From assembly GCA_965220365.1 (NCBI GenBank), contig OZ244823.1, positions 81,650 to 145,649 of the forward strand: a stretch of 64,000 bases of DNA. Reading direction: 5' to 3'. This DNA is from Rhodothermales bacterium (GTDB taxonomy: Bacteria > Bacteroidota > Rhodothermia > Rhodothermales > Bin80). The notes beneath the pieces are model-generated. The model was not told the DNA's origin. It did no database searches and saw nothing but the letters and a program-made list of their open reading frames with translations. The position numbers and the translations under genes are program-made. Shown piece after piece: positions 1-64,000 of this stretch. How positions within the stretch are numbered: position 1 is the stretch's first letter; each line of letters begins with the position of its first letter.

Positions 1-142
1 AGCCTTGCAAAACTCCTAATCTTGGGAATATTTATTGCCCCGAGGATGTTCCAAAGCACTTTTGTGTCTGGATGCACATTCCGACCATGTGGCCCACTTC
101 AATCGGAATACGCAGTCTGGATTATTAGTTTTGCAAGAACCT
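1..142. repeat. MITE-like repeat, copy A (may continue off-window). It has 10-nt terminal inverted repeats ttgcaaaact (5-14) / agttttgcaa (127-136) and a 49-nt extra segment bounded by gtctggat direct repeats (66-73, 115-122).
   Basis: Manual alignment. Positions 1-73 plus 123-142 match the reverse complement of 761-855, with perfect 21-nt runs (20-40 vs 814-834; 115-135 vs 767-787). Confidence 0.6.
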
Positions 143-261
143 CGAATGAATTATCGTTTTGGTGGGAAGAATGTCAAATACCCTGCAATACCTTGGAACT
201 TGAATACCTTCCTGGAAGTAGCAATTTCCGATGACACTCACCTGATCCATCTCTTACGCCG

Positions 262-675
262 ATGCAGCCGGAAATCCTCATTGCCGCAGCAGGCATTATT
301 GTTACATTCACCATCGCAACCTGGCGATGGAGTGCCTCACAAAACAAGCGTTTTGATCAGATGATGCAGGGGTTTCAAAACGAAATCAGCAAATTGCGTG
401 ACGAAAATAACCAGCAATTCGGCAAATTGCGTGATGAAAATAACCAGCAATTCGGCAAATTGCGTGATGAATATAACAGATTACGTAGTGAAGTACGCGG
501 CGAAATCAAAGAAGTACGCGGCGAAATCAAAGAAGTACGCAACGAAATCAAAAAAGTACGCGAGGATGTGCACAGGCTTGATAATCGGATAGCACGCCAA
601 GAAGGCCTGATCCGGGCTTTGTGGGCTGGAACTTTCAAAGGAGATCCCACGTCAGAGCCGGCTTTTCCAGAGTAA
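262..675 (+). CDS. Small membrane-anchored coiled-coil repeat protein (hypothetical)
   Basis: 137-aa ORF. It has an N-terminal hydrophobic helix (ILIAAAGIIVTFTIATW) followed by heptad/11-mer repeats (KLRDENNQQFG x2.5; EVRGEIK x3.5). No family recognised. Confidence 0.5.
   Translation: MQPEILIAAAGIIVTFTIATWRWSASQNKRFDQMMQGFQNEISKLRDENNQQFGKLRDENNQQFGKLRDEYNRLRSEVRGEIKEVRGEIKEVRNEIKKVREDVHRLDNRIARQEGLIRALWAGTFKGDPTSEPAFPE
389..564 (+). repeat. In-frame tandem repeats inside the ORF: a 33-nt unit x2.5 (389-471) and a 21-nt unit x3.5 (490-564)
   Basis: Read directly. gcaaattgcgtgaYgaaaataaccagcaattcg is repeated head-to-tail. gaagtacgcRRcgaaatcaaa is repeated head-to-tail. Confidence 0.9.
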
Positions 676-760
676 ATCTTATTAGAATGTCCTCTTCTTG
701 ACGGAAGGCTATCCCTACCTTGCATCGCAAAGCTTGTCAGGAAAACTGCCGAACCTTGGA

Positions 761-855
761 AGGTCCTGCAAAACTAATAATCCAGACACAAAAAGCGCTC
801 TGGGACACCCTCAGGGCAATAAATATTCCCAAGACTGGGAGTTTTGCAAGAGGCT
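761..855. repeat. MITE-like repeat, copy B, inverted relative to copy A; terminal inverted repeats tgcaaaact (767-775) / agttttgca (840-848)
   Basis: Its reverse complement aligns to 1-142, minus the 49-nt extra segment, at roughly 85-90% identity by eye. Confidence 0.6.
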
Positions 856-898
856 CAGTTTACTGTTATCTTAGTGCCGAATAGTAGGAAAAGAAACC

Positions 899-1671
899 AT
901 GTCTCTCCCCATTAAACTCGTCACATGGAACGTCAATTCTGCACGCGCCCGACTCGTCAGGATCCTTGATTTCCTTGAGCGACATAAACCGGACATCGTT
1001 TGCCTGCAGGAAGTCAAAGCTACGCAGGAAACATTCCCCTTTTCTGCCATCGAAGAAGCTGGGTATCAGGCATTCATCCATGGCCAGCCCTCCTACAATG
1101 GGGTGGCCATCCTTGCCAGAGAAATGGTGGAGGATATCCGAACCGGACTCGACAATGAAGCACGGGTTATCTCCGGCAGCGTCCACAATCTGCGTGTCGT
1201 CAACGTTTATGTACCCAATGGAAGACGAGTTGGGATGCCGAAGCATGCCTACAAGCTTCGCTGGCTTGACACCTTGCGTAAATTCCTGGATGTGGAGCGG
1301 GAGAAATATAAAGAGTTTATCCTGACGGGAGATTTTAACGTTACTTTTGACGACCTGGATGTCGCGCACCCGGACAGCTGGAGAGATTCCGTCCTGTGCG
1401 ATCCAGCGGCGCGCGAAAAGCTGAACATCCTCACGGACCAGTTTTCGCTGTCGGATCTCTTGCGTAGGTACGCCAGAGGACCTGGCGTATACACATGGTG
1501 GGATTTTCGTACGCGAGGATTTGAATGGAATGACGGGGTACGGATTGACCATATCCTCGCAACCCCTGACCTTTCCGAGCTCAGCAGCAATGCCTGGGTT
1601 GATGTTGAGGAACGTGATCTGGAGCGTCCTTCAGACCACGCACCGGTCCTGATGCGACTTTTCCCGGCCTC

Positions 1672-1675
<4 letters not shown>
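899..1675 (+). CDS. xthA: Exodeoxyribonuclease III (AP endonuclease, EEP family)
   Basis: 258 aa. N-terminus is KLVTWNVNSARAR...PDIVCLQEVK and C-terminus is IDHILA...SDHAP, both typical of Xth/ExoIII. Confidence 0.9.
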
Positions 1676-7042
<5,367 letters not shown>

Positions 7043-7070
7043 GATAGCAGATTATGAAGAAACTGTAAAG

Positions 7071-7439
7071 CTATTGGTTAGCCCAGATTGCGCAAGCGGC
7101 TCCCGAGGGATCGCGAATGACCGCGTAGCTCTTACCGGGGCCCATGGATCTGGCCGGGCAAACGACTTCGCCTCCCAATTCCACACAGGACTGGAGGCTC
7201 CTTTCCAGAGATTCCACTCGAAAGTAGGGAATCCAGACCGGCGGAATCCCGACATTCACGCCACGTGCATGACAGATCCCTGCCACTGTCTCTTTGCCCT
7301 CGTTCATCGCATAGTCCTCGTACCCGCCCATGTCAACAGGTTCTGGCTCCCACCCGACAACGTTGACATAAAAGTCTCGGATCTCCGCCGCACGCTCAAC
7401 CGTTAGGTCGATCCACAGTGGAAGTTTTGTTTCTTGCAT
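7071..7439 (-). CDS. VOC/glyoxalase-family protein
   Basis: 122 aa with a beta-alpha-beta-beta-beta type pattern (IDLTV...FYVNVVGW; YAVIRDPSGA). Confidence 0.6.
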   Translation of the reverse strand: MQETKLPLWIDLTVERAAEIRDFYVNVVGWEPEPVDMGGYEDYAMNEGKETVAGICHARGVNVGIPPVWIPYFRVESLERSLQSCVELGGEVVCPARSMGPGKSYAVIRDPSGAACAIWANQ

Positions 7440-8038
7440 AGATTTATCGGCTTATGGGGTGATGATCGATGCGGAATTTTCTGCAGTTCGCATCTTCCTT
7501 TCCAAAACAATTCCTGTGATCTGGTGACGCTTATATCCCAAGGTACGCACAATAACCATTATCCCCAAGGGTTGTGTGAATAGCTGTGGAATTTTCTTGG
7601 AAAAATCGTGCATTTATTGTTTGCATTTTGTTGACTATCAACACGAGTTTTTGCGGTATCCTTGTATCGTAATCAGCCACACTTTCTTTTCCTCTTAATT
7701 CATGCCAAACGCAACCCGATTCCGCAATCAATTCACCCGTAAAAATGGACATCACTCACCTTCCAGAACTGCCATTGCACTGGCCTCACTGACCGTCGAA
7801 CAGGTTCTTTATGAGATCGAACTGATCAGCGACGCCCAATGGATACTCGGACAACGACGAGGACATTCCTGGTACAATGAAGACGGTGGACATCTGGCCG
7901 AAGCCACGCAGATTAAGGCAATCCGGATTCCTGCGCGACGACACTGAATCACCACGTTCCTGACGAATCGGGCTTGTGTATGCTGGATCTGAATACTGCG
8001 CCGTTCCGCTCAAGGAGCTTGTCGGAAAACCTTCCAGC

Positions 8039-8434
8039 TCATGACCTTCGGTGGACAAACTTTACTGCGGACCAAGTCTCATCAATAGAGCAGATTTTTA
8101 TATCAACCATCCCGATTGCCCGTCCTATGCTCAGGATAACGTTCATGGACAGGTTTGTCCTTTTTCCTGAGCTTTTCTTTGGCCAGGAAATCCACAACAT
8201 ACCCCTGTCTGCCAAGGTTGGGAGCGCGATATCAAGCAACGTGATCAGCCGATCCTGGCGATCAGAAAACAGGTGAATGAAATCTGCTCTATCCACTGGG
8301 GATTCACCTGGAATTACCGGCGCATCTGCAATCAATGTATGATAGTGGGATGGCCGATCAAGCGAATAGGCTTGCATACCTTCCTTGAGTCCTAACTTCG
8401 CAGCCAACGTTGGAGAAGGCATGGATTGATCCAA
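8039..8434 (-). CDS. DUF3052-like protein
   Basis: 131 aa. LAAKLGLKEGM...GMLWISWPKK...IDETWSAVKF resembles DUF3052 architecture. Confidence 0.45.
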   Translation of the reverse strand: MDQSMPSPTLAAKLGLKEGMQAYSLDRPSHYHTLIADAPVIPGESPVDRADFIHLFSDRQDRLITLLDIALPTLADRGMLWISWPKKSSGKRTNLSMNVILSIGRAIGMVDIKICSIDETWSAVKFVHRRS

Positions 8435-8499
8435 TCTGTTTCATTTTTGGAAAAGTACGACAAATTGGTTACCATACGGGACAAATTGATTTTTTTTTG

Positions 8500-9957
8500 A
8501 TGCTACGCCTTTTCCTTTTTATCCTCATTGCATCTGCCGGATGCACCCAAATACAACAATCCCCGAATGTGATCTATATCCTTGCCGATGACCTAGGATA
8601 TGGTGAGCTTGGTAGCTATGGCCAGACGTTGATCCAAACACCAAACCTGGATCAACTCGCCATCGAAGGAATGCGGTTTACCCAGCATTACAGTGGCAGC
8701 CCCGTATGTGCACCAAGTCGTTGCACACTGCTGACCGGGCTACATACCGGACACTGCCAAGTCCGTGACAACTACGAACTGGGGGGCTTTCCAGACAGTA
8801 CCGAGCGTGGACAGCTTCCGCTGGAAGAAGAGACGTATACACTTGGGCATATGATGCAGGATGCGGGCTATACGACTGCAATCATTGGAAAATGGGGACT
8901 TGGAGGACCGCATTCTATCGGGATTCCCACGGAGCAGGGATTCGATTATTTCTACGGATATCTGGATCAGAAACAAGCTCACAACCATTACCCATCCCAT
9001 CTCTGGCGCAATACCGAATGGGATACGCTTGCGAACGGCTATTTTCATCCGCATCAACGGTTTGAAGGTCTGGATTTGAATGATCCGACAGCCTATGACC
9101 GTTATAAAGGCCCGGACTATGCTCCAGACCTGATGGCAAATGAAGCTGAGCAGTTCATCCGTCAACATGCATCAGAACCATTCTTCCTCTACCTCGCGCA
9201 TACAGTACCTCACCTAGCACTTCAGGTGCCGGATGAAGAGCTGGAACCTTACGAGGGTGTTCTGGCGGAATCCCCTTATGATGGTAGCATGGGATACCTG
9301 CCTCATATCCGACCTCAATCCGCCTATGCAGCCATGATTACCCGCATGGATGCGCACATCGGTCGCATCGTTGAGGTGCTCCATGAACTCGGCATTGAAG
9401 AAGAAACCCTAATCATATTCTCGAGCGACAATGGCCCCACCTATACTGGAGGTGTGGACACGGAACAGTTTCATAGCTCAGGTGGGCTGCGGGGCGGCAA
9501 AGGTGAGGTCTACGAAGGGGGGATCCGGGTACCAATGATTGCTGCTTGGCCCGGTGTGATTGCATCTGGATCAACAACCGATCATGTATCTGCGTTTTGG
9601 GATGTGATGCCGACACTTGCCGATCTTGTGGGAACTAATCTGGTGGCAGAGGTCAATGGAGTCTCCTTTCTTCCTGTACTTATGGGACAGGGTCTCCCAA
9701 CGCCAAGTGAGATGTACTGGGAATACCACGGCCGCAGATGGAATGGAGCACAAGCCGCGAGGATTGGTCCCTGGAAGGGGGTACGGCTGGGTGGCCATGA
9801 CAATCCCGCCGCTCCAGTGAGTGTCTATCATCTGGACAATGATCCTGGGGAATTGACCAATCTTGCCGATGTACACCCTGAGATTGCCCAGGACTTGCTC
9901 TCTCTTATGCAATCGCGAAGTCACTCAAAAATTGAACGGTGGAACTTCGCCGAATAA
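8500..9957 (+). CDS. Arylsulfatase (formylglycine/Cys-type), probable lipoprotein
   Basis: The sulfatase signature is SPVCAPSRCTLLTGLHTGH, preceded by NVIYILADDLGYG. Internal Met at 8500 gives a lipobox-like signal MLRLFLFILIASAGC. The ORF track starts at 8410. Confidence 0.9.
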   Translation: MLRLFLFILIASAGCTQIQQSPNVIYILADDLGYGELGSYGQTLIQTPNLDQLAIEGMRFTQHYSGSPVCAPSRCTLLTGLHTGHCQVRDNYELGGFPDSTERGQLPLEEETYTLGHMMQDAGYTTAIIGKWGLGGPHSIGIPTEQGFDYFYGYLDQKQAHNHYPSHLWRNTEWDTLANGYFHPHQRFEGLDLNDPTAYDRYKGPDYAPDLMANEAEQFIRQHASEPFFLYLAHTVPHLALQVPDEELEPYEGVLAESPYDGSMGYLPHIRPQSAYAAMITRMDAHIGRIVEVLHELGIEEETLIIFSSDNGPTYTGGVDTEQFHSSGGLRGGKGEVYEGGIRVPMIAAWPGVIASGSTTDHVSAFWDVMPTLADLVGTNLVAEVNGVSFLPVLMGQGLPTPSEMYWEYHGRRWNGAQAARIGPWKGVRLGGHDNPAAPVSVYHLDNDPGELTNLADVHPEIAQDLLSLMQSRSHSKIERWNFAE

Positions 9958-9969
9958 CCAGCCGGATGG

Positions 9970-12900
9970 CTAATACCGAAGCATTCCCTGCACATTCACG
10001 CCGATGTCTCCCGGTGCTGCATTGCGTCTGTGTGCCAGGCCAAAGATGGAGACGGAGAGCCGTTCCCACGGGCGGAGTTGGCCGCCCAGCCGGTACATCC
10101 TTCCTCCGGGCAACTGTGTCACTCCCATCACGGATCGTGCCGTCCCCTCTTTCCATGGAATCCCATAACCCAGTTCCAGATCCGTTCGCTGTCTGCCCGC
10201 CCCGATGGGTACCGCATCCAGTATGGTCTGCTGCCGGTACATGGACATTCCCTGCGCGCGTCCCCATGATGGGCGCAAACTCATCGTCAGCCCCTCGGAG
10301 CGGTTGCCGACCTGCAGGGATCCCGAGAATCCCCACTCGGTAAACCCGTCTGCAGTATGCATGACCAGCCCCTGCGTCCGCACCTCGCCCCGCAACCGCC
10401 ACGCCGGGCTTGCAAACCGCACGCCACCCCCCAATTCCAGCCCCGTACCCGTTTCCGCACTGCCACCATCCTGCCGCACATTTGCCTCTACGTAGGGACG
10501 TATGCCTTTGGTGATCTGTGCACTGGCTTCCAATCCCACCCGGACCCGGACCACCTCTGCCGTGATGGCATGCTCTTCAATCTCCGCACCGGTCACCAGA
10601 AGATCGCCGTGATAGCGGAGCCGGGCAGATCCACCAGAGGCCAACGTCCCCCGCATTCCCATCGCCCCAAACCGTGTCGTCATCTCTGCGTCTAACTCGG
10701 ACACCTCAGCCTGTCCACGTCCGGCTCCCCCGCTCAACCATACCTCCCAGCCCGCACGCGTGTACGACGCATACGGATAGATGCCCGTCAACGCAGAGGT
10801 GATGTCTCCTGACTCGTTCTCCACCTCAAACGATCCGTCTCCCCGGCTGTGCGCAAGCAGCACACCCGCCAGCCAGCCGCCACGCCAGCGATAGTCCGCC
10901 CCCAGCATTGCTGTCGTCACCTCGCCCCGGAGCGTCAATGGCTGCTGACCATTGAACTGCCGGAATGCACCCCGTCCCCACACACTGAGAGATCCGCCGG
11001 GCAGGAGCATGCTTTCCGACATGCGACAACCCGCCAGAAGTTCGCCCGGAGACGGATCCCATCTTGAATACCAGAGTTGTGCCATCTCGGCACGCTCAAG
11101 CGCCGTACACGCCGCCCCGTCTGCAGCCGAGCGGAACCGATCGCCCAATGCCTCCACCACCTGCACCGAAGACGTCCGCACAAATCGCGCCGCGTACGCC
11201 TCCAGAACCCGTTCACTGACCGTCGTTGACTCCTGGATCGTGGCCACGCCCACCGCCTTTTCAATCCGGGCATGCTCCGAGGAGCTCAGATGCAATGTGA
11301 ACGTCTCCTGCCCCCAATCCAATCCCCCCTTCAAGAGCGGCACGGCAATCATCGCCTCGGTCGTTCCCGGAGCCAGAGTGACGACCCCCGAAGAGGCCTG
11401 ATAGTCTTCGCCGGCCCTGGCCGTCCCATCCCGGGTCCGGTACTGCGCCGACACCATCTCACGCTGCGGCTGCGAGAGCAGGACCCGAAACCGGACCTCT
11501 GCCTCCTCTTCCAGGACCCGTGCATCCTCCACCCGCAGAGCCGCCGCACTCTGGTCATCGTCCAGAATCGTCCCCGTCCCGGTGCCTCGCGCAATGGTCG
11601 CATTGCGGGCATTGGACAGCGTCACCCGGAACGTCTCATCGTCTTCCGGCAGTTCGTCATCAATGATCGCGATCTCCACCACACCCCGGGTGGCACCCGG
11701 ATCAAAGATCACCACCCCGCGCGAGGCCGTATAGTCCAGACCGGCCTCCGCCGTGTCATCCGAACTCGCATACTGAACCGTCACCACCTGATCCGTCGCA
11801 CGACTGAGCTCGATGGGAAGTTGAAGACGCCCCGCGTTCTCGGATCCCTGCTGACTCCAGATCGAAATCGTCACGGGCCCCTTGTCCGTGATCGTAACCT
11901 GGGTCGTATGAGAGACACCGTTGTAACCGCCCCCGGATGCCGTGAGCAAAAGACGCACCTGATCCTCCTCATCATTGTCATCCTCGGCCGCCGTCAGCGT
12001 GACCGTCTGGGAAGTCTTCCAGTTCGTCGTCGTAAAGGTGAGCGAGGCCCGGTCCAGCGTCAACTGCGTCCCCGCATGGCCGGTGAGCGCTATCGTCACC
12101 GTGCCCGAAGGCTCTGCAGACAGGCGAACCTCAAGCGCGGACTGGGTCCCCTCTGCCATCGTCACCTCCGCCGGGGCAACAATCTCCGCCTCGTCATTAT
12201 CCTCCACCGTCACCGTAACCCGATGCTCAATCCCCGCATAGCCACCTCCATCTGCCGTCAACGTGAGGGTCTCTGAATCATCCACAACATCATCGTCATG
12301 CCCGGCCGTCAGCGTGACCGTCTGCGGAGTCTCCCAGTTCGTCGTCGTAAAGCTCAGACGCGTTGGAGATGCAGTGAGCTCCCCCGCAAAGCCAGAAACC
12401 GTCACCGTCACCGTGCCCGAAGGCTTCGCAGACAGGTGAACCCCGAACTCGGAGTCTGTCTCTTCTTCGATCCTCACCGCATGCGGAGCAACAATCCCCG
12501 GCGTATCCTTGTCGATGATCGTGACCTGAAGCACATACACCTCGCCCGTGTAATCGGCCCCGGTTGCACGCAGGGTCACCTCTACCCGGTCAGGAGAAAT
12601 ATCATCATCCTCGTCCGCCGTCAGGGTCACCTGCTGCGGCTCGTTCCAGTCGGAAGGGGTAAAGATCCGGGTGATCGGGCTCACGGTCAGATCCGTCCCC
12701 CGAGGCCAATCCATCGTCACCGTCACTGCGCCCAGTGGCTCGGAGGCCAGCGAGAATCTGTACTCCTCGGTGCCTCCCTCCAACAGCGAGATCGATGGCG
12801 ACGCCTCAATGCCGACCGCATCATCATCTTCGATCGTGATATCCAGCGAATCTCCAGCTACCATCCCCTCCGGCAACGCACCCACCCGCACCGTAAAGGT

Positions 12901-15900
12901 CTCATCTTCTTCATCAATCTCATCGGGCGTGGTCCGGATCACATAGGTCCCGCTCGTTTCTTCTCTTTCGATCCTCACCTGCATGGGAGCGGCTGCATGG
13001 TAATCCTGCGCATCTGCGCTGCCAGGAGTCAGCACCAGAGGGATCGTCACCGCGGCGGGCAACTCCTCGGACAGTTTGACCGTCACCGTCACCGCCTCTC
13101 CCTCAGCCACCGGGTTCGTAGAGGCAAAAAGATCCACCCGAACAACTTCTGGCGGAACCCGGTCCCGGATCGTCACCCAATGCGAGGATTCCAGACCCGG
13201 CTCCAGAACCGCCGGATCCAGATCCCCCAAAGAAACGATAAACCGCTCATCCTGCGTGTCCGTATCCGCAATCGTCACAATCTGCCCCGTGCCCTCTGTC
13301 TCTTCGCCGGCAACCGTCACCTGTTTTAATTCGATATAATCTCCCGGCTCGGACGTATAGGGGGTATACGCCAGTGGAATCGTCACCGCAGTCTCCAGCG
13401 GATTCGCCAGCGTTACCCTTACCGTCACCGGATCCCCTTCGTCAACTACCTCTGGATCCACCGACAAGGTCACCTCCACCGGGGGCGGATCGTCATCGTC
13501 GATAATCGTGATCTCGACCTCCGAGGGATGACCAGCCTCCACATCCGCGGGCAGTGTGCCCAGTGCCACCACAAAACGCTCGCCTCCCTCAGAAATGTTA
13601 TCCGGGGTCGTACGCACTACGGCTGTACCGCTGCCTGAACCTGAAATAATCGTGATCTCCGAAACCGGAACATAATCGTTCGGCTCCGCGGGATCAACAG
13701 CCCCGGGCCGGTAGGTCAACGGAATCGTCACCGCGGCGGGTAATGCGCTGGAAAGCGTCGCCGTCACCGTGACCGAACTCCCCTCGCCCACCGGATTCGG
13801 ACTTGCCGATAAAGACACATTCGGGAGAATAACCGCAGGCGTATCCAAATCTGTAATCTCGACCCCCACCGAAGACGGCGTGCCTGCCGCAACCTCGGAA
13901 GGCAAATCCCCCAGGGCCACCGTAAACGTCTCATTGTCAGAATCCGCATCCTTCACCGTCGTGATCGTGCCCGTACCCTCCAGCGAATTCGCCGCAATCG
14001 TGATGGAGGCCAGACTGCCATAATCCCCCGCCTCCGCCGTACCCGGCGTCAACGTCAACGGAATCACTGCCGCCGTGGGCAATGCGCGGGACAGCCTCGC
14101 CGTTACCGTCACATCCTCTCCCTCGTCCACCGGATTCGGACTTGCAGATAAGCTTACTGTAGGCGTATCACGGATCGTTACCAGCACCGAAGACGGCGTG
14201 CCTGCCACAACCTCGGAAGGCAAATCCCCCAGGGCTACCGTGAACGTCTCATCATCAGAATCCGCATCCTTCACCGTCGTGATCGTGCCCGTACCCGTCA
14301 GCGAATTCGCCGCAATCGTGATGGAGGCCAGACTGCCGTAGTCCCCCTTCTCTGCTGTACCCGGCGTCAGCGTCAACGGAATCGTCATCGAAGTCGACAA
14401 CGCGCTGGACAGCGTCGCCGTTACCGTCACCGAACTCCCCTCTTTCACCGGATTCGGACTTGCAGATAAGCTTACTGTAGGCGTATCACGGATCGTTACC
14501 AGCTCCGAAGACGGCGATCCCGCCGCAACCTCGGAAGGCAAATCCCCCAGTGCTACCGTGAACGTCTCATCGTCAAAATCCGTATCCCGCACGGTTGTAA
14601 TCGTGCCCGTACCCTCCAGCGAATTCGCCGCAATCGTGATGGAGGCCAGACCGCCATAGTCCCCCTTCTCCGCCGTGCCCGGCGTCAACGTCAGCGGAAT
14701 CGTCACCGCGGCGGGTAATGCCTGGGAAAGCGTCGCCGTCACCGTCACCGAACTTCCCTCGTCCACCGGATTCGGATTTGCAGATAAGCTTACCGCAGGC
14801 TTCTCACGGATCGTTACCAGCACCGAAGACGGCGTGCCTGCCACAACCTCGGAAGGCAGACTCCCCAGGGCAACCGTGAACGTCTCATCATCAGAATCCG
14901 CATCCTTCACCGTCGTGATCGTGCCCGTACCCGTCAGCGCATTGGCCGCAATCGTGATGGAGGCCAAACTGCCATAATCCCCCGTCTCCGCGGGATCAAC
15001 AGCCCCGGGCCGGTACGTCAACGGAATCGTCACCGCGGCGGGTAATGCCTGGGACAGCGTCGCCGTTACCGTCACCGAACTCCCCTCGTTCACCGGCGTG
15101 GTCGCCGATAGATGTACTGCAGGCGTCACCGGAGGCGTATCCAAATCTGTAATCTCTACCTCCTCCGAGGACGGCGATCCTTCCACAACCTCGGAGGGCA
15201 AATCCCCCAGGGCCACCGTGAACGTCTCATCGTCAAAATCCGTATCCCGCACGGTTGTAATCGTGCCCGTACCCTCCAGCGAATTCGCCGCAATCGTGAT
15301 GGAGGCCAGACTGCCGTAGTCCCCCTTCTCTGCTGTACCCGGCGTCAGCGTCAACGGAATCGTCATCGAAGTCGACAACGCGCTGGAAAGCGTCGCCGTT
15401 ACCGTCACCGAACTCCCCTCTTTCACCGGATTCGGACTTGCAGATAAGCTTACTGTAGGCGTATCGAGATCCGTAATCGTTACCAGCTCCGAAGACGGCG
15501 ATCCCGCCGCAACCTCGGAAGGCAGACTCCCCAGGGCAACCGTGAACGTCTCATCGTCAAAATCCGTATCCCGCACGGTTGTAATCGTGCCCGTACCCTC
15601 CAGCGAATTCGCCGCAATCGTGATGGAGGCCAGACTGCCGTAGTCCCCCTTCTCTGCTGTACCCGGCGTCAGCGTCAACGGAATCGTCATCGAAGTCGAC
15701 AACGCGCTGGAAAGCGTCGCCGTTACCGTCACCGAACTCCCCTCTTTCACCGGATTCGGACTTGCAGATAAGCTTACTGTAGGCGTATCGAGATCCGTAA
15801 TCGTTACCAGCTCCGAAGACGGCGTTCCCGCCACAACCTCGGAAGGTAAATCCCCCAGTGCTACCGTAAACGTCTCATCATCAGAATCCGTATCCCGCAC

Positions 15901-18900
15901 GGTTGTAATCGTGCCCGTACCCTCCAGCGAATTCGCTGCAATCGTGATGGAGGCCAGACCGCCATAGTCCCCCTTCTCTGCCGTGCCCGGCGTCTGCGTC
16001 AGCGGAATCGTCACCGAAGTGGGTAATGCTCCAGAAAGCGTCGCCGTCACCGTCACCGAACTTCCCTCGTCCACCGGATTCGGATTTGCAGATAGATGTA
16101 CCGCAGGCTTCTCACGGATCGTTACCAGCACCGAAGACGGCGTTCCTTCCACAACCTCGGAAGGCAAATCCCCCAGGGCTACCGTGAACGTCTCATCGTC
16201 AAAATCCGTATCCCGCACGGTTGTAATCGTGCCCGTACCTGCCTCCGCATTGGCCGCAATCGTGATGGAGGCCAGACTGCCATAGTCCCCCGCCTCCGCC
16301 GTACCCGGCGTCAACGTCAACGGAATCACTGCCGCCGTGGGCAATGCGCGGGACAGCGTCGCCGTCACCGTCACCGCCTTTCCTTCGTCCACCGGATTCG
16401 GACTTGCAAATAAGCTTACCGTAGGCGTATCGAGATCCGTAATCGTTACCTCCACCGAAGACGGCGCTCCTGCCGCAACCCCGGAAGGCAGACTCCCCAG
16501 GGCCACCGTAAACGTCTCATCGTCAGAATCCGTATCCTTCACCGTCGTGATCGTGCCCGTACCCTCCAGCGCATTGGCCGCAATCGTGATGGAGGCCAGA
16601 CTGCCATAGTCCCCCGCCTCCGCCGTACCCGGCGTCAACGTCAACGGAATCACTGCCGCCGTGGGCAATGCGCGGGACAGCGTCGCCGTCACCGTCACCG
16701 CCTTTCCTTCGTCCACCGGATTCGGACTTGCAAATAAGCTTACCGTAGGCGTATCGAGATCCGTAATCGTTACCTCCACCGAAGACGGCGTGCCTGCCGC
16801 AACCCCGGAAGGCAGACTCCCCAGGGCCACCGTAAACGTCTCATCGTCAGAATCCGTATCCCTCACCGTCGTGATCGTGCCCGTACCCTCCAGCGCATTG
16901 GCCGCAATCGTGATGGAGGCCAGACTGCCATAGTCCCCCTTCTCTGCCGTGCCCGGTGTCAGCGTCAGCGGAATTGTCACCGCGGCAGGCAACGCGCGGG
17001 ACAGCCTCGCCGTCACCGTCACCGCCTTTCCCTCGTCCACCGGATTCGGATTTGCAGATAAGCTTACCGTAGGCGTATCGAGATCCGTAATCGTTACCTC
17101 CACCGAAGACGGCGCTCCTGCCGCAACCCCGGAAGGCAGACTCCCCAGGGCCACCGTGAACGTCTCATCGTCAAAATCCGTATCCCGCACGGTTGTAATC
17201 GTGCCCGTACCCTCCAGCGCATTGGCCGCAATCGTGATGGAGGCCAGACTGCCATAGTCCCCCTTCTCCGCCGTGCCCGGCGTCAACGTCAGCGGAATTG
17301 TCACCGCGGCAGGCAACGCGCTGGACAGCGTCGCCGTTACCGTCACCGAACTCCCCTCGTCCACCGGCGTGGTCGCCGATAGATGTACTGCAGGCGTCAC
17401 CGGAGGCGTATCCAAATCTGTAATCTCTACCTCCTCCGAGGACGGCGATCCTTCCACAACCTCGGAGGGCAAATCCCCCAGGGCCACCGTGAACGTCTCA
17501 TCGTCAAAATCCGTATCCCGCACGGTTGTAATCGTGCCCGTACCCTCCAGCGAATTCGCCGCAATCGTGATGGAGGCCAGACTGCCGTAGTCCCCCTTCT
17601 CTGCTGTACCCGGCGTCAGCGTCAACGGAATCGTCATCGAAGTCGACAACGCGCTGGAAAGCGTCGCCGTTACCGTCACCGAACTCCCCTCTTTCACCGG
17701 ATTCGGACTTGCAGATAAGCTTACCGTAGGCGTATCGAGATCCGTAATCGTTACCAGCTCCGAAGACGGCGATCCCGCCGCAACCTCGGAAGGCAGACTC
17801 CCCAGGGCAACCGTGAACGTCTCATCGTCAAAATCCGTATCCCGCACGGTTGTAATCGTGCCCGTACCCTCCAGCGAATTCGCCGCAATCGTGATGGAGG
17901 CCAGACTGCCGTAGTCCCCCTTCTCTGCTGTGCCCGGCGTCAGCGTCAACGGAATTGTCACCGCGGCAGGCAACGCGCTGGAAAGCCTCGCCGTTACCGT
18001 CACCGCCTTTCCCTCGTCCACCGGATTCGGACTTGCAGATAAGCTTACTGTAGGCGTATCGAGATCCGTAATCGTTACCAGCTCCGAAGACGGCGATCCC
18101 GCCGCAACCTCGGAAGGCAGACTCCCCAGGGCCACCGTAAACGTCTCATCGTCAGAATCCGTATCCCTCACCGTCGTGATCGTGCCCGTACCCTCCAGCG
18201 CATTGGCCGCAATCGTGATGGAGGCCAGACTGCCATAGTCCCCCTTCTCTGCCGTGCCCGGTGTCAGCGTCAGCGGAATTGTCACCGCGGCAGGCAACGC
18301 GCGGGAAAGCCTCGCCGTCACCGTCACCGCCTTTCCCTCGTCCACCGGATTCGGACTTGCAGATAAGCTTACTGTAGGCGTATCGAGATCCGTAATCGTT
18401 ACCAGCTCCGAAGACGGCGATCCCGCCGCAACCTCGGAAGGCAGACTCCCCAGGGCAACCGTGAACGTCTCATCGTCAAAATCCGTATCCCGCACGGTTG
18501 TAATCGTGCCCGTACCCTCCAGCGAATTCGCCGCAATCGTGATGGAGGCCAGACCGCCATAGTCCCCCTTCTCCGCCGTGCCCGGCGTCAACGTCAGCGG
18601 AATCGTCACCGCGGCGGGTAATGCCTGGGAAAGCGTCGCCGTCACCGTCACCGAACTTCCCTCGTCCACCGGATTCGGATTTGCAGATAAGCTTACCGCA
18701 GGCTTCTCACGGATCGTTACCAGCACCGAAGACGGCGTGCCTGCCACAACCTCGGAAGGCAGACTCCCCAGGGCAACCGTGAACGTCTCATCATCAGAAT
18801 CCGCATCCTTCACCGTCGTGATCGTGCCCGTACCCGTCAGCGCATTGGCCGCAATCGTGATGGAGGCCAAACTGCCATAATCCCCCGTCTCCGCGGGATC

Positions 18901-21900
18901 AACAGCCCCGGGCCGGTACGTCAACGGAATCGTCACCGCGGCGGGTAATGCTCCAGAAAGCCTCGCCGTCACCGTCACCGCATCTCCCTCGTCCACCGGG
19001 TTCGGATTTGCTGATAGTGTAATTGTCGGCTTCTCGCTGATCGTTACCAGCACCGAGGTTGGCGCCCCTGCCACAACCGTGGATGGCAAACTACTTGCAT
19101 CAATCTCCAGCGTAAACGTATCGTCATCGGAATCCGTATCTGGATAGGTTTGGATCGTTCCCCTAGCTACCCCACTGCCCGGGAGAAGCGGAACTGATAT
19201 TGAGCGTAAGTTGCCGTAGTCTTCCTGCTCTGCCGTTACGGGGATCAATGTCAGCGGAATTCTCTCTCCCCTTGGAAGCGGCGTTCCCACGAGCATTACC
19301 GTCACCTCTAGATCATCCCCCTCACCCACCGACGTGGTCGCAGACAAACTCACTGCCGGCTTGTCTGTAATCGCCACTTCCTGTAATATCATATCCCCTA
19401 CCCGAACACGAGGATCTATGGTATGTTCGTCAATCAACACTGTAAATGTCTCGTCCCCAGAGTCCGCATCTTCCGGTATAAAAAAGTCTTTACTGCCAGA
19501 ATACCCCTTCGTCGGGATTGTAATAATGACCCTCTGAGGGGGTGAGCCATAGTCTTGAGGTTGGGCTGTGCCGGAGATAAACATTACGGGAACCTGCACC
19601 TCGGTGTCAAACGGGGATGAAGGCGGAGGAACAAGTGCGACACTCAGACTTAACTCCGAACCCTCTGGTACCGCATTCGGGGACGCATACAACACTATTG
19701 TCGGCTTCTCATCATCTGTGATTGTAATCAGAGCGGATTTTGGATTCCCTGCGACAACCGTAGACGGTAGGCTACTCTCATTGAGAACTACCGTGAATGT
19801 CTCATCTTCCTTGTCGTTCACGTCCGACTCTTGGGGGATCATGATCGTCCCTGTTCCAGACAGAACACCCCCAAGAATCGTAATACTCGGCAAAATGCCA
19901 TAGTCACCCACTTCCGCCGTCCCAGCGGTCAGCGTCAGCGGAATGATCATATCCGTAACCAGATCCTTCGAAGTCGTCACTGTAATCACTACGCCCGAGC
20001 CCGTCCCTTCCAATACCGGGTTCGGAAATGCTGTCAGTGTGATCGTAGGCTTGTCATCGTCGATGATCGTGACCAGCACAGATTTTGGGTCTACCGCAAC
20101 GACTGTAGATGGTAACCCACTTTCATCAATCGCCACCGTAAAGGTCTCATCCTCCCAATCGGTTACATCCGACTCCTGGGGAACCATAATGGTTCCGGTC
20201 CCCGTCTTAACACTCCCGTTCCCGGGGATTGTTATACTTGACAGCGCACCGTAGTCACCGGCCTCTGCTGTCCCGGCAGTCAATATTAATGGAATCACTA
20301 CATCACTCGCCGGATCTTCGGAAATCGTTGCGGTGACGGTGACCGATTGGCCCTCCTCCACAGAGTTTGGAGATGCCGACAATGTAATCGTTGGCTTATC
20401 ATCGTCGGTGATCGTGATCAAAGCTGACTTCGGGTTCCCTATGACGACCGTAGCCGGAAGATTGCTCTCATCAATCATTACCGTAAAGGTCTCGTCCTCC
20501 CAATCGGTTACATCCGACTCCTGGGGGATCACGATCATCCCCATCCCGGTCGTTGCACTCCCAGTCCCAGGGATCGTGATATCTGACAGTGCACCGTAGT
20601 CGCCAGCTTCCGCCGTCCCAGCAGTTAATATTAATGGAATCACTACATCACTTGCAGGATCCTCCGAGAGCGTCACCGTAACTTTAACTGATTGGCCCTC
20701 GCTTACCGGGTTAGGAGATGCCGACAAACGGATCGTTGGCTTATCATCGTCGGTGATCGTGACCAGCACGGATTTTGGGGCTACCGCAACGACCGTAGAT
20801 GGTAAACCACTTTCATTAATCGCTACCATAAAGGTCTCATCCTCCCAATCGGTTACATCCGACTCCTGGGGAATCATAATGGTTCCGGTCCCCGTCATAA
20901 CACTCCCGGCCCCGGGAATCGTGATGGTTGACAGCGTACCGTAGTCGCCAGCTTCCGCCGTCCCGGCAGTCAATGTTAATGGAATCACCACATCACTGGC
21001 AGGATCCTCCGAGAGCATCACCGTAACTGTAACCGACTGGCCCTCGCTCACCGGGTTTGGGGATGCAGACAGATGTACCGTCGGCTTGTCATCATCGATG
21101 ATCGTGACCAGCACGGATTTTGGGTCTACCGCAACGACCGTAGATGGTAACCCACTTTCATCAATCGCCACCGTAAAGGTCTCATCCTCCCAATCGGTTA
21201 CATCCGACTCCTGGGGGATCACGATCGTCCCCATCCCGGTCGTTGCGCTCCCAGTCCCAGGGATCGTGATATCTGGCAGTGCACCGTAGTCGCCAGCTTC
21301 CGCCGCCCCGGCAGTCAATATTAATGGAATCACTACATCACTTGCCGGATCTTCGGAAATCGTTGCGGTGACCGTAACGGAGCCGCCCTCGTTTACTGGA
21401 TTGGGAGAGGCCGATAAATTGACGGTCACCTTATCATCATCTATGATGGTGACCTCAACCTCAGACGGATCTCCTGCCGCCACCCCCTGCGGTAGTCTCC
21501 CCAATACCACCATAAAGGTTTCATCGTCCTGCTCGGCATTGTCTTCTAACGTGGAGAGAATGAACCGGCCGCTTGTCGCGTTCCCGGCCCCACGGATCGT
21601 GATAAAGCCCCCGGATATACTCCCGTAATCGCTCGATTCCGCTGTACCCGCTATGATCTTAAACGAAATCTCCACATCATTGACTGGATCCTCTGAAATT
21701 GTTGCGGTGATTGTGACCTGTTCGCCCTCGTCTACAGGGTTTGGAGATGCCGACAATGTGACCTTCGGTCTATCATTATCCTTGAAGTGAAGCTCTACAT
21801 AACCTGTCCTCCGAACTGTACCTCCCAGAACTTCTACATCAATGTGCAGCGTACCGTCGGTGTCGATTTTGTTGTTGTCCGCATGGGACACCGTGACCAC

Positions 21901-23496
21901 CTGATCTGTGCTCCAATTTGATTTCGTGAACTCCAATTCCTCCTTGTCAAGAGTCACGGGGATCGCTTCGCCGGATCGCTGCGATAACCGCACACGCACT
22001 TTTCTTCCTAAAGGCGGCCCAGTCAACTGAATACTGAACGTCTCACTTGAACCCTCTTGAAATGGATCAATCACCGGTGGGCTCAACACCGGCTTGGGAC
22101 GTGCACTGTCCAGAATCGTCACCTCTACTGATTTCGGATTCCCTGCAACGACCGTAGATGGTAACCCACTTTCATCAATCGCCAACGTGAACAACTCATC
22201 GTCCCTGTCATTGGCATCTGCCTCAGTGGGAATCGTAAGCGTTCCATTCGCGCTTGTAAGATTCCGGGCCCCGGGAATCGTGATGGTTGGCAACGGACCG
22301 TAGTCGCCGACTTCCGCGGAACCCCCAGGAAGGACTGTTAGCGGAACGATCACATCTGTCGCCAGATCTTCCGAAATCGCCGCCGTGATTGTAACTGATC
22401 CACCCTCGTCTACAGGGTTTGGAGATGCCGACAATGTGACCTTCGGTCTATCATTATCCTTGAAGTGAAGCTCTACATAACCTGTCCTCCGAACTGTACC
22501 TCCCAGAACTTCTACATCAATGTGCAGCGTACCGTCGGTGTCGATTTTGTTGTTGTCCGCATGGGACACCGTGACCACCTGATCTGTGCTCCAATTTGAT
22601 TTCGTGAACTCCAATTCCTCCTTGTCAAGAGTCACGGGGATCGCTTCGCCGGATCGCTGCGATAACCGCACACGCACTTTTCTTCCTAAAGGCGGCCCAG
22701 TCAACTGGATACTGAACGTCTCACTTGAACCCTCTTGAAATGGATCAATCACCGGTGGGCTCAACACCGGCTTGGGACGTGCATTATCCAGAATCGTGAC
22801 ATCTACCCATTTCTGATGCCCTGGAACCACCGTAAGCGACAGTCTTGTCTCATCAATCTCCACCGTAAATTCCTCATCATCATTGTCATTGGCATCTGTT
22901 TCAACGGGAATCGTAAGCGTTCCATTCGCGCTTGTACTATTCCCGGGAATCGTGATGGTTGGCAACGGACCATAGTCACTTGGTTCTGCACTGCCCCCAG
23001 CCCTAACCACCAAAGGAACCACTACATCCGTAGACAAAGACTGCGAAATCGTCGCCGTGATCTTGACCGATCCCCCCTCATCCACTATGGTTGGAGACCC
23101 TGCCAATGTGACGGTCACGATATCATCTGGAAACAATCCCGGAATCGTTGCCCTCCACCCGGAGAACCCTTCTGTCACCGGATTCAATACCTGCTTTGAT
23201 ATCCCTGTCAGCGTATCATGACTCGTAGTCTGTGAACTTCCCGAAACACCGAAATAATATAGCCGCTTGCTCTTCTCAACTCCTAGCAGTCCACGGACTG
23301 CTAGGTTATACCTGTCTTGTGCAAACGCAACTCTCTGTGGAGTGGAGAGACTGAAGGAGGTTGTAACTGCGAGGTCTGTGCTAGGCTCAGAGACTATTTG
23401 AACACCAATTTTGCCAAATTCGGTGGATACACTGCCAACTTGGCAAACAATTATTAATGCGATCATATACATATCTCGTCTCGCATGTAAGGCCAA
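9970..23496 (-). CDS. Giant (4,508-aa ORF) Calx-beta-repeat adhesin-like protein with a C-terminal autotransporter (type Va-like) beta-barrel
   Basis: I count 31 modules carrying the D-[DE]-[ET]-F Calx-beta hallmark (e.g. GDYGSLASITIAANALEGTGTITTVRDTDSDDETFTVAL), including two canonical Calx-beta units near the C-terminus. Five modules of a second type are also present (LxFTxxNWxxxQxVT). A linker helix is followed by about 330 aa of alternating-pattern barrel (WGRGAF...GADYRW...ends QGMLRY). The ORF opens at TTG 23496; ATGs at 23472 and 23466 (MYMIALIIVCQVGSV) are more plausible starts. Confidence 0.85.
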   Translation of the reverse strand: MALHARRDMYMIALIIVCQVGSVSTEFGKIGVQIVSEPSTDLAVTTSFSLSTPQRVAFAQDRYNLAVRGLLGVEKSKRLYYFGVSGSSQTTSHDTLTGISKQVLNPVTEGFSGWRATIPGLFPDDIVTVTLAGSPTIVDEGGSVKITATISQSLSTDVVVPLVVRAGGSAEPSDYGPLPTITIPGNSTSANGTLTIPVETDANDNDDEEFTVEIDETRLSLTVVPGHQKWVDVTILDNARPKPVLSPPVIDPFQEGSSETFSIQLTGPPLGRKVRVRLSQRSGEAIPVTLDKEELEFTKSNWSTDQVVTVSHADNNKIDTDGTLHIDVEVLGGTVRRTGYVELHFKDNDRPKVTLSASPNPVDEGGSVTITAAISEDLATDVIVPLTVLPGGSAEVGDYGPLPTITIPGARNLTSANGTLTIPTEADANDRDDELFTLAIDESGLPSTVVAGNPKSVEVTILDSARPKPVLSPPVIDPFQEGSSETFSIQLTGPPLGRKVRVRLSQRSGEAIPVTLDKEELEFTKSNWSTDQVVTVSHADNNKIDTDGTLHIDVEVLGGTVRRTGYVELHFKDNDRPKVTLSASPNPVDEGEQVTITATISEDPVNDVEISFKIIAGTAESSDYGSISGGFITIRGAGNATSGRFILSTLEDNAEQDDETFMVVLGRLPQGVAAGDPSEVEVTIIDDDKVTVNLSASPNPVNEGGSVTVTATISEDPASDVVIPLILTAGAAEAGDYGALPDITIPGTGSATTGMGTIVIPQESDVTDWEDETFTVAIDESGLPSTVVAVDPKSVLVTIIDDDKPTVHLSASPNPVSEGQSVTVTVMLSEDPASDVVIPLTLTAGTAEAGDYGTLSTITIPGAGSVMTGTGTIMIPQESDVTDWEDETFMVAINESGLPSTVVAVAPKSVLVTITDDDKPTIRLSASPNPVSEGQSVKVTVTLSEDPASDVVIPLILTAGTAEAGDYGALSDITIPGTGSATTGMGMIVIPQESDVTDWEDETFTVMIDESNLPATVVIGNPKSALITITDDDKPTITLSASPNSVEEGQSVTVTATISEDPASDVVIPLILTAGTAEAGDYGALSSITIPGNGSVKTGTGTIMVPQESDVTDWEDETFTVAIDESGLPSTVVAVDPKSVLVTIIDDDKPTITLTAFPNPVLEGTGSGVVITVTTSKDLVTDMIIPLTLTAGTAEVGDYGILPSITILGGVLSGTGTIMIPQESDVNDKEDETFTVVLNESSLPSTVVAGNPKSALITITDDEKPTIVLYASPNAVPEGSELSLSVALVPPPSSPFDTEVQVPVMFISGTAQPQDYGSPPQRVIITIPTKGYSGSKDFFIPEDADSGDETFTVLIDEHTIDPRVRVGDMILQEVAITDKPAVSLSATTSVGEGDDLEVTVMLVGTPLPRGERIPLTLIPVTAEQEDYGNLRSISVPLLPGSGVARGTIQTYPDTDSDDDTFTLEIDASSLPSTVVAGAPTSVLVTISEKPTITLSANPNPVDEGDAVTVTARLSGALPAAVTIPLTYRPGAVDPAETGDYGSLASITIAANALTGTGTITTVKDADSDDETFTVALGSLPSEVVAGTPSSVLVTIREKPAVSLSANPNPVDEGSSVTVTATLSQALPAAVTIPLTLTPGTAEKGDYGGLASITIAANSLEGTGTITTVRDTDFDDETFTVALGSLPSEVAAGSPSSELVTITDLDTPTVSLSASPNPVDEGKAVTVTARLSRALPAAVTIPLTLTPGTAEKGDYGSLASITIAANALEGTGTITTVRDTDSDDETFTVALGSLPSEVAAGSPSSELVTITDLDTPTVSLSASPNPVDEGKAVTVTARLSSALPAAVTIPLTLTPGTAEKGDYGSLASITIAANSLEGTGTITTVRDTDFDDETFTVALGSLPSEVAAGSPSSELVTITDLDTPTVSLSASPNPVKEGSSVTVTATLSSALSTSMTIPLTLTPGTAEKGDYGSLASITIAANSLEGTGTITTVRDTDFDDETFTVALGDLPSEVVEGSPSSEEVEITDLDTPPVTPAVHLSATTPVDEGSSVTVTATLSSALPAAVTIPLTLTPGTAEKGDYGSLASITIAANALEGTGTITTVRDTDFDDETFTVALGSLPSGVAAGAPSSVEVTITDLDTPTVSLSANPNPVDEGKAVTVTARLSRALPAAVTIPLTLTPGTAEKGDYGSLASITIAANALEGTGTITTVRDTDSDDETFTVALGSLPSGVAAGTPSSVEVTITDLDTPTVSLFASPNPVDEGKAVTVTATLSRALPTAAVIPLTLTPGTAEAGDYGSLASITIAANALEGTGTITTVKDTDSDDETFTVALGSLPSGVAAGAPSSVEVTITDLDTPTVSLFASPNPVDEGKAVTVTATLSRALPTAAVIPLTLTPGTAEAGDYGSLASITIAANAEAGTGTITTVRDTDFDDETFTVALGDLPSEVVEGTPSSVLVTIREKPAVHLSANPNPVDEGSSVTVTATLSGALPTSVTIPLTQTPGTAEKGDYGGLASITIAANSLEGTGTITTVRDTDSDDETFTVALGDLPSEVVAGTPSSELVTITDLDTPTVSLSASPNPVKEGSSVTVTATLSSALSTSMTIPLTLTPGTAEKGDYGSLASITIAANSLEGTGTITTVRDTDFDDETFTVALGSLPSEVAAGSPSSELVTITDLDTPTVSLSASPNPVKEGSSVTVTATLSSALSTSMTIPLTLTPGTAEKGDYGSLASITIAANSLEGTGTITTVRDTDFDDETFTVALGDLPSEVVEGSPSSEEVEITDLDTPPVTPAVHLSATTPVNEGSSVTVTATLSQALPAAVTIPLTYRPGAVDPAETGDYGSLASITIAANALTGTGTITTVKDADSDDETFTVALGSLPSEVVAGTPSSVLVTIREKPAVSLSANPNPVDEGSSVTVTATLSQALPAAVTIPLTLTPGTAEKGDYGGLASITIAANSLEGTGTITTVRDTDFDDETFTVALGDLPSEVAAGSPSSELVTIRDTPTVSLSASPNPVKEGSSVTVTATLSSALSTSMTIPLTLTPGTAEKGDYGSLASITIAANSLTGTGTITTVKDADSDDETFTVALGDLPSEVVAGTPSSVLVTIRDTPTVSLSASPNPVDEGEDVTVTARLSRALPTAAVIPLTLTPGTAEAGDYGSLASITIAANSLEGTGTITTVKDADSDNETFTVALGDLPSEVAAGTPSSVGVEITDLDTPAVILPNVSLSASPNPVGEGSSVTVTATLSSALPAAVTIPLTYRPGAVDPAEPNDYVPVSEITIISGSGSGTAVVRTTPDNISEGGERFVVALGTLPADVEAGHPSEVEITIIDDDDPPPVEVTLSVDPEVVDEGDPVTVRVTLANPLETAVTIPLAYTPYTSEPGDYIELKQVTVAGEETEGTGQIVTIADTDTQDERFIVSLGDLDPAVLEPGLESSHWVTIRDRVPPEVVRVDLFASTNPVAEGEAVTVTVKLSEELPAAVTIPLVLTPGSADAQDYHAAAPMQVRIEREETSGTYVIRTTPDEIDEEDETFTVRVGALPEGMVAGDSLDITIEDDDAVGIEASPSISLLEGGTEEYRFSLASEPLGAVTVTMDWPRGTDLTVSPITRIFTPSDWNEPQQVTLTADEDDDISPDRVEVTLRATGADYTGEVYVLQVTIIDKDTPGIVAPHAVRIEEETDSEFGVHLSAKPSGTVTVTVSGFAGELTASPTRLSFTTTNWETPQTVTLTAGHDDDVVDDSETLTLTADGGGYAGIEHRVTVTVEDNDEAEIVAPAEVTMAEGTQSALEVRLSAEPSGTVTIALTGHAGTQLTLDRASLTFTTTNWKTSQTVTLTAAEDDNDEEDQVRLLLTASGGGYNGVSHTTQVTITDKGPVTISIWSQQGSENAGRLQLPIELSRATDQVVTVQYASSDDTAEAGLDYTASRGVVIFDPGATRGVVEIAIIDDELPEDDETFRVTLSNARNATIARGTGTGTILDDDQSAAALRVEDARVLEEEAEVRFRVLLSQPQREMVSAQYRTRDGTARAGEDYQASSGVVTLAPGTTEAMIAVPLLKGGLDWGQETFTLHLSSSEHARIEKAVGVATIQESTTVSERVLEAYAARFVRTSSVQVVEALGDRFRSAADGAACTALERAEMAQLWYSRWDPSPGELLAGCRMSESMLLPGGSLSVWGRGAFRQFNGQQPLTLRGEVTTAMLGADYRWRGGWLAGVLLAHSRGDGSFEVENESGDITSALTGIYPYASYTRAGWEVWLSGGAGRGQAEVSELDAEMTTRFGAMGMRGTLASGGSARLRYHGDLLVTGAEIEEHAITAEVVRVRVGLEASAQITKGIRPYVEANVRQDGGSAETGTGLELGGGVRFASPAWRLRGEVRTQGLVMHTADGFTEWGFSGSLQVGNRSEGLTMSLRPSWGRAQGMSMYRQQTILDAVPIGAGRQRTDLELGYGIPWKEGTARSVMGVTQLPGGRMYRLGGQLRPWERLSVSIFGLAHRRNAAPGDIGVNVQGMLRY
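13830..19030 (-). repeat. About 16 head-to-tail copies of a 324-bp (108-aa) coding repeat with higher-order identical blocks
   Basis: Antisense ORFs in the track recur with a 324-nt period (16337/16661; 16949/17273; 17930/18254/18578). Identical 100-111-aa antisense ORFs occur at 14675 vs 18578 and at 15112 vs 17383. Confidence 0.9.
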
Positions 23497-23624
23497 CCCG
23501 CCGTGTATCCGTGGACAAAGTTGAAGTTCCAGGAATTCCAGTAGAAAACTCTGATTAATCCGGGTAGCTTCTTTTCCTGGACCACAGACATTGATTACCG
23601 AGCCATGCGACAGGTTTCATTTGA

Positions 23625-25772
23625 CTGAACTTCCCCCCTTTCTGGTTTCCCCGATATACGATATTCCCCATGAATTTAGGATATTTTGGGGATAGATTGC
23701 CCCTCCTCAGCGGGGGGGATCTGGGGGCTTTTCCTCAATTCTGTGAACCAAAGGGCTACACCGGCTTGATGCCTAGAAGTTTGAGTGCCCGCTGTTGGGT
23801 AGGACTAATTTTCTCCACCATGATCACTTCCGGGGATTTATCTACGGAGATTTTTGGTACAACAACCAGACGGCAAAGCCCCGCGAGTTCGTCCATCACC
23901 TCGGCAAAGCTCATGACTTTTTCTCCTTCATGATTTCGTTTGGTTCGGGCTTTCTTTTTCGTCCGGGGAGAGGGTTTGGCCGGTTCCACGGCATTCTTGC
24001 GCTGTGCAGCTTTCCCCGCTGGATCATCCTCAGTAAACAACATGGGGGCTAACTTCCGGCGCAGATGATACTCCACATAGTAGGCCAGCATGCATAAAAA
24101 CACATGGGCGATCACCCGGTTTTTCTTGCGATGGTGAATTGGACGTACGCGCAACGAGATTGTTTTCATCGTGCGAAAGGCCTGCTCCACCGTGGACAGA
24201 CGCTTATAATTCGCCACCAATTCGGTCGCCTCCGGCTTCTGTTTCAAACTGGAGCGGATCGCATACAAGCCGTCAAGCCGTTCTGCCTTCGCAATGGCCG
24301 CCGCATTGCGCTCATAGGCAAAGTGTTCCTGCTCAATCTCCAGCGTGAAGAACTTCTGGACCTTGTATTTTCCAATGACCCGCCCGACGCGTACGCCAAT
24401 TTTGCCTTTGCACGTTAACCGGCGCTGCGCACGCTTGGTGGCTGCAACAATTTCATCCAGGGCTTGCTCGGTCTTGATCAGGAGTTCTTCCCGCTGTCGC
24501 TTGCTCTTCTGGGCCTGCAAGGGGTTTCTGCATAACACAATCCGATCCTCTGGATACAGATCACTGTGTAGTTCCATCACATCCTGTTCATCAAACAGGC
24601 TCATCTGCACCTGTTTCTGTTCCACCACCGCACGAATCTCATTCTTTTTCATGGCGGTGATCCAGTCGAGTCCCACGGGGATCAACTCTTCCTGAATCTG
24701 CTTTTGCTGCAGGATTCCCCGATCCCCTACCAACACCACTTGCTGGAGCCCAAAGGTCTGCTGAAGCTTCTTCACCTGCGCACCAAGCGTCTCTACATCT
24801 GCGGTATTGCCGCGGAAAACTTCGACCGACACCGGGCAGCCCTCTGGATCGGTCATCAGACCGATAACGATCTGCTGCTTGCCCCGCTTCTTGTCCCGGT
24901 TGTAGCCATAGGCGGCAAATTCATTCTGCTGGCCTTCCACATAGCTGCTGGTGACATCATAGAGCACCATACCACCTTCCTTGAGGTATCGTTTGGCGAG
25001 GCGCTGCTCAATACGTGTTTTGTGTTGGAGCAGTTGATCCATCGCAGCATACAGATCCTCCTCGTCCACACATTTGAGTCCAAGCTCTTCATTGAGCGTG
25101 GAGGCGGCGGTGCGCACATCCAACATAGAGCTGGTGGCCAGTTTGCTGGCCGGCTTGATTACCCGTGCGGCGATCATGCCGAGCACCAGTCGTCGGAAGC
25201 GGGAATTCTTCGGCGCAATGAGTTCAGGCAGATCCAGTTGATTCATGATGCCCAGGACCGCGGCAACGTGTCCGTGCGGGGTATTGCTTTGAATGGTGAA
25301 GGCGTCTTCAACGGATTTGACAGCGGTGCCTCCCTTCAAGAGAACCCGAAGCCCCTCAATGACGTCCATGGGGAGTTTGGAGATATTGGCGAGGGTGGTT
25401 TTGACGATTTTCCCCTGGACGCGTTTGGATTCTCGAATGAGCCAGGTGGGGTTGGAATTTCGGTTGGGGATTTTGGCTACATACATGGGTACATGTGTGG
25501 AATCAGTTTCTGGGATAATATACGCATTTATTGGTAATTATACCAAAAATCTGTTCCAATTTATCGAAAAAACATTCCCAAATACATGGGTACATAAAAA
25601 TCAATGCTAAATCCCCCGAAATACCTGTTTTGGGAGAAGAAATCAAGGAAAAAACGTGAAATACCCCGAATATCAAGGGGCCACAGTACAAATTATGGAC
25701 CCTTGAGTACGCAATGGAGTGCCTTAATCCTTAATCCAACCAATGGGGAGGGAAATTAGGGGGGAAGTTCAG
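23625..25772 (-). mobile_element. IS1634-like (IS4 superfamily) element, 2,148 bp, inserted into the IS5 transposase gene
   Basis: Perfect 14-nt terminal IRs ctgaacttcccccc (23625-23638) / ggggggaagttcag (25759-25772). These are flanked by a 6-bp direct repeat ATTTGA (23619-23624 and 25773-25778). Subterminal aggatattttgggg / ccccgaaatacct repeats are also present. Confidence 0.85.
23756..25486 (-). CDS. IS1634-family DDE transposase
   Basis: 576 aa. The N-terminus MYVAKIPNRNSNPTWLIRESKRVQGKIVKTTLANISKL is typical of IS1634-type transposases. A basic C-terminal tail is present. Confidence 0.85.
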   Translation of the reverse strand: MYVAKIPNRNSNPTWLIRESKRVQGKIVKTTLANISKLPMDVIEGLRVLLKGGTAVKSVEDAFTIQSNTPHGHVAAVLGIMNQLDLPELIAPKNSRFRRLVLGMIAARVIKPASKLATSSMLDVRTAASTLNEELGLKCVDEEDLYAAMDQLLQHKTRIEQRLAKRYLKEGGMVLYDVTSSYVEGQQNEFAAYGYNRDKKRGKQQIVIGLMTDPEGCPVSVEVFRGNTADVETLGAQVKKLQQTFGLQQVVLVGDRGILQQKQIQEELIPVGLDWITAMKKNEIRAVVEQKQVQMSLFDEQDVMELHSDLYPEDRIVLCRNPLQAQKSKRQREELLIKTEQALDEIVAATKRAQRRLTCKGKIGVRVGRVIGKYKVQKFFTLEIEQEHFAYERNAAAIAKAERLDGLYAIRSSLKQKPEATELVANYKRLSTVEQAFRTMKTISLRVRPIHHRKKNRVIAHVFLCMLAYYVEYHLRRKLAPMLFTEDDPAGKAAQRKNAVEPAKPSPRTKKKARTKRNHEGEKVMSFAEVMDELAGLCRLVVVPKISVDKSPEVIMVEKISPTQQRALKLLGIKPV

Positions 25773-25778
25773 ATTTGA

Positions 25779-26711
25779 AGATGCGAGTTACTGGAATCGT
25801 ACCAAGAAGACCAAGAAACAGCGTTTTCTGACCGAGATGGACGCGGTACTTCCTTGGGAGGCGATGCTGGACTTGATCCGGCCGTTTTACTACAAGGGAG
25901 GCAAGGGGCGTCCGCCGATTGGGTTGGCTACGATGCTGCGCATCTATTTTTTGCAGCAGTGGTATGGATATTCGGATCCGGGGATGGAGGATGCGTTGTA
26001 CGACAACGTGTCGGTGCGGGTATTCGCCCATGTGGAGGCTTGCACGCGCCCGATGAGACGACCATCTGCAAGTTTCGCCATCTATTGGAGCAGCACGGGT
26101 TGACGCGGCGGCTGTTTGAGTTGAGTCGGGATTTGTTGGAACAGCAAGGTCTGCTGGTGAAGGCGGGGACGATCGTGGATGCGAGCATCATTTCGGCGCC
26201 GTCGTCCACCAAGAACCAAGCGAAGCAGCGCGATCCTGAGATGAAGTCAACGAAGAAGGGGACCCCGTGGTATTTCGGTATGAAGGCGCATATCGGGACT
26301 GATCCACAAGGTCTGGTGCATCGTGTGGCGGTCACGGCTGCGAACGTCCATGATGCGACCCTGATGGAGGCGTGTTTGCACGGCCAGGAGAAGGTCATCT
26401 ACGGCGACAAAGCCTATGTGAGCAAGCAGCGAAAGGCAGAGGCAGAAGCGCAGGGTGTGCAATGGCGTGTCTTGCGTAAGGCAACCAGAACGCGCAAACT
26501 CAACTGTGCGGACCAGTCCTTCAACAAGAAGAGTAACCGGACCCGGGCCAGGGTTGAGCATACCTTTGGAGTGATCAAGCATCTTTGGGGCTATCGCAGG
26601 ACGCGCTACCGCGGCTTGGGCAAGAATGCGGCACAGGTCTACACGCTGGTCGCTCTGGCCAACTTTTATTTGGCTCGTGATTCACTGCGGGCTCCCGCGG
26701 TCGCGGGATAG
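25779..26711 (+). pseudogene. IS5-family transposase, disrupted. Codons 1-6 are left at 23605-23624 by the nested IS, and there is a frameshift near 26030.
   Basis: Frame 1 (to 26103) reads FEDASYWNRTKK...LPWEAM...MEDALYDNVSVRVFAHV. The frame of ORF 25854-26711 continues with GLHAPDETTICKFRHLLEQH...SAPSSTKN...RARVEHTFG. Removing 23625-25778 restores ATG-CGA-CAG-GTT-TCA-TTT-GAA-GAT (MRQVSFED). Confidence 0.85.
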
Positions 26712-27043
26712 CTCTGCCCAAACGCCACCGATGGCCGTCTGGCGCCTGAAAAAGGTACGTGGCGGTGGACAAATAGAACGCATTTAGGATGCCAACAGCC
26801 TCCGTGGCCGCATTTCATGTCCGAGTATGTCTACTCCTCCTCCAAAACAGGATTGATCAGAGCTTCCTGTATTTGTTGAAGACCCGTACAGTTTAATACA
26901 TTGTAGCTAAGTCATTGTCTCGCCTCCATGTATTTCGTCCGTGGCACACTACATACCTGAGTACCCAAGGCACACAGGTATGTAATTCCCAAAGAAAAAC
27001 ATCGTACTATTGTGGTTCAATCTTCAATCTACTTGTACAACAA

Positions 27044-27601
27044 ATGGTTACAATACTTTCTCTATGGCTTCCGATCCTCATCGCCTCCGTTCTGGTCTAT
27101 GTTGTGGCCACCATGCTCTACATGGTGATTCCGCTGCATACCAAAGACTTCCCTAAACTCCCCAACGAAGACGCAGTCATGGATGTTCTGCGTGCTCACG
27201 GAGTGAAGCAAGGACAGTACATGTTCCCAGGTGCAGAAAGCAGAAAGGAATGGTCCTCCCCGGAATGGACCGAAAAAGCAAATCGAGGCCCCGTTGGCCT
27301 ACTCTTTATTCATGCCCCTGGGACCAGTATGTCAACGCAGCTCATTTTTCAGGGGGTTTTCGTACTTGCAATTTCGATCATGGCAGGCTATATGGGTTCC
27401 GCCAGCCTCCCTCCCGGAGCAGAATATCTGGAAGTATTCCAGGTTGTGGGAACTGCTGCTTTTCTAGCTCATTCGGCAGGACCCTTTACAGACGCGATCT
27501 GGTACGGATTTAGCTGGAGAATGACTTGGGTGCGTGCGTTTGAGGGGTTGCTGTTCGGCGTATTGACGGCAGGCGTCTTTGGCTGGCTCTGGCCCCAGTA
27601 A
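27044..27601 (+). CDS. Hypothetical integral membrane protein
   Basis: The Met at 27044 begins a TM helix (MVTILSLWLPILIASVLVYVV), with about 4 hydrophobic segments in total. The ORF track start of 26915 (TTG) adds an implausible leader. Confidence 0.5.
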   Translation: MVTILSLWLPILIASVLVYVVATMLYMVIPLHTKDFPKLPNEDAVMDVLRAHGVKQGQYMFPGAESRKEWSSPEWTEKANRGPVGLLFIHAPGTSMSTQLIFQGVFVLAISIMAGYMGSASLPPGAEYLEVFQVVGTAAFLAHSAGPFTDAIWYGFSWRMTWVRAFEGLLFGVLTAGVFGWLWPQ

Positions 27602-27781
27602 TTATAAGCGCCACGATATCTGATAGCCTTCAGGCGAAGGGACATCAACTTGCGTAGTATAGGCGAGATCTGTGCTGAGTTCTCATGAGGAACCTGATGC
27701 TCTGTCGTGCGGGAAAGAGTGCATGCTCAGCAGGTCTCAAGGAAGGGCGCGTACCTGATACAAGTTTGTATGCGCCCGGAT

Positions 27782-28681
27782 TCACCGGGGCTTTTTCCTC
27801 TTTTTGCCGATGCTAAGTCCGTGCAAGCTTTGCCGCATAAACGTCTTGGGGAATTCCTCCAGGTCTTCAAAGCCGAGCTCAATGTCACGTCCACTATGAG
27901 GGATGGATGCGGTCTTGAACAGGTAGTCCCACAGGCTGAGGCTGATCCCGTAATTGATACCATACGGATGACCCTCCGGCCAGTGCTTGGCGTGATGCCA
28001 AATGTGCATCTGAGGACTGTTGATTACATATTTCAGGGGGCCCAGAGGAATCCAGATGTTGCTGTGATTCGCATGCCCGATCACCAGTGTGATCAGATAA
28101 ACAATAAAGAACTCTTCAATCCCAAACCCGATCATCGCCAGCGGAATGTACTGCAGTCCGTTATAGACTACATTCTCCATCCAGTGAAACCGCAGATGTG
28201 CCGCAAACCCCATCTCTTCCACAGAGTGATGCACTTTGTGGAACTCCCATAATGCCGGTATGCGGTGTAAGAGCCGGTGGACGTTCCAATGAATAAAATC
28301 GCGGATCACAAAAAGCACTAACAGCTGTGCCCATACGGGCAGATTGCCCACCTGAATGGCTACTAGATTGGTGATCCCAATACCGGCCAGTGCATCATTG
28401 AAAAGATTCACAACCACCATACTCGCCGCATTGAAAATAAAGAGCGAGAACAGGAAGTAGTTGAAAAACATGTAGAAGAGATCTAGCCAGAAATCATGCC
28501 TGAATTTCTTCTGCTCTTTACGCCATGGGGCGAAGAGCTCAAGCACAAAGAAAAAGAGGCTAACCCCAATTAGCCAATAGAAATAATTGTGCCAATGAGG
28601 GATGGTAATCTCTGTCCACAAATAGCTTGAATAAGCTTCGTAGCCGCCCAGAAATATGTCCCAATATTTCTCCATATTCAC
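27782..28681 (-). CDS. Fatty-acid hydroxylase/sterol desaturase-family membrane protein
   Basis: Histidine boxes HWNVHRLLHR, HKVHHS and HIWHH; multiple TM helices. Confidence 0.8.
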   Translation of the reverse strand: MNMEKYWDIFLGGYEAYSSYLWTEITIPHWHNYFYWLIGVSLFFFVLELFAPWRKEQKKFRHDFWLDLFYMFFNYFLFSLFIFNAASMVVVNLFNDALAGIGITNLVAIQVGNLPVWAQLLVLFVIRDFIHWNVHRLLHRIPALWEFHKVHHSVEEMGFAAHLRFHWMENVVYNGLQYIPLAMIGFGIEEFFIVYLITLVIGHANHSNIWIPLGPLKYVINSPQMHIWHHAKHWPEGHPYGINYGISLSLWDYLFKTASIPHSGRDIELGFEDLEEFPKTFMRQSLHGLSIGKKRKKPR

Positions 28682-30811
28682 CTAACCTGTGCGTGCATAC
28701 CCCTCCATCCGTGCCAATATGAACGTCTCAAAATATGTGTACATCTCCTGGTGCTGAGGTAAAGCTAGATCCTGATCCTGTTCCCAAAGATCTCTCACCG
28801 CTTGTTGCGCCTTTTCCAGGATTGGTGCGTCCTCCGGTATCTCTGCAATCCGAAGTTCCGGCATTCCACTTTGCCGGGTTCCGAATAGATCACCTGCTCC
28901 CCGCAACTTTAAGTCAGCTTCGCTGATCTCGAACCCATCTGTGGTACGCTCAATCACTTCCAGCCGTTCTTTCGACTCCAAAGATTGACGCCATTCTGCC
29001 ATGAGGATACAATAGCTCTGGTGATTGCCACGTCCAACACGTCCCCGCAACTGGTGTAATTGACTCAGCCCAAATCTTTCCGCATGTTCAATAACGATGA
29101 CGGTTGCTTCCGATGCATCCACACCGACTTCAATGACAGTCGTTGCCACCAGAACCTGTATCTGCCCCGACTTGAACCGTGCCATGACCGCTTCTTTTTC
29201 CTGACTCTTCATCTTTCCATGCACGAGCCCCACCTTGTCCCTCTGATACAATTGCTGCCATGCCGAAAAACCTGCTTCGGCATTTTTTAGGTCACTCTTC
29301 TCGCTTTCATCCACCTGCGGATAGACGATATAGGCCTGCCGCCCCTGCCGTAATTGTTCCAGTACAATGGCTTCCATTTCCGGGCGGTTACGTTCCCGGA
29401 GTAGTCTAGTAATGATGCACTTGCGTCCTTTTGGGAGATCCCGAATGGTCGTCATGCTAAGATCCCCATACGTCGTCAGCGAGAGGGATCGTGGAATCGG
29501 CGTAGCACTCATCATAAGTACATGCGGATTGTTTCCCTTGGCAACCAGGCTTGCTCGCTGCTCCACACCAAAGCGATGCTGCTCATCTACCACTGCAAGT
29601 GCCAACTTCTTAAACTTCACCTGCTCCTGAAATACCGCATGGGTTCCTGCAACAATATCAATTTCTCCATTGGCAATCTCTGCCAGGACCTGTTCCCGGA
29701 CTCGCTTACGCTGTCCTCCGATCAGTAACCCGACCTTGATCCCAAGTGGCTCAAGATATTGACACAGGCTGGCATATTGCTGCTCGGCTAGGACCTCTGT
29801 CGGTGCCATAAAAACGCCTTGAAGCTGGCTGTCTGCAACCAGGATCAGGGCCGCAACTGCAACAACGGTCTTGCCACAACCGACATCCCCCTGCAACATA
29901 CGATACATGGGATAGCCACTGAACATGTCCTCTTCTATCGTTTTCAGGGCATCCTTCTGCCCCTGCGTCAACTCAAAGGGCAGTACCTCTTTGATGAACT
30001 GCTCAAAGCGGACTCCCTGACCATTCAAGCGGATCCCTTTACGTTCTGCACGCTTCTTTTTGGTGTGGCGAAGCAGCAGTTGAAGAAAAAATAATTCTTC
30101 AAATTTCAGACGGTGGCTGGCCCTTTCAAGCTCCTCATAGCTTTTGGGGAAATGGATTGCCCGAAGGGCGACTCGACCATCAAGGAGATTGTACCTCTGC
30201 TCTACCCATTCAGGCAAGACCTGTGGAAACTCTAACCCATGGCTCTTGATGAGTTGATAGATGATATTCCGAAACGTTCGGCTGTTGAGGCCAACTCCCT
30301 GCAGCCGTGCACTGCCCGGATACAGGGCGGTGATTCTACCCGTTGAGAGCTGTGGCCCTCCCTCGTCAAGCCGATCGAAATCTGGATGTACCATCGTCCA
30401 GGATTTACCAAACCTTGATACTTCTCCAGTGAACGCAACCCGGTAGCCTGGGGCGAACGCTTTCTGGATCCATTTGATGCCCTTAAACCAGATCAATTTT
30501 AGGTGTCCATTCCAATCGTCACGAATTGACACTTCAAGACGCTGACGGCTACGACCCGAAACCACTTCTGTACTGAGAACGATCCCGATAATTGTGACCA
30601 TCTCCCCTTCGGTATCTAAATGAATCACCCGAGATACATTTGAGTAATCCAAGTAACGCCTGGGGTAATAGTGTAAAAGATCCCGATAGATATCTATACC
30701 AAACTGAGAGAGCACGTCGGCGCGGGAGGGACCCACGCCCTTGAGGTATCGGACCGATTCAGCGAATACATACTTTGCCATGGCAGACGAATTGCCAAAG
30801 TGCGAACCCAC
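28682..30811 (-). CDS. recG: ATP-dependent DNA helicase RecG
   Basis: 709 aa. Motifs seen: wedge/OB N-terminus, Walker A GDVGCGKT, DEQHRFG and QLHQLRGRVGRG. It starts at GTG 30811; an alternative ATG lies at 30781. Confidence 0.93.
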   Translation of the reverse strand: MGSHFGNSSAMAKYVFAESVRYLKGVGPSRADVLSQFGIDIYRDLLHYYPRRYLDYSNVSRVIHLDTEGEMVTIIGIVLSTEVVSGRSRQRLEVSIRDDWNGHLKLIWFKGIKWIQKAFAPGYRVAFTGEVSRFGKSWTMVHPDFDRLDEGGPQLSTGRITALYPGSARLQGVGLNSRTFRNIIYQLIKSHGLEFPQVLPEWVEQRYNLLDGRVALRAIHFPKSYEELERASHRLKFEELFFLQLLLRHTKKKRAERKGIRLNGQGVRFEQFIKEVLPFELTQGQKDALKTIEEDMFSGYPMYRMLQGDVGCGKTVVAVAALILVADSQLQGVFMAPTEVLAEQQYASLCQYLEPLGIKVGLLIGGQRKRVREQVLAEIANGEIDIVAGTHAVFQEQVKFKKLALAVVDEQHRFGVEQRASLVAKGNNPHVLMMSATPIPRSLSLTTYGDLSMTTIRDLPKGRKCIITRLLRERNRPEMEAIVLEQLRQGRQAYIVYPQVDESEKSDLKNAEAGFSAWQQLYQRDKVGLVHGKMKSQEKEAVMARFKSGQIQVLVATTVIEVGVDASEATVIVIEHAERFGLSQLHQLRGRVGRGNHQSYCILMAEWRQSLESKERLEVIERTTDGFEISEADLKLRGAGDLFGTRQSGMPELRIAEIPEDAPILEKAQQAVRDLWEQDQDLALPQHQEMYTYFETFILARMEGYARTG

Positions 30812-30846
30812 TCAAGATAATCACTCGCATCTACATGCCACAATGA

Positions 30847-31242
30847 CAAATTATTATTGAGCCTTTGATACTCCAGGATGATTGGGTTTATCTGTCTGTG
30901 CTGATTGGAGAAAACCCAGATGTTTTCGGACTCGGCTACAGTCAGTCGGGCTACCTCTCCTTCAACGACAACGCCCTGATTGAAGCTTATCAGAAAGCCC
31001 GTTCCCAACCAATTCGTCTCTATTTGGATATTGGTTTATATGAACAGAAAGTGGGACAGGGATGGCTCCCAGAAAATGAAATTGATTTCCTAAGAGCCAA
31101 TCGTGAATTCAGGAAGGTGCTGACAGAGAAGGGATATGATTTTATCTACCGTGAATACCCTGAAAGACATGCATGGGGAAACTGGCGTGCACACCTCACT
31201 GATGCTCTTGTCCATTATTTCCCATCAAGCAAACCTGATTAG
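30847..31242 (+). pseudogene. C-terminal relic of a putative-esterase (enterochelin-esterase-like alpha/beta hydrolase) gene
   Basis: Only the part after the nucleophile elbow is present (NPDVFGLGYSQSG...RLYLDIG...REYPERHAWGNW). The frame is closed by a TGA at 30844, 33 nt from the recG start. Confidence 0.5.
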
Positions 31243-31416
31243 GGGACGGGCTAATCTCTCGTGCGTATTGAGGCAGCGTTGTCTAAGTACCTGCGGAACA
31301 TATGAACCGATCCCGTAGCACATCCATCCCATTAACAATTTTGCTCATCGGATAAAGTCACTACTGTTGACAGACAAACCACTCTGTGGTGTCCCTCCCA
31401 CTTTGATCCAAATTCA

Positions 31417-32157
31417 TTAATGAGCCGCATCGGAGAGATCAAGGCCAATGGGGAACAGGGCCTGATACCCTGTGTTACCGGGAGCCAGTTCCAACATCAA
31501 TCGACCTCTTGAACGGCGAAAAATTCTGTCATTGGAATTACGAACCGTGCGTGTACCGTGTGCATCGTAAGGTGATTTAGCATGCACCTGATCGGTCAAC
31601 TCATCGTCAAAGTAGAGTTGCGACGTAAACTCATATCTCTTCCCCTGTTCCACTCCGGTACGGATCTTAAAATGAAGATGCACAGCCCTGCCTCTATACC
31701 ACCCAGGGTAAATCGTCATGAACCGAGCCATTCCATCCTGGTCCGTCAACTGGTAGCCACGAAGGAATTTCTGGTCACGCAGATCTGATCCCCGATCCCG
31801 AAACCCTGAATACCGCCCCGCAGCATCGCACTGCCAAAGATCTACTTGTGCACCGGGCAAAGACACACATTCTTCGCTGCCTATCCGCAAAACCTGAATT
31901 GTGACCCCAAGAGGCAAACCGGGGGAGACAGAATTGGTGCTGGGATCCATGCGGATATCAGACCGCTCAAGCTCAACATCCGTGAAAAACGGGCCTTCTG
32001 TCTGCTCTGGCCGAACGATACAGTCAGGCACGCCGACTGCTGAAGCAGATTGATTCACTACAAGATGACTAGACCCTGCTACAAAAGCGGCTCCGAAAAT
32101 CTGCATGATTTCTCTTCGGCTCAGTACCCGACCGACAGGCACATCGTCCAAATCCAT
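31417..32157 (-). CDS. Intradiol ring-cleavage dioxygenase-family protein with a Tat-like signal
   Basis: SRREIMQIFGAAFVAG signal; TEGPFF, DLWQCDAAGRYSG and GRAVHLHFKI motifs. Confidence 0.75.
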   Translation of the reverse strand: MDLDDVPVGRVLSRREIMQIFGAAFVAGSSHLVVNQSASAVGVPDCIVRPEQTEGPFFTDVELERSDIRMDPSTNSVSPGLPLGVTIQVLRIGSEECVSLPGAQVDLWQCDAAGRYSGFRDRGSDLRDQKFLRGYQLTDQDGMARFMTIYPGWYRGRAVHLHFKIRTGVEQGKRYEFTSQLYFDDELTDQVHAKSPYDAHGTRTVRNSNDRIFRRSRGRLMLELAPGNTGYQALFPIGLDLSDAAH

Positions 32158-32455
32158 CGTTCTACGTATTTGGTTGCGGTTATTTCTCTATGACCAAAAT
32201 AGAGCGTCTGATACAATCTACAGAACAGCGGACAAAAGTGTCCGTTTTCCTAGACCACTTTAGCACTCTCATCGTCAATCACCTACCGTGCGCAGCTTTC
32301 TATGCCTGCATTCCGCTGCCTTGAATGCATCTGTCAAATTCCTCGTCCTGGTTTCCAAAAACGCATCCTGTAAATCCGTCATCTACGAACCGGTATGAGA
32401 TCCATCTCGTTCAAGGGAGACCATTTCATCGTCAGCACTCACAGAAGACTTACTG

Positions 32456-32992
32456 ATGAATCCTGATCGAGTGACTACCGTGGTACTGATGGGGGCTGAA
32501 TCAACCGGTAAAACCACACTTGCAGCTGCGCTGGCAAAGCATTACAATACGACCTGGGCTGCCGAATACCTGAGGCTGTTTGTTGACGAGAAAGGAGCAC
32601 TTCCTGAGGAGACCGATGTGTATGCGATTGCCAGAGGGCACCTGGATCTAGTTGCCTGCCTTCAGCCTGGGGCTCACAGAGTCCTGTTCGTAGACACAGA
32701 TCTTTTCACTACATGTGTGTACCAGCGCATCTACTTCGGTGAGTGTCCACCCTCTATCGAGCGTGCTGCCAAACGTCATCAGTCGGGGCTTTACCTGTTT
32801 ACGGAACCAGATATCCCCTGGATTCCTGATCCTGGTCAACGGGCGAGCCCCCAAGAGCGCTTACGCTCGCACACACTTTTGATGGCTGAGGCGAAAACCC
32901 ATTCTCTGAACACCGTTCCGATCTGTGGAACCCAGGACCAACGCTTGATCTCTGCGATCAAAGCAGTTGATCACTACCTGACTAAGGGGTAA
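32456..32992 (+). CDS. AAA_28/NadR-kinase-like P-loop ATPase
   Basis: 178 aa with Walker A GAESTGKTTLAAALA. The length and pattern resemble the NadR ribosylnicotinamide-kinase domain. Confidence 0.6.
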   Translation: MNPDRVTTVVLMGAESTGKTTLAAALAKHYNTTWAAEYLRLFVDEKGALPEETDVYAIARGHLDLVACLQPGAHRVLFVDTDLFTTCVYQRIYFGECPPSIERAAKRHQSGLYLFTEPDIPWIPDPGQRASPQERLRSHTLLMAEAKTHSLNTVPICGTQDQRLISAIKAVDHYLTKG

Positions 32993-33842
32993 TGTCCCTG
33001 ACCAGGCGAAATCCTACATGATAGAGTGCAGTCTCCGGTGTCGAGTGACTGCGCCCGGAGACCCGATAACCGTGACACCAGCCCGGCTCGCACAGAAAGC
33101 TGCCCCCTCGCTGCGCTTTCTCGCTACTGGAATTGGGTTGAAATTCCTGATCCCGATCCGCATAGGATCGGTACCAGTCTGCGGTCCACTCCCATACATT
33201 CCCGCCCATATCAACGAGTCCAGCAGGCGTTGCCCCGAATGCTCCCACCGGTGACGTGGTTGCATATCCATCTGCATTGGTATTGAACCTGGGGAATTGG
33301 CCGTTCCACACATTCGCTTTGTACTCTCCGTCCTGTACAAGCAAATCCCCCCAAGCGTATTGACCACTGCTACCCTGACGGGCGGCATGTTCCCATTCAA
33401 TTTCGGTGGGGAGCCGCTTATTCGCCCATTCTGCATACGCAACTGCATCATTCCACGACACCTGTGTAACCGGATGATCATCGGGAGCTGGCGGATAATC
33501 AGGACCTAATGGCCACTGCCAGTATGCACCAGGTTTGAGTCCCCATTGTTTGGTTGAATCATTGAAGATGCCTGCATCTCCAAATGATTCGGCTTGCGTC
33601 ACGTACCCTGTTGCCAAGACAAATTCCTGGAACGATCCGACCGTGACTGGAGAGATATCCATGAAAAACGGCTGAACACGAGCACGAAAAACCGGCCGCT
33701 CATGCGGCATGCCGTTCTCTGACCCAATTTGACTCGTTCCACCCGGGATATAGACCATACCCGACGGCGGAAGAGGAAGTGGCTCCTGACTGCAGGCGCT
33801 AAAAGCCACACAAACAAAAAGAATACATGTCAATCGTTCCAT
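32982..33842 (-). CDS. Formylglycine-generating enzyme (SUMF1/FGE family), lipoprotein-like signal
   Basis: MVYIPGG...RPVF...PVT, GNVWEWTADWY, and RGGSFLCEPGWCHGYRVSGR (paired catalytic Cys). Confidence 0.85.
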   Translation of the reverse strand: MERLTCILFVCVAFSACSQEPLPLPPSGMVYIPGGTSQIGSENGMPHERPVFRARVQPFFMDISPVTVGSFQEFVLATGYVTQAESFGDAGIFNDSTKQWGLKPGAYWQWPLGPDYPPAPDDHPVTQVSWNDAVAYAEWANKRLPTEIEWEHAARQGSSGQYAWGDLLVQDGEYKANVWNGQFPRFNTNADGYATTSPVGAFGATPAGLVDMGGNVWEWTADWYRSYADRDQEFQPNSSSEKAQRGGSFLCEPGWCHGYRVSGRSHSTPETALYHVGFRLVRDITP

Positions 33843-35215
33843 TCTGGAATTGCCAGTTGAGTAGGTGCTCGGACGACTTCAGCCAGATGGTCCTCCACCA
33901 TTTCCTGTATTTCAAGGATCACCTCCGGCTCCTGTTCAGCGAGATTGAACCGCTCCCCTGGATCCCGGTCCAAATGATAGAGAAGCGGCAATTCATGCAC
34001 AACCGGCTGATCTCCCACATATGCACTTTGCGTGATGTAATGCATCTTCCAGGGCCCTTTACGTGCAGCCCATAGCTGTGTCCCACGATAATAATAGACC
34101 GCTTCCCGAACCTGAGCAGTGGGATCTCGAAGGACCGGCATCAGGTCTACTCCATCATAGATGCGATCATCCGGGAGCGATGCACCGGCGAGCTCTAGCA
34201 TGGTCGGCATTAGATCCATGGTGACTCCCAGTGCCTGGGTCGTGTGACCAGCAGGAATCGTTCCTGGCCACCAGGCGATCATCGGCACACGCATTCCCCC
34301 TTCCCAGGTGGTTCCCTTCCCATTACGTAGAAGTCCGGCCGTGCCACCTGCAAACCCTACCGTAAGCCATGGCCCGTTATCACTTGTAAAAACGACAAGG
34401 GTCTTACGATCCAGACCGGTCTCCCGCAAAACATCCAGTATTTGTCCGACACTCCAGTCGATTTCTTCAATCACATCTCCGTAAAGCCCGCGTGTACTCG
34501 TTCCCTCAAATTCATCCGATGCAAAGAGCGGAATATGAGGCATGGTGTGCGGCAGGTACAGGAAAAATGGGTTGTCCATGTTTTTCCGGATAAAAGAAAT
34601 AGACTCTTCTGTATACCGGCGCGTCAAAAGGCGCTGATCCGGTTCCGTCTCAATCACTTCCGTACCCCGCATAAGGGGCAGCGGAGGGTACGTCTGGGCA
34701 CGCCCCCAATCACTGGCTGTAGGGGTCATGTCATTTGAGTAAGGAATCCCAAAATACTCGTCGAACCCATGCTCCGTCGGGAAATGACCCGGTACATGCC
34801 CCAGATGCCATTTCCCGATTGCTGCACTTACATAACCTGCCGATTGCAATGCTTCCGGGATTGTAATCTCTGATGCAGGCATCCCTCCCTTGCTTGGAGG
34901 GAAGAGAACCCGGATCCGATCATCTGTCAGCCCATTTCGGACAGGTAATCGCCCGGTCAAAAGTGCAGCTCGGCTCGGCGTACATACGGATGCTCCCGTA
35001 TAAAACTGAGAAAAACGAAGTCCCTCTGCGGCCATACGATCCAGATAGGGAGTCCGAATGGTCGGATGCCCGTATACCCCCAAGTCTCCGTATCCCATAT
35101 CATCTGCAAAGATGATAATAAAATTGGGCCGCTCCTGCTCGTCCATCTGAAAATTCGAACTGCAGGCGCACAGTGAGACTAAAAAGATGGTAATCCGTAT
35201 ATGGGAGATGGGCAT
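33830..35215 (-). CDS. Arylsulfatase (Cys-type), probable lipoprotein
   Basis: FIIIFADDMGYGD...SVCTPSRAALLTGR. The Met at 35215 gives the signal MPISHIRITIFLVSLCAC. It overlaps the FGE gene start by 13 nt. Confidence 0.9.
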   Translation of the reverse strand: MPISHIRITIFLVSLCACSSNFQMDEQERPNFIIIFADDMGYGDLGVYGHPTIRTPYLDRMAAEGLRFSQFYTGASVCTPSRAALLTGRLPVRNGLTDDRIRVLFPPSKGGMPASEITIPEALQSAGYVSAAIGKWHLGHVPGHFPTEHGFDEYFGIPYSNDMTPTASDWGRAQTYPPLPLMRGTEVIETEPDQRLLTRRYTEESISFIRKNMDNPFFLYLPHTMPHIPLFASDEFEGTSTRGLYGDVIEEIDWSVGQILDVLRETGLDRKTLVVFTSDNGPWLTVGFAGGTAGLLRNGKGTTWEGGMRVPMIAWWPGTIPAGHTTQALGVTMDLMPTMLELAGASLPDDRIYDGVDLMPVLRDPTAQVREAVYYYRGTQLWAARKGPWKMHYITQSAYVGDQPVVHELPLLYHLDRDPGERFNLAEQEPEVILEIQEMVEDHLAEVVRAPTQLAIPEWND

Positions 35216-35281
35216 GACTTGACGCGTTTTCCAGTGCAGCATAAAAATACATCCATGCTCTAACATAAACCCCATTCGACG

Positions 35282-36139
35282 ATGAAGTTATCGGCTTCTG
35301 TTCTATTGTTCTTTCTGGCAGCAAACCTTTCGACTGCCTATGGGCAAGCTGATGGCTGGTATGTCGAACTGGGTGCAGGCCCTGCTTTCAGTGGGGACTT
35401 GGCACAGGAAGGATTTAACCTTGACTCGTTCTGTTATCCAGGTTTTATCTGCTGCCCCGACCTGGATGGATGCAATACCAACAATCCAAATCAACACTCT
35501 GGATATCGGTGGAACTATCAAATCCCGACGGACCCGGGCTTTGCCTTCCGTGCCGGTGCAGGACGGGAGCAGGGATCGCTGCGCATTGACCTGAATATTC
35601 AATATTCCGCCCGAAATCTGCAACAGATTTTCAGCCGGATTGCGCACCTGGACGAATCACCTGCCCCTCAGTTTGATCCAAATTCGGGGGTTCAGGTGAC
35701 GTCCATCGCAACCATTGGCAAATTACGGGTCGCCTCTTTTCGCATCAATACCTTCCTGGATCTGCTCCCTCGGGATCGCATGTTCCGCCCTTATCTGGGC
35801 ATGGGAACCGGAGTCGCGCGTGCAGTCGTGACCGATTTGTATTACGAGGAGCGCTATTCATGCACGAACCAGCCATGCAGCGGGGATCTTTCAGGTTACG
35901 ATTCACTGCAGGATGAGGATCTGGCGGATATTGTGCTTTTGGCTTCCGGGCATGCTGGGTTCGAGTATATCCTCACTGAAAAAATTCTAGCAGGGGTTCG
36001 TTTCAGCTACACCCTGCTACAGGATTTTAACAGCCAAGGGGAGTACACTACGCACAAAGTAGAAAATCTAACGAATACAACGACCTTCAGTAAACTAAAC
36101 CTGTTTGCGATGACTGCGACTGTTCGCTATCGCTTGTGA
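35282..36139 (+). CDS. Outer-membrane beta-barrel protein (hypothetical)
   Basis: Signal peptide MKLSASVLLFFLAANLSTAYGQ. Alternating aromatic/hydrophobic strands run to the C-terminus (TVRYRL). Confidence 0.6.
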   Translation: MKLSASVLLFFLAANLSTAYGQADGWYVELGAGPAFSGDLAQEGFNLDSFCYPGFICCPDLDGCNTNNPNQHSGYRWNYQIPTDPGFAFRAGAGREQGSLRIDLNIQYSARNLQQIFSRIAHLDESPAPQFDPNSGVQVTSIATIGKLRVASFRINTFLDLLPRDRMFRPYLGMGTGVARAVVTDLYYEERYSCTNQPCSGDLSGYDSLQDEDLADIVLLASGHAGFEYILTEKILAGVRFSYTLLQDFNSQGEYTTHKVENLTNTTTFSKLNLFAMTATVRYRL

Positions 36140-36155
36140 TCTATGGTGGCGAGCA

Positions 36156-37946
36156 TTATTGGAGAGAATCTTCTCCAGGGTTTACGTACAGGTCTTTTTC
36201 ATAGCTGTGCTGCTGGTCATACAGCTCCCGATAGCGGCCACCCATGCGATAGAGTGTAGTGTGGCTGCCCCGTTCGACGATCCTGCCTGCTTCGAGAACC
36301 AGAATCTGATCTGCGCTCCGGATGGTGGAGAGCCGGTGGGCAATGACGAATGTGGTCCGTCCCTCTCGAAGATTCTTGAATCCTTCCTGAATCAATGCCT
36401 CGCTTTCCGTATCAAGGTTGGAGGTCGCTTCGTCCAGAACAAGGATTTTGGAGTTTGCCAGAATTGCGCGTGCGATGGAGATCCTTTGCCTCTGTCCGCC
36501 GCTGAGCTTTATCCCCCGCTCACCAACTACGGTGTCATAGGAGTCCGGGAAGCTCTGAATAAATTCATATGCATTCGCGATTCGGCTTGCATATTCGATT
36601 TCGTCGCGTGAAGCGGTCGGCTTGGCATAGCTGATGTTGTCTGCAATCGTGCCATCAAACAGGAAATTTTCCTGCATCACCACCCCCAGATATCTGCGGT
36701 AATCACTCAGCTTTAGGGTGGACAAGTCCTGACCATCAATCAGAACCCGCCCCTGTTGGGGTTGATTGAATCCCATAACCATACTGATCAACGTACTCTT
36801 TCCTGAACCACTTGGCCCAATCAATGCTGTCGTGGTTCCTTTCGCAGCGTGAAGAGAAACTCCCTTGATAACGGGGACAGTCTCGTCATAGCGAAAGTGT
36901 ACATCTTCCAGGGTTACCTCTCCCTGCACCTGTTTCAATGTGCTTCTGTGATCCTCATCTTCATCTTCCCGAATCTCTGTCATTAGATCTCTGATGCGAT
37001 CAAGCCCCGCGAATGCCTCCGAAATCTGTGTGCCAACCATTGCCATCTGTATGATGGGAGCGACCATCACCCCAACCACAAAAAGGTACATGACAAAATC
37101 CCCCAAAGTCAGAGCGTTCTCTGCAATCGCTCTGCCCCCCAGGATAATCATCAAAGCACCGATGATTCCAATAATGACCGTTCCCAGCGCGACCGTTGCA
37201 GATGTACCCCGGATCGTTTTGGAGATCAGCCTGAATAATTGGATGACTCCCCCATTAAATTTACCCTGTTCCCGGCCTTCAGCCCCATATGCCTTGACCA
37301 ACCAGATTCCACCAAGCGTTTCCCCAAGTGCCCCCGTGATCTCTGACCGGATTTTTTGGCGCTTCCTGAAAATGGGTCGTAACACTCTGAATGCGTAGGC
37401 CATGAAGCCGCCGAATGTGGCTAGAATTACACAAATGATCAGGGTTACCTGCCAATAGAGTACAAACAGAATGATCAGTGCCAAGATTGCGGTCAACACC
37501 CCTCCAACCAGCATTACGATCCCTGTTCCCATCAGATTGCGGACCCCCTCGGGATCACTCATCACACGTGATATCAACTCACCGCTTTTGTGCCTCTCAA
37601 AAAAACGGGCGGGTAAATGAATCACATGATCATGGATCCGCTGACGCATTTCCATGATGGCTTTTTGGGCAGCAATACCGATCACATTTGATAATAAATA
37701 CGATGTTCCTGCCTGGACAATAGTCGCACCAACGGCTACCAAGGCGAGTGGCATCAACAGTTCCATTTGATCGTTGCCAATGACTTCATCAATCAGCCAC
37801 TTGCTAGTTCCGGGCAGCACAAAGCTGCTCACACGATTGATGACCATGAGAACAAAACCGACCGCCAGAGTTTTCCGATACCTCCACATCAGTTGTCGTG
37901 CCTGATTCCAGGCCGACCAGGTAATTTTACGGCTCTTTTCAGTCAC
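36156..37946 (-). CDS. ABC exporter, fused permease/ATPase (MsbA-like)
   Basis: 596 aa with a six-TM N-terminal half. Motifs: Walker [10 protein letters not shown], signature LSGGQRQR, Walker B ILVLDEATS. Confidence 0.9.
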   Translation of the reverse strand: MTEKSRKITWSAWNQARQLMWRYRKTLAVGFVLMVINRVSSFVLPGTSKWLIDEVIGNDQMELLMPLALVAVGATIVQAGTSYLLSNVIGIAAQKAIMEMRQRIHDHVIHLPARFFERHKSGELISRVMSDPEGVRNLMGTGIVMLVGGVLTAILALIILFVLYWQVTLIICVILATFGGFMAYAFRVLRPIFRKRQKIRSEITGALGETLGGIWLVKAYGAEGREQGKFNGGVIQLFRLISKTIRGTSATVALGTVIIGIIGALMIILGGRAIAENALTLGDFVMYLFVVGVMVAPIIQMAMVGTQISEAFAGLDRIRDLMTEIREDEDEDHRSTLKQVQGEVTLEDVHFRYDETVPVIKGVSLHAAKGTTTALIGPSGSGKSTLISMVMGFNQPQQGRVLIDGQDLSTLKLSDYRRYLGVVMQENFLFDGTIADNISYAKPTASRDEIEYASRIANAYEFIQSFPDSYDTVVGERGIKLSGGQRQRISIARAILANSKILVLDEATSNLDTESEALIQEGFKNLREGRTTFVIAHRLSTIRSADQILVLEAGRIVERGSHTTLYRMGGRYRELYDQQHSYEKDLYVNPGEDSLQ

Positions 37947-38064
37947 AACTATCTCGTCTGAGTAATGGTCTTATCCCTATTATCGTGTTGATTGATCCGC
38001 CCTTTCTACTCTTCAATGCCCGTGGAAGAGGACTAGTACCGTTTTCCGGCATGAACGTTGTATC

Positions 38065-39186
38065 TCAATAGCCCAAGGCCCCCCGAACCAGCATCCCCAT
38101 CGCAAACCCGGTGTAATTACCCATTGCATACCCAAGAAGTCCCACAGCTACTCCAGGCAATACCCGATCTGCTGCTCCCCGGGCCGTGGCAAGTGCCATT
38201 GCGGAGGCGGGTCCACCCACGTTTGCCTGTGACGCAATCGCAAGTGTGGTCGCATCCAACCGAAATAATGCTCCAAGCCCAAATACACAAACTCCGTGTA
38301 GAACGACCGTCCCAACTGCAAAATATAACACCCCAGGGCCGATCACGATAATGTTCTTCACGACAGACTGTGCTCCATTCGTGGCAAGAAACAACAGCAA
38401 CAAGTAATATCCCCAGAGGCCTGCACCTGAGAGTTGGCGGATATAAGGCAGCTGCCCAACTGCAAGTGCGATTGTGGTGAGCCACAAGACCTCAGGAATG
38501 CCGGGCACAAGAGCTCCCAAATGCTTTGCAAGCCATACCGCGCCAAGTGCAATGATCACCAGCAGTGCTGCATCCTGTAATCGAACCGGTGTGCTCTTAT
38601 AGAGTGATCCAATCAGTCCATCCTGCTCCCTTGACTGCTGCACCGACTGCCTGCGACCGAAGAATAACGGAGCTACCAGACAAGCCGCCATCCACAAAGC
38701 TGTGATCAGTACATCCGCTGCAATGGCGGCGGAAAACATCTCGCTGCTGGTGTCAAACGCACGCCCCAGTGCTGCAAAATTCACTCCTCCTCCGTTGTAC
38801 GTACCCATGAATTGCCCTGCCAATTTCCAAGTCTCCGGTCCAATGAGAGGAGCTAGAACGAGTGCAGAAATGAATGCACCCGCAGCCGTGCCAATGGCAC
38901 CCAACCCAAATGCAAGCAGCATGGGCCCGCCGGCACTGCGAATCGTGCTGATATTTACACTCAGTAAAATGAGCACAATCCCCAGACTGATGCCTGGATC
39001 AATAAGCACGTCGTAGGCCTTGTTCTGTGCTGGAATCAGCCCCACATTGGACAGTACCATTGCCAGCAGGATCCCGACCAGCGCGGCACTCAGTGCTTTG
39101 AAAAGCGCAAAGCGGGTTTCCAGAAATACCGCAACCCACACGACAATTGCCAAAATCAAAAAGACCGAGAGGGGATGCGTAATCAT
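38065..39186 (-). CDS. DUF819-family polytopic membrane protein
   Basis: 373 aa, highly hydrophobic. The N-terminus (FLETRFALFKALSAALVGILLAMVLSNVGLIP) resembles DUF819. Confidence 0.5.
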   Translation of the reverse strand: MITHPLSVFLILAIVVWVAVFLETRFALFKALSAALVGILLAMVLSNVGLIPAQNKAYDVLIDPGISLGIVLILLSVNISTIRSAGGPMLLAFGLGAIGTAAGAFISALVLAPLIGPETWKLAGQFMGTYNGGGVNFAALGRAFDTSSEMFSAAIAADVLITALWMAACLVAPLFFGRRQSVQQSREQDGLIGSLYKSTPVRLQDAALLVIIALGAVWLAKHLGALVPGIPEVLWLTTIALAVGQLPYIRQLSGAGLWGYYLLLLFLATNGAQSVVKNIIVIGPGVLYFAVGTVVLHGVCVFGLGALFRLDATTLAIASQANVGGPASAMALATARGAADRVLPGVAVGLLGYAMGNYTGFAMGMLVRGALGY

Positions 39187-39498
39187 GCGGAGCTATGTTT
39201 ATGCCTTTTGAAAGAGCAATACTTCATTTGCCATCGAGCACCATATGGATCGTTCGGATTTCACAACTAGGCCCAACAATTTAATGATCCAGCGCCACTC
39301 TCTCACCAAGTCATGAAGATCATCCTGTCAACTCCACCAGCCGATCACCGGGGAGCCTGTGCAGAGTAACCTCCCCTGTAGATACCAGATATCCTCATTG
39401 ATCTCTTTTGCCCCCAATCGAAACGAATTATTCCAGATTGCATTTGAACGGATCTGAACCACTAGGTCTTTTCCCCTCTAATCGAGAGACACGGTTTT

Positions 39499-41208
39499 AT
39501 GTCACCACTGCTCCGACCGTACATCCTTCTCCTATCCTGTGTTCTCGTGCACTGTGCCTGGAGCCAGCCTCAGGTAGCCTTTGAGGAAGCATTTTCTAAC
39601 CTTACTTTTCGTCGGCCAGTAGATTTGCAGCACTTTGGAGAGGATCTCTTCGTAGTGGAACAACCTGGTATCATCTGGACCTTCGAAAATCGGCAGGATG
39701 TCACGGATCGGCATCAGTTTTTGAACATCCAGAACCGTGTGCGCTCTGGCGGGAACGAGGAGGGGCTCCTGGGATTGGCATTCCACCCGGACTTTGACAC
39801 GAATGGGCACTTTTTTGTCTACTATTCCGCTTCAAACCCAAGGCGCAGTATCGTTTCCAGATTTAAGACCCTTGTGGATAATCCGAGGCGGGGGGATCCA
39901 GACAGTGAAGTGGTCATTCTGGAAGCGAGCCAACCGGCTAGTAATCATAATGGAGGACAGCTTGCGTTCGGACCAGATGGATATCTGTACATCGCTCTGG
40001 GGGATGGTGGGGGTGCAAACGACCAGTTTGGGCATGGTCAGAACACGAAATCGCTCTTGGGAACGATCTCCAGGATTGATGTAAGTACCATCCCCTATTC
40101 CATCCCGTCAGATAACCCCTTTGCCGGTTCAACAACTGACCGGCCGGAAATCTTTGCCTGGGGGCTTCGCAACCCCTGGAGATTTAGCTTTGACCCCAAT
40201 ACCGGGGTGATCTACGCTGCGGATGTCGGGCAAAACACGATAGAAGAGGTAAACATCATTGAAAGCGGAGGGAACTATGGATGGCCAATTATGGAGGGAA
40301 CCCGATGCTTTCGGCCACGCACCAACTGCAATCAGGACGGGTTGATCCTGCCTATTTTTGAATACGATCATTCCAACGGCCCCGCATCTGTGACAGGGGG
40401 ATATGTTTATCGAGGTCCCGGTGTCCCGGACCTTACAGGCTGGTATGTCTTGGGAGACTATGTGGACGGTCGTTTCTGGGGACTGCTCTATGATGGAGAT
40501 CAACTCGTCGAATCCACCCTGCTGCTTAATACATTTTTGCAGCCATTTTCCTTCGGCATAGATCACCAGGGGGAAGTGTACATGCTTGCCAGTGACGGCC
40601 ACATCTACAGATTCTCGGCAACGGGAGGTTCACTGGGATTTGAGTCATTTATCGAGCCCCTGCAATTTACCAGAAACAACCCAATCCCGACAATAACCCT
40701 TCCCGCGGCCCGAGGTGGATCCGGTACATTTCGCTACTCCCTCAGTCCTGATCTCCCGTCAGGACTGATCTTTGACCCTTCCACACGCACTCTGCAAGGA
40801 ACTCCCCTCGAAATTTTAGACACTACCACCTACACACTTCATGCTGAAGCCATCGGTGGTCTACAGGGATCTATTACGTTTGAGCTCTCTATCCATGAGC
40901 CGCTGGATCGAACCGAGATGTCCGAACCTCTACCTGCATTTTTTCTGCATGGCCATTATCCCAACCCTTCATCCGGCGATGTGAGTGTTGTTTTTGATCT
41001 CCCTGAACAGGCAATCGTCACGGTCGAATTGCATGACCTGACTGGACGCCGGGTTGTGTCAGTTCCTCCACAGACAATGCCTGTAGCTGCGCAGCAATCC
41101 ATCCTGATCCCAGTCAATACCCTCCCAAGGGGGGCTTACATTTATCGCCTTATTGTGGATGGGGAAAACGATGTGTTCTCTGCTTCTGGGATGCTCCTTC
41201 TTCAATAG
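39499..41208 (+). CDS. PQQ-dependent sugar (glucose/sorbosone) dehydrogenase-family beta-propeller, fused to an Ig-like domain and a T9SS-type C-terminal sorting domain
   Basis: NHNGGQLAFGPDGYLYIALGDGGG and GLRNPWRFSFD. An He_PIG-like segment (GGSGTFRYSLSPDLPSGLIFDPSTRTLQGTP) follows. The tail is YPNPSSGDVSVVFDL...GAYIYRLIVDG...LLLQ. Confidence 0.85.
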   Translation: MSPLLRPYILLLSCVLVHCAWSQPQVAFEEAFSNLTFRRPVDLQHFGEDLFVVEQPGIIWTFENRQDVTDRHQFLNIQNRVRSGGNEEGLLGLAFHPDFDTNGHFFVYYSASNPRRSIVSRFKTLVDNPRRGDPDSEVVILEASQPASNHNGGQLAFGPDGYLYIALGDGGGANDQFGHGQNTKSLLGTISRIDVSTIPYSIPSDNPFAGSTTDRPEIFAWGLRNPWRFSFDPNTGVIYAADVGQNTIEEVNIIESGGNYGWPIMEGTRCFRPRTNCNQDGLILPIFEYDHSNGPASVTGGYVYRGPGVPDLTGWYVLGDYVDGRFWGLLYDGDQLVESTLLLNTFLQPFSFGIDHQGEVYMLASDGHIYRFSATGGSLGFESFIEPLQFTRNNPIPTITLPAARGGSGTFRYSLSPDLPSGLIFDPSTRTLQGTPLEILDTTTYTLHAEAIGGLQGSITFELSIHEPLDRTEMSEPLPAFFLHGHYPNPSSGDVSVVFDLPEQAIVTVELHDLTGRRVVSVPPQTMPVAAQQSILIPVNTLPRGAYIYRLIVDGENDVFSASGMLLLQ

Positions 41209-41211
41209 TTA

Positions 41212-41843
41212 ATGCCAGCCAGAAAAAATAACTTGGAATGGCTTCACCCGGGATATCCACCATTTGAGACCCCGAGAAGATCTACATCTGATGCCGGGCA
41301 AGAGTCTTTTGCTATGGAGGCTTGCTTTTATTCTCTGATGCATGAAATACCCGTACACCTTGATTTCTATCAGGCACGAGTAATTGACAGTCTCAAGAAA
41401 ATCATCCATGAACGGTTGTCTGTAAAAGAATTGCCAGCAGATGGTCCTCCCAGTCTTGTGGACCGAACGTTCTTGGCGATATATTCCCCGCCAATGTTCC
41501 AGAGCGACTACCGTCCGTGACTAATTTAGCAGAAGACATTAGATGGATTAACCAAAACGCTCCTATGACTTTTATTGATGATGTTCGACGCTTGCTTCCG
41601 CACACTGAAACCGAAATGACAGCTCTGCAGATAATCATGGAACACGAAGAGGTGCATGGTCACCAAGTCACTGATGTGCACAAACAGAATCTTAGCTACG
41701 GGAACTATATACTTCACCTTACTACTGTACAACGTGTGGAAAAGAACACATCCCCGGTTTGGAGAACCCCGCCGAGGCAAAACTGCTTCAAAACGATTCA
41801 ATGCCACCTAAACAGCCCATTCTCAAATGCCAGTTCAAACTAA
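41212..41843 (+). pseudogene. Possible DinB-family gene split by a frame change at about 41517 (very tentative)
   Basis: Two abutting ORFs (41212-41520 and 41517-41843) carry His-containing helices (LMHEIPVH; IIMEHEEVHGHQV) reminiscent of the DinB His triad. Confidence 0.25.
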
Positions 41844-42180
41844 ATACACTCGCGGGTGGGATTGGAAAGTCCGCCGCTTGATAGATGTCAATGAAGAAGT
41901 TCGTGAGTTACTCGGTGAAGAGGTTCTCGGGCTGGTAGGTGGGCGAGTGAGGAAGATGGGGGAAGAGAAAATCTACACCGCGGAGAATGCAGATGATGCG
42001 GTCAGGAAGTGCATTCTCGACTGCCTGCGCGCACGAGACGGCGGGGGAGATCTAGACGTGGCGGTGATGGTTGTGGGGCAGAAACTGAAAGCACTGGCCG
42101 AGTTTGAGGTGCGGATGCCGAATGGTAAACACGAAGGATTCTATCAGGCTTCCATTATGATAGGAGAGGGGCGTGACTAA
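41827..42180 (+). CDS. Hypothetical protein
   Basis: 117-aa ORF with no recognisable motif, lying in the degraded islet. Confidence 0.3.
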   Translation: MPVQTKYTRGWDWKVRRLIDVNEEVRELLGEEVLGLVGGRVRKMGEEKIYTAENADDAVRKCILDCLRARDGGGDLDVAVMVVGQKLKALAEFEVRMPNGKHEGFYQASIMIGEGRD

Positions 42181-42243
42181 GTTGGCTTTACCAATCCGCA
42201 TTGTGTAGCATAGGAGTGGGGACCTACCTACGACCCTCTCCAC

Positions 42244-42904
42244 TTGCCTGAATTCCCGCATTGATTTCCTGGTATGAATATCAGGGTCGTTTATGAAACT
42301 CTACGCGCAGGGTTTTATTCTGCAGCCACGGGATTTTCTGTCGCAGTTCAGGGTATCCGGCCGCAATGAGGTAATTGTCTTTGGCGCGTGCGCGCATTTG
42401 GACGATAATTTCATTTTGGGTGATGGTTACCTTTCCGGCGTGTCGTGTCAGATCCCGAAAGAGGGTCCGGGCCTCGGCTTTTTCATAGCCGTTTCCGACT
42501 CTGGCCCCCAGGAGTCGATAGAGCATGCTGGCCATAACGGTCAACTGCACATCAACATTGATGCGCATGGGCACGGCAGAGCTCAGGGCATCCATGTGAA
42601 AGAAGTCAATGGCATCGCTGATGAGATTTTCGATGACCATGCGGCGGGCATAGCGATCAATGAGTTGGTTGGGGGGGCGTTTCATCTGATTGGTGATGAG
42701 CACGGTAGGCTTGTCGTGGCCCAGGTTTTTGACAAGCAGCTGTCGCAGCGGCTCGGGATAGGCACGCAGTTTGACGGTTTCGTCGACCACGCTTGGGGTG
42801 CGGTAGGCCCGGCCAATGTTGGAGAGGCGGATTTGGGTCCATGCGGACTTGTCCAGGGTATGGATGCGCTGGACTAGCCTGAATTCCCGGGGGAGTTCAG
42901 GCTA
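42244..42904 (-). mobile_element. Internally deleted IS remnant (IS4-superfamily-like), about 660 bp
   Basis: A terminal motif tNgcctgaattccc occurs at 42244-42257 and 42875-42888. Its inverse, gggagttcaggcta, is at 42891-42904. The last two are abutted, forming a 30-bp near-perfect palindrome. Confidence 0.55.
42281..42874 (-). pseudogene. C-terminal roughly 195 aa of a DDE transposase (IS4-like Y-x2-R-x3-E signature)
   Basis: RIHTLDKSAWT...PTVLITN...LIDRYARRMVIENLISD. The N-terminal catalytic half is absent. The frame is open only from the palindrome. Confidence 0.7.
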
Positions 42905-43177
42905 GGGAAATTCACTCACGCCGATGCTGGACAAATGCACCTCTATCTCAACTATGCGCTGAAAAATTGGGTTCAGGAGGGAGAAAATCCACCAGTGGGG
43001 CTGATTCTATGTGCACAGAAGGACGAAGCGGTTGCACAGTACGCACTTGAAGGGTTACCGAATAAAGTAATGGCTGCTGAATACCGTACGGCTTTACCGG
43101 ACGAGGAACTCCTCGCGTCTGAAATTGACCGCGCCCGGAAAGCAATAGATACGTTTGATTTGCTGTCGAGGGGATAA
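42905..43177 (+). pseudogene. C-terminal fragment of a DUF1016/YhcG-type PD-(D/E)xK nuclease gene
   Basis: GKFTHADAGQMHLYLNYALKNWVQEGENPPVGLILCAQKDEAVAQYALEGLPNKVMAAEYRTALPDEE matches the DUF1016 C-terminal pattern. It starts immediately after the IS terminus. Confidence 0.7.
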
Positions 43178-43231
43178 ATGGCTTCCTAATGATGCTCGTG
43201 AAGATTTGAAGGAGAGTTCTGGAGGGATTTC

Positions 43232-43420
43232 ATGGTTCTGAGAGAATGTAAGCGAATTGCCGAGCTATATCTCCCGATTGCTGATGTTTCAAAGCGCGCT
43301 GCAAAAGAGAAGTCAACCCGACATGGCCATCCTTCCACACTACATCTGTGATGGGATCGGCGCCCGATAGCATCGTGCCGAACTGTGCTGATGGGATTGC
43401 CGCTTCCAGATCCCTATGAT
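43232..43420 (+). pseudogene. N-terminal fragment of a DUF1156-type putative DNA methylase, with an internal nonsense codon
   Basis: [42 protein letters not shown] is compared with the family pattern EKSIRHGHxSTLHLWWARRPLAAxRAVL. The TGA at 43349-43351 replaces the first Trp. Homology ends before the lipase gene. Confidence 0.65.
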
Positions 43421-43457
43421 CTTAATTATCCCGGTGCACTCAACCTATTGATCCTGA

Positions 43458-44654
43458 TTACCTGTTCGCCGTGGCGATCGAATTGAACCAGGCCCGTGCA
43501 CTCGCAATTGCGATAAGTGCACAGCCTGCGTGTCCACTTTGAGGGCTCGGATCGATCAGCGTAGCAGCATCTCCTAATCTCTGCGCTGCAATCTGAGAAT
43601 TTTCAATGGGAACCAGTTCGTCAGCAGCACAATGATAGAGCCGGGTTGGGGAATCTGGACTCCAGTTCGTTAGGTCGTTTTCACGCAAGCGCTGCAAAAA
43701 TGGGTGATTGGGATCCTCTTTGACCGCTTGGACCACATCCTGTCGAACGACCTGGATGGGAATCGGTGGCATGACATTATTAATTTCATCGCCACTGTGC
43801 ATCCCATCAAACAGCGGTGGCAACGTAACATCATAGGGGCTTCTCAGGAAGTCTGATGGGCGCTCGAAAAAATCATATGCCTCGTTATAGCTCAACATGA
43901 TGTACGGGAGGTAATATGGCTGCGGATAAGGCTCTTCCCGTAAGATCATCTCTAGCATCGTCCCACTCAAATCATAGGGACCGGCCATGGGAGCAGATGC
44001 TACAATAGAAAATATATCACTGTAGTCCTCCTCCATAGCGCGCTGAGCTGCCATAACGGTATAGCCACCTGAGGAATATCCCGCCAGATACACTTCGTCG
44101 GAAACGTCCCACGACTGCGTCATAGACCACCGCTGGACCGCCAGCAAGTGGTCAATGACGGCCGAGGCCGACACATCAGCGATCAAATAAGGATGGAAAC
44201 CAGGCGAAGACCCAAGTCCAACGAGGTCAGGCATGACCGAGAGATACCCGTCCGAGGAAAAGAGCAGCCCAACCAGAACTCCTTCTGTCCCACCCGTCGA
44301 AGGGACATCAAAGCGCCGGACACTCGTTCCATGCTGAAACGAAACCGTTGCAAGCGATCCCAAAGTAGGCTGTGGCACAACAACTGCACCGGATGCCATG
44401 ATGAGCTTCCCCTTTACATCTACCGTCATATACTCCATCACGTAGACCGCAGCACCATAACGCGCCGAAAGCGGAATATTGTACCCTGCTGCCAACTCAT
44501 TCATCTCCTGCACGGTGTAAGTCCGCTGGAGCTCCACACTGATGACATCGCCCTGGACTGGTGGGGATACCACGTCGGGGCCCTGATCTGTAGAATCACA
44601 CCCGACAAGGCAGATAAGAATGAGCAGTGTGCAGTTGCAAACCCACCTATTCAC
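43458..44654 (-). CDS. Secreted lipase-like alpha/beta hydrolase, lipoprotein
   Basis: The GTG at 44654 gives MNRWVCNCTLLILICLVGC (lipobox). Nucleophile elbow YLAGYSSGG. The start overlaps the upstream gene's stop (GTGAATAG). Confidence 0.7.
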   Translation of the reverse strand: MNRWVCNCTLLILICLVGCDSTDQGPDVVSPPVQGDVISVELQRTYTVQEMNELAAGYNIPLSARYGAAVYVMEYMTVDVKGKLIMASGAVVVPQPTLGSLATVSFQHGTSVRRFDVPSTGGTEGVLVGLLFSSDGYLSVMPDLVGLGSSPGFHPYLIADVSASAVIDHLLAVQRWSMTQSWDVSDEVYLAGYSSGGYTVMAAQRAMEEDYSDIFSIVASAPMAGPYDLSGTMLEMILREEPYPQPYYLPYIMLSYNEAYDFFERPSDFLRSPYDVTLPPLFDGMHSGDEINNVMPPIPIQVVRQDVVQAVKEDPNHPFLQRLRENDLTNWSPDSPTRLYHCAADELVPIENSQIAAQRLGDAATLIDPSPQSGHAGCALIAIASARAWFNSIATANR

Positions 44655-45702
44655 GACCCGCGTTGAACCAGTGGCGGATAATTTCTTCGGCGGGCTTCCC
44701 CTGTGGAGTAAAGCCAAGCGAGGAAGCACGACGCTGTTCGCGGTCCCCATGCCATTTCCAAAGAATCGCACCACTGAACCAGGTCTCATTCCACAACTCA
44801 TCGAAAAACACGGTATATAATTGAGCTTGAAGGGCATTGTTCGGTGTGACCCGGCCGATTTCATCACGCGATGGCCAGCGCCACGGCTTCGCAGCCGCAT
44901 CATCCACATTCCGGTAGCCGATTTCCGTGAAGAGTACCGGGCGATTGAGGCGCTCAGAAAGATCAGATAACACCTCAACATGTGGCTCCCATCCCTCGGC
45001 CAGCATCTCGTCGGTTGGACCCGGCTGATCCGAAAGTTCGAAATACGCCTGAACACCGATGTAATCCAGTAGATCCCAGAACTCAATGTGTTCGTATTCC
45101 TCCCACCAGTTTGCCGCGTACGTCAACCTCCCCTGGTACACCGAGCGGATATTCTCAATGAGGCTTCGCCAGTACTCTGGACGTTCATGTGCACTCCGGG
45201 CAAGCTCGGTCCCAATCACAAGAATATCTGCTCCAACCTCTTCTGCCAGATGCGCATAGTGCATCAGAAACGTCGTATAATCTGCTTCCCAAGCCTTCCA
45301 TTGATCCTCCTCCGGGTAACCAATGTCATCTCTTGACTGCCCTTCTGCACTGTAACGGCCCAGCCACAGATGCGGCTTCAGAATGATTTTCATGCCCAGA
45401 CTATCCGCGCTTCGAGTCATTTCCCTTATGCCCAGGTCGCTTTCGCTGTACCACCGGGCATCGGGGTTCATTCGGATCTCGGGATGCTCAATGCTTCGCT
45501 GAAACCCGAACTGTACCAGAGTCACATGGGTAACGCCGAAGTCGCGCAATTCAGGCAGCATCGCAGGTGACGGCTCGTTCCTTGCATCAAGCGTGACCGA
45601 CTGAATCATGGAAGCCCCACCATCCTGCCGCACCTGAGGGTTACAGCTGACAGGTAGCAGCCAGATCAAAACCCAGAAGGCCGCACTGATTCTGGAGCGC
45701 AC
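44647..45702 (-). CDS. Secreted TIM-barrel glycoside hydrolase (GH113-like / family often annotated 1,4-beta-xylanase; tentative)
   Basis: 351 aa with signal MRSRISAAFWVLIWLLPVSC. Also ILKPHLW...VIGTEL...LFTEIGY, giving a two-Glu pattern typical of clan GH-A. Confidence 0.55.
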   Translation of the reverse strand: MRSRISAAFWVLIWLLPVSCNPQVRQDGGASMIQSVTLDARNEPSPAMLPELRDFGVTHVTLVQFGFQRSIEHPEIRMNPDARWYSESDLGIREMTRSADSLGMKIILKPHLWLGRYSAEGQSRDDIGYPEEDQWKAWEADYTTFLMHYAHLAEEVGADILVIGTELARSAHERPEYWRSLIENIRSVYQGRLTYAANWWEEYEHIEFWDLLDYIGVQAYFELSDQPGPTDEMLAEGWEPHVEVLSDLSERLNRPVLFTEIGYRNVDDAAAKPWRWPSRDEIGRVTPNNALQAQLYTVFFDELWNETWFSGAILWKWHGDREQRRASSLGFTPQGKPAEEIIRHWFNAGRE

Positions 45703-45766
45703 AAAACTCTTTGTAGTCAGATGGAATATCTTGATAGCTTATCACCAACTGTTTACGAATTTTCTC

Positions 45767-47062
45767 ATGTCAGATCGCAGGAAGTTTCTCTATCAGGTCA
45801 GCGCACCAGCGGCAGCTATTCTCTCACACAGTGTACTGATCCCCGAACGCATTCCAACTGTACTTGAACAGATTACGGGAGTTACGCATGACGTAACCGA
45901 TGATGAGGTGTTTTGGTTCACCGTACAAGAAGCTTTTACGGTTGATCGCAGCCTGGTCAATCTGAACAGCGGCGGGGTAAGCCCGTCGCCAAGGATTGTC
46001 CAGGAAGCAATGAAAGGGCATTTAGACTATTCCAACGAAGCACCCGTGTATACGATGTGGCGAATTCTTCAACCACAACGTGAAGGAGTTCGGCAGCGTC
46101 TGGCACTGGAATTTGGGTGTGACTCCGAAGAGATTGCATTGACACGAAATGCAAGCGAAAGCCTCCAGATCTGTCAATTCGGGCTGGATCTTGAACCCGG
46201 AGATGAGGTGCTGACCACCACGCAGGACTACGGCCGCATGATTACGACCTTCAAGCAGAGGGAGCGCCGCGATGGAATTATCCTGAAGCAGTTCTCTCTA
46301 CCAATCCCATCTGAGGACCCCGAGGAAATTGTAAATCTCTTCGAAAGTCATATCAGTCCCCGCACACGTGCAATCCTGATGTGTCACATGATCAATATCA
46401 CGGGACAAATCCTGCCTGTGAAGCCAGTTACCCAGATGGCACGACGCAAAGGAATCCCCGTAATCGTAGATGGTGCACATGCATTTGGACACTTTGACTT
46501 CAAGCATGACGATCTCGATTGCGATTACTACGCCTCAAGTCTGCACAAATGGCTTCTGGCACCGCATGGTACAGGGCTGTTGTATGTGCGAAAGGACAAG
46601 ATCAAGACCCTCTGGCCACTCATGGCAGCCTCTGAGGGAATGGATGAAGATATCCGCAAATATGAAGAAATTGGCACGCACCCGGCTGCCAATTATCTCG
46701 CCATTGCCGAAGCATTAACCTTTCATCAGGGGATCGGAGCCAAACGCAAAGAAAAGCGGCTACGCTATTTGCGAGACTATTGGGCAAAGCAGTTGGTGCA
46801 ATATGATCGGGTCCGGCTCCATACCAGTTTGAAAGCCGAATTCTCCTGTTGTATCGGAACCGTGCAGATTGAGGGCATTGACACAGAAGACCTAGGAGTG
46901 TATTTATGGAATGAACATCGCATCATTGCCACTCCGATTAAACATGAGGAGTTTGAGGGATTGCGTGTGACCGCAAATCTGTTCACGACGCTGGAAGAGC
47001 TGGATCGTTTCGTGGATGCGATGGAGCGGGTCATTCAAAAAGGATTGCCTTCAAAGGGTTAG
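45767..47062 (+). CDS. Class-V aminotransferase-fold PLP enzyme (cysteine desulfurase/isopenicillin-N-epimerase-like) with a Tat-like signal
   Basis: MSDRRKFLYQVSAPAAAIL. PLP-Lys context SSLHKWLLAPHGTG. The ORF track start of 45731 is less plausible. Confidence 0.75.
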   Translation: MSDRRKFLYQVSAPAAAILSHSVLIPERIPTVLEQITGVTHDVTDDEVFWFTVQEAFTVDRSLVNLNSGGVSPSPRIVQEAMKGHLDYSNEAPVYTMWRILQPQREGVRQRLALEFGCDSEEIALTRNASESLQICQFGLDLEPGDEVLTTTQDYGRMITTFKQRERRDGIILKQFSLPIPSEDPEEIVNLFESHISPRTRAILMCHMINITGQILPVKPVTQMARRKGIPVIVDGAHAFGHFDFKHDDLDCDYYASSLHKWLLAPHGTGLLYVRKDKIKTLWPLMAASEGMDEDIRKYEEIGTHPAANYLAIAEALTFHQGIGAKRKEKRLRYLRDYWAKQLVQYDRVRLHTSLKAEFSCCIGTVQIEGIDTEDLGVYLWNEHRIIATPIKHEEFEGLRVTANLFTTLEELDRFVDAMERVIQKGLPSKG

Positions 47063-47216
47063 AATCACTGTGCGCGATTCACTTGTGATCATGATGCATG
47101 TTGACGGCGCTGTTCTGATCAGAGGGAGTGAAGGAGAACGTGGCCGGGTTGCATCTCCTCACGATTAGAAACCGGGCTCGGCTGACTGAGGGGGCTGCAC
47201 CGGCAGGCTTCCTGGA

Positions 47217-50069
47217 TTACTGCCTACACTTTTCAGGAAGGATTTCCTTGAGCAGATCTCCGGTATAGGTCTCCTGACAGCTCATTTCCTCGGGAGTACC
47301 GGCAAAAAGAATATTGCCTCCCTCCTCGCCTCCTTCCGGGCCCATGTCCACGATGGAGTCTGCAACCTTGATCACATCTGGATTATGCTCAATGACGAGT
47401 ACCGTATTGCCTTTGTCAACCAACTTCTGCAACACATCCAATAGCAACCGAATATCCTCAAAATGTAGCCCTGTGGTTGGTTCATCAAACAGATAAAGCG
47501 TGTTTCCGCGTCCGATACGCGAAAGTTCTTTCGCCAGCTTCACTCGCTGCGCCTCCCCACCGGAAATTGTGGTGGACGGCTGCCCCAAACGTATATAGCC
47601 AAGACCGACTGAGAGAAGCGTGTCCAGTTTTCGTGCAATCTTTGGCACATTGGCAAAGAAGGAAGCCGCCTCGGTCACACGCATGTTCAGAACCTCGGAA
47701 ATCGTTTTGCCCTTGTAAAATATTTCCAGGGTATCCTGATTATAGCGTCTTCCCTGACAGGTCTCACACTCTACATACACATCGGAAAGAAAGCTCATCT
47801 CCAAGCGCTCCACTCCAGCACCCGAACAGCTCTCACACCTGCCGCCACTGACATTAAACGAAAACCGTCCCGGCTTATAGCCGCGTGCCTGTGCCAACGG
47901 TAAACTGGCAAATAATTCCCGGATTGCGGTAAACAAGGTGATATACGTAGCCGGATTGGATCTGGGCGTTCGCCCAATGGGCTTTTGATTAATGTTCACC
48001 ACCTTACTGATATGCTGCGCCCCCTTCAGGTTCTTGTAGGGCAGAGCTTTCTTCTCAACGCGCAGGCTGAAGAGTTCGTTTAATGCAGGAACCAGCGTTT
48101 GATTAATCAAAGAGCTTTTTCCAGAACCACTGACACCCGTCACACAAATAAATACTCCCACCGGAATCTTGAGGGTCACATTCTTTAGATTATTGCCCGT
48201 GGCTCCCGAGAGTACAACGACCTTCTTCTTATCAATCTTGCGGCGTTGCTTTGGAATCTCGATGCGGCGCTCTCCTGTGAGATAGGGAAGCGTGAGCCCC
48301 TTTACATCACTGCCTCTCTGCCACAATGCATTGGGAGGGCCTGAGCATACAACCTCTCCACCCTGCTCACCAGCACCAGGGCCTAAGTCAATGAGGTGAT
48401 CTGCCGCTTCGATCATGTCACGATCATGCTCAACGACCAGTACTGAATTACCCAGATCTCGCAAGCGCCGCAAGGATGCAATCAGGCGCCGATTATCTCT
48501 GGCATGCAATCCAATAGATGGTTCATCCAACACATACAGGACTCCCGTTAACTGGGTGCCAATCTGAGTAGCCAGGCGGATGCGCTGGCTTTCTCCACCG
48601 GATAAGGTAACCGCCGGCCGATCCAGGGTCAGATAACCGACCCCGACATCAATCATAAATGACAAACGCTCCCGAACTTCCTTGACAATTGGTGCTGCAA
48701 TTTGCGCCTGCCGCCTGCTAAAGCTAACCGTATCCAGGAACTCGCGCAGTCGAACAAGATCCATTTGTGCTAGATCAGAAATGGTCTTACCACTGATCCT
48801 GTACGAGAGCGCCTCCGTTGATAAACGACCTCCCTTACACGAGGTGCATATTTGGGTTGTCCTGAAAACCGCCAATTGAGTCTGCTCTTTTCGACTGGCC
48901 CAGCGGAATATCTGATCCATTTCAACAAAAAGCCCTCTGGCAAGCACAAATTGGCTTGCGCTACCCGCAATAATGCCATTGGAAGCCCCGTGGATCACTT
49001 GATCCCAGGCAGTTTGGCTGATGTCTTTTACCGGCGTCGTCAGCTCATACCCGTATTTCTTAAGAATCATCTCTGCTCCCGCGAAGAACGTAGAATGAAT
49101 CCAGGGATCCATGAACCGGATCGCTCCGTCTTCGAGACTCAGTGAACGATTCGGGACAAGCATTGACTCGTCCCAGGTTTCGCAGGATCCTAGACCATTG
49201 CACTTCGCACAGGCACTTGAGGGAACATTAAATGAAAAGGTTTTGGGAGCCGCCTCCTGGAAGGATTTACCGGTCTCGGGATCATACAGGTAACGACTGA
49301 AAATGCGATCCTTTTTCTCTTGTTCTGCGATAATCAAAACACCATCCCCTAATCCCAAGGCCGTTTTGACGGACGCTGCGATCCGGTCCTCCATCTCTTC
49401 CTCAATCAGTAGGCGATCCACAACCACCTCAATGGTATGCACTTTATACCGCGCAACCTGCATGCCTGGAGTGATCTCCCGAATCTTGCCGTCAATCCGG
49501 ACTTTCACATACCCCTGGCGGGATACTCTTTCAAAAAGCTCTCTGTAGTGGCCTTTACGATCCTTCACAACCGGTGCAAGGATTTCGATTTTTGCCCCAA
49601 CCGGATAGGCTTGGACAGCTTCTATAATTTCATCCGTGGATTGACGTACAAGCGGTTTACCGGACGTAGCTGAGAAAGATGTCGCCGCGCGTGCATACAA
49701 TAGGCGCAAAAAATCATACACTTCGGTAATGGTGCCGACCGTCGAGCGTGGATTACGGGAGACGGTCTTCTGGTCAATTGAAATCACCGGGGAGAGCCCC
49801 TCTATGTGATCTACATCGGGGCGCTCGGGCATTCCCACAAATTGCCTCGCATACGCGCTGAGGCTTTCCATATAACGCCGCTGCCCTTCTGAGTAGATCG
49901 TGTCAAACGCCAGGGAACTCTTTCCAGAACCCGAAAGGCCGGTTACTACGACGAGGGCATCGCGCGGGATATCCACATCAATACTTTGCAGGTTGTGCGC
50001 ACGCGCACCCCTGACCACGATATACTCTGTTCCGCCTTCGTGCTGTAGGCCATCCATAGGTAGGCCCAT
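47217..50069 (-). CDS. uvrA: Excinuclease ABC subunit A
   Basis: 950 aa with two ABC modules ([12 protein letters not shown]; [11 protein letters not shown]), Zn-finger cysteines and two LSGGE signatures. Confidence 0.95.
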
Positions 50070-50078
50070 CTTTCGAAT

Positions 50079-50381
50079 CTAGCCCAGGATCTCTGAGGTG
50101 GGATCCCTGAAGTAGACTTCGGAATTAAACATCTCCCCAATTGCAACCTCTGTAGGCTTTGGCTGCACCTCATGCTCAATAGATATACGTCGTTGCTCTT
50201 CTTGGAACTGTGGATCTTCCAGTTCTGGGTCAAACCCTTCAAAGTATGCCAGACGTGTATCCAAGTCCGACTTCATCCTGATTGCAACCTGACGGGAGCG
50301 TTTGGACAGGATTGCAACGGTTTCAAACAGGTTCCCTGTCTGATCTACCAGTTTATCTACATCAACAGTTTTGATCGCCAT
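50079..50381 (-). CDS. rpoZ: DNA-directed RNA polymerase subunit omega (long Bacteroidetes-type)
   Basis: [18 protein letters not shown]...[19 protein letters not shown] parallels flavobacterial RpoZ (TGNIYESITIMSKRANQI...PKPHAMAVQEWLDGKIYHR, from memory). Confidence 0.7.
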
Positions 50382-50422
50382 AAAAGTGGTTCCATTCATT
50401 CTAACAGCCCAGTGATACCCCT

Positions 50423-50914
50423 ATGCAAAGACTTGGTTTCTTTTTTGGATTGATATTTTTACTTGCCGTGCTCGCAAGTTGTGAAACCGAACAACAGATA
50501 CCTGAACTCACAGAAGAGGATCTTGCAGAACTCGTTCCATACGTATCGCTGGGTCGCGGGGTACAGGCATCCCTGGACACGACCACCACGCGCATGATCT
50601 CAGAGCCAAGCACCTGGTGGGCCTACACGGATTCACTTCGACCACTTTTGCCCTTTACATCGGTAGACTTTGAGATGGAAACAGTCCTCCTGGCAGCTGT
50701 AGATGTGAATTCCGGGGGATATGACCTGCGCTTTGAGTCTGTTGAGAGCCTCCGGGATACTGTCGTGGCAACGTATCGCTTATTCTCTCCAGGGACAGAT
50801 TGTCGGCCTTCTTATGCTCCCGGTGTACCTTTCGAAGCCATCCGGATTCCACGAACACATACCGCGGTACGATTTGTACGGATAGACGAAGCGGTCGACT
50901 GTGCTCCATCATGA
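50423..50914 (+). CDS. Hypothetical lipoprotein
   Basis: The signal MQRLGFFFGLIFLLAVLASC has a lipobox. 163 aa, family not recognised. Confidence 0.55.
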   Translation: MQRLGFFFGLIFLLAVLASCETEQQIPELTEEDLAELVPYVSLGRGVQASLDTTTTRMISEPSTWWAYTDSLRPLLPFTSVDFEMETVLLAAVDVNSGGYDLRFESVESLRDTVVATYRLFSPGTDCRPSYAPGVPFEAIRIPRTHTAVRFVRIDEAVDCAPS

Positions 50915-50982
50915 GAAAAATGATGAAGCGACGGTAGTTTCAAGGGATTCGCCGCAGTCCCTCTCAGCGATTCATCACCATC

Positions 50983-51729
50983 TCAGGCCACTGCGACCGA
51001 TACATCTTTGTGGGCCAGAATTGGCTTTTCAACCCGCACATCGCTTTCTATGAGACCATCCCGCAAGCGGACAATGCGCCGTGCATGATGCGCAACTTCC
51101 TCTTCATGCGTTACAACCATGAGCGTATTCCCTCTCCGAAAGAGCGTTTCAAAGAGCAGCATGATTTCCCGGCCTGTCTTGGTGTCCAGGTTTCCGGTGG
51201 GCTCATCAGCCAATACCAATGCAGGGTTATTGACCAAAGCACGAGCAACCGCAACACGCTGACGCTGCCCGCCCGACAATTCGTTCGGCTTGTGGGTGAT
51301 CCGATCTGACAATCCAACCTGATCCAGTGCGCGCTCCGCCATCTGTTTGCGCTGGCCTCTTGTTTTCCCACTGTAGATGAGCGGAAGCTCTACATTCTGA
51401 AGGCAGTTCACGCGGGGCAGCAGATTGAAGGTCTGGAACACGAATCCAACTTCACGATTACGAATCTCGGCCAGTTCATCGTCCGCCATTTCACCTACGT
51501 TCTCTCCTCGAAGAAAATAGCTCCCTTCAGATGGTGTATCCAGGCAGCCAATCATGTTCATAAGTGTGGACTTGCCGGAACCGCTCGGCCCCATGACTGC
51601 CACATACTCATTCGGATGGACATCCATACTGACTCCGTCAAGGGCACGCACGACCTCTGTACCCATTGGGTAGATTTTCTTGACGTCACGCAGCCGAATC
51701 AGAGGCTGGCTGTTTGCTCCGTTGTTCAT
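50983..51729 (-). CDS. ABC transporter ATP-binding protein (MacB/LolD-type ATPase only)
   Basis: Walker [35 protein letters not shown]. The ATG at 51729 lies 1 nt after the upstream stop; the ORF track start of 51765 overlaps the upstream gene. Confidence 0.9.
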
Positions 51730-51730
51730 C

Positions 51731-53110
51731 CTAGAGTGACCGACCGACGCCGCCGCGCTCTTCAACTAGGTCTCCATCATCCAATTCACGGCTGACCGCA
51801 CTATAGGGACCATTCACGACCCGATTCCCCTCTTCCAAACCCGTTTTGATTTCAATGAACTGATCATCCGAAATTCCCGTCTCGACGATTGTGGCGGTTA
51901 CACTCATCGCTTCATCTACGACGAACACCATCCGCTGAAGATCTTCTTCCCCGCCGGCCACATCCGGCTTTACTTCTCCCTCATCACCAGTAGCCGTGGA
52001 GTCCAATTCTGCTGCTTCGCTTCTGCTTCGTGTCCGCTTGATGGCGTTGAAGTCCCGTACGGTTACAGCTTGAATCGGAATCGAAAGGACTTCTTGAACC
52101 GTATTTGTAAAGATATCAACGGTGCCACTCATGCCAGGACGGAAGCTGGGATAATCCTCCGTTGCCGGTGTTTCGCCAGCGAGTCCTGCGTCTGCCATGC
52201 CCATGGCTCTGGCCTCGGCATTATGGGGATCAAGGATCCGGACCTTGACGGGGAAATTTGTAACCTGCTCCTGGAACGTACTTCCCTGGAGTCGGGCTGA
52301 ATTTGCAATTTCTGTGACCACCCCTTTGAATACGCGATTGGGGTAAGCATCCACTTCAATCGAAGCTGTATCCCCAAGAGCAACATTGACTACATCGTTT
52401 TCACTGACTTCAACCTCTAACTCCATTTGGTCCAGACGAGCCACTTTCATCACCGTGGTCCCCGCCTGTAGCTCATTCCCGGTCACGCGTTCTCCCAGTT
52501 CAATATCCAACTGGCTCACCGTACCGGACATTGGCGCATAGAGCGCCGTTTTTCTGAGCTGCTCCTGGGACTCTCTCAGGCGTGCCTGTGCACTTTCCAC
52601 GTTGAACCTTGCCGCATCCACGTTTGCCTGTGCAACCTTGTACTCGGTATCACTCTGCTCATATTGATCAAGGGGAATCACTTCCGCCTCATAAAGCTGG
52701 CGCTGGCGATCCAGCGTCTGTTCCTGCAGCATGAGGTTCGCTTCCTGTTGCGACAGATTTGCTTTAGCCTGCGAGAGCTGCGCCTCAGCCTGCTCTACCT
52801 GAGCTTCATAAAAATCGGACTTGATCCGAGCCAGAAGTTCTCCTCTCTGAACCTGTTGCCCCTCCACCACAGGGAGCTGGACGATCTCGCCAGAGACATC
52901 TGGACTGATGATAATTTCCACTTCCGGCTGGACGCGACCGGAAGCCGTTACCGTCTGTGTCACGGTCCGCGTTTCCACGGTGACAATTTCTACCTGCGTT
53001 GCATTGGGGCCACTAAGGCGGCGCCCTACGAGGCCAAGGATTACGAGGAGGATTACGGCGATCCCGATAATGATCAGGATTGTACGTGTACGGTTTTTTT
53101 TCTTTGCCAT
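51731..53110 (-). CDS. Efflux periplasmic adaptor (HlyD/MacA-like membrane-fusion protein)
   Basis: 459 aa with an N-terminal TM anchor, a long coiled-coil hairpin ([16 protein letters not shown]...) and beta-barrel domains. Confidence 0.88.
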
Positions 53111-54463
53111 TTATTCAAATAATGGGCGACTCGGATTCAATTCACCAGTATAATAGCGGATCAGGCGTTTGCGCACGAAGATGGTATAGCGCGCAGCCAC
53201 CGCATCCTGAGAGGCCTGTACAAAATCGGATTGTGCCTGTGTGAGCTCAACCAAGGTTGCTGCCCCGACATTGTAGCGCTCGCGGGTCGCTTCCAATGCC
53301 TGCTCACGGAATACTAATTGCCTTTGAGTTACTTCAAGTTCTTTTTGTGCTGTCACGTAGTCTAAATACGCTTGGCGCACTTCAACCCCGATCTGCTGCT
53401 GAGTGGCTTCAACATTGATCTTGGCATTTTCATGGACGACTCGGGCCCGCTGAACCTGTGAGCGCGTCCGGAGACGATTAAAGATCGGGAAACTCAGGGA
53501 AAGTGAGACGGATTCTGATCGGTTGTTCTCCAACTGTTCTCCAAAATCAACACTTTCAATTCCACTGTTGAAGCTTGTACCGGTGTTGGCTGAGAGGCTC
53601 AGTTGCGGCATCATACTACTTCGGGCTACCCGCAACCCTTGCTCTGCTGCATCTACGGCAACTTCCTGTGAGCGTAAATCTCCACGTTGCAGTTGTGCAC
53701 GCTGATAGAGATCTCGCAGATCATACTCTTCTGGTACCAGTAGTTCATCCGACAAGTCTGGAACTACAAATTCGTAACTGCCCATGGGATCCAACCGCAA
53801 AACCTGAAGCAAATTTGCTTCAGATATCTGGGCCAACTGCTCAGTCTGCAATATCGCGAGCTCTGCAGATTCCACTGCTGCCTGTTGCTGATACAGGTCT
53901 GATACTGGACGTGTACCAACCCGTACGAATTCTTCGATCTGGGCCAGAAGCTGCTGTGCAGCAGCCAAATTTTCTTCCTGTACTGTGATCTGCTCGGAAG
54001 CCTGGATATATGCAAGGAATTGGCTGGCAACCTGAAAAACCACCAGTTGACGCTGACGCTCAAGGGCCAAGTCAGCAGAAGTTACATTTAATCGGCTCTC
54101 CCGAAGGTTTGCCTGACTCTGAAACCCATCAAACAGGGTCAGAGACGTAGATGCACCCACGTTGAAGCGGGTATTCCTCGTAGTGCGAAGCTCTCCCACA
54201 TTCGTGTCAAACGACAACCCCCAATTGCTCCCTCCACCTGTACCTACATTAAAACTCGGCAAAAACGCCGCCCATGCAGACTGCACGCCAATCTCACTCA
54301 GCCGCACCTGATTGGCACTCTGCCGCAGTTGCGTGTTCTGATCCAAGGCAATTTGCACTGCCTCTTCAAAAGTGATGGTTTGTTGAGCTTTCGGAACGGA
54401 AACGAGGATCAAGGCGGTCAGGAGACTCACACAAAAACTGCGTAACAGGACTCGGATAGTCAT
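53111..54463 (-). CDS. TolC-family outer-membrane efflux protein
   Basis: 450 aa with a signal peptide and duplicated TolC repeat structure. It is directly abutted to the adaptor gene. Confidence 0.88.
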   Translation of the reverse strand: MTIRVLLRSFCVSLLTALILVSVPKAQQTITFEEAVQIALDQNTQLRQSANQVRLSEIGVQSAWAAFLPSFNVGTGGGSNWGLSFDTNVGELRTTRNTRFNVGASTSLTLFDGFQSQANLRESRLNVTSADLALERQRQLVVFQVASQFLAYIQASEQITVQEENLAAAQQLLAQIEEFVRVGTRPVSDLYQQQAAVESAELAILQTEQLAQISEANLLQVLRLDPMGSYEFVVPDLSDELLVPEEYDLRDLYQRAQLQRGDLRSQEVAVDAAEQGLRVARSSMMPQLSLSANTGTSFNSGIESVDFGEQLENNRSESVSLSLSFPIFNRLRTRSQVQRARVVHENAKINVEATQQQIGVEVRQAYLDYVTAQKELEVTQRQLVFREQALEATRERYNVGAATLVELTQAQSDFVQASQDAVAARYTIFVRKRLIRYYTGELNPSRPLFE

Positions 54464-54644
54464 GAGTGCGCTTAATTGGATGGATTCAAGAACGACAACT
54501 TTGTTTAAGGATAGAGTTAGCGCCGTGTCAGCAGCCTGTATGTACGAAGGCTTATCACAGTTGTTACATTTTAGGGCCTACGCAACACCAAACCCCTCTT
54601 GTATATAACTCTACAGTGGAGGCTTCTAACCTATCGAACGACCC

Positions 54645-55484
54645 TTACCTTGCGTGAAATTTCAGGTTTTCCCGGCGATGTTTTTGGCGAAGTTTCCGGA
54701 TTGCTTTTTCTTTGATTTGGCGTACCCGCTCCCTCGTTAGATCAAATCGGTGGCCAATTTCTTCCAGTGTCAGTGGATGTTCACGTCCAACTCCAAAAAA
54801 GAGTCGGGTGATTTCTGCCTCACGGGGGCAAAGACTACTGAGTGCGACTTCAATATCAATCTTCAGGGATTCTCCCTGGAGAGATTCATCGGGAGGAGTA
54901 ACCTCGTCACTGGGTAGAATATCCAGAAGACTGTTTTCATCCTCATCGTTAAAGGGGGCATCCATCGATAGATGCCGACTCGTCCGCTGCATTGCATTGC
55001 GGACCTTTTCTATATCAATCTGTAGATCAGCCGACAGTTCTTCCAGATTCGGATCCCGTTCATGCTGTTGCGAAAGCCGGGCACTGCTCTTGCGAATTTT
55101 GCTGATCGTGCCAATCTGATTCAGGGGCAGACGTACGACCCGGCCCTGTTCTGCCAGAGCCTGAAGGATTGACTGGCGAATCCACCATACGGCATAGGAG
55201 ATGAACTTGAACCCGCGTGTTTCATCAAAGCGTTTGGCCGCTTTGATAAGGCCATAGTTCCCTTCATTGATCAAATCAGTGAGGTGCAGACCCTGTCCCT
55301 GAAATTTTTTCGCTACCGAAACAACGAAGCGGAGATTGGCACGGGTCAGCTTCAGGAGCGCTTCCTCGTCACCTTGTTTGATCCGCCGGGCTAACTCCGC
55401 CTCTTCCGCGGGAGTTACAAGGTCAATCTGACCAATTTCCTTCAGATATTGGTCCAGCATTCGCTGGCGACGTGGGACGTACAT
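54645..55484 (-). CDS. rpoD: Primary RNA polymerase sigma factor (short Bacteroidetes-type SigA/RpoD)
   Basis: 279 aa. Region 2 is [12 protein letters not shown]...[18 protein letters not shown]...[13 protein letters not shown]. Region 3 is [16 protein letters not shown]. Region 4 is [29 protein letters not shown]. Confidence 0.93.
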
Positions 55485-55551
55485 GTGGGTGCGACTCCGG
55501 TAAGTTTGTCTCAGATTTTACAACTAGAACTGAATCAGGAAAAGGTTTACA

Positions 55552-55582
55552 CAAATAAGCCTAACAATGATCCAAGCCAAAA
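55552..55582 (-). promoter_or_regulatory. Candidate Bacteroidetes-type promoter for rpoD (TTTTG-N19-TTATTTG)
   Basis: On the minus strand it reads cTTTTGgcttggatcattgttaggcTTATTTGtg, about 68 nt upstream of the ATG. It only approximates the -33 TTTG / -7 TAnnTTTG consensus. The block is copied in both inter-paralogue spacers. Confidence 0.25.
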
Positions 55583-55591
55583 GATTTACAC

Positions 55592-57916
55592 CTATATGTC
55601 TACGGGTTGCTTCTTCAAAATGAACACCCCTTCCCTGCGACTTGTCACAACAATAATTCCACTCTCAAAGTATGGGAAACTGCTCCAGGTTCCATTGAAT
55701 CCGGCCTCATCCGTCCCATACGGGGTGGTATCAAAGTGTCCAATCTCAACAGGATCCTCCGGCGAGGATACATCGATAATACGCAGACCACTCGCATTAT
55801 TGGTCTGGTACATCAGATTGCCATGTATATACAGATTGTGATCCGTCGCTGAGGTGGGTCCATAGAACTCACGAATCATGATCGGATCACTTAGATCCCT
55901 CACATCCCAAACCAGTGTGCGTGTTTTATGAACCTTGCCCTGGATTTCATCAAGCTCATCATTCTGGAAAAAATAGGAATGATCCTCTGTGAGCCAACCC
56001 TGATGCACGTACGCAGCATCAGGATAGGAGCCGGTTCCAATTGCAACCGGGTTTTCTTTGTCGGTCACATCCGATATACTGATTGCCGTTTCATTGGCAC
56101 CGAAGCAAATTTCACGTCCAGCGTATTCACTGTCTGGTCCATGGTAAATCATACACTGCGCATCATGGCTGTATCCGGTCTTGCGGCGTCCGGTTGTCTC
56201 GTCTGCAAAGCATCCGGCAAAAACAGGAGCCTGGGGTTCACGGATATCAATCATGTGCAACCCTCCGCCACAGGTTTCTCCTCCGGCGGAGGCTCCCACC
56301 GCAAAGGCAAACCCCGTCTCTTCATTAATGACAATATTATGAGCGCTGTGAATACGATCATAATGTGCCGTTGCTTTGAACTCCACTGGAGTATTGGTAA
56401 GTCCTCTAAGTTGCGTCAGGTCGAAGATCTGCATTCCATGCTCCCGGGCGCCATCGGCGACAATAAATGCGTGATCCTTATACACCTTGATATCCCGCCA
56501 GGTACTTCCTGGCGAGCCTTCTGTCCGGGGCAGGGTTCCCAGGTATCTGGGGCTTGATGGAGTACTCAAATCAACGAAAACCGTCCCCTCAAGATGGCCG
56601 ATCAAACCATACTCAATTCCGGTTTCGGGATCGGTCCATCCCCACACATCACTCAGGCGCACCCCACGATTCATCTCCATTTCTTCATTCGGAAGAAAGG
56701 AAACCAGGTCCACAAGCCCACAATCAAACCCTTCTGCCTGTCCACCATCACACAGGATGTCAGCTTTACGGGGCATGTGCTCATGAACATAAAAGAGTTC
56801 TTGGACCATCTCCCATACACCGCCATTGAATTCCAGTAGTTCAGCACTTCCTTCTCCATATGCAGCACTTGGGGATCCAACCGCCATTACGCTTCCGTCC
56901 ACGGCAACCGTAGATCCAAGTGAGAAGCCGATCCCTGGAACAGTGATATACTCAGGTTCTGAATCCTCATGTACGGTATAGACACGTAAATTTTCTTCTG
57001 CGTCACGAGGCCCAAACACGGGGAATCCAACAACGATCCGCAACGGATCCTGGATCTCAACCTGAAATCCAAAAAAGGACCCAGTGGCATCTTCTTCTGG
57101 AGTAAGAATTTTCACCTTTTTCCATCCTGAATTTTCCGTATTCTCTTGCTGCCAGACGACGACTGCACCTTTTCTTGAATTGTGTTGGGGGGCTCCGACC
57201 ACTGCGCGCTCCCCCCTCAGGTCCAAGGTCACTCCATACATGGATTCTGCACTCAGTTCCCCGCAAGGCAACGTTGCAGACAATCCCCACCCATCAGCTT
57301 GATACTCGTACAGGTACGCAGTACAAAGTCCGGGAGAGCCAATCAGGAGGCGTCCCTGATCCATCGAAAGTGCACTCCCATACATGGATGCAGATGACTC
57401 TCCGGGTTCTTCAAGAATCGTTCTTCTGCCCCACGTTCCCTCCGAGTCCTTCCGAAAGAGGTGGACCTGGCCAGCGGATCCGTCGGCCTGCGAGGCGCCT
57501 ATGGCAAGCCACCCGTCATCCAGCGCAAGAGCAGTACCAAACGTGCTGTTGTCCTCTGACTCCAGCCGATCCGTCTGCACAAAGTGGTCCGTCTCAGGAT
57601 TCAGTTCAAACACGTACACTGCGGATTGATCTGCAACCGCCAGTGTTCCGTCCCCATACCCGATTGTGTGGCCGAATCCATCCCCTACGTGGGCATCCCC
57701 GTGCAATGAGTTCTTCCAAACCCATTTCTGGTCGTCTCCCCGCACGTAGACATGAACCATCCCATGGGTTTCAAATCCACCCGACTCTGATATAAAGAGA
57801 TGGCCATCCCCGGCAGTAATTGCTCTACCAAACCGATCAGCCAGATCGGTGGGATTGGCCCAGGTCGGGGATACTGCGAAGAAAGCAAACAGGTATAAGG
57901 CAAGAGATTTGCGCAT
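55592..57916 (-). CDS. Secreted double-propeller protein, paralogue 1: FG-GAP-like repeats plus an LVIVD/choice-of-anchor-B domain
   Basis: Signal MRKSLALYLFAFFAVSPTWA. N-terminal half has repeated [LIV]A[VI]G[AS]P...G.[VA]Y[LV]F blades. C-terminal half has DVWGWTDPETGIEYGLIG, KDHAFIVADG, GLRIIDVSSPEDPVEIGHFDT. The ORF track start of 58009 runs into the spacer. Confidence 0.8.
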   Translation of the reverse strand: MRKSLALYLFAFFAVSPTWANPTDLADRFGRAITAGDGHLFISESGGFETHGMVHVYVRGDDQKWVWKNSLHGDAHVGDGFGHTIGYGDGTLAVADQSAVYVFELNPETDHFVQTDRLESEDNSTFGTALALDDGWLAIGASQADGSAGQVHLFRKDSEGTWGRRTILEEPGESSASMYGSALSMDQGRLLIGSPGLCTAYLYEYQADGWGLSATLPCGELSAESMYGVTLDLRGERAVVGAPQHNSRKGAVVVWQQENTENSGWKKVKILTPEEDATGSFFGFQVEIQDPLRIVVGFPVFGPRDAEENLRVYTVHEDSEPEYITVPGIGFSLGSTVAVDGSVMAVGSPSAAYGEGSAELLEFNGGVWEMVQELFYVHEHMPRKADILCDGGQAEGFDCGLVDLVSFLPNEEMEMNRGVRLSDVWGWTDPETGIEYGLIGHLEGTVFVDLSTPSSPRYLGTLPRTEGSPGSTWRDIKVYKDHAFIVADGAREHGMQIFDLTQLRGLTNTPVEFKATAHYDRIHSAHNIVINEETGFAFAVGASAGGETCGGGLHMIDIREPQAPVFAGCFADETTGRRKTGYSHDAQCMIYHGPDSEYAGREICFGANETAISISDVTDKENPVAIGTGSYPDAAYVHQGWLTEDHSYFFQNDELDEIQGKVHKTRTLVWDVRDLSDPIMIREFYGPTSATDHNLYIHGNLMYQTNNASGLRIIDVSSPEDPVEIGHFDTTPYGTDEAGFNGTWSSFPYFESGIIVVTSRREGVFILKKQPVDI

Positions 57917-57945
57917 TACTCTTGAATAAGTCATGGTTCGTTGAT

Positions 57946-58087
57946 GGATCCCGTTCATGCTGCTGCGAAAGCCGGGCACTACTCTTGCGAATTTTGCTGA
58001 TCGTGCCAATCTGATTCAGAGGGAGGCGTATGACCCGATCCTGCTCCGCCAAAACTCAAAGAATTGGGTGGCGACATGGGCCATACA
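57946..58087 (-). pseudogene. Fossil of rpoD internal coding sequence (sigma region 2.4-3.0), spacer 1
   Basis: Colinear with 55051-55191 at a constant offset of 2,895 nt. It encodes ..[35 protein letters not shown]. The shared antisense ORF tail [22 protein letters not shown] appears in ORFs 54712-55119 and 57820-58014. Confidence 0.9.
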
Positions 58088-58192
58088 GTGTGCCGGCTCC
58101 GGCGAATTTGTCTCAAATTTTACAGTCAAACCGAATTAGGAAGGGGTTTACACAAATAAGCCTAACAATGATCCAAGCCAAAAGATTTATCC

Positions 58193-60526
58193 CTAAATAT
58201 CTACGGGTTGCTTCTTCAAAATAAATACCCCTTCCCTGCGACTGGTCACGACGATAATTCCACTCTCAAAGTATGGATAGCTGCTCCAGGTTCCATTGAA
58301 TCCGGCATCATCTGCCCCATACGGGGTGGTGTCGAAGTATCCAATCTCAACAGGATCCTCTGGTGAGGATACATCAATGATCCGCAGGCCACTCTTATAA
58401 TTGGTCTGATACATCAGATCACCGTGTATATACAGATTATGATCCGACGCTGAAGTAGGTCCATAGAACTCACGTATCATGATCGGGTCACTTAGATCCC
58501 TCACATCCCAAACGAGAGTACGTGTCTTCTCAACCTTGTCATACATTTCATCAAGCTCATCATTCTGGAAAAAATAGGAATGATCTTCTGTGAGCCAACC
58601 CTGGTGTACATACACGGCATCAGGATAGGAGCCGGTTCCGATTGCGACTGGATTTTCCTTATCTGTCACATCCGATATACTTATCGCCGTTTCATTGGCA
58701 CCGAAGCAAATTTCACGTCCAACGTACTCGCTATCTGGTCCATGGTATATCACGCACTGCGCATCATGACTGTATCCGGTCTTGCGGCGTCCGGTCGTCT
58801 CGTCTGCAAAGCATCCGTTAAAAACAGGGGCCTGGGGCTCACGGATATCAATCATATGCAACCCTCCGCCACAGGTCTCTGCTCCCCCAGAAGCCCCCAC
58901 CACAAAAGCAAACCCCGTCTCTTCATTAATGACAATGTTATGAGCGCTGTGGATACGGTCATAATGTGCCGTTGCTTCGAACTCCACTGGAGTGTCGGGG
59001 AGTCCCCTGAGTTGTGTCAGGTCGAAGATCTGCATGCCATGCTCCCGGGCACCATCGGCGACAATAAATGCGTGATCCTTATACACCTTGATATCCCGCC
59101 AGATACTTGCCAAGGAGCCTTCTGTACGAGGCAGGGTTCCCAAGTACCTGGGATTCGATGGAGTACTCAAATCAAGAAAGACCGTCCCTTCAAGATGACC
59201 GATCAAACCATACTCAATTCCGGTTTCGGGATCGATCCATCCCCACACATCACTCAGGAGCACTCCGCGATCCATCTCCATTTCTTCATTCGGAAGAAAG
59301 GAAACCAGATCCACATGTCCACAATCAAACTCTTCTGCCCGTCCATCACCACACATGACATTAGCCCTACGTGGTATATACCTACGAATGTAAAAGAGTT
59401 CTTGGACCACTTCCCACGCACCATCATTGAATTCCAGCAGTTCAGTGCTTCCTTCTCCATAAGCAGCACTTGGGGATCCAACCGCCATTACGCTTCCATC
59501 CACGGCAACTACGGAGCCGGATGAAACAACGATTCCAAGAACTGTGACGTACGCAGATTCCGAATCTTCATCTTCCTGCACGGTATAGACACGTAAATTT
59601 TCTTCTGCGTCACTGTCCCGTCCACGTAGTCCTCCAGACGCGGGAAATCCAACAACGATCCGTAGAGGATCCTGAATCTCGACCTGTGAACCAAAACGAA
59701 ACCCAGAAGCATCTTCCTCTGGCGTAAGAATTTTTGCCTTTTTCCACCCGGAGTCTTCCGTATTCTCCCGCTGCCAGACAACAACTGCACCTTTTGTTGA
59801 ATTGTGTTGGGGAGCTCCGATCACCGCACGCTCCCCCTTTAGATCCAGATTCATTCCGTACATGGATTCTGCACTCAGTTGCCCACAGGGCAACGTTGCA
59901 GACAACGCCCACCCGTCGGCTTGATATTCGTACAGATATGCAGCACAAAGTCCGGGCGAGCCAATCAGAAGGCGTCCCTGGTCCATCGAAAGTGCAATCC
60001 CATACATGGATGCAGCTGACTCTCCGGGTTCTTCAAGAATCGCCCTTCTGATCCACGTTCCTTTCGAGCTCTTCCGAAAAAGGTGGACATGACCAGTAGA
60101 CCCATTGGACTGTGAGGTGCCTACGGCAATCCATCCATCATCCAATGCAAGAGCGCTGCCAAACGTGCTCATGTACTTTGACTCCAGCCGCCCCGTCTGC
60201 ACAAAACGATCCGTCTCAGGATCCAGCTCAAACACGTACACTTTAGATCGTTCTGAAACCGCCAGTATCCCGTCTCTATATTCGATTGTATCGCCGTATC
60301 CACCTCCTACATGTAATGAGTCTTTCCAAACCCATTTCTGGTCGTCTCCGCGCACATAGACATGAACTATTCCGTGGGCTTCAAACCCGGCCGACTCTGA
60401 TATAAAGAGATAGCCATCCCCAGTAGTAATCGCTCGACCGAACCCATCAGCCAGACCGGTTTGGTTTGCCGAAGCCAGGGATACTGCGAGGAAAGCAAAC
60501 AGGCATGAGGCGAGAGACCTGCACAT
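58193..60526 (-). CDS. Secreted double-propeller protein, paralogue 2
   Basis: Signal MCRSLASCLFAFLAVSLASA, same architecture. The ORF track start of 60745 is an in-frame run through the rpoD fossil. Confidence 0.8.
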   Translation of the reverse strand: MCRSLASCLFAFLAVSLASANQTGLADGFGRAITTGDGYLFISESAGFEAHGIVHVYVRGDDQKWVWKDSLHVGGGYGDTIEYRDGILAVSERSKVYVFELDPETDRFVQTGRLESKYMSTFGSALALDDGWIAVGTSQSNGSTGHVHLFRKSSKGTWIRRAILEEPGESAASMYGIALSMDQGRLLIGSPGLCAAYLYEYQADGWALSATLPCGQLSAESMYGMNLDLKGERAVIGAPQHNSTKGAVVVWQRENTEDSGWKKAKILTPEEDASGFRFGSQVEIQDPLRIVVGFPASGGLRGRDSDAEENLRVYTVQEDEDSESAYVTVLGIVVSSGSVVAVDGSVMAVGSPSAAYGEGSTELLEFNDGAWEVVQELFYIRRYIPRRANVMCGDGRAEEFDCGHVDLVSFLPNEEMEMDRGVLLSDVWGWIDPETGIEYGLIGHLEGTVFLDLSTPSNPRYLGTLPRTEGSLASIWRDIKVYKDHAFIVADGAREHGMQIFDLTQLRGLPDTPVEFEATAHYDRIHSAHNIVINEETGFAFVVGASGGAETCGGGLHMIDIREPQAPVFNGCFADETTGRRKTGYSHDAQCVIYHGPDSEYVGREICFGANETAISISDVTDKENPVAIGTGSYPDAVYVHQGWLTEDHSYFFQNDELDEMYDKVEKTRTLVWDVRDLSDPIMIREFYGPTSASDHNLYIHGDLMYQTNYKSGLRIIDVSSPEDPVEIGYFDTTPYGADDAGFNGTWSSYPYFESGIIVVTSRREGVFILKKQPVDI

Positions 60527-60555
60527 TACTGTCGAGTAAGCCATGGTTCGTTCGT

Positions 60556-60676
60556 GGATCCTGTTCATGCTGTTGCGAATTTTGCTGATCGTGCCAATCT
60601 GATTCAGAGGCAGACGTACGACCCGATCCTGCTCCGCCAAAACTAAAAGAATTGGGTAGCGACATGGGCCATACAG
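60556..60676 (-). pseudogene. Fossil of rpoD internal coding sequence, spacer 2 (carries a 22-nt deletion between ttgcga repeats)
   Basis: ggatcctgttcatgctgttgcga|attttgctgatcgtgccaatctgattcagaggcagacgtacgacccg aligns to rpoD 55051 onward. Confidence 0.9.
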
Positions 60677-60786
60677 TGTGCGCGACCCCGACGAATTTAT
60701 CTCGGATTTTACAGCTAAAACCGAATTAGGAAGGGATTTACACAAATAAATAAGTCTAACAATGATTCAAGCCGAAAGATTTATGC

Positions 60787-63111
60787 CTATATATCTACGG
60801 ATTGCTTCTTCAAAATGAACACACCTTCCCTGCGACTGGTCACGACAATAATTCCACTCTCAAAATATGGGTAGCTACCCGAAGCTCCATTGAGGCCAGC
60901 ATCATCCGCCCCATACGGGGTGGTGTCGAAGTGTCCAATCTCAACGGGATCCTCTGGCAAGGATACATCAATGATGCGCAAGCCACTCTCATGATTGGTC
61001 TGGTACATCAGATCACCGTGGATATACAGATTGTGATCCGTCGCTGAGGTGGGTCCATAGAACTCACGAATCATGATCGGATCACTTAGATCCCTCACAT
61101 CCCAAATCAGGGTGCGTGTCTTCTCAACCTTGCCCTGGATTTCATCATGTTCATCATTCTGGAAAAAATAGGAATGATCTTCTGTGAGCCAACCTTGGTG
61201 CACGTATGCAGCATCAGGATAAGAACCAGTTCCGATTGCAACCGGGTTTTCTTTGTCCGTCACATCTGATATACTGATCGCTGTTTGATTGGCACCAAAG
61301 CAAATTTCACGTCCAGCGTATTCGCTATCCGGTCCATGGTAAATCACACACTGCGCATCATGAGTGTATCCGGTCTTGCGTCGTCCGGTTGACTCGTCTG
61401 CAAAGCACCCGGCAAAAACAGGGGCTTGGGGTTCACGGATATCAATCATGTGCAACCCTCCGCCACAGGTCTCTCCGCCCGCGGAAGTTCCCACCGCAAA
61501 GGCATACCCCGTCTCTTCATTAATGACAATATTGTGAGCACTGTGGATCTGGTCGTACTGTGCGGTTACTTCAAACTCGACCGGAGTATCGACGAGCCCT
61601 CTGAGCTGCGTCAGGTCAAAGATCTGCATTCCATGCTCCCAGGCACCATCGGAAACAATAAATGCGTGATCCTTATACACCTTGATATCCCGCCAGATAC
61701 TTGCTGGGGAGCCTTCCGTACGAGGCAGGGTTCCCAAATACCTGGGATTTGATGGAGTACTCAAATCAAGGAAGACCGTGCCTTCCAGGTGACCGATCAA
61801 CCCGTATTCAATTCCGGTTTCAGGATCGGTCCATCCCCATAGATCACTCAGGACCACTCCGCGATCCATCTCCATTTCTTCATTCGGCAGAAATGAAACC
61901 AAGTCCACATGCCTACAATCAAACTCTTCTGCCCGTCCATCATCACACAGGATGTCAGCCTTACGGGGTATATCCCTACGAACGTAAAAGAGTTCTTGGA
62001 CCATCTCCCACGCACCATCATTGAATTCCAGCAGTTCAGCACTTCCTTCTCCATATGCAGTCTCTGGGGATCCAACTGCTATTACACTTCCATCCACGGC
62101 AGCCGTGGATTCAAATGAGAAGGCGACTCCCGGAACGGTGGTGTACTCAGGTTCCGAATCCTCATCTTCCTGCACGGTATAGACACGTAAATTTTCTTCT
62201 GTGTTACTGCCCCATCCAAACACGGGGAACCCAGCAACGATGATCCGCAGTGGATCCTGAATCTCGACCTGCGAACCAAAACGAGACCCGGGGGCATCTT
62301 CCTCTGGAGCAAGAATTTTCACCTTTTTCCACCCGGAGTCTTCCGTATTCTCCTGCTGCCAGACAACGACTGCACCTTTTGTTGAATTGTGTTGGGGAGC
62401 TCCGATCACCGCACGCTCCCCCTTTAGATCCAGATTCATTCCGTACATGGATTCTGCACTCAGTTGCCCACAGGGCAACGTTGCAGACAACGCCCACCCG
62501 TCGGCTTGATATTCGTACAGATATGCAGCACAAAGTCCGGGCGAGCCAATCAGAAGGCGTCCCTGGTCCATCGAAAGTGCAATCCCATACATGGATGCAG
62601 CTGACTCTCCGGGTTCTTCAAGAATCGCCCTTCTGATCCACGTTCCTTTCGAGCTCTTCCGAAAAAGGTGGACATGACCAGTAGACCCATTGGACTGTGA
62701 GGTGCCTACGGCAATCCATCCATCATCCAATGCAAGAGCACTGCCAAACGTGCTCATGTACTTTGACTCCAGCCGCCCCGTCTGCACAAAACGATCCGTC
62801 TCAGGATCCAGCTCAAACACGTACACTTTAGATCGTTCTGAAACCGCCAGTATCCCGTCTCCATATTCGATTTTATCCCTGTATCCACCTCCTACATGCA
62901 ATGAATCTTTCCAAACCCATTTCTGGTCGTCTCCCCGCACATAGACGTGAATCATCTCGTGGGCTTCAAACCTGTCCGACCCTGATATAAAGAGGTAGCC
63001 ATCCCCAGTAGTAATCGCTCGACCGAACCCATCAGCCAGACCGGTTTGGTTTGCCCAAGCCAGGGATACTGCGAGGAAAGCAAACAGGCATGAGGCGAGA
63101 GACCTGCACAT
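60787..63111 (-). CDS. Secreted double-propeller protein, paralogue 3
   Basis: 774 aa with signal MCRSLASCLFAFLAVSLAWA. The ATG lies 25 nt downstream of the tRNA-Val 3' end. Confidence 0.85.
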   Translation of the reverse strand: MCRSLASCLFAFLAVSLAWANQTGLADGFGRAITTGDGYLFISGSDRFEAHEMIHVYVRGDDQKWVWKDSLHVGGGYRDKIEYGDGILAVSERSKVYVFELDPETDRFVQTGRLESKYMSTFGSALALDDGWIAVGTSQSNGSTGHVHLFRKSSKGTWIRRAILEEPGESAASMYGIALSMDQGRLLIGSPGLCAAYLYEYQADGWALSATLPCGQLSAESMYGMNLDLKGERAVIGAPQHNSTKGAVVVWQQENTEDSGWKKVKILAPEEDAPGSRFGSQVEIQDPLRIIVAGFPVFGWGSNTEENLRVYTVQEDEDSEPEYTTVPGVAFSFESTAAVDGSVIAVGSPETAYGEGSAELLEFNDGAWEMVQELFYVRRDIPRKADILCDDGRAEEFDCRHVDLVSFLPNEEMEMDRGVVLSDLWGWTDPETGIEYGLIGHLEGTVFLDLSTPSNPRYLGTLPRTEGSPASIWRDIKVYKDHAFIVSDGAWEHGMQIFDLTQLRGLVDTPVEFEVTAQYDQIHSAHNIVINEETGYAFAVGTSAGGETCGGGLHMIDIREPQAPVFAGCFADESTGRRKTGYTHDAQCVIYHGPDSEYAGREICFGANQTAISISDVTDKENPVAIGTGSYPDAAYVHQGWLTEDHSYFFQNDEHDEIQGKVEKTRTLIWDVRDLSDPIMIREFYGPTSATDHNLYIHGDLMYQTNHESGLRIIDVSLPEDPVEIGHFDTTPYGADDAGLNGASGSYPYFESGIIVVTSRREGVFILKKQSVDI

Positions 63112-63136
63112 TACTGTTGAATAAATCGTGATTCGC

Positions 63137-63213
63137 TGGTGGGCCCTACGGGATTCGAACCTGTGACCTCTCGCGTGTGAGGCGAGCGCTCTAAACCACT
63201 GAGCTAAGAGCCC
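63137..63213 (-). tRNA. tRNA-Val (anticodon CAC), CCA-encoded
   Basis: Folded by hand. Acceptor GGGCTCT/AGGGCCC, D-stem GCTC/GAGC, anticodon stem CTCGC/GCGAG with loop CT-CAC-AC, T-arm ACAGG-TTCGAAT-CCCGT (one A.C mismatch), discriminator A + CCA. 77 nt. Confidence 0.85.
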
Positions 63214-63662
63214 TTAGCCGGAGAGATCTCCGTCGACGACCCGCCGTTAACGCGCTTAGCCTGCTTGGGGTCCTGAATCTGAGTCTCCGCAATCGGGCCT
63301 GCCGCACTACGCAACCCGGACATAGGGGCGGGAATATACTGAGAAGTCCCTGCTACGAGTGCTGCTGCCAAGGCAATTGCCGCCGCCGTTCCAACCAGAA
63401 TACTGGTATGTGGTGGGCGCACCGGGGTCGCGAATGGAAGGCACTGGGATAAACGTGCGCGAACCCTCTTCCGCAAATCTTTCGGTGCCCGAAAGCTATA
63501 CTCGCTCAGTAGCCGCCGGGTACCACGCAAGTGCTTGACTTTCTTTGCAAGTCTGGAATCACACTCCAAGCACTCCTCAAACACGGCGCGGACCGAGCAA
63601 TCCATTGTGCCATCTACGTACTCACACAGGAACTCGTCCATCCAGGAGACTCGGTTCAACAT
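63204..63662 (-). CDS. Putative anti-sigma factor (zf-HC2-like N-terminus, single TM)
   Basis: EFLCEYVDGTMD...FEECLECDSRLAKKVKHL resembles an anti-sigma Zn-finger. TM segment ILVGTAAAIALAAALVAG. The last 10 nt overlap the tRNA 5' end. Confidence 0.45.
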   Translation of the reverse strand: MLNRVSWMDEFLCEYVDGTMDCSVRAVFEECLECDSRLAKKVKHLRGTRRLLSEYSFRAPKDLRKRVRARLSQCLPFATPVRPPHTSILVGTAAAIALAAALVAGTSQYIPAPMSGLRSAAGPIAETQIQDPKQAKRVNGGSSTEISPAKGS

Positions 63663-63826
63663 GATGCGCGGAAGTAGCGATGTAGCATACGATCAGGTGT
63701 TCTAAGTCAGTGAGATGTGAGCCTGCATAATAGGGACATAATGAAAGCTGAGCCCGAATGTTTCCAAGTTCTCCGTGTGATTACTAGGATAATTTGCGGA
63801 ATGTTCACAAAATCTCCACAAAATCC

Positions 63827-64000
63827 TCAACGCGCGTGATGCTGTAAAGGTTCTGCCAGTAAGCGTGTAATGAAAAGTGTCATGATTGAACGGGGGCTAC
63901 GCTTGGAAAATCCTTTGATTTCGCTATCGGTACTCAAAAGCAGTTGGATTGCCCGCTTGACTTCTGGAAGTGGCCAGCTACTGATGGCCTCGTGATACCG
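63827..64000 (-). CDS. 3' end (57 codons) of a gene running off the window; DNA polymerase III delta (HolA)-like C-terminus (tentative)
   Basis: Open frame from 64000 to the TGA at 63827-63829. ..SWPLPEVKRAIQLLLSTDSEIKGFSKRSPRSIMTLFITRLLA resembles the HolA domain III tail. Confidence 0.35.
   Translation of the reverse strand, partial: RYHEAISSWPLPEVKRAIQLLLSTDSEIKGFSKRSPRSIMTLFITRLLAEPLQHHAR

Follow-up and report, generated by a model that had tools for sequence, protein, structure and literature searches.

The closest described systems are found among type V autotransporters, T1SS and T9SS adhesins, and proteins of sponges and their microbiomes. Type Va autotransporters (NalP, EspP, Hbp, AIDA-I) carry a signal, a passenger, a helical linker and a C-terminal barrel on one polypeptide, and their passenger is a beta-helix. 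The type Va barrel has 12 strands (PMC9289746). Inverse autotransporters (type Ve: intimin, invasin) have a tandem Ig-like rod on a single barrel, with an adhesive distal tip. T1SS adhesins, such as Pseudomonas LapA and its relatives, are built of Ca2+-type beta-sandwich repeats that span several thousand residues, in arrays that grow and shrink, and a retention module within a TolC-like pore anchors them. T9SS adhesins of Bacteroidota carry a sorting domain (Por_Secre_tail). The sponge aggregation factor family has Calx-beta as a hallmark (PMC5400394), and the Calx-beta family PF03160 is reported to be enriched in Ircinia sponge microbiomes (PMC9531527).

Here we analyzed a giant gene in a 64,000-nucleotide stretch of DNA from a Rhodothermales bacterium, hereafter the window. 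As originally predicted, the gene is a single ORF of 4,508 aa (Table 1). An Ig-like/Calx-beta array is followed by a linker helix and an autotransporter-related C-terminal barrel, and this architecture holds at the level of sequence and structural model. All three parts of the original prediction were found, but the last of them, modelled with ~18 strands, does not appear to be a classical 12-strand beta-domain. Only three of the 4,508 residues are cysteines, all outside the ~4,100-residue passenger. We consider that the product is probably an intact giant, calcium-dependent surface adhesin, in which 36 Ig-like modules of the calcium type form a rod on a C-terminal barrel, exported by an autotransporter-like route and encoded by a mosaic gene rather than an imported island.

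Table 1. Features of the giant gene and its neighbourhood (positions in the window; aa numbering from the first codon of the ORF).
Feature	Position	Strand	Evidence or remarks
Whole gene	9970..23496	-	4,508 codons + stop
Probable Sec signal peptide, aa 1–24	23425..23496	-	(M)ALHARRDMYMIALIIVCQVGSVS then TEF; by eye; ortholog conservation
N-terminal tip domain, aa 25–128	23113..23424	-	Without family match; syntenic orthologs only
Host-like-GC passenger, aa 129–1491	19024..23112	-	11 Calx-beta/LapA-like and 2 Ig-like type-2 modules
GC-rich tandem array, aa 1492–3226	13819..19023	-	16 modules, ~108 aa each
Three unique Calx-beta/LapA-like modules that open the conserved 3' block, aa 3227–3560	12817..13818	-	Module HMM; relatives
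Three Ig-like type-2 modules, aa 3561–3880	11857..12816	-	Module boundaries
Two canonical Calx-beta domains, aa 3881–4092	11221..11856	-	Pfam E = 1.6e-33 for the region
Linker, aa 4093–4167	10996..11220	-	30-residue helix (VSERVLEAYAARFVRTSSVQVVEALGDRFR), then two-Cys segment
C-terminal outer-membrane beta-barrel, aa 4168–4508	9973..10995	-	PF03797, TIGR01414, AlphaFold2
IS1634-family insertion	23625..25772	-	Upstream, ~130 bp from the gene start; outside the gene
IS5-family transposase gene, second upstream insertion	25854..26711	+	Family match
Sulfatase gene, convergent, syntenic downstream neighbour	8410..9957	+	Sequence match; synteny

The N-terminus has a charged and then a hydrophobic stretch, a pattern that is kept (by eye) in a syntenic ortholog whose start reads MRDLYVFALVVLSVGMGFTE. 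The first 24 residues are a probable Sec signal peptide, and an ATG at codon 9 or 11 could be the real start. A lipoprotein signal at C18 was rejected, as no canonical lipobox precedes this Cys and the ortholog lacks it. Loss of the 5' end to the upstream insertion was also rejected, because the ortholog in a related metagenome-assembled genome (MAG; L020) starts at the corresponding residue and has a comparable signal-like sequence there. The N-terminal 128 aa matched no family in Pfam scans. The tip domain showed 43% identity to the syntenic orthologs, the only proteins in which it occurred, and this fast-evolving tip of ~100 residues would likely be the ligand-binding end.

An HMM built from the repeats identified 31 Calx-beta-type modules, the number counted originally: 29 strong but divergent modules of ~106–115 aa each and two canonical Calx-beta domains (aa 3881–3977 and 3990–4092). 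The DDETF motif that had been taken as their 31-fold hallmark was much less frequent, with 17 literal occurrences and 21 under a relaxed pattern. The five expected modules of a second Ig-like type were located at aa 237–352, 463–578, 3561–3664, 3665–3771, and 3772–3880, each of them below Pfam thresholds. In a Pfam scan of the whole protein, the proposed check for Calx-beta, PF03160 was matched with 293 bits and LapA with 266 bits; a single array module alone had no Pfam Calx-beta match and only 12.6 bits to LapA. The module HMM reached the two canonical Calx-beta domains (E = 5e-8 and 9e-7), and homologous modules in other proteins are annotated as PF20579 and PF03160. The two barrel-proximal domains have the sequence features of Calx-beta (PF03160), and the second, as modelled by AlphaFold2, also has the fold, matching NCX/CALX CBD1 and the integrin beta4 Calx-beta domain with target TM-scores of 0.8–0.88.

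Tandem repetition was also visible in the DNA. A 345-nt tandem repeat with 4.2 copies (20015–21454, TRF) lies within the passenger of host-like GC, and the GC-rich array has a 324-nt period, with modules 79–100% identical in DNA and two of them identical. Apart from one protein, P0090, discussed below, relatives of the array were not above ~56% identity among related loci or 66% in the protein database. Modules of the array type were also found in MAGs labelled as other phyla at 65–73% identity, and by sequence an older cross-lineage transfer of some modules is conceivable.

Like T1SS adhesins, the window protein has Ca2+-type beta-sandwich repeats over several thousand residues, in a tandem array of the kind that grows and shrinks. 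Unlike them, it ends in a membrane barrel, which would make its anchoring intrinsic, and Pfam and NCBIfam scans detected neither RTX repeats nor a T1SS C-terminal signal in it. T9SS adhesins come from the same phylogenetic neighbourhood, and some proteins with the same 108-aa module type end in a PF18962 T9SS tag and have no barrel. The window itself encodes a T9SS-tagged protein, as predicted, with a Por_Secre_tail match just over threshold in 39499–41208 (28.2 bits, threshold 27). In contrast, the giant protein ends in a barrel, and no T9SS sorting domain (PF18962/TIGR04183) was present in whole-protein Pfam or four-segment NCBIfam scans. With sponge aggregation factors and the "eukaryote-like" proteins of sponge microbiomes, it shares tandem Calx-beta domains and a putative role in extracellular adhesion, a likeness at the level of domain type.

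The linker helix named in the original prediction was modelled by AlphaFold2 as a 30-residue helix at aa 4093–4122 (block pLDDT 73–90), ~45 residues before strand one. The only two non-signal cysteines, C4130 and C4157, follow this helix and are conserved in the closest relatives. As anticipated, autotransporter models matched the barrel above curated cut-offs, with partial coverage: PF03797 with 38 bits (cut-off 26; profile positions 2–121 of 255 only) and TIGR01414 with 21.2 bits (cut-off 16; positions 332–393 of 432). The two matches are colinear along the barrel, and more distant family members align to PF03797 positions 1–207 and 9–212 of 255. The protein terminates in GVNVQGMLRY, and its last residue, Tyr, provides the predicted aromatic end of a C-terminal beta-signal; other family members close with Y, W or F.

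Two AlphaFold2 models showed 18 strands and one short extra element over aa 4158–4508, with a mean pLDDT of 83 and a pTM of 0.76 for the barrel, and most of the barrel had block pLDDT >90 in the first model. The expected barrel was thus predicted with confidence, but not in the 12-stranded form of type Va. At ~340 aa, it is longer than the autotransporter profile by roughly 90–100 residues. A PDB profile search with the barrel and its neighbouring domains matched only the Calx-beta domains of Na/Ca exchangers, and a search with the barrel only gave nothing meaningful (best E = 0.92); no solved relative is within reach of sequence searches. Foldseek against the PDB found no close solved barrel (TM-scores ≤0.53), with the Hbp autotransporter domain ranked 34th, and the barrel part of both models matched only generic outer-membrane barrels, which is uninformative on family.

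The comparison with type V systems is therefore mixed. The window protein resembles type Va proteins in the predicted order of its parts on one polypeptide, the two autotransporter family matches, the aromatic C-terminus, and the cysteine-free passenger. It differs in its predicted strand number, in aligning to only the first half of PF03797, in the ~45 residues with a conserved Cys pair between helix and strand one, in its passenger of 36 beta-sandwich modules, and in the lack of a close structural match among solved autotransporter barrels. With ~18 strands in the barrel model, a classical type Va mechanism should not be taken for granted. With type Ve proteins, it shares a tandem Ig-like rod on a single barrel and a putative adhesive tip, but the topology is reversed, with the barrel C-terminal and the tip N-terminal, and the inverse-autotransporter barrel family was not matched in Pfam scans.

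The gene is compositionally heterogeneous. GC content was 0.58–0.63 over 9–19 kb of the window, compared to 0.49–0.54 in the backbone, and fourfold-site GC was 0.69–0.83 in aa 1492–4508, compared to 0.50–0.60 in backbone genes, an excess that goes beyond amino-acid bias. The GC-richness had been ascribed to the central repeats; the excess was confirmed, but it starts at aa 1492 and extends through the barrel as far as the stop codon, covering the 16-copy array and a C-terminal block of ~1,280 aa. GC3 jumps from 0.50–0.59 in aa 129–1491 to 0.66–0.79 exactly at the module boundary 1491|1492. The host-like segment before this boundary was 72–78% identical to the syntenic orthologs and ≤53% to any other locus. 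In contrast, the barrel was 78% identical to non-syntenic paralogs and 69–70% to the syntenic genes. The last ~1,300 aa of P0090 were 99–100% identical to the window protein, including the modules at aa 3227–3560, while its N-terminal 650–900 aa were unrelated. P0090 has no exact record in the assemblies index and could be a paralog of the same genome or an allele of another strain. From these sequence comparisons, the gene is a mosaic, whose 3' two-thirds and resident 5' third differ in history.

Orthologs occupy the same position in three related Rhodothermales MAGs (L020, L031, and L069), next to the genes for sulfatase, LigA, and PolA; the L020 ortholog, of 3,422 aa, is followed by these three in that order. 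Identities to the Rhodothermales MAGs were 92% for PolA, 80% for LigA, and 84–86% for sulfatase, which, together with T9SS tags here and in related loci, agrees with the predicted FCB-group origin. The gene had been described as flanked by IS elements, but both insertions lie upstream, and the downstream side is taken by the sulfatase gene, 12 bp away. In the IS1634-family insertion, the 15-nt inverted repeats are perfect, and TTTGA is a probable 5-bp target duplication. Together, the two insertions part the giant gene from the upstream gene o26915, whose homolog directly adjoins the ortholog in L031; this homolog and the start of the ortholog are ~555 bp apart there, leaving no room for an IS the size of the IS1634-family element.

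The barrel belongs to a family of 5,566 clusters at 50% identity (protein database, E ≤ 1e-3). Among the best 150 hits, the match ended within ~25 residues of the C-terminus in nearly all, and proteins reached 5,259 aa. Scanning genomes with a profile from 12 closer sequences gave at least 432 confirmed hits, of which the best 80, corresponding to 70 distinct loci, were analyzed, so that paralog sampling is incomplete. These top 70 loci are almost all from Rhodothermales, with at least 12 in OZ220707.1 and at least 14 in CBDBMQ01; proteins of this kind, supposed to be uncommon in the FCB group, are abundant in this clade. One 3.5-kb contig among the barrel matches is binned as Acidimicrobiaceae, perhaps wrongly. 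Open frames of at least 2,000 aa, reaching >3,700 aa, end in 54 of 88 barrel copies. By sequence criteria, this is a large, uncharacterised family with the window gene as one member. We found no description of it in the literature on Calx-beta/autotransporter, Rhodothermales/sponge or 18-stranded autotransporter, and the few members named in databases are called "hypothetical protein" or "leucine-rich repeat protein". Judging by what related MAGs are named and where they come from, this genome and the other Rhodothermales genomes carrying the family are probably host-associated.

Barrels dispersed in one genome shared 92–98% DNA identity, compared to ≤78% between the window and other genomes. 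Tracts of paralog identity covered the last 2.6–4.2 kb and stopped at or within ~240 bp of the gene 3' end in five of six pairs. Judged from these alignments, a 3' block of ~4 kb (stalk, linker, and barrel) is near-identical among paralogs of the same genome, and the N-terminal passengers vary. Barrel GC exceeded that of the flank in 47 of 47 loci (mean +9.8 points), and the GC3 excess tended to be larger where the nearest paralog was more similar (Spearman 0.55, n = 41, for non-independent copies and incomplete paralog sampling). The GC-richness of the family may result from GC-biased gene conversion.

Several other explanations of the locus were considered. Horizontal acquisition had been judged plausible, and in its full form the whole gene would be a recent foreign island, brought by flanking IS elements from a GC-richer donor using type V secretion. 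The fourfold-site GC of aa 1492–4508, the two GC3-rich transposase genes immediately upstream, and the array-type modules in MAGs labelled as other phyla would fit such an import. We regard it as highly improbable, however, and by sequence it is largely refuted by synteny: the position and the downstream genes are conserved in three related MAGs, the IS elements are on one side, with o26915 adjoining the ortholog in L031, and the 5' third is host-like in composition and orthologous to the syntenic genes. Furthermore, the close barrel relatives are all from Rhodothermales, in which a genome has dozens of them, and all 47 family loci share the GC excess. Paralog recombination within the family, rather than import of a mobile island, best explains the odd GC in these sequence data: the resident 5' third would have been joined to GC-rich 3' two-thirds (array and 3' block) common to a paralog. 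A mosaic could also arise in silico, if reads of paralogs or strains were joined across near-identical repeats, which would affect the array copy number as well. Consistent with such an artefact are the near-identity of the array modules, including one identical pair, the 3' end shared with P0090, the lack of an exact record of the window protein (from the codon-9 ATG) in the assemblies index, and the match of another window sulfatase (33830–35275) to a single 16-kb contig whose name gives 1.92x coverage. Yet the barrel adjoins the syntenic sulfatase, so that a chimeric assembly would have had to switch back precisely at the stop codon, and the frame is unbroken across 13.5 kb. The array is no copy of that of P0090, because the module order differs and identity is only ~87–90%, and the chromosome-level assemblies of relatives show similar arrays and 3' blocks. 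An assembly artefact is thus very unlikely.

The secretion route is a separate question. The barrel might be a mere anchor or pore, with the repeats exported by another machine, or a porin-like channel with a tethered domain. The ~18 strands of the model, the limited PF03797 coverage, and an Ig-like array atypical of type Va passengers would suit this reading, as would the best Foldseek matches, which were large transporter barrels (TonB-dependent receptors, LptD) and not 12-strand autotransporter domains. Against it, two independent curated autotransporter models scored over their cut-offs in colinear order, a 30-residue helix lies immediately ahead of the barrel, and ~4,100 residues of passenger contain no cysteine. 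In addition, long multi-domain proteins throughout the best family hits carry the barrel at their very C-terminus, and neither a T9SS tag nor an RTX/T1SS signal was found in the protein. We therefore consider a separate exporter or porin-like channel unlikely, and favour an autotransporter-like route.

Along this autotransporter-like route, every step of which is proposed by analogy with the type Va and Ve paradigm, the short N-terminal signal would direct Sec export, and BAM would insert the C-terminal barrel into the outer membrane. The almost cysteine-free passenger of ~4,100 residues would then be threaded outward with its C-terminal end first, and the membrane-proximal stalk (three modules, three Ig-like, and two Calx-beta) would be the first to fold. 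The unusually wide barrel may retain the 30-residue helix and the disulfide-bonded linker in its lumen. The product would be a Ca2+-stiffened rod of 36 beta-sandwich modules, ~0.15 um long.

Tentatively, the family might represent a separate branch of type V secretion that has not been described before, with an autotransporter-derived barrel enlarged to ~18 strands, a linker of helix and disulfide-bonded plug, and a conserved Ig-like/Calx-beta stalk. Such a branch would be specialised for the export of very long beta-sandwich arrays (up to >5,000 aa) in T9SS-bearing Rhodothermales, and gene conversion would keep the ~4-kb export block uniform across dozens of paralogs and raise its GC well over that of the genome. 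If the 18 strands are true, this autotransporter-related translocator would have a pore much wider than in the 12-strand paradigm, and Ig-like passengers on such a barrel would bear on the long-debated question of how cargo gets through type V barrels. The locus is also a cautionary case, in which a synonymous-site GC anomaly beside IS elements mimics horizontal transfer and paralog recombination fits better. The barrel family is among the largest gene families in related Rhodothermales genomes, and the link between homogenisation and GC3, if confirmed, would make it a natural system in which to test for GC-biased gene conversion among bacteria.

The giant gene is one uninterrupted open frame of 4,508 codons, as predicted from the sequence alone. 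A hidden Markov model built from its repeats identified 29 strong modules of 106-115 aa each in the protein and matched, less strongly, two further domains (aa 3881-3977 and aa 3990-4092), which are canonical Calx-beta domains (Pfam E = 1.6e-33 over the region). In an AlphaFold2 model, the last Calx-beta domain superposed on the Na/Ca-exchanger CBD1 and the integrin beta4 Calx-beta domain with target TM-scores of 0.8-0.88. The full-length protein scored 293 bits against Pfam Calx-beta (PF03160) and 266 bits against the LapA repeat, and one array module scanned alone against Pfam reached neither family. By sequence, the 29 array-type modules are most aptly described as divergent Calx-beta/LapA-like. 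The total of 31 Calx-beta-like modules in the original prediction was correct, being 29 divergent plus two canonical, but the DDETF motif on which that count was based occurs literally 17 times, or 21 times with a relaxed pattern. Also present were the five modules of another Ig-like type, two of them close to the N-terminus and three ahead of the canonical Calx-beta pair; none scored above threshold for a Pfam family. Within the 16-module array (period 324 nt, 16.0 copies, 87% matches), modules were 79-100% identical at the DNA level in a non-hierarchical pattern with one identical pair, indicating that the array evolves by unequal exchange.

Features of the giant gene and its surroundings in the window
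Feature	Coordinates	Details
Giant gene	9970-23496 (-)	4,508 aa
N-terminal tip domain	23113-23424	aa 25-128; 43% identity to syntenic orthologs
Array of 108-aa modules	13819-19023	aa 1492-3226
Tandem repeat of the array	13832-19016	
Sulfatase and FGE genes	8410-9957, 32982-33842, 33830-35275	two sulfatases and one formylglycine-generating enzyme (FGE-sulfatase)
IS1634-family element, complete	23625-25772	perfect 15-nt inverted repeats CTGAACTTCCCCCCT; probable 5-bp target duplication TTTGA
IS1634-family transposase gene	23756-25486 (-)	NF033559, 322 bits
IS5-family transposase gene	25854-26711	NF033581, 246 bits; directly adjoins the IS1634 element
Gene o26915	26915-27601	
OlsE-like ornithine-lipid hydroxylase homolog	27782-28681	95 bits, far under the equivalog cut-off of 475
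Glucose/sorbosone dehydrogenase	39499-41208	He_PIG Ig domain; T9SS C-terminal sorting domain, barely over threshold (28.2 bits vs 27)

The C-terminus had been taken for an autotransporter beta-domain, and homology to autotransporter barrels was supported. The last 396 residues matched PF03797 with 38 bits (gathering score 26) and the last 476 residues matched TIGR01414 with 21.2 bits (cut-off 16). Both matches were partial, PF03797 covering profile positions 2-121 of 255 (residues 61-172 of the 396-residue construct) and TIGR01414 positions 332-393 of 432 (residues 201-261 in the same numbering), and they were colinear along the barrel. About 135 residues remain after the TIGR01414 match, against ~40 remaining positions in the models. 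In more distant members of the family, PF03797 coverage was 1-207 and 9-212 of 255, and 160-175 residues likewise follow this match. Two AlphaFold2 runs, both with family alignments, confidently predicted a barrel of 18 long strand elements and one short one (mean pLDDT 83 and pTM 0.76 in run 1; 79 and 0.64 in run 2), against the 12 strands of a classical type Va barrel (PMC9289746). Assignment of the domain to that 12-strand class was therefore not supported. With the barrel as query, Foldseek returned only large barrels of a generic kind (TM-scores at most 0.53), the Hbp autotransporter domain ranking only 34th, and sequence searches of the PDB found no solved relative of it.

The expected linker helix was predicted ahead of the barrel as 30 residues, VSERVLEAYAARFVRTSSVQVVEALGDRFR (aa 4093-4122), containing the motif named beforehand. 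It is separated from the first strand by 45 residues that include two cysteines conserved in the closest relatives. The protein's only other cysteine is in the signal sequence, and the passenger of ~4,100 residues has none, which is typical of type V passengers that traverse the outer membrane in an unfolded state. The final residue is aromatic, as anticipated (Tyr here; Y, W or F in relatives). The proposed architecture of array, linker helix and autotransporter-related barrel was thus supported, and the protein is autotransporter-related, but its barrel is enlarged and its passenger is an Ig-like array.

Type V passengers of this size had been considered uncommon in an FCB-group organism using T9SS sorting. 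The affiliation was borne out, as Rhodothermales lie within the FCB group and T9SS-tagged proteins are encoded both in the window and beside several relatives of the giant gene. The rarity was not: a scan of one genome per species confirmed at least 432 barrel relatives, with at least 12 loci in OZ220707.1 and at least 14 in CBDBMQ01. The best 70 loci came from 15 assemblies, of which 13 were labeled Rhodothermales, one was labeled Bacteroidetes and one was binned as Acidimicrobiaceae (a 3.5-kb contig). Among the 88 barrel copies at these loci, 54 end open frames of at least 2,000 aa, and in four the frame extends past the 10-kb flank, being already at least 3,731 aa. Exhaustive searching with phmmer, over 1.84 billion cluster representatives, recovered 5,566 clusters at E ≤ 1e-3, of which 292 reached E ≤ 1e-30. 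In nearly all of the 150 best matches, the alignment ran to the protein's C-terminus; the longest of these proteins had 5,259 aa. Named members, from Rhodothermaceae and Bacteroidota MAGs, were called "hypothetical protein" or "leucine-rich repeat protein", and our literature search found no published description of the barrel family. Given the many copies per genome, the predominance of Rhodothermales loci and the neighboring T9SS tags, the presence of a large type V-like passenger in a genome of the T9SS type is normal for this clade and no oddity.

Horizontal acquisition had been proposed because of GC-rich central repeats and flanking IS elements. The GC excess is real: GC at fourfold-degenerate sites was 0.69-0.83 for aa 1492-4508, compared with 0.45-0.60 for aa 1-1491 and 0.50-0.60 for the compared backbone genes, so that the anomaly is not an amino-acid effect. 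However, it is not confined to the central repeats, as GC3 rises exactly between modules 1382-1491 and 1492-1600 and the excess runs to the end of the protein. The OlsE-like gene had a fourfold-site GC of 0.67, against 0.50-0.60 in the backbone genes. Both IS elements lie upstream of the giant gene only, between it and o26915, and a sulfatase lies downstream. A barrel-family gene occupies the same position in three related Rhodothermales MAGs (loci L020, L031 and L069), followed in each by a convergent sulfatase 84-86% identical to that of the window. The L020 ortholog (a 3,422-aa ORF, with LigA (80%) and PolA (92%) further downstream) begins MRDLYVFALVVLSVGMGFTESDKIG and the window protein begins RRDMYMIALIIVCQVGSVSTEFGKIG, so the N-terminus of the giant gene is, from this comparison, intact. 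In L031, a homolog of o26915 lies directly upstream of the ortholog; the two IS elements therefore look like later insertions into the intergenic region. The IS1634-family insertion is ~130 bp upstream of the start and may affect the promoter; locus L033 carries a transposase 72% identical to that of this element. The island model fails on the conserved position, and horizontal acquisition was not supported; recombination between paralogs of a large lineage-specific family replaces that reading. Mobile elements may recur beside genes of this family: upstream of the giant member in L003 (1-4479) there are group II intron reverse transcriptases together with a Transposase_mut gene, and an ISL3-type fragment lies near the one in L002 (7617-8072).

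Evidence for recombination came from the mosaic structure of the gene. Residues 129-1491 were 72-78% identical to the syntenic orthologs and at most 53% to every other locus, the 16 GC-rich array modules had no close counterpart among related loci (52-56% everywhere), and the last 1,280 residues were closer to non-syntenic paralogs than to syntenic orthologs (barrel 78% vs 69-70%). In the library protein P0090 (3,606 aa), the last ~1,300 residues match the window protein at 99-100% identity and the array at ~87-90%, with a different module order; the first 650-900 residues, among them a signal peptide of its own, bear no relation to it. Together, these comparisons indicated that the 3' two-thirds of the giant gene is a block common to another gene. 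Barrels at dispersed loci of the same genome were 92-98% identical in DNA (seven plus four of a second subtype in OZ220707.1, ten in CBDBMQ01, and two at 100% in OZ219800.1), and the window barrel was at most 78% identical to copies from other genomes. Between dispersed intragenomic paralogs, tracts of 89-97% identity (L014/L022, L056/L060, L045/L046, L016/L064, L049/L066) covered the last 2.6-4.2 kb of the gene and, in five of six compared pairs, ended at or within ~240 bp of its 3' end; in the OZ219800.1 pair, by contrast, a 97.6%-identical tract of 8.1 kb reached ~2.2 kb beyond the gene. The window gene equals P0090 over this same homogenized 2.6-4.2 kb stretch.

At all 47 loci compared, barrel GC exceeded that of the downstream 10-kb flank (mean difference 9.8 points). 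Near-identical paralogous barrels showed a GC3 excess of +0.09 to +0.24, while in some low-GC genomes a few copies without a close paralog among the sampled loci had none, and a 2,514-aa homolog in a 44%-GC relative matched its surroundings in GC. GC3 excess and nearest-paralog identity were correlated (Spearman 0.55, n = 41, with non-independent copies and incomplete paralog sampling). We read GC-richness as accompanying a frequently recombining block, for which GC-biased gene conversion is a plausible but hypothetical cause. Modules may also have passed between lineages at an earlier time: individual modules of the array type were 65-73% identical to proteins from MAGs labeled Gemmatimonadetes, Acidobacteria, Dadabacteria, Chloroflexi and Alphaproteobacteria (P0253-P0372), the matches extending over one module. 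Many of these proteins combine Spond_N and fn3 (the Gemmatimonadetes one has a spondin domain), and some carry a T9SS tag in place of the barrel, suggesting a surface-protein module common to several phyla in one habitat.

The sulfatase and FGE genes, one sulfatase being conserved in synteny beside the giant gene, suggest the use of sulfated glycans. Calx-beta domains are reported to be enriched in sponge microbiomes (PMC9531527) and to be the hallmark of sponge aggregation factors (PMC5400394). With these reports, the names of related MAGs and the sulfatase/FGE genes suggest a host-associated, probably sponge, habitat.

With the domain order, family relationships, predicted helix and barrel, and cysteine-free passenger established here, we infer the export steps from what is established for type Va and Ve secretion. 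Sec would carry the protein across and BAM would insert the barrel, through which the unfolded passenger would be threaded C-to-N. Directionality would come from the folding of the Calx-beta and Ig-like stalk next to the barrel, and the linker would stay in the barrel lumen; we speculate that a wider barrel might ease passage of such a cargo as a hairpin. Beta-sandwich domains are ~4 nm long, so that the 36 modules would be displayed as a Ca2+-stiffened rod of roughly 0.15 µm. The stalk-linker-barrel block is conserved, while the distal passengers are variable. At the distal tip, aa 25-128 matched no family and was far less similar between orthologs than the adjacent modules (43% vs 72-78%), and such fast divergence is consistent with that expected for a ligand-binding end.

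Follow-up and report, generated by a model that had tools for sequence, protein, structure and literature searches.

A three-copy array of putative secreted propeller genes beside a primary-type sigma gene, very probably formed by two successive tandem duplications

We analysed a 64,000-nt stretch of Rhodothermales bacterium DNA (the window) in which three paralogues, P1, P2 and P3, lie in the same orientation on the minus strand between a tRNA-Val gene and a gene for a 279-aa primary-type sigma factor. The array very probably represents two successive tandem duplications of a chromosomal gene, P, with the spacers between the copies being the decayed joint of the first duplication. The coordinates and co-orientation of the paralogues held as given in a first-pass annotation. 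Each paralogue is intact; the encoded proteins are 774, 777 and 774 aa long (P1, P2 and P3), pairwise identity is 85.7-90.6% at the nucleotide and 83.6-89.4% at the amino acid level, and start-to-start spacing is 2585 and 2610 nt. The features of the locus are as follows.

54645..55484, minus strand: intact 279-aa sigma-70 family gene with regions 1.2, 2, 3 and 4, primary type
55485..55591, minus strand: native P1-sigma intergenic region (part c), 107 nt, holding a block conserved in each of the eleven related loci
55592..57916, minus strand: P1, sigma-adjacent paralogue, 774 aa, the slowest-evolving copy (dN/dS 0.09-0.10)
57917-58192: spacer S1, 276 nt
58193..60526, minus strand: P2, middle paralogue, 777 aa, sister to P3
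60527-60786: spacer S2, 260 nt
60787..63111, minus strand: P3, distal paralogue, 774 aa, with signal peptide, FG-GAP repeats and choice-of-anchor B domain (TIGR04312, E=4e-125)
63112..63136, minus strand: native tRNA-Val-to-P3 linker, 25 nt; with ACCA, the source of spacer part a
63137..63213, minus strand: tRNA-Val(CAC) (ARAGORN; Rfam tRNA, 67.8 bits)

All three paralogues matched the choice-of-anchor B family model TIGR04312 (418-435 bits against a cut-off of 100) over model positions 2-364 of 364, and their N-terminal halves matched FG-GAP_2. The P product is a predicted secreted propeller protein, FG-GAP plus choice-of-anchor B. dN/dS among the paralogues was 0.17-0.30. Since the three copies are intact and under purifying selection, the extra copies appear to have been kept for function.

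The sigma protein scored above the cut-offs of Pfam Sigma70_r1_2, r2, r3 and r4, and its best PDB matches were SigA/RpoD, ranking before RpoS and SigB. Along its whole length it shares 60-64% identity with genes assigned to the sigma-70 family in many Bacteroidota, Balneolales and Ignavibacteria genomes. No NCBIfam RpoD equivalog threshold was reached (best models 243-271 bits against cut-offs of 354-572); this is expected, because the protein is a short primary sigma of the Bacteroidetes type, which lacks region 1.1 (PMC6847099). The label rpoD used in the first-pass annotation is therefore fair for a primary-type sigma of this short kind, although the protein falls below the equivalog cut-off. 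With a dN/dS of at most 0.03, a protein identical in all three-copy strains and conserved synteny, the sigma gene is under very strong purifying selection.

The two spacers had been described as three-part chimeras, and this proved to be real, colinear and significant. BLASTN of S1 against the whole window returned three blocks: 57946-58074 against 55051-55179 (86% over 129 nt, E=1.7e-39), 58060-58189 against 55456-55588 (83% over 133 nt, E=2.4e-31) and 57917-57947 against 63112-63142 (81% over 31 nt, E=0.014). The same three blocks were matched by S2 (E=7e-25, 7e-25 and 2.5e-5), in which 60648-60783 aligned with 55456-55588 at 77% (E=7e-25). Beyond these blocks, the spacer searches gave nothing better than E about 0.5 in the 64-kb window. 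MAFFT alignment placed the blocks colinearly with the single-copy source. Each spacer is made up of the sigma-upstream intergenic region, two pieces of sigma (codons 1-7 and codons 105-145) and, last, ACCA with the linker that joins the tRNA to P. The second BLAST block enters the sigma coding sequence by 29 nt, and the spacers therefore keep sigma codons 1-7. The parts, and the positions in the sigma gene to which they relate, are listed below; a slash marks a joint.

55051-55172: sigma segment kept in the spacers; the duplication breakpoint follows 55051
55168-55179 and 55459-55470: sigma deletion repeats
55464-55484: sigma codons 1-7
57917..57945, minus strand: S1 part a', copy of ACCA and the tRNA-to-P linker, with the ancestral joint GGGATCC/ACCAACGAACC
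57946..58067, minus strand: S1 part b', sigma codons 105-145 without the third base of codon 145, matching 55172-55051
58068..58087, minus strand: S1 part b0', remnant of sigma codons 1-7 (alignment, BLAST)
58088..58192, minus strand: S1 part c', copy of the sigma-upstream intergenic region, holding the conserved GGATCATTG...GTGTAAAC block
60527..60555, minus strand: S2 part a'', copy of ACCA and the tRNA-to-P linker, ending at the P2 start codon (alignment)
60556..60655, minus strand: S2 part b'', sigma codons 105-145 minus a further 22 nt, deleted between two TTCGCAA repeats
60656..60675, minus strand: S2 part b0'', remnant of sigma codons 1-7, its ATG lacking the A (alignments)
60676..60786, minus strand: S2 part c'', copy of the 107-nt intergenic region from P stop to sigma start, with a 4-nt insertion in this strain

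The sigma stretch missing from the spacers is 55173-55463, an in-frame segment of 291 nt comprising codons 8-104. It is flanked by two 12-mers that contain TCGCCAG, TCGCCAGCGAAT and TCGCCAGTCAAT; the exact repeats and the frame were both checked. In one strain (L003), S2 retains CGCCAGTCAAT at the deletion joint, which is an exact repeat internal to the sigma gene. A deletion in the partial sigma copy had been correctly proposed, but its extent had been given as codons 1-98 (55192-55484). Each spacer also carries its own fixed diagnostic indel. The 22-nt deletion is present in S2 of all three-copy strains and is found neither in S1 nor in the spacers of two-copy relatives. The sigma remnants have decayed: indels of 1 and 2 nt differ from strain to strain, an ATG has been lost and premature stops occur.

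At its distal end the duplicated unit comprises the last 4 nt of tRNA-Val, ACCA (63140-63137). The unit does end at tRNA-Val, as first thought; its breakpoint lies not beside or short of the tRNA but 4 nt inside it. The primary joint links sigma codon 145 (GGGATCC/G) to tRNA-Val position 73 (GGGCCC/ACCA). Microhomology is present at this joint, as had been predicted, and the exact match is 2 nt (CC) inside an imperfect GGGnnCC match, so that the mechanism is weakly constrained. tRNA 3' ends are common integration sites, and the position of the breakpoint within the last 4 nt of the tRNA would suit a mobile or integrative element that targeted the tRNA-Val 3' end and delivered P or the whole unit, the repeats being successive integrations. 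However, no integrase, transposase, terminal repeat or inverted repeat was found in or beside the duplicated unit, and the repeated portion of the tRNA amounts to only 4 nt. P also occupies the same place, between tRNA-Val and sigma, in every single-copy relative, down to 69% amino acid identity and with fully conserved flanks. Finally, the other end of the unit consists of sigma coding sequence and its native upstream region, which is explicable only by local duplication. Integration is, on these grounds, exceedingly improbable.

All sequences compared were metagenome assemblies. The three-copy array, followed by an identical downstream sigma protein, was found in three or four studies, on contigs of at least eight assemblies made independently. 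Identity of these contigs to the window is 92-99.9%, and it is 99.945% for one whose name suggests a long-read assembly (L008). Tandem repeats are a classic cause of short-read mis-assembly, and L008 itself, with 2.84x coverage by its name, contains frameshifted copies, as might occur if one or two genes had been mis-assembled into three near-identical ones. We see practically no chance of this. The copies differ by 9-14% in nucleotide sequence, far beyond what assembly collapses or inflates, and the same colinear structure recurs in all these assemblies from different samples; moreover, across strains the orthologues of each copy form a clade to themselves, and each spacer keeps its diagnostic indel.

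A single copy of P with the same synteny was found in five lineages (L091, L094, L097, L098 and L099), and the upstream tRNA-Val was confirmed in L091 and L094. Two copies were found in L092, L093, L095 and L096, counted as three lineages, with the identical junction and the same 291-nt deletion. This is the outcome expected from the synteny comparison that the first-pass annotation had suggested, and together with the junction alignments it agrees with the tandem duplication, from inside sigma to tRNA-Val, put forward there. The tree of the flanking genes had the topology ((3-copy),(2-copy)),1-copy,1-copy, and single-copy genomes fall outside the duplicated clade. The P gene tree contained a P1 clade and a distal clade, which includes P3, each with 100% bootstrap; within it, the P2+P3 clade of the three-copy strains excluded the distal gene of the two-copy genomes, also with 100% bootstrap. 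The array was built in two steps, from one to two to three copies, with a lineage split between them. The 291-nt deletion is common to the two-copy spacers; it is a single event that preceded the second duplication, rather than a separate loss in each duplicated copy as had been supposed. The order of events can indeed be reconstructed from the one-, two- and three-copy relatives and the trees.

The same copy numbers would arise if all copies predated the clade split and the two-copy genomes were secondary, having collapsed from three copies by homologous recombination. Tandem arrays readily lose units in this way (PMC5918244), and in L001 dS between P2 and P3 (0.46) is as large as that between P1 and P2 (0.41). 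However, loss of P2 or P3 would leave the remaining gene nested within the P2+P3 clade, whereas the distal gene of all three two-copy genomes lies outside it, with bootstrap support of 100% for the full gene and 73-100% for each half. The two-copy spacers also lack the S2-specific 22-nt deletion and have derived changes of their own in common. Collapse is very unlikely.

For two successive duplications we propose the following history. The ancestral order would have been an antisigma-like ORF, tRNA-Val, P and sigma. Illegitimate recombination, by RecA-independent template switching or unequal sister exchange as candidate routes, would have joined sigma codon 145 (...AACGGGATCC) to tRNA-Val position 73, duplicating a unit of ~2.9 kb that ran from ACCA and the 25-nt linker through P and the 107-nt intergenic region to the end of sigma codons 1-145. 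The downstream unit runs on into the rest of sigma, and one intact sigma gene therefore existed at all times; together with its low dN/dS, this makes the earlier description of an unusual duplication that "breaks into" an essential gene an overstatement. The first joint would have held the region upstream of sigma together with a 5' piece of the gene that codes for regions 1.2 and 2 and the beginning of region 3. Second, during the first duplication or shortly after it, the 291-nt in-frame deletion would have removed codons 8-104 of this piece, and with them region 1.2 and most of region 2; both changes may belong to one complex template-switch event. Third, the lineages would have split, one branch still having two copies. 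Fourth, in the branch of the window, unequal homologous crossing-over between the two copies would have generated the third copy and a second, identical spacer. Fifth, S2 would have lost 22 nt between the TTCGCAA repeats, after which the sigma remnants would have gained frameshifts and lost the start codon, and the paralogues would have exchanged tracts by gene conversion. P2 and P3 are 99-100% identical over ~450 nt (gene nucleotides ~300-750) in this strain only, which indicates recent conversion between them. The mechanism is the known one of duplication by illegitimate recombination followed by unequal crossing-over: a clean but ordinary tandem duplication, with no new mechanism.

The whole 107-nt sigma-upstream region, including the block conserved in all relatives, was copied before P1 and P2. 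This region presumably contains the sigma promoter and leader. Neither the sigma-70 consensus nor the Bacteroidetes -7 motif identified a promoter in the copied intergenic region, and no terminator was recognised in the sigma-upstream intergenic region. It is plausible that P1 and P2 are transcribed from the copied region (promoter capture), from upstream read-through, or from both. The 291-nt deletion may plausibly have been favoured, since a sigma fragment retaining region 2 and expressed from the sigma promoter would compete with full-length sigma. That the joint was exapted, with the sigma upstream region serving as promoter and leader of P1 and P2, and that the deletion was selected to disarm a core-binding sigma fragment, is a possibility that we advance tentatively and that we consider rather doubtful as a whole.

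Divergence between strains was 0.07 in the spacers against 0.18-0.19 at four-fold sites of the flanking genes, a 2.5-fold slower rate (p about 1e-9). Four-fold divergence in the adjacent P2 is similarly low (0.10; Fisher p=0.18), and slow spacer divergence is therefore not clean evidence of constraint. It could nonetheless be read as a sign that the sigma-like segments have a function of their own, as a small protein, a regulatory RNA or a 5' leader, that they were recruited from sigma or kept similar to it by conversion and preserve the array, and that they are not duplication joints. Consistent with this, a block of ~37 nt, CTGAATCAGATTGGCACGATCAGCAAAATTCGCAA, is almost invariant between sigma and both spacers in the three-copy clade, and the spacers of that clade are closer to sigma (distance 0.14-0.18) than those of the two-copy clade (0.20-0.31). 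Against it, the segments have no conserved reading frame, as seen from their strain-specific indels, ATG loss and early stops; the RNAalifold consensus fold is weak (covariation term -3.7 kcal/mol); and an Rfam search of the spacers was without match. Derived changes common to all spacers (such as GAGTAGTG versus GAGCAGTG) have not been overwritten by sigma sequence, and between-clade spacer divergence is about neutral (0.184 versus 0.221, p=0.24). The colinear chimeric make-up would need a duplication origin even if the segments were functional now. We regard this reading as unlikely and the spacers as duplication joints.

The rnk-citG duplication, of which Blount et al. 2012 is said to be the original report, offers a comparison. 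It is a tandem duplication in Cit+ E. coli of the long-term evolution experiment (PMC5918244). In both cases the duplication is head-to-tail, spans a few kilobases and has both ends inside flanking genes; the new joint sets the promoter and truncated 5' ORF of the downstream neighbour before the next copy; and later expansion or collapse by homologous recombination is possible. Unlike rnk-citG, the present array is natural and old (paralogue dS about 0.4-0.5) and is fixed in several lineages as a one-two-three copy series, and its truncated neighbour is a housekeeping-type sigma that later lost its core-binding part by in-frame deletion. Expression of Prnk-citT has been demonstrated experimentally, whereas expression from the captured region is hypothetical here.

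Tandem surface or secreted paralogue families evolve by unequal crossing-over and gene conversion, and the present array resembles them in its co-oriented copies, mosaic identity tracts and lineage-specific copy number. In most such families the original joint is unrecognisable; here it is a piece of a highly conserved gene, and the breakpoints can therefore be placed to the nucleotide. Illegitimate recombination is known to give tandem duplications in which the next copy becomes joined to the promoter and truncated ORF of a neighbour (PMC11111574), and Anderson and Roth 1978, as represented in that paper, described spontaneous tandem duplications at short junction sequences with promoter fusion. 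The TDAH system (PMC11111574) and the present array share a novel B/A join with microhomology of a few nucleotides, formed without a mobile element or long repeats, and further amplification by homologous unequal exchange. In the laboratory such duplications are unstable and persist through selection for dosage or for expression. Here, by contrast, all copies differ by 10-16% in protein sequence and purifying selection acts on them; this suggests that functions were retained and may be diverging, rather than that dosage alone was favoured.

To our knowledge, it is rare for the joints of old bacterial tandem duplications to have stayed readable. In this array the joint derives from a well-understood gene that evolves slowly. 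This makes it possible to read, to the nucleotide, where both breakpoints and two later microhomology deletions lie and in what order five events took place, and living lineages with one, two and three copies offer a check on these readings. The locus is a good teaching or benchmark case of how an array starts (illegitimate recombination), grows (unequal crossing-over) and is remodelled by deletion, gene conversion and asymmetric divergence. If the joint was exapted, the secreted propeller proteins P1 and P2 would be expressed like a housekeeping gene, and the 291-nt deletion would be a natural, dated case of a dominant-negative duplication by-product being disarmed. Should these functional readings hold, the locus would show how a harmful by-product of duplication is neutralised and a housekeeping promoter recruited.

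All features between 54.6 and 63.7 kb lie on the minus strand. In the list that follows, P1, P2 and P3 are the three co-oriented paralogues, and S1 and S2 are the chimeric spacers between P2 and P1 and between P3 and P2.

Features of the array and its flanks, in 5'-3' order
63662-63204, minus strand: antisigma-like ORF
63213-63137, minus strand: tRNA-Val(CAC)
tRNA-Val to P3, minus strand: linker of 25 nt
63111-60787, minus strand: P3
60786-60527, minus strand: spacer S2
60526-58193, minus strand: P2
58192-57917, minus strand: spacer S1
57916-55592, minus strand: P1
55591-55485, minus strand: intergenic region of 107 nt between P1 and the sigma gene
55484-54645, minus strand: sigma-70 family gene, 279 aa
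beyond the sigma gene, minus strand: outer-membrane efflux gene and membrane-fusion gene

In each of the proteins P1, P2 and P3 a signal peptide is present, the N-terminal half contains FG-GAP repeats, and the C-terminal half holds a full choice-of-anchor B domain (TIGR04312; 418 to 435 bits, with a cut-off of 100). A literature search on "choice-of-anchor B" returned nothing usable. The antisigma-like ORF is a weak match to NF052375. Because 10 nt of this ORF are shared with the 5' end of tRNA-Val and the start of P3 (63111) is only 25 nt past the tRNA, tRNA-Val appears to lie inside a protein-coding transcription unit; the antisigma-like ORF/tRNA-Val/P arrangement was kept in all related loci examined. 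Gene calls for P2 run upstream through the sigma remnant of S2, which is in frame with P2 by chance, giving an 850-aa ORF in the window (extension 60745-60527) and an 823-aa ORF in several assemblies (4807-4944 in the closely related contig L001). This extension is unconserved between strains and probably is an annotation artefact. Elsewhere in the window, an ORF of 4508 aa (9970-23496, minus strand) with Calx-beta, LapA, PKD and BatD-like repeats and an autotransporter beta-domain probably encodes a large adhesin. The nearby polA (1672-4407) and ligA (4404-6617) genes indicate that the window is ordinary chromosome.

A repeat finder recovered three copies at a spacing of 2585 to 2622 nt, and a separate three-copy family that ties 55051-55179 to S1 and S2. 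When each spacer was compared with the whole window by BLASTN, three colinear blocks resulted, and no other match was better than an E value of about 0.5. The blocks for S1 were as follows.

BLASTN blocks of spacer S1
57946-58074 against 55051-55179: 86% identity, E=1.7e-39
58060-58189 against 55456-55588: 83% identity, E=2.4e-31
57917-57947 against 63112-63142: 81% identity, E=0.014

The spacer coordinates of the first-pass annotation were right, the three blocks being colinear by both BLASTN and MAFFT. Local MAFFT alignment resolved the make-up of each spacer from the upstream paralogue's stop codon onward: first the copied 107-nt sigma upstream region; then a remnant of sigma codons 1 to 7 (TGTATGGCCCATGTCGCC versus ATGTACGTCCCACGTCGCC); next a gap relative to the sigma gene, exactly 291 nt long; sigma codon 105 through the second base of codon 145; and 29 nt matching ACCA, the four terminal bases of the tRNA, together with the tRNA-to-P3 linker. 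The annotation had proposed that the spacers lost sigma codons 1 to about 98; a deletion is present, but it extends over 55173-55463 (codons 8 to 104), and codons 1 to 7 are kept. The gap is flanked by TCGCCAGCGAAT (55470-55459) and TCGCCAGTCAAT (55179-55168), repeats that lie exactly 97 codons apart, so that the deletion is in frame. In S2 of the three-copy contig L003, CGCCAGTCAAT is still present across the deletion joint. All of region 1.2 (aa 10 to 41) and most of region 2 (aa 47 to 115, Pfam coordinates) are removed.

The joint sequence of the sigma/tRNA duplication is GGATCCACCAACGAACC. In its majority form, presumably the ancestral one, the primary joint reads ...GAACGGGATCC joined directly to ACCAACGAACC... 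The sigma side is ...AACGGGATCC, ending at 55051, and the tRNA side is ACCA onward, from 63140, where the tRNA reads GGGCCC/ACCA (the slash marks the breakpoint). The unit thus ends at tRNA-Val as had been described, but the breakpoint lies 4 nt within the tRNA gene and not just short of it. Microhomology at the junction, also described earlier, is present in reduced form: the exact overlap is just CC, inside an imperfect GGGnnCC match. S2 carries an additional 22-nt deletion between two TTCGCAA repeats (sigma equivalents 55096-55090 and 55074-55068). The spacers' remnants of the sigma gene are noncoding: in the three-copy clade the start codon is without its A, 1- and 2-nt indels differ from strain to strain, and the two-copy genomes have early stops. 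An integrative element at the tRNA was considered and rejected.

The event had been viewed as a duplication breaking into an essential sigma gene. In fact, the gene was never interrupted: the truncated copy is confined to the internal joint, the native sigma upstream region is unchanged, and the sigma gene is left intact because the last unit continues into the undisturbed remainder. The encoded protein has regions 1.2, 2, 3 and 4, and in PDB it is closest to primary SigA/RpoD proteins, which rank above RpoS and SigB. Among the matches listed, sigma-70 family genes from many genomes of Bacteroidota, Balneolales and Ignavibacteria share 60 to 64% identity with it along its full length. Its length of 279 aa fits a primary sigma factor, since region 1.1 is absent from that of Bacteroidetes (PMC6847099). 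The label "rpoD" held in part, SigA/RpoD being nearest in PDB, but the protein fell below every NCBIfam RpoD equivalog cut-off. We conclude that the gene is of the primary type and very probably the housekeeping one. The protein is identical across the three-copy strains, at a nucleotide divergence of 4 to 5%, and dN/dS is at most 0.03 to 0.04 out to the most distant relatives.

The three-copy array is not an assembly artefact. In an exact look-up of the sigma protein, the contigs retrieved came from at least eight metagenome assemblies that are independent of one another and bear three or four different study tags; these contigs were colinear with the window and 91.6 to 99.9% identical to it over the region. 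In the six contigs that cover the full array, three paralogues follow tRNA-Val, and S1 and S2 have the same architecture as in the window, including the S2-specific 22-nt deletion. Two contigs, L007 and L008, whose distal ends are cut or frameshifted, agree with the window where they overlap it. L008 is 99.945% identical to the window and has a contig name in the style of a long-read assembler. Moreover, the P copies differ at 9 to 14% of nucleotides and so are not the type of repeat that assemblers inflate. In the gene calls of L008 (772-5690; 2.84x coverage), P3 and P2 are split or shortened, probably by sequencing-error frameshifts rather than as real pseudogenes. The contig study tags suggest sponge-microbiome surveys.

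Relatives were found by a search with the P1 protein followed by contig look-ups. As the annotation had anticipated, a single P lies before the sigma gene in five lineages, in the order antisigma-like ORF, one P, sigma gene and efflux genes; tRNA-Val upstream of P was confirmed in both of the loci scanned (L091 and L094).

Single-copy relatives (amino acid identity of P)
L091: one copy, 3.71-Mb contig, 77%
L098: one copy, 75%
L099: one copy, 73%
L094: one copy, 3.21 Mb, 69%
L097: one copy, 3.83 Mb, 68%

Three further lineages have two copies (L092/L093, which is Rhodothermaceae bacterium GCA_009842625.1 by its NCBI name; L095; and L096). Their single spacer matches S1 and S2 in composition, in the GGATCC/ACCAACGAACC joint and in the 291-nt deletion, and is without the 22-nt deletion. 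In a genome-collection scan with the sigma protein, the best among the matches listed were 60 to 71% identical (Rubricoccaceae, Balneolales and Bacteroidota). The ten of these matches that were examined had no tRNA in their 10-kb flanks, and the ORF lists of the two closest among the matches listed (L011 and L012) were uninformative.

Flank trees were built from two regions, the sigma gene plus 5.6 kb downstream and the 880 nt that precede the first paralogue. The two trees agreed in grouping the three-copy strains with the two-copy genomes, then placing L091, then L097 and L094. In a codon-based neighbour-joining tree of all paralogues, the P1 clade (bootstrap 100%) takes in the sigma-proximal gene of the two-copy genomes; the distal clade also is supported at 100%, and inside it P2 and P3 of the three-copy strains exclude the two-copy distal gene (100%). 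A tree of the C-terminal half gives separate orthologue clades for P2 (100%) and P3 (99%). For the N-terminal half, the window's P2 is grouped with P3. By sliding window, P2 and P3 are 99 to 100% identical over gene nt about 300 to 750 in the window's strain only. This tract of about 450 nt (P2 about 59776-60226, P3 about 62361-62811; 85 to 91% in L001) is a recent gene conversion between paralogues.

We conclude that the locus started with a single P copy. A first duplication produced a joint that held the complete sigma upstream region and codons 1 to 145, and the 291-nt deletion arose with it or soon afterwards. The two-copy and three-copy clades then split. The second duplication, in the window's clade, occurred by homologous unequal exchange, since the existing spacer was copied and no new joint was made. 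The 22-nt deletion in S2 followed, and strain diversification came last.

All P copies are intact, and dN/dS between paralogues is 0.17 to 0.30. P1 orthologues evolve at a rate like that of single-copy orthologues (dN/dS 0.09 to 0.10 versus 0.08 to 0.11), and non-synonymous evolution of the distal copies is about twice as fast (0.18 to 0.25). Divergence after duplication is asymmetric (55592-63111; compared with L001, L003 and L092), P1 keeping the ancestral dN/dS despite its new upstream context. The spacers of three-copy strains differ at 7.1 to 7.5% of sites, versus 17.6 to 18.6% of four-fold sites in four flanking single-copy genes (p about 1e-9). Spacer constraint as a sign of function nevertheless was rejected. 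Four-fold divergence of the adjacent P2 is only 10% between strains, and its difference from the spacers is not significant (p=0.18), so the slow divergence is not a spacer-specific constraint; between the two clades, spacers are near the neutral rate (18.4% versus 22.1%, p=0.24). The array centre, S2-P2-S1 (57917-60786), differs from L001 and L003 at 7 to 10% of neutral-type sites, compared with 18 to 19% for flanking single-copy genes and 21% for P3; recent exchange or homogenisation among strains, or gene conversion, may account for this. No conversion tract was found to link the spacers with the intact sigma gene; the search gave single-site coincidences only. RNAalifold on 11 spacers gave a weak consensus with little covariation and no conserved RNA structure, and Rfam at permissive thresholds matched only the tRNA, with no known RNA family in the spacers.

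As the ancestral P started 25 to 30 nt past the tRNA, its own promoter must lie upstream of tRNA-Val, and the duplicated copies lost it. Judged from sequence, the copied sigma upstream region may drive transcription of P1 and P2. A block of GGATCATTG, 11 to 12 nt and GTGTAAAC upstream of the sigma gene (55540-55570; also 58140-58170 and 60735-60770) is conserved among all relatives, whose sigma nucleotide identity goes down to 83%, and is kept in every spacer. It fits no promoter consensus tried (sigma-70 and Bacteroidetes). A scan of 54400-64000 for sigma-70-type promoters and intrinsic terminators found none on the minus strand in the spacers or ahead of the sigma gene, and promoter counts in the scan were at or under the shuffled expectation. 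The Bacteroidetes -7 motif TAnnTTTG had 16 matches in the whole window versus 19.5 expected, none conserved in the copied region; the organism does not obviously use this promoter type, despite its short Bacteroidetes-like sigma factor. With no promoter or terminator recognisable by sigma-70 or Bacteroidetes consensus, read-through into P1 and P2 from upstream is just as possible as capture of the sigma promoter.

The main surface by which sigma factors bind the core enzyme lies within a fragment that has regions 1.2 and 2. Such a fragment, were the sigma promoter to express it, could compete with the full-length protein, and the in-frame 291-nt deletion removes precisely that core-binding part. 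The literature searched on toxicity of truncated sigma fragments offered no usable support.

In the E. coli rnk-citG duplication, the rnk promoter and a truncated fusion ORF were placed before citT (PMC5918244). The array has the same layout, with a neighbour's upstream region and a truncated ORF at the joint before the next copy, and its arrangement at the joint also is that of earlier promoter-fusion duplications (PMC11111574). The first-pass interpretation was right in its essentials, and the order of events could be reconstructed from one-, two- and three-copy relatives; to it we add the exact breakpoints, the two-step history and independent confirmation from those relatives. The array is not a new kind of system but a new and unusually legible case of a well-known process.

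Follow-up and report, generated by a model that had tools for sequence, protein, structure and literature searches.

The two spacers that separate three tandem paralogues upstream of rpoD in the stretch of DNA analysed here (64 kb in full, referred to below as the window) each carry, in the sense orientation, a copy of the rpoD upstream region followed by a leader derived from rpoD itself; BLAST and alignment bear out this earlier observation for the DNA in front of both paralogue 1 (P1) and paralogue 2 (P2). At the level of sequence, the origin of the spacers as duplication scars is fully explained. A retained regulatory or promoter function of the spacer copies appears plausible, and we assign a probability of roughly 55% to the reading that combines the duplication history, as seen in the sequence, with selective retention of an rpoD control region that would still be working. 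The original prediction of promoter capture is partly supported. Its geometry is found at both spacers; the captures are not independent events, as both derive from one ancestral junction that is also found in relatives with two copies of the paralogue.

In the direction of transcription (minus strand), the locus comprises an anti-sigma-like ORF, tRNA-Val, P3, spacer 2, P2, spacer 1, P1, an intergenic region, rpoD and an outer-membrane efflux gene. The features considered below are:

63204-63662, minus strand: anti-sigma-like ORF, 152 aa (weak anti-sigma match, E=9e-8, below cut-off)
63137..63213, minus strand: tRNA-Val(CAC) (ARAGORN and Rfam)
60787..63111, minus strand: P3, the tRNA-proximal paralogue, 774 aa, an FG-GAP and choice-of-anchor B secreted protein (ORF, Pfam)
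60527..60786, minus strand: spacer 2, between P3 and P2
58193..60526, minus strand: P2, the middle paralogue, 777 aa (ORF, Pfam)
57917..58192, minus strand: spacer 1, between P2 and P1
55592..57916, minus strand: P1, the rpoD-proximal paralogue, 774 aa (Pfam, NCBIfam)
55485..55591, minus strand: P1-rpoD intergenic region, 107 nt, from which the spacer copies derive
54645..55484, minus strand: rpoD, RpoD/SigA-type sigma factor gene, 279 aa (Pfam, NCBIfam)

All three P proteins contain FG-GAP repeats and a C-terminal choice-of-anchor B domain (TIGR04312, E=8e-128), with putative signal peptides, judged by eye, at their N-termini. The sigma protein possesses all four Pfam regions (1.2, 2, 3 and 4), and its best NCBIfam matches are the RpoD models, under whose cut-offs it scores because the protein is short; its cluster mates bear the NCBI name "RNA polymerase sigma factor RpoD/SigA". 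It is 60-71% identical to proteins from Bacteroidota-type genomes, and the short form (279 aa, no region 1.1) is presumably typical of the Bacteroidota/Rhodothermota group. In a GTDB scan with the sigma protein, the nearest match showed 71% identity and a P gene was found beside rpoD in 0 of 80 loci. Elsewhere in the window, what looks like a giant adhesin is encoded by a single 4,500-aa ORF (9970-23472, minus strand), whose product combines Calx-beta, LapA and PKD repeats with an autotransporter-like domain at its C-terminus.

Alignment to rpoD resolves each spacer (~270 bp) into four pieces. Directly after the P stop codon, the 107-nt P-rpoD intergenic region is present as a full-length copy; this is followed by rpoD nt 1-21, then by rpoD nt 313 to ~434, and finally by ~29 nt that match the 3' terminus of tRNA-Val (ACCA) and the 25-nt gap before P. 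The parts map as follows:

Spacer 1, minus strand: intergenic copy ~58089-58192; rpoD relic 57946..58088; tRNA-end/gap piece 57917-57945
Spacer 2, minus strand: intergenic copy ~60677-60786; rpoD relic ~60556-60676; tRNA-end/gap piece 60527-60555
TCGCCAG repeats in rpoD: 55464-55470 and 55173-55179

The intergenic copies are 82-84% identical to the real 107-nt region, including a 45-nt exact block. The identity of 58153-58183 with 55552-55582 reported previously falls within this exact match (55544-55588 = 58145-58189), and the degenerate form of the block in spacer 2 is likewise found, with TTTCG and a 4-nt TTAT insertion that gives TTATTTATTTG. BLAST aligns rpoD nt 306-434 with 57946-58074 at 86% identity; the corresponding match in spacer 2 carries an additional 22-nt deletion. 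The leader had been described as a sense fragment of rpoD of about 140 nt, which is accurate as to orientation and inaccurate as to contiguity, the fragment consisting of 21 and ~122 nt with an internal deletion of 291 nt. The missing 291 nt are bounded in rpoD by two TCGCCAG repeats (nt 15-21 and 306-312), and their loss is a microhomology deletion between these 7-nt repeats.

At the junction, rpoD nt ~434 (...GAACGGGATCC; window position 55051) is joined to the tRNA-Val 3' end ACCA and the gap. In the relatives, the tRNA end and gap read ACCAACGAATCATGACTT, nearly identical to the spacer tail ACCAACGAACCATGACTTATTC. The upstream breakpoint of the ancestral duplication is placed at the last 4 nt of tRNA-Val (ACCA). 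The three tandem units are spaced by 2.59-2.62 kb. rpoD and its relic in spacer 1 lie 2,895 bp apart, a distance equal to 4 + 25 + 2325 + 107 + 434, the length of the original unit.

An identical sigma protein is encoded on at least 10 metagenome contigs, eight of which carry the three-copy array with both spacers; the three-copy contigs form three clades, with a 4-fold-site divergence of ~0.17-0.18 between them. Distant relatives were reached through homologues of P. A single P copy lies directly upstream of rpoD in seven genomes (L091, L094, L097 and L120-L123), and four loci contain two copies (L092/L093, L095, L096 and L124). The P gene is preceded by the same tRNA-Val in relatives with one, two and three copies, as confirmed for the former in the three single-copy genomes checked (L091, L094 and L097).

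The two-copy spacers are all built like those of the window, with the same intergenic copy, 291-nt deletion and junction; since the deletion and the junction are common to all two- and three-copy spacers, these arrays go back to one ancestral duplication. Spacers 1 and 2 additionally share derived states that are missing from the two-copy spacers, namely a destroyed ATG and AAACCCC, and therefore the third copy arose later, through duplication of one copy together with its spacer. The timing is consistent with this order: the 4-fold divergence of P1 from P2/P3 (0.26-0.30) is slightly above that between the window and the two-copy species (0.23-0.26) and far below that between the window and the single-copy species (0.50-0.61).

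The course of events shown by these comparisons begins with an ancestor in which the order was tRNA-Val, P, rpoD. A single tandem duplication of 2,895 bp, spanning the final 4 nt of tRNA-Val through approximately nt 434 of rpoD, gave rise to tRNA-Val, Pa, a composite of intergenic copy, truncated rpoD and tRNA-end/gap copy, then Pb, the intergenic region and rpoD. The truncated rpoD subsequently lost 291 nt between the TCGCCAG repeats, and the resulting junction was passed on to all two-copy and three-copy relatives. Finally, in the lineage of the window, the tRNA-proximal copy and its spacer were duplicated again to yield spacers 1 and 2.

Tandem repeats are prone to mis-assembly, and a repeat mis-join might be thought to have made the array or its chimeric spacers; nothing specific to this locus points that way. 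The probability of such an artefact is negligible given that the same three-copy array with both spacers is present in eight contigs from separate samples and studies, one of them long-read, that orthologous two-copy arrays exist in other species, and that the copies differ by 10-20% and are easily resolved.

Recombination has left further marks on the array. When the window is compared with L081 and L083 across 54645-63213, the divergence between clades per 100 nt swings from 0-2% to 20-37%, and L083 agrees with the window over P3 and the 3' portion of P2 and with clade C elsewhere; this mosaic is the product of extensive homologous recombination. Conservation of spacer 1 between clades was considered as a sign of constraint and rejected, because the divergence profile is mosaic and the adjacent coding DNA is equally low in divergence. 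The rpoD genes of L124 and L092 are 99.9% identical and their spacers (3808-4112 and 12362-12666, respectively) clearly different, which points to recombination or mosaicism, or to fast turnover of spacers within a species.

The rpoD relic in the spacers is a non-coding, decaying pseudogene fragment. Its ATG is destroyed in the three-copy species; in L092, the frame opened by the ATG ends at a TAA after 10 codons; and clade C shows indels of +2 in spacer 1 and -1 in spacer 2. The 22-nt deletion of spacer 2 adds to these. Derived changes in the relics are distributed over codon positions 1, 2 and 3 as 18:11:23 (p=0.12 against a uniform distribution), compared with 5:1:45 in live rpoD. A protein-coding constraint on the relic was considered and is ruled out by the lost frame and ATG, the indels and the even distribution of changes over codon positions. 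The relic had previously been portrayed as a near-perfect fossil, and the figure given for spacer 1 (2 differences in 35 residues) is correct; the conservation is confined to a local patch and does not extend across the relic. Contrary to the earlier reading, the fossil is not conspicuously better conserved than the paralogues: DNA identity is 86% for the relic and 82-84% for the intergenic copy versus 83-89% for the paralogues. The relic as a whole evolves like non-coding DNA, with its frame lost. Several of the "synonymous" differences between rpoD and spacer 1 arose in the live gene, for example a GAA that is unique to the rpoD of the window.

The conserved patch covers rpoD nt 361-398, where the relics differ from the rpoD consensus at 1-4 of 38 positions in the three-copy species versus 5-8 of 38 in the two-copy species; the adjacent nt 313-360 show 11-15 differences in 48 positions in every relic (for spacer 1, patch against the adjacent upstream stretch, Fisher p=0.001). 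The patch was probably introduced by gene conversion over a short tract, with rpoD as the donor, in the common ancestor of the two spacers of the window. The same sharp contrast in the three-copy species might be taken to mean that the rpoD fragment has been maintained for a function, either as a micro-protein or as a cis-regulatory RNA element shared with the rpoD mRNA. Such maintenance is highly improbable, however, considering that the patch is decaying in the two-copy species, that the fragment has accumulated frame-breaking indels and a stop codon and lost its ATG, that its substitutions are spread evenly over codon positions, and that no excess RNA structure emerged on folding either the spacers (z = 0.09 for spacer 1 and 0.49 for spacer 2) or the intergenic region (z = 0.78); gene conversion from rpoD, which lies 2.6-5 kb away in direct orientation, is the simpler explanation.

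Both the ORF list and gene callers prolong P2 into the rpoD relic, to 823-850 aa (window 58193-60745), and the same over-extension occurs at L081 4807-7278 and its equivalents in L084-L086, because the indels leave the frame open. These ORFs running through spacer 2 into P2 are probably an annotation artefact; the extension would bury the signal peptide.

The original prediction highlighted TTTTG and TTATTTG as promoter hexamers; these are not conserved upstream of real rpoD genes, and the conserved part is instead formed by GGATCATT and GTGTAAAC. The bipartite element GGATCATT-N13/14-GTGTAAAC is invariant in 14 real rpoD intergenic regions (16/16 box positions), among them those of the seven single-copy genomes, in which neutral divergence is saturated. 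Smaller invariant islands are located nearer the start codon (TTTGA.AC, CCGGA and the ATG context). The element and its copies in the window are:

55545..55574, minus strand: original bipartite element, 16 core positions; box 1 55565-55574, box 2 55545-55552
58146..58175, minus strand: element in spacer 1, intact, TGGATCATTG-N12-GTGTAAAC; box 1 58166-58175, box 2 58146-58153
60736..60769, minus strand: element in spacer 2, degenerate; box 1 GAATCATT, box 2 GTGTAAAT, with a 4-nt insertion between them

Spacer 1 has 0 of 18 box changes compared with 19% outside the boxes. When spacer 1 and the two-copy spacers of L092, L095 and L096 are taken lineage by lineage, there are 0/18 box changes against 16-29% elsewhere (P=0.002-0.05), and the boxes of L124 are likewise intact. 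Across 16 spacers, 14 of 16 box columns are invariant versus 39 of 91 non-box columns (Fisher p=0.001), in a box-specific test that covers only 16-18 positions. Both variable box columns are contributed by spacer 2, which is mutated once in box 1 and, in the window strain, once in box 2. The inter-box sequence of the two-copy spacers differs from that of the real intergenic region (TTCGGCCTATCC versus TTAGGCTTATTT), so that the boxes do not owe their retention to conversion by the real copy. The 5'-UTR islands and the start codon, which are needed only for rpoD translation, have decayed in the spacers. Decay of the coding part combined with preservation of the boxes is the pattern that a retained promoter or operator would give. 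Retention in the spacers was not significant when all intergenic footprint columns were tested (p=0.16).

Given that the whole P gene was duplicated along with the intergenic region, any rpoD promoter within ~2.4 kb upstream was copied as well. The duplication would in this way have put the rpoD control region in sense orientation before the downstream copy. Selection would have preserved the core GGATCATT-N13/14-GTGTAAAC in spacer 1 and in the spacer of the two-copy species, and the core would now be degrading in spacer 2; from its preservation we infer that it probably still serves as a regulatory site or promoter. Transcription like that of rpoD would then reach P1, and P2 to a lesser degree, with the relic as an untranslated leader, besides any read-through from upstream.

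A different possibility, which we hold to be distinctly less probable, is that the intergenic copies are inert scars, that a single transcript starting upstream of tRNA-Val covers P3, P2, P1 and possibly rpoD, and that the boxes have been retained by chance or through a local mutational or recombinational effect. P3 does start 25 nt after tRNA-Val, as originally described. The ancestral P gene sits only these 25 nt from the tRNA, with the ORF abutting the tRNA on the other side, which makes it unlikely that the gap ever held a promoter dedicated to P. A scan of the spacers for sigma-70 promoters and terminators detected no sense-strand promoter and no intrinsic terminator, and neither spacer has a terminator-like hairpin on the sense strand. 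With no terminator between the genes, read-through from upstream is a possible and equally simple source of P1 and P2 mRNA, and it may coexist with transcription initiated in the spacers. The inert-scar explanation is further favoured by the roughly neutral divergence (16-29%) of the intergenic copy outside the boxes, the decay of the 5'-UTR footprints and the ATG, the mutated boxes of spacer 2, and the lack of significance of the overall footprint test. It does not readily account for boxes that are invariant in spacer 1 and in all four two-copy spacers, whose lineages have been largely independent of one another since the species diverged, while 43-57% of the other columns vary, and the divergent inter-box sequence excludes conversion from the real intergenic region as a way around this difficulty. 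As a separate observation, the anti-sigma-like ORF (63204-63662, minus strand) ends 10 nt inside tRNA-Val and the ORF-tRNA-P order is kept in all relatives, an arrangement that suggests a tRNA-mRNA co-transcript.

The Bacteroidetes-type sigma-A promoter consensus is TTTG at -33 and, about 19-21 nt further downstream, TAnnTTTG at -7, and the TTTTG-N19-TTATTTG of the window intergenic region resembles this geometry. Unlike in that promoter type, there is no exact TAnnTTTG in the intergenic region, which has cTTATTTG with no TA in register, and neither hexamer is conserved in the relatives. The TTTTG resembling the -33 element is seen in the window, L091 and L123 and missing from L094, L097 and L120-L122; both highlighted hexamers are replaced in the latter five, the position of TTATTTG being occupied by AGTGG in L094 and GATTG in L097. 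Other variants of the real intergenic region are TTATTCG in clade C and TTTAG in L092 and L095. The term Bacteroidetes-type sigma-A promoter occurs in PMC9723704 and PMC7366714. TAnnTTTG is rare in the window (only 16 instances in the whole 64 kb, both strands), and a search of its own upstream regions yielded no derivable promoter consensus; sigma-70-like promoters are found at or below the number expected from shuffled sequence. The boxes fit neither the sigma-70 nor the Bacteroidetes TAnnTTTG consensus. A literature search returned nothing relevant on Rhodothermus promoters or transcription start sites, and we know of no characterised promoters for the uncultured lineage of the window.

The boxes might also be functional without being a sense promoter, for example as an operator for a regulator of rpoD, as an antisense promoter, or as a processing or 3'-end signal of the upstream P transcript. 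This is unlikely, even though no known promoter consensus is matched in the sense orientation and each copy lies directly downstream of a P stop codon. The reverse reading of the boxes does resemble -35/-10 hexamers, and the 18-nt spacing of spacer 2 is flagged by the sigma-70 scan; for sigma-70, however, the N14 that separates them upstream of real rpoD and in spacer 1 is non-canonical. The intergenic region and spacers have no significant RNA structure (z = 0.1 to 0.8) and match no Rfam family, the only Rfam hit in 54000-64000 at E<=1 being the tRNA, and the position and orientation of the boxes fit a promoter or operator of the downstream gene. The plus-strand reading itself, TTTACA-N14-AATGAT at 55545-55574 and 58146-58175, and at 60737-60766 in spacer 2 with the 4-nt insertion that brings the spacing to 18 and makes it promoter-like to the sigma-70 scan, is probably a coincidence.

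Outside the rpoD locus, a scan of JGI metagenomes for the bipartite motif returned 22 loci, none of them encoding the sigma factor or P; these are chance matches. A bipartite-like arrangement with a different spacing, TGGATCATTA-N17-TTGTGAAAT, occurs once in the window at 39250-39300 (minus strand), upstream of the ORF at 38065-39186.

All three paralogues are under purifying selection. They are intact in all complete assemblies, and broken gene calls are limited to a low-coverage long-read contig (L088). The ratio of divergence at codon positions 1+2 to that at 4-fold sites is 0.16-0.18 for P1 orthologues versus 0.32-0.43 for P2/P3. P1 groups with the rpoD-proximal copy of the two-copy species, to which it is orthologous, and is closest to the single-copy orthologues. 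The conservative copy is thus P1, the one behind the captured region, and the tRNA-proximal copies, including P3, evolve faster. In the window's clade the tRNA-proximal copies exchange sequence: nucleotides 301-700 of P2 and P3 are 99-100% identical (~59827-60226 versus 62412-62811), compared with 79-92% in the remainder, which indicates a recent gene-conversion tract; in clade C (L081), the P2 and P3 proteins are only 83% identical in the N-terminal third.

Laboratory evolution has provided ample documentation of promoter capture by tandem duplication; to our knowledge, old and naturally fixed examples with a readable junction are few. The spacers are a natural case of this known route and represent no new kind of element. 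Instances cited in PMC11111574 are the rnk-citT capture of Cit+ E. coli and, from Anderson and Roth in 1978, the Salmonella his duplications. The structural hallmarks of rnk-citT-type capture are all present, namely a direct repeat, a novel junction, an upstream region in sense orientation and single-copy relatives. As in the rnk-citT and his cases, a head-to-tail duplication ends inside the downstream gene, the upstream region and a 5' fragment of that gene lie in sense orientation before the second copy, and the copies were joined by short or no homology and later amplified by recombination between them. Unlike those cases, the present array is natural, old (~0.26-0.30 substitutions per 4-fold site) and fixed in several uncultured Rhodothermaceae-like species; the donor is a putative housekeeping sigma gene, the captured copy stayed conservative, and promoter activity is a prediction.

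Silent horizontally transferred genes have also been activated experimentally by spontaneous tandem duplication and promoter capture (PMC6614815, PMC11111574). Those cases share with the present one illegitimate junctions at the level of microhomology and a unit that carries a neighbouring promoter; they differ in that expression was selected in the laboratory, whereas the gene duplicated here was presumably already expressed. Like gene relics at the junctions of segmental duplications, the 5' fragment of the boundary gene is decaying by substitutions, indels and a microhomology deletion, and it goes beyond typical junction relics in having a probable short gene-conversion patch from the live gene.

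The value of the locus lies in a history that can be read from the sequence, with both breakpoints, the microhomology deletion, the later rise in copy number and the probable conversion patch. Differential decay is visible, the regulatory boxes being kept and the coding relic lost, and species with one, two and three copies can be compared. The element GGATCATT-N13/14-GTGTAAAC upstream of rpoD is a concrete target for mapping of transcription start sites in an uncultured lineage. Tentatively, the copy of the rpoD element might have been kept by selection, tying a secreted beta-propeller protein to the regulation of the sigma gene, with P1 taking over the ancestral role and the other copies being freed to diverge; a bolder and less likely variant is that the rpoD-derived leader keeps a cis-acting element of the rpoD mRNA. 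If the former is true, regulatory rewiring by a duplication junction would have decided which duplicate stayed conserved.
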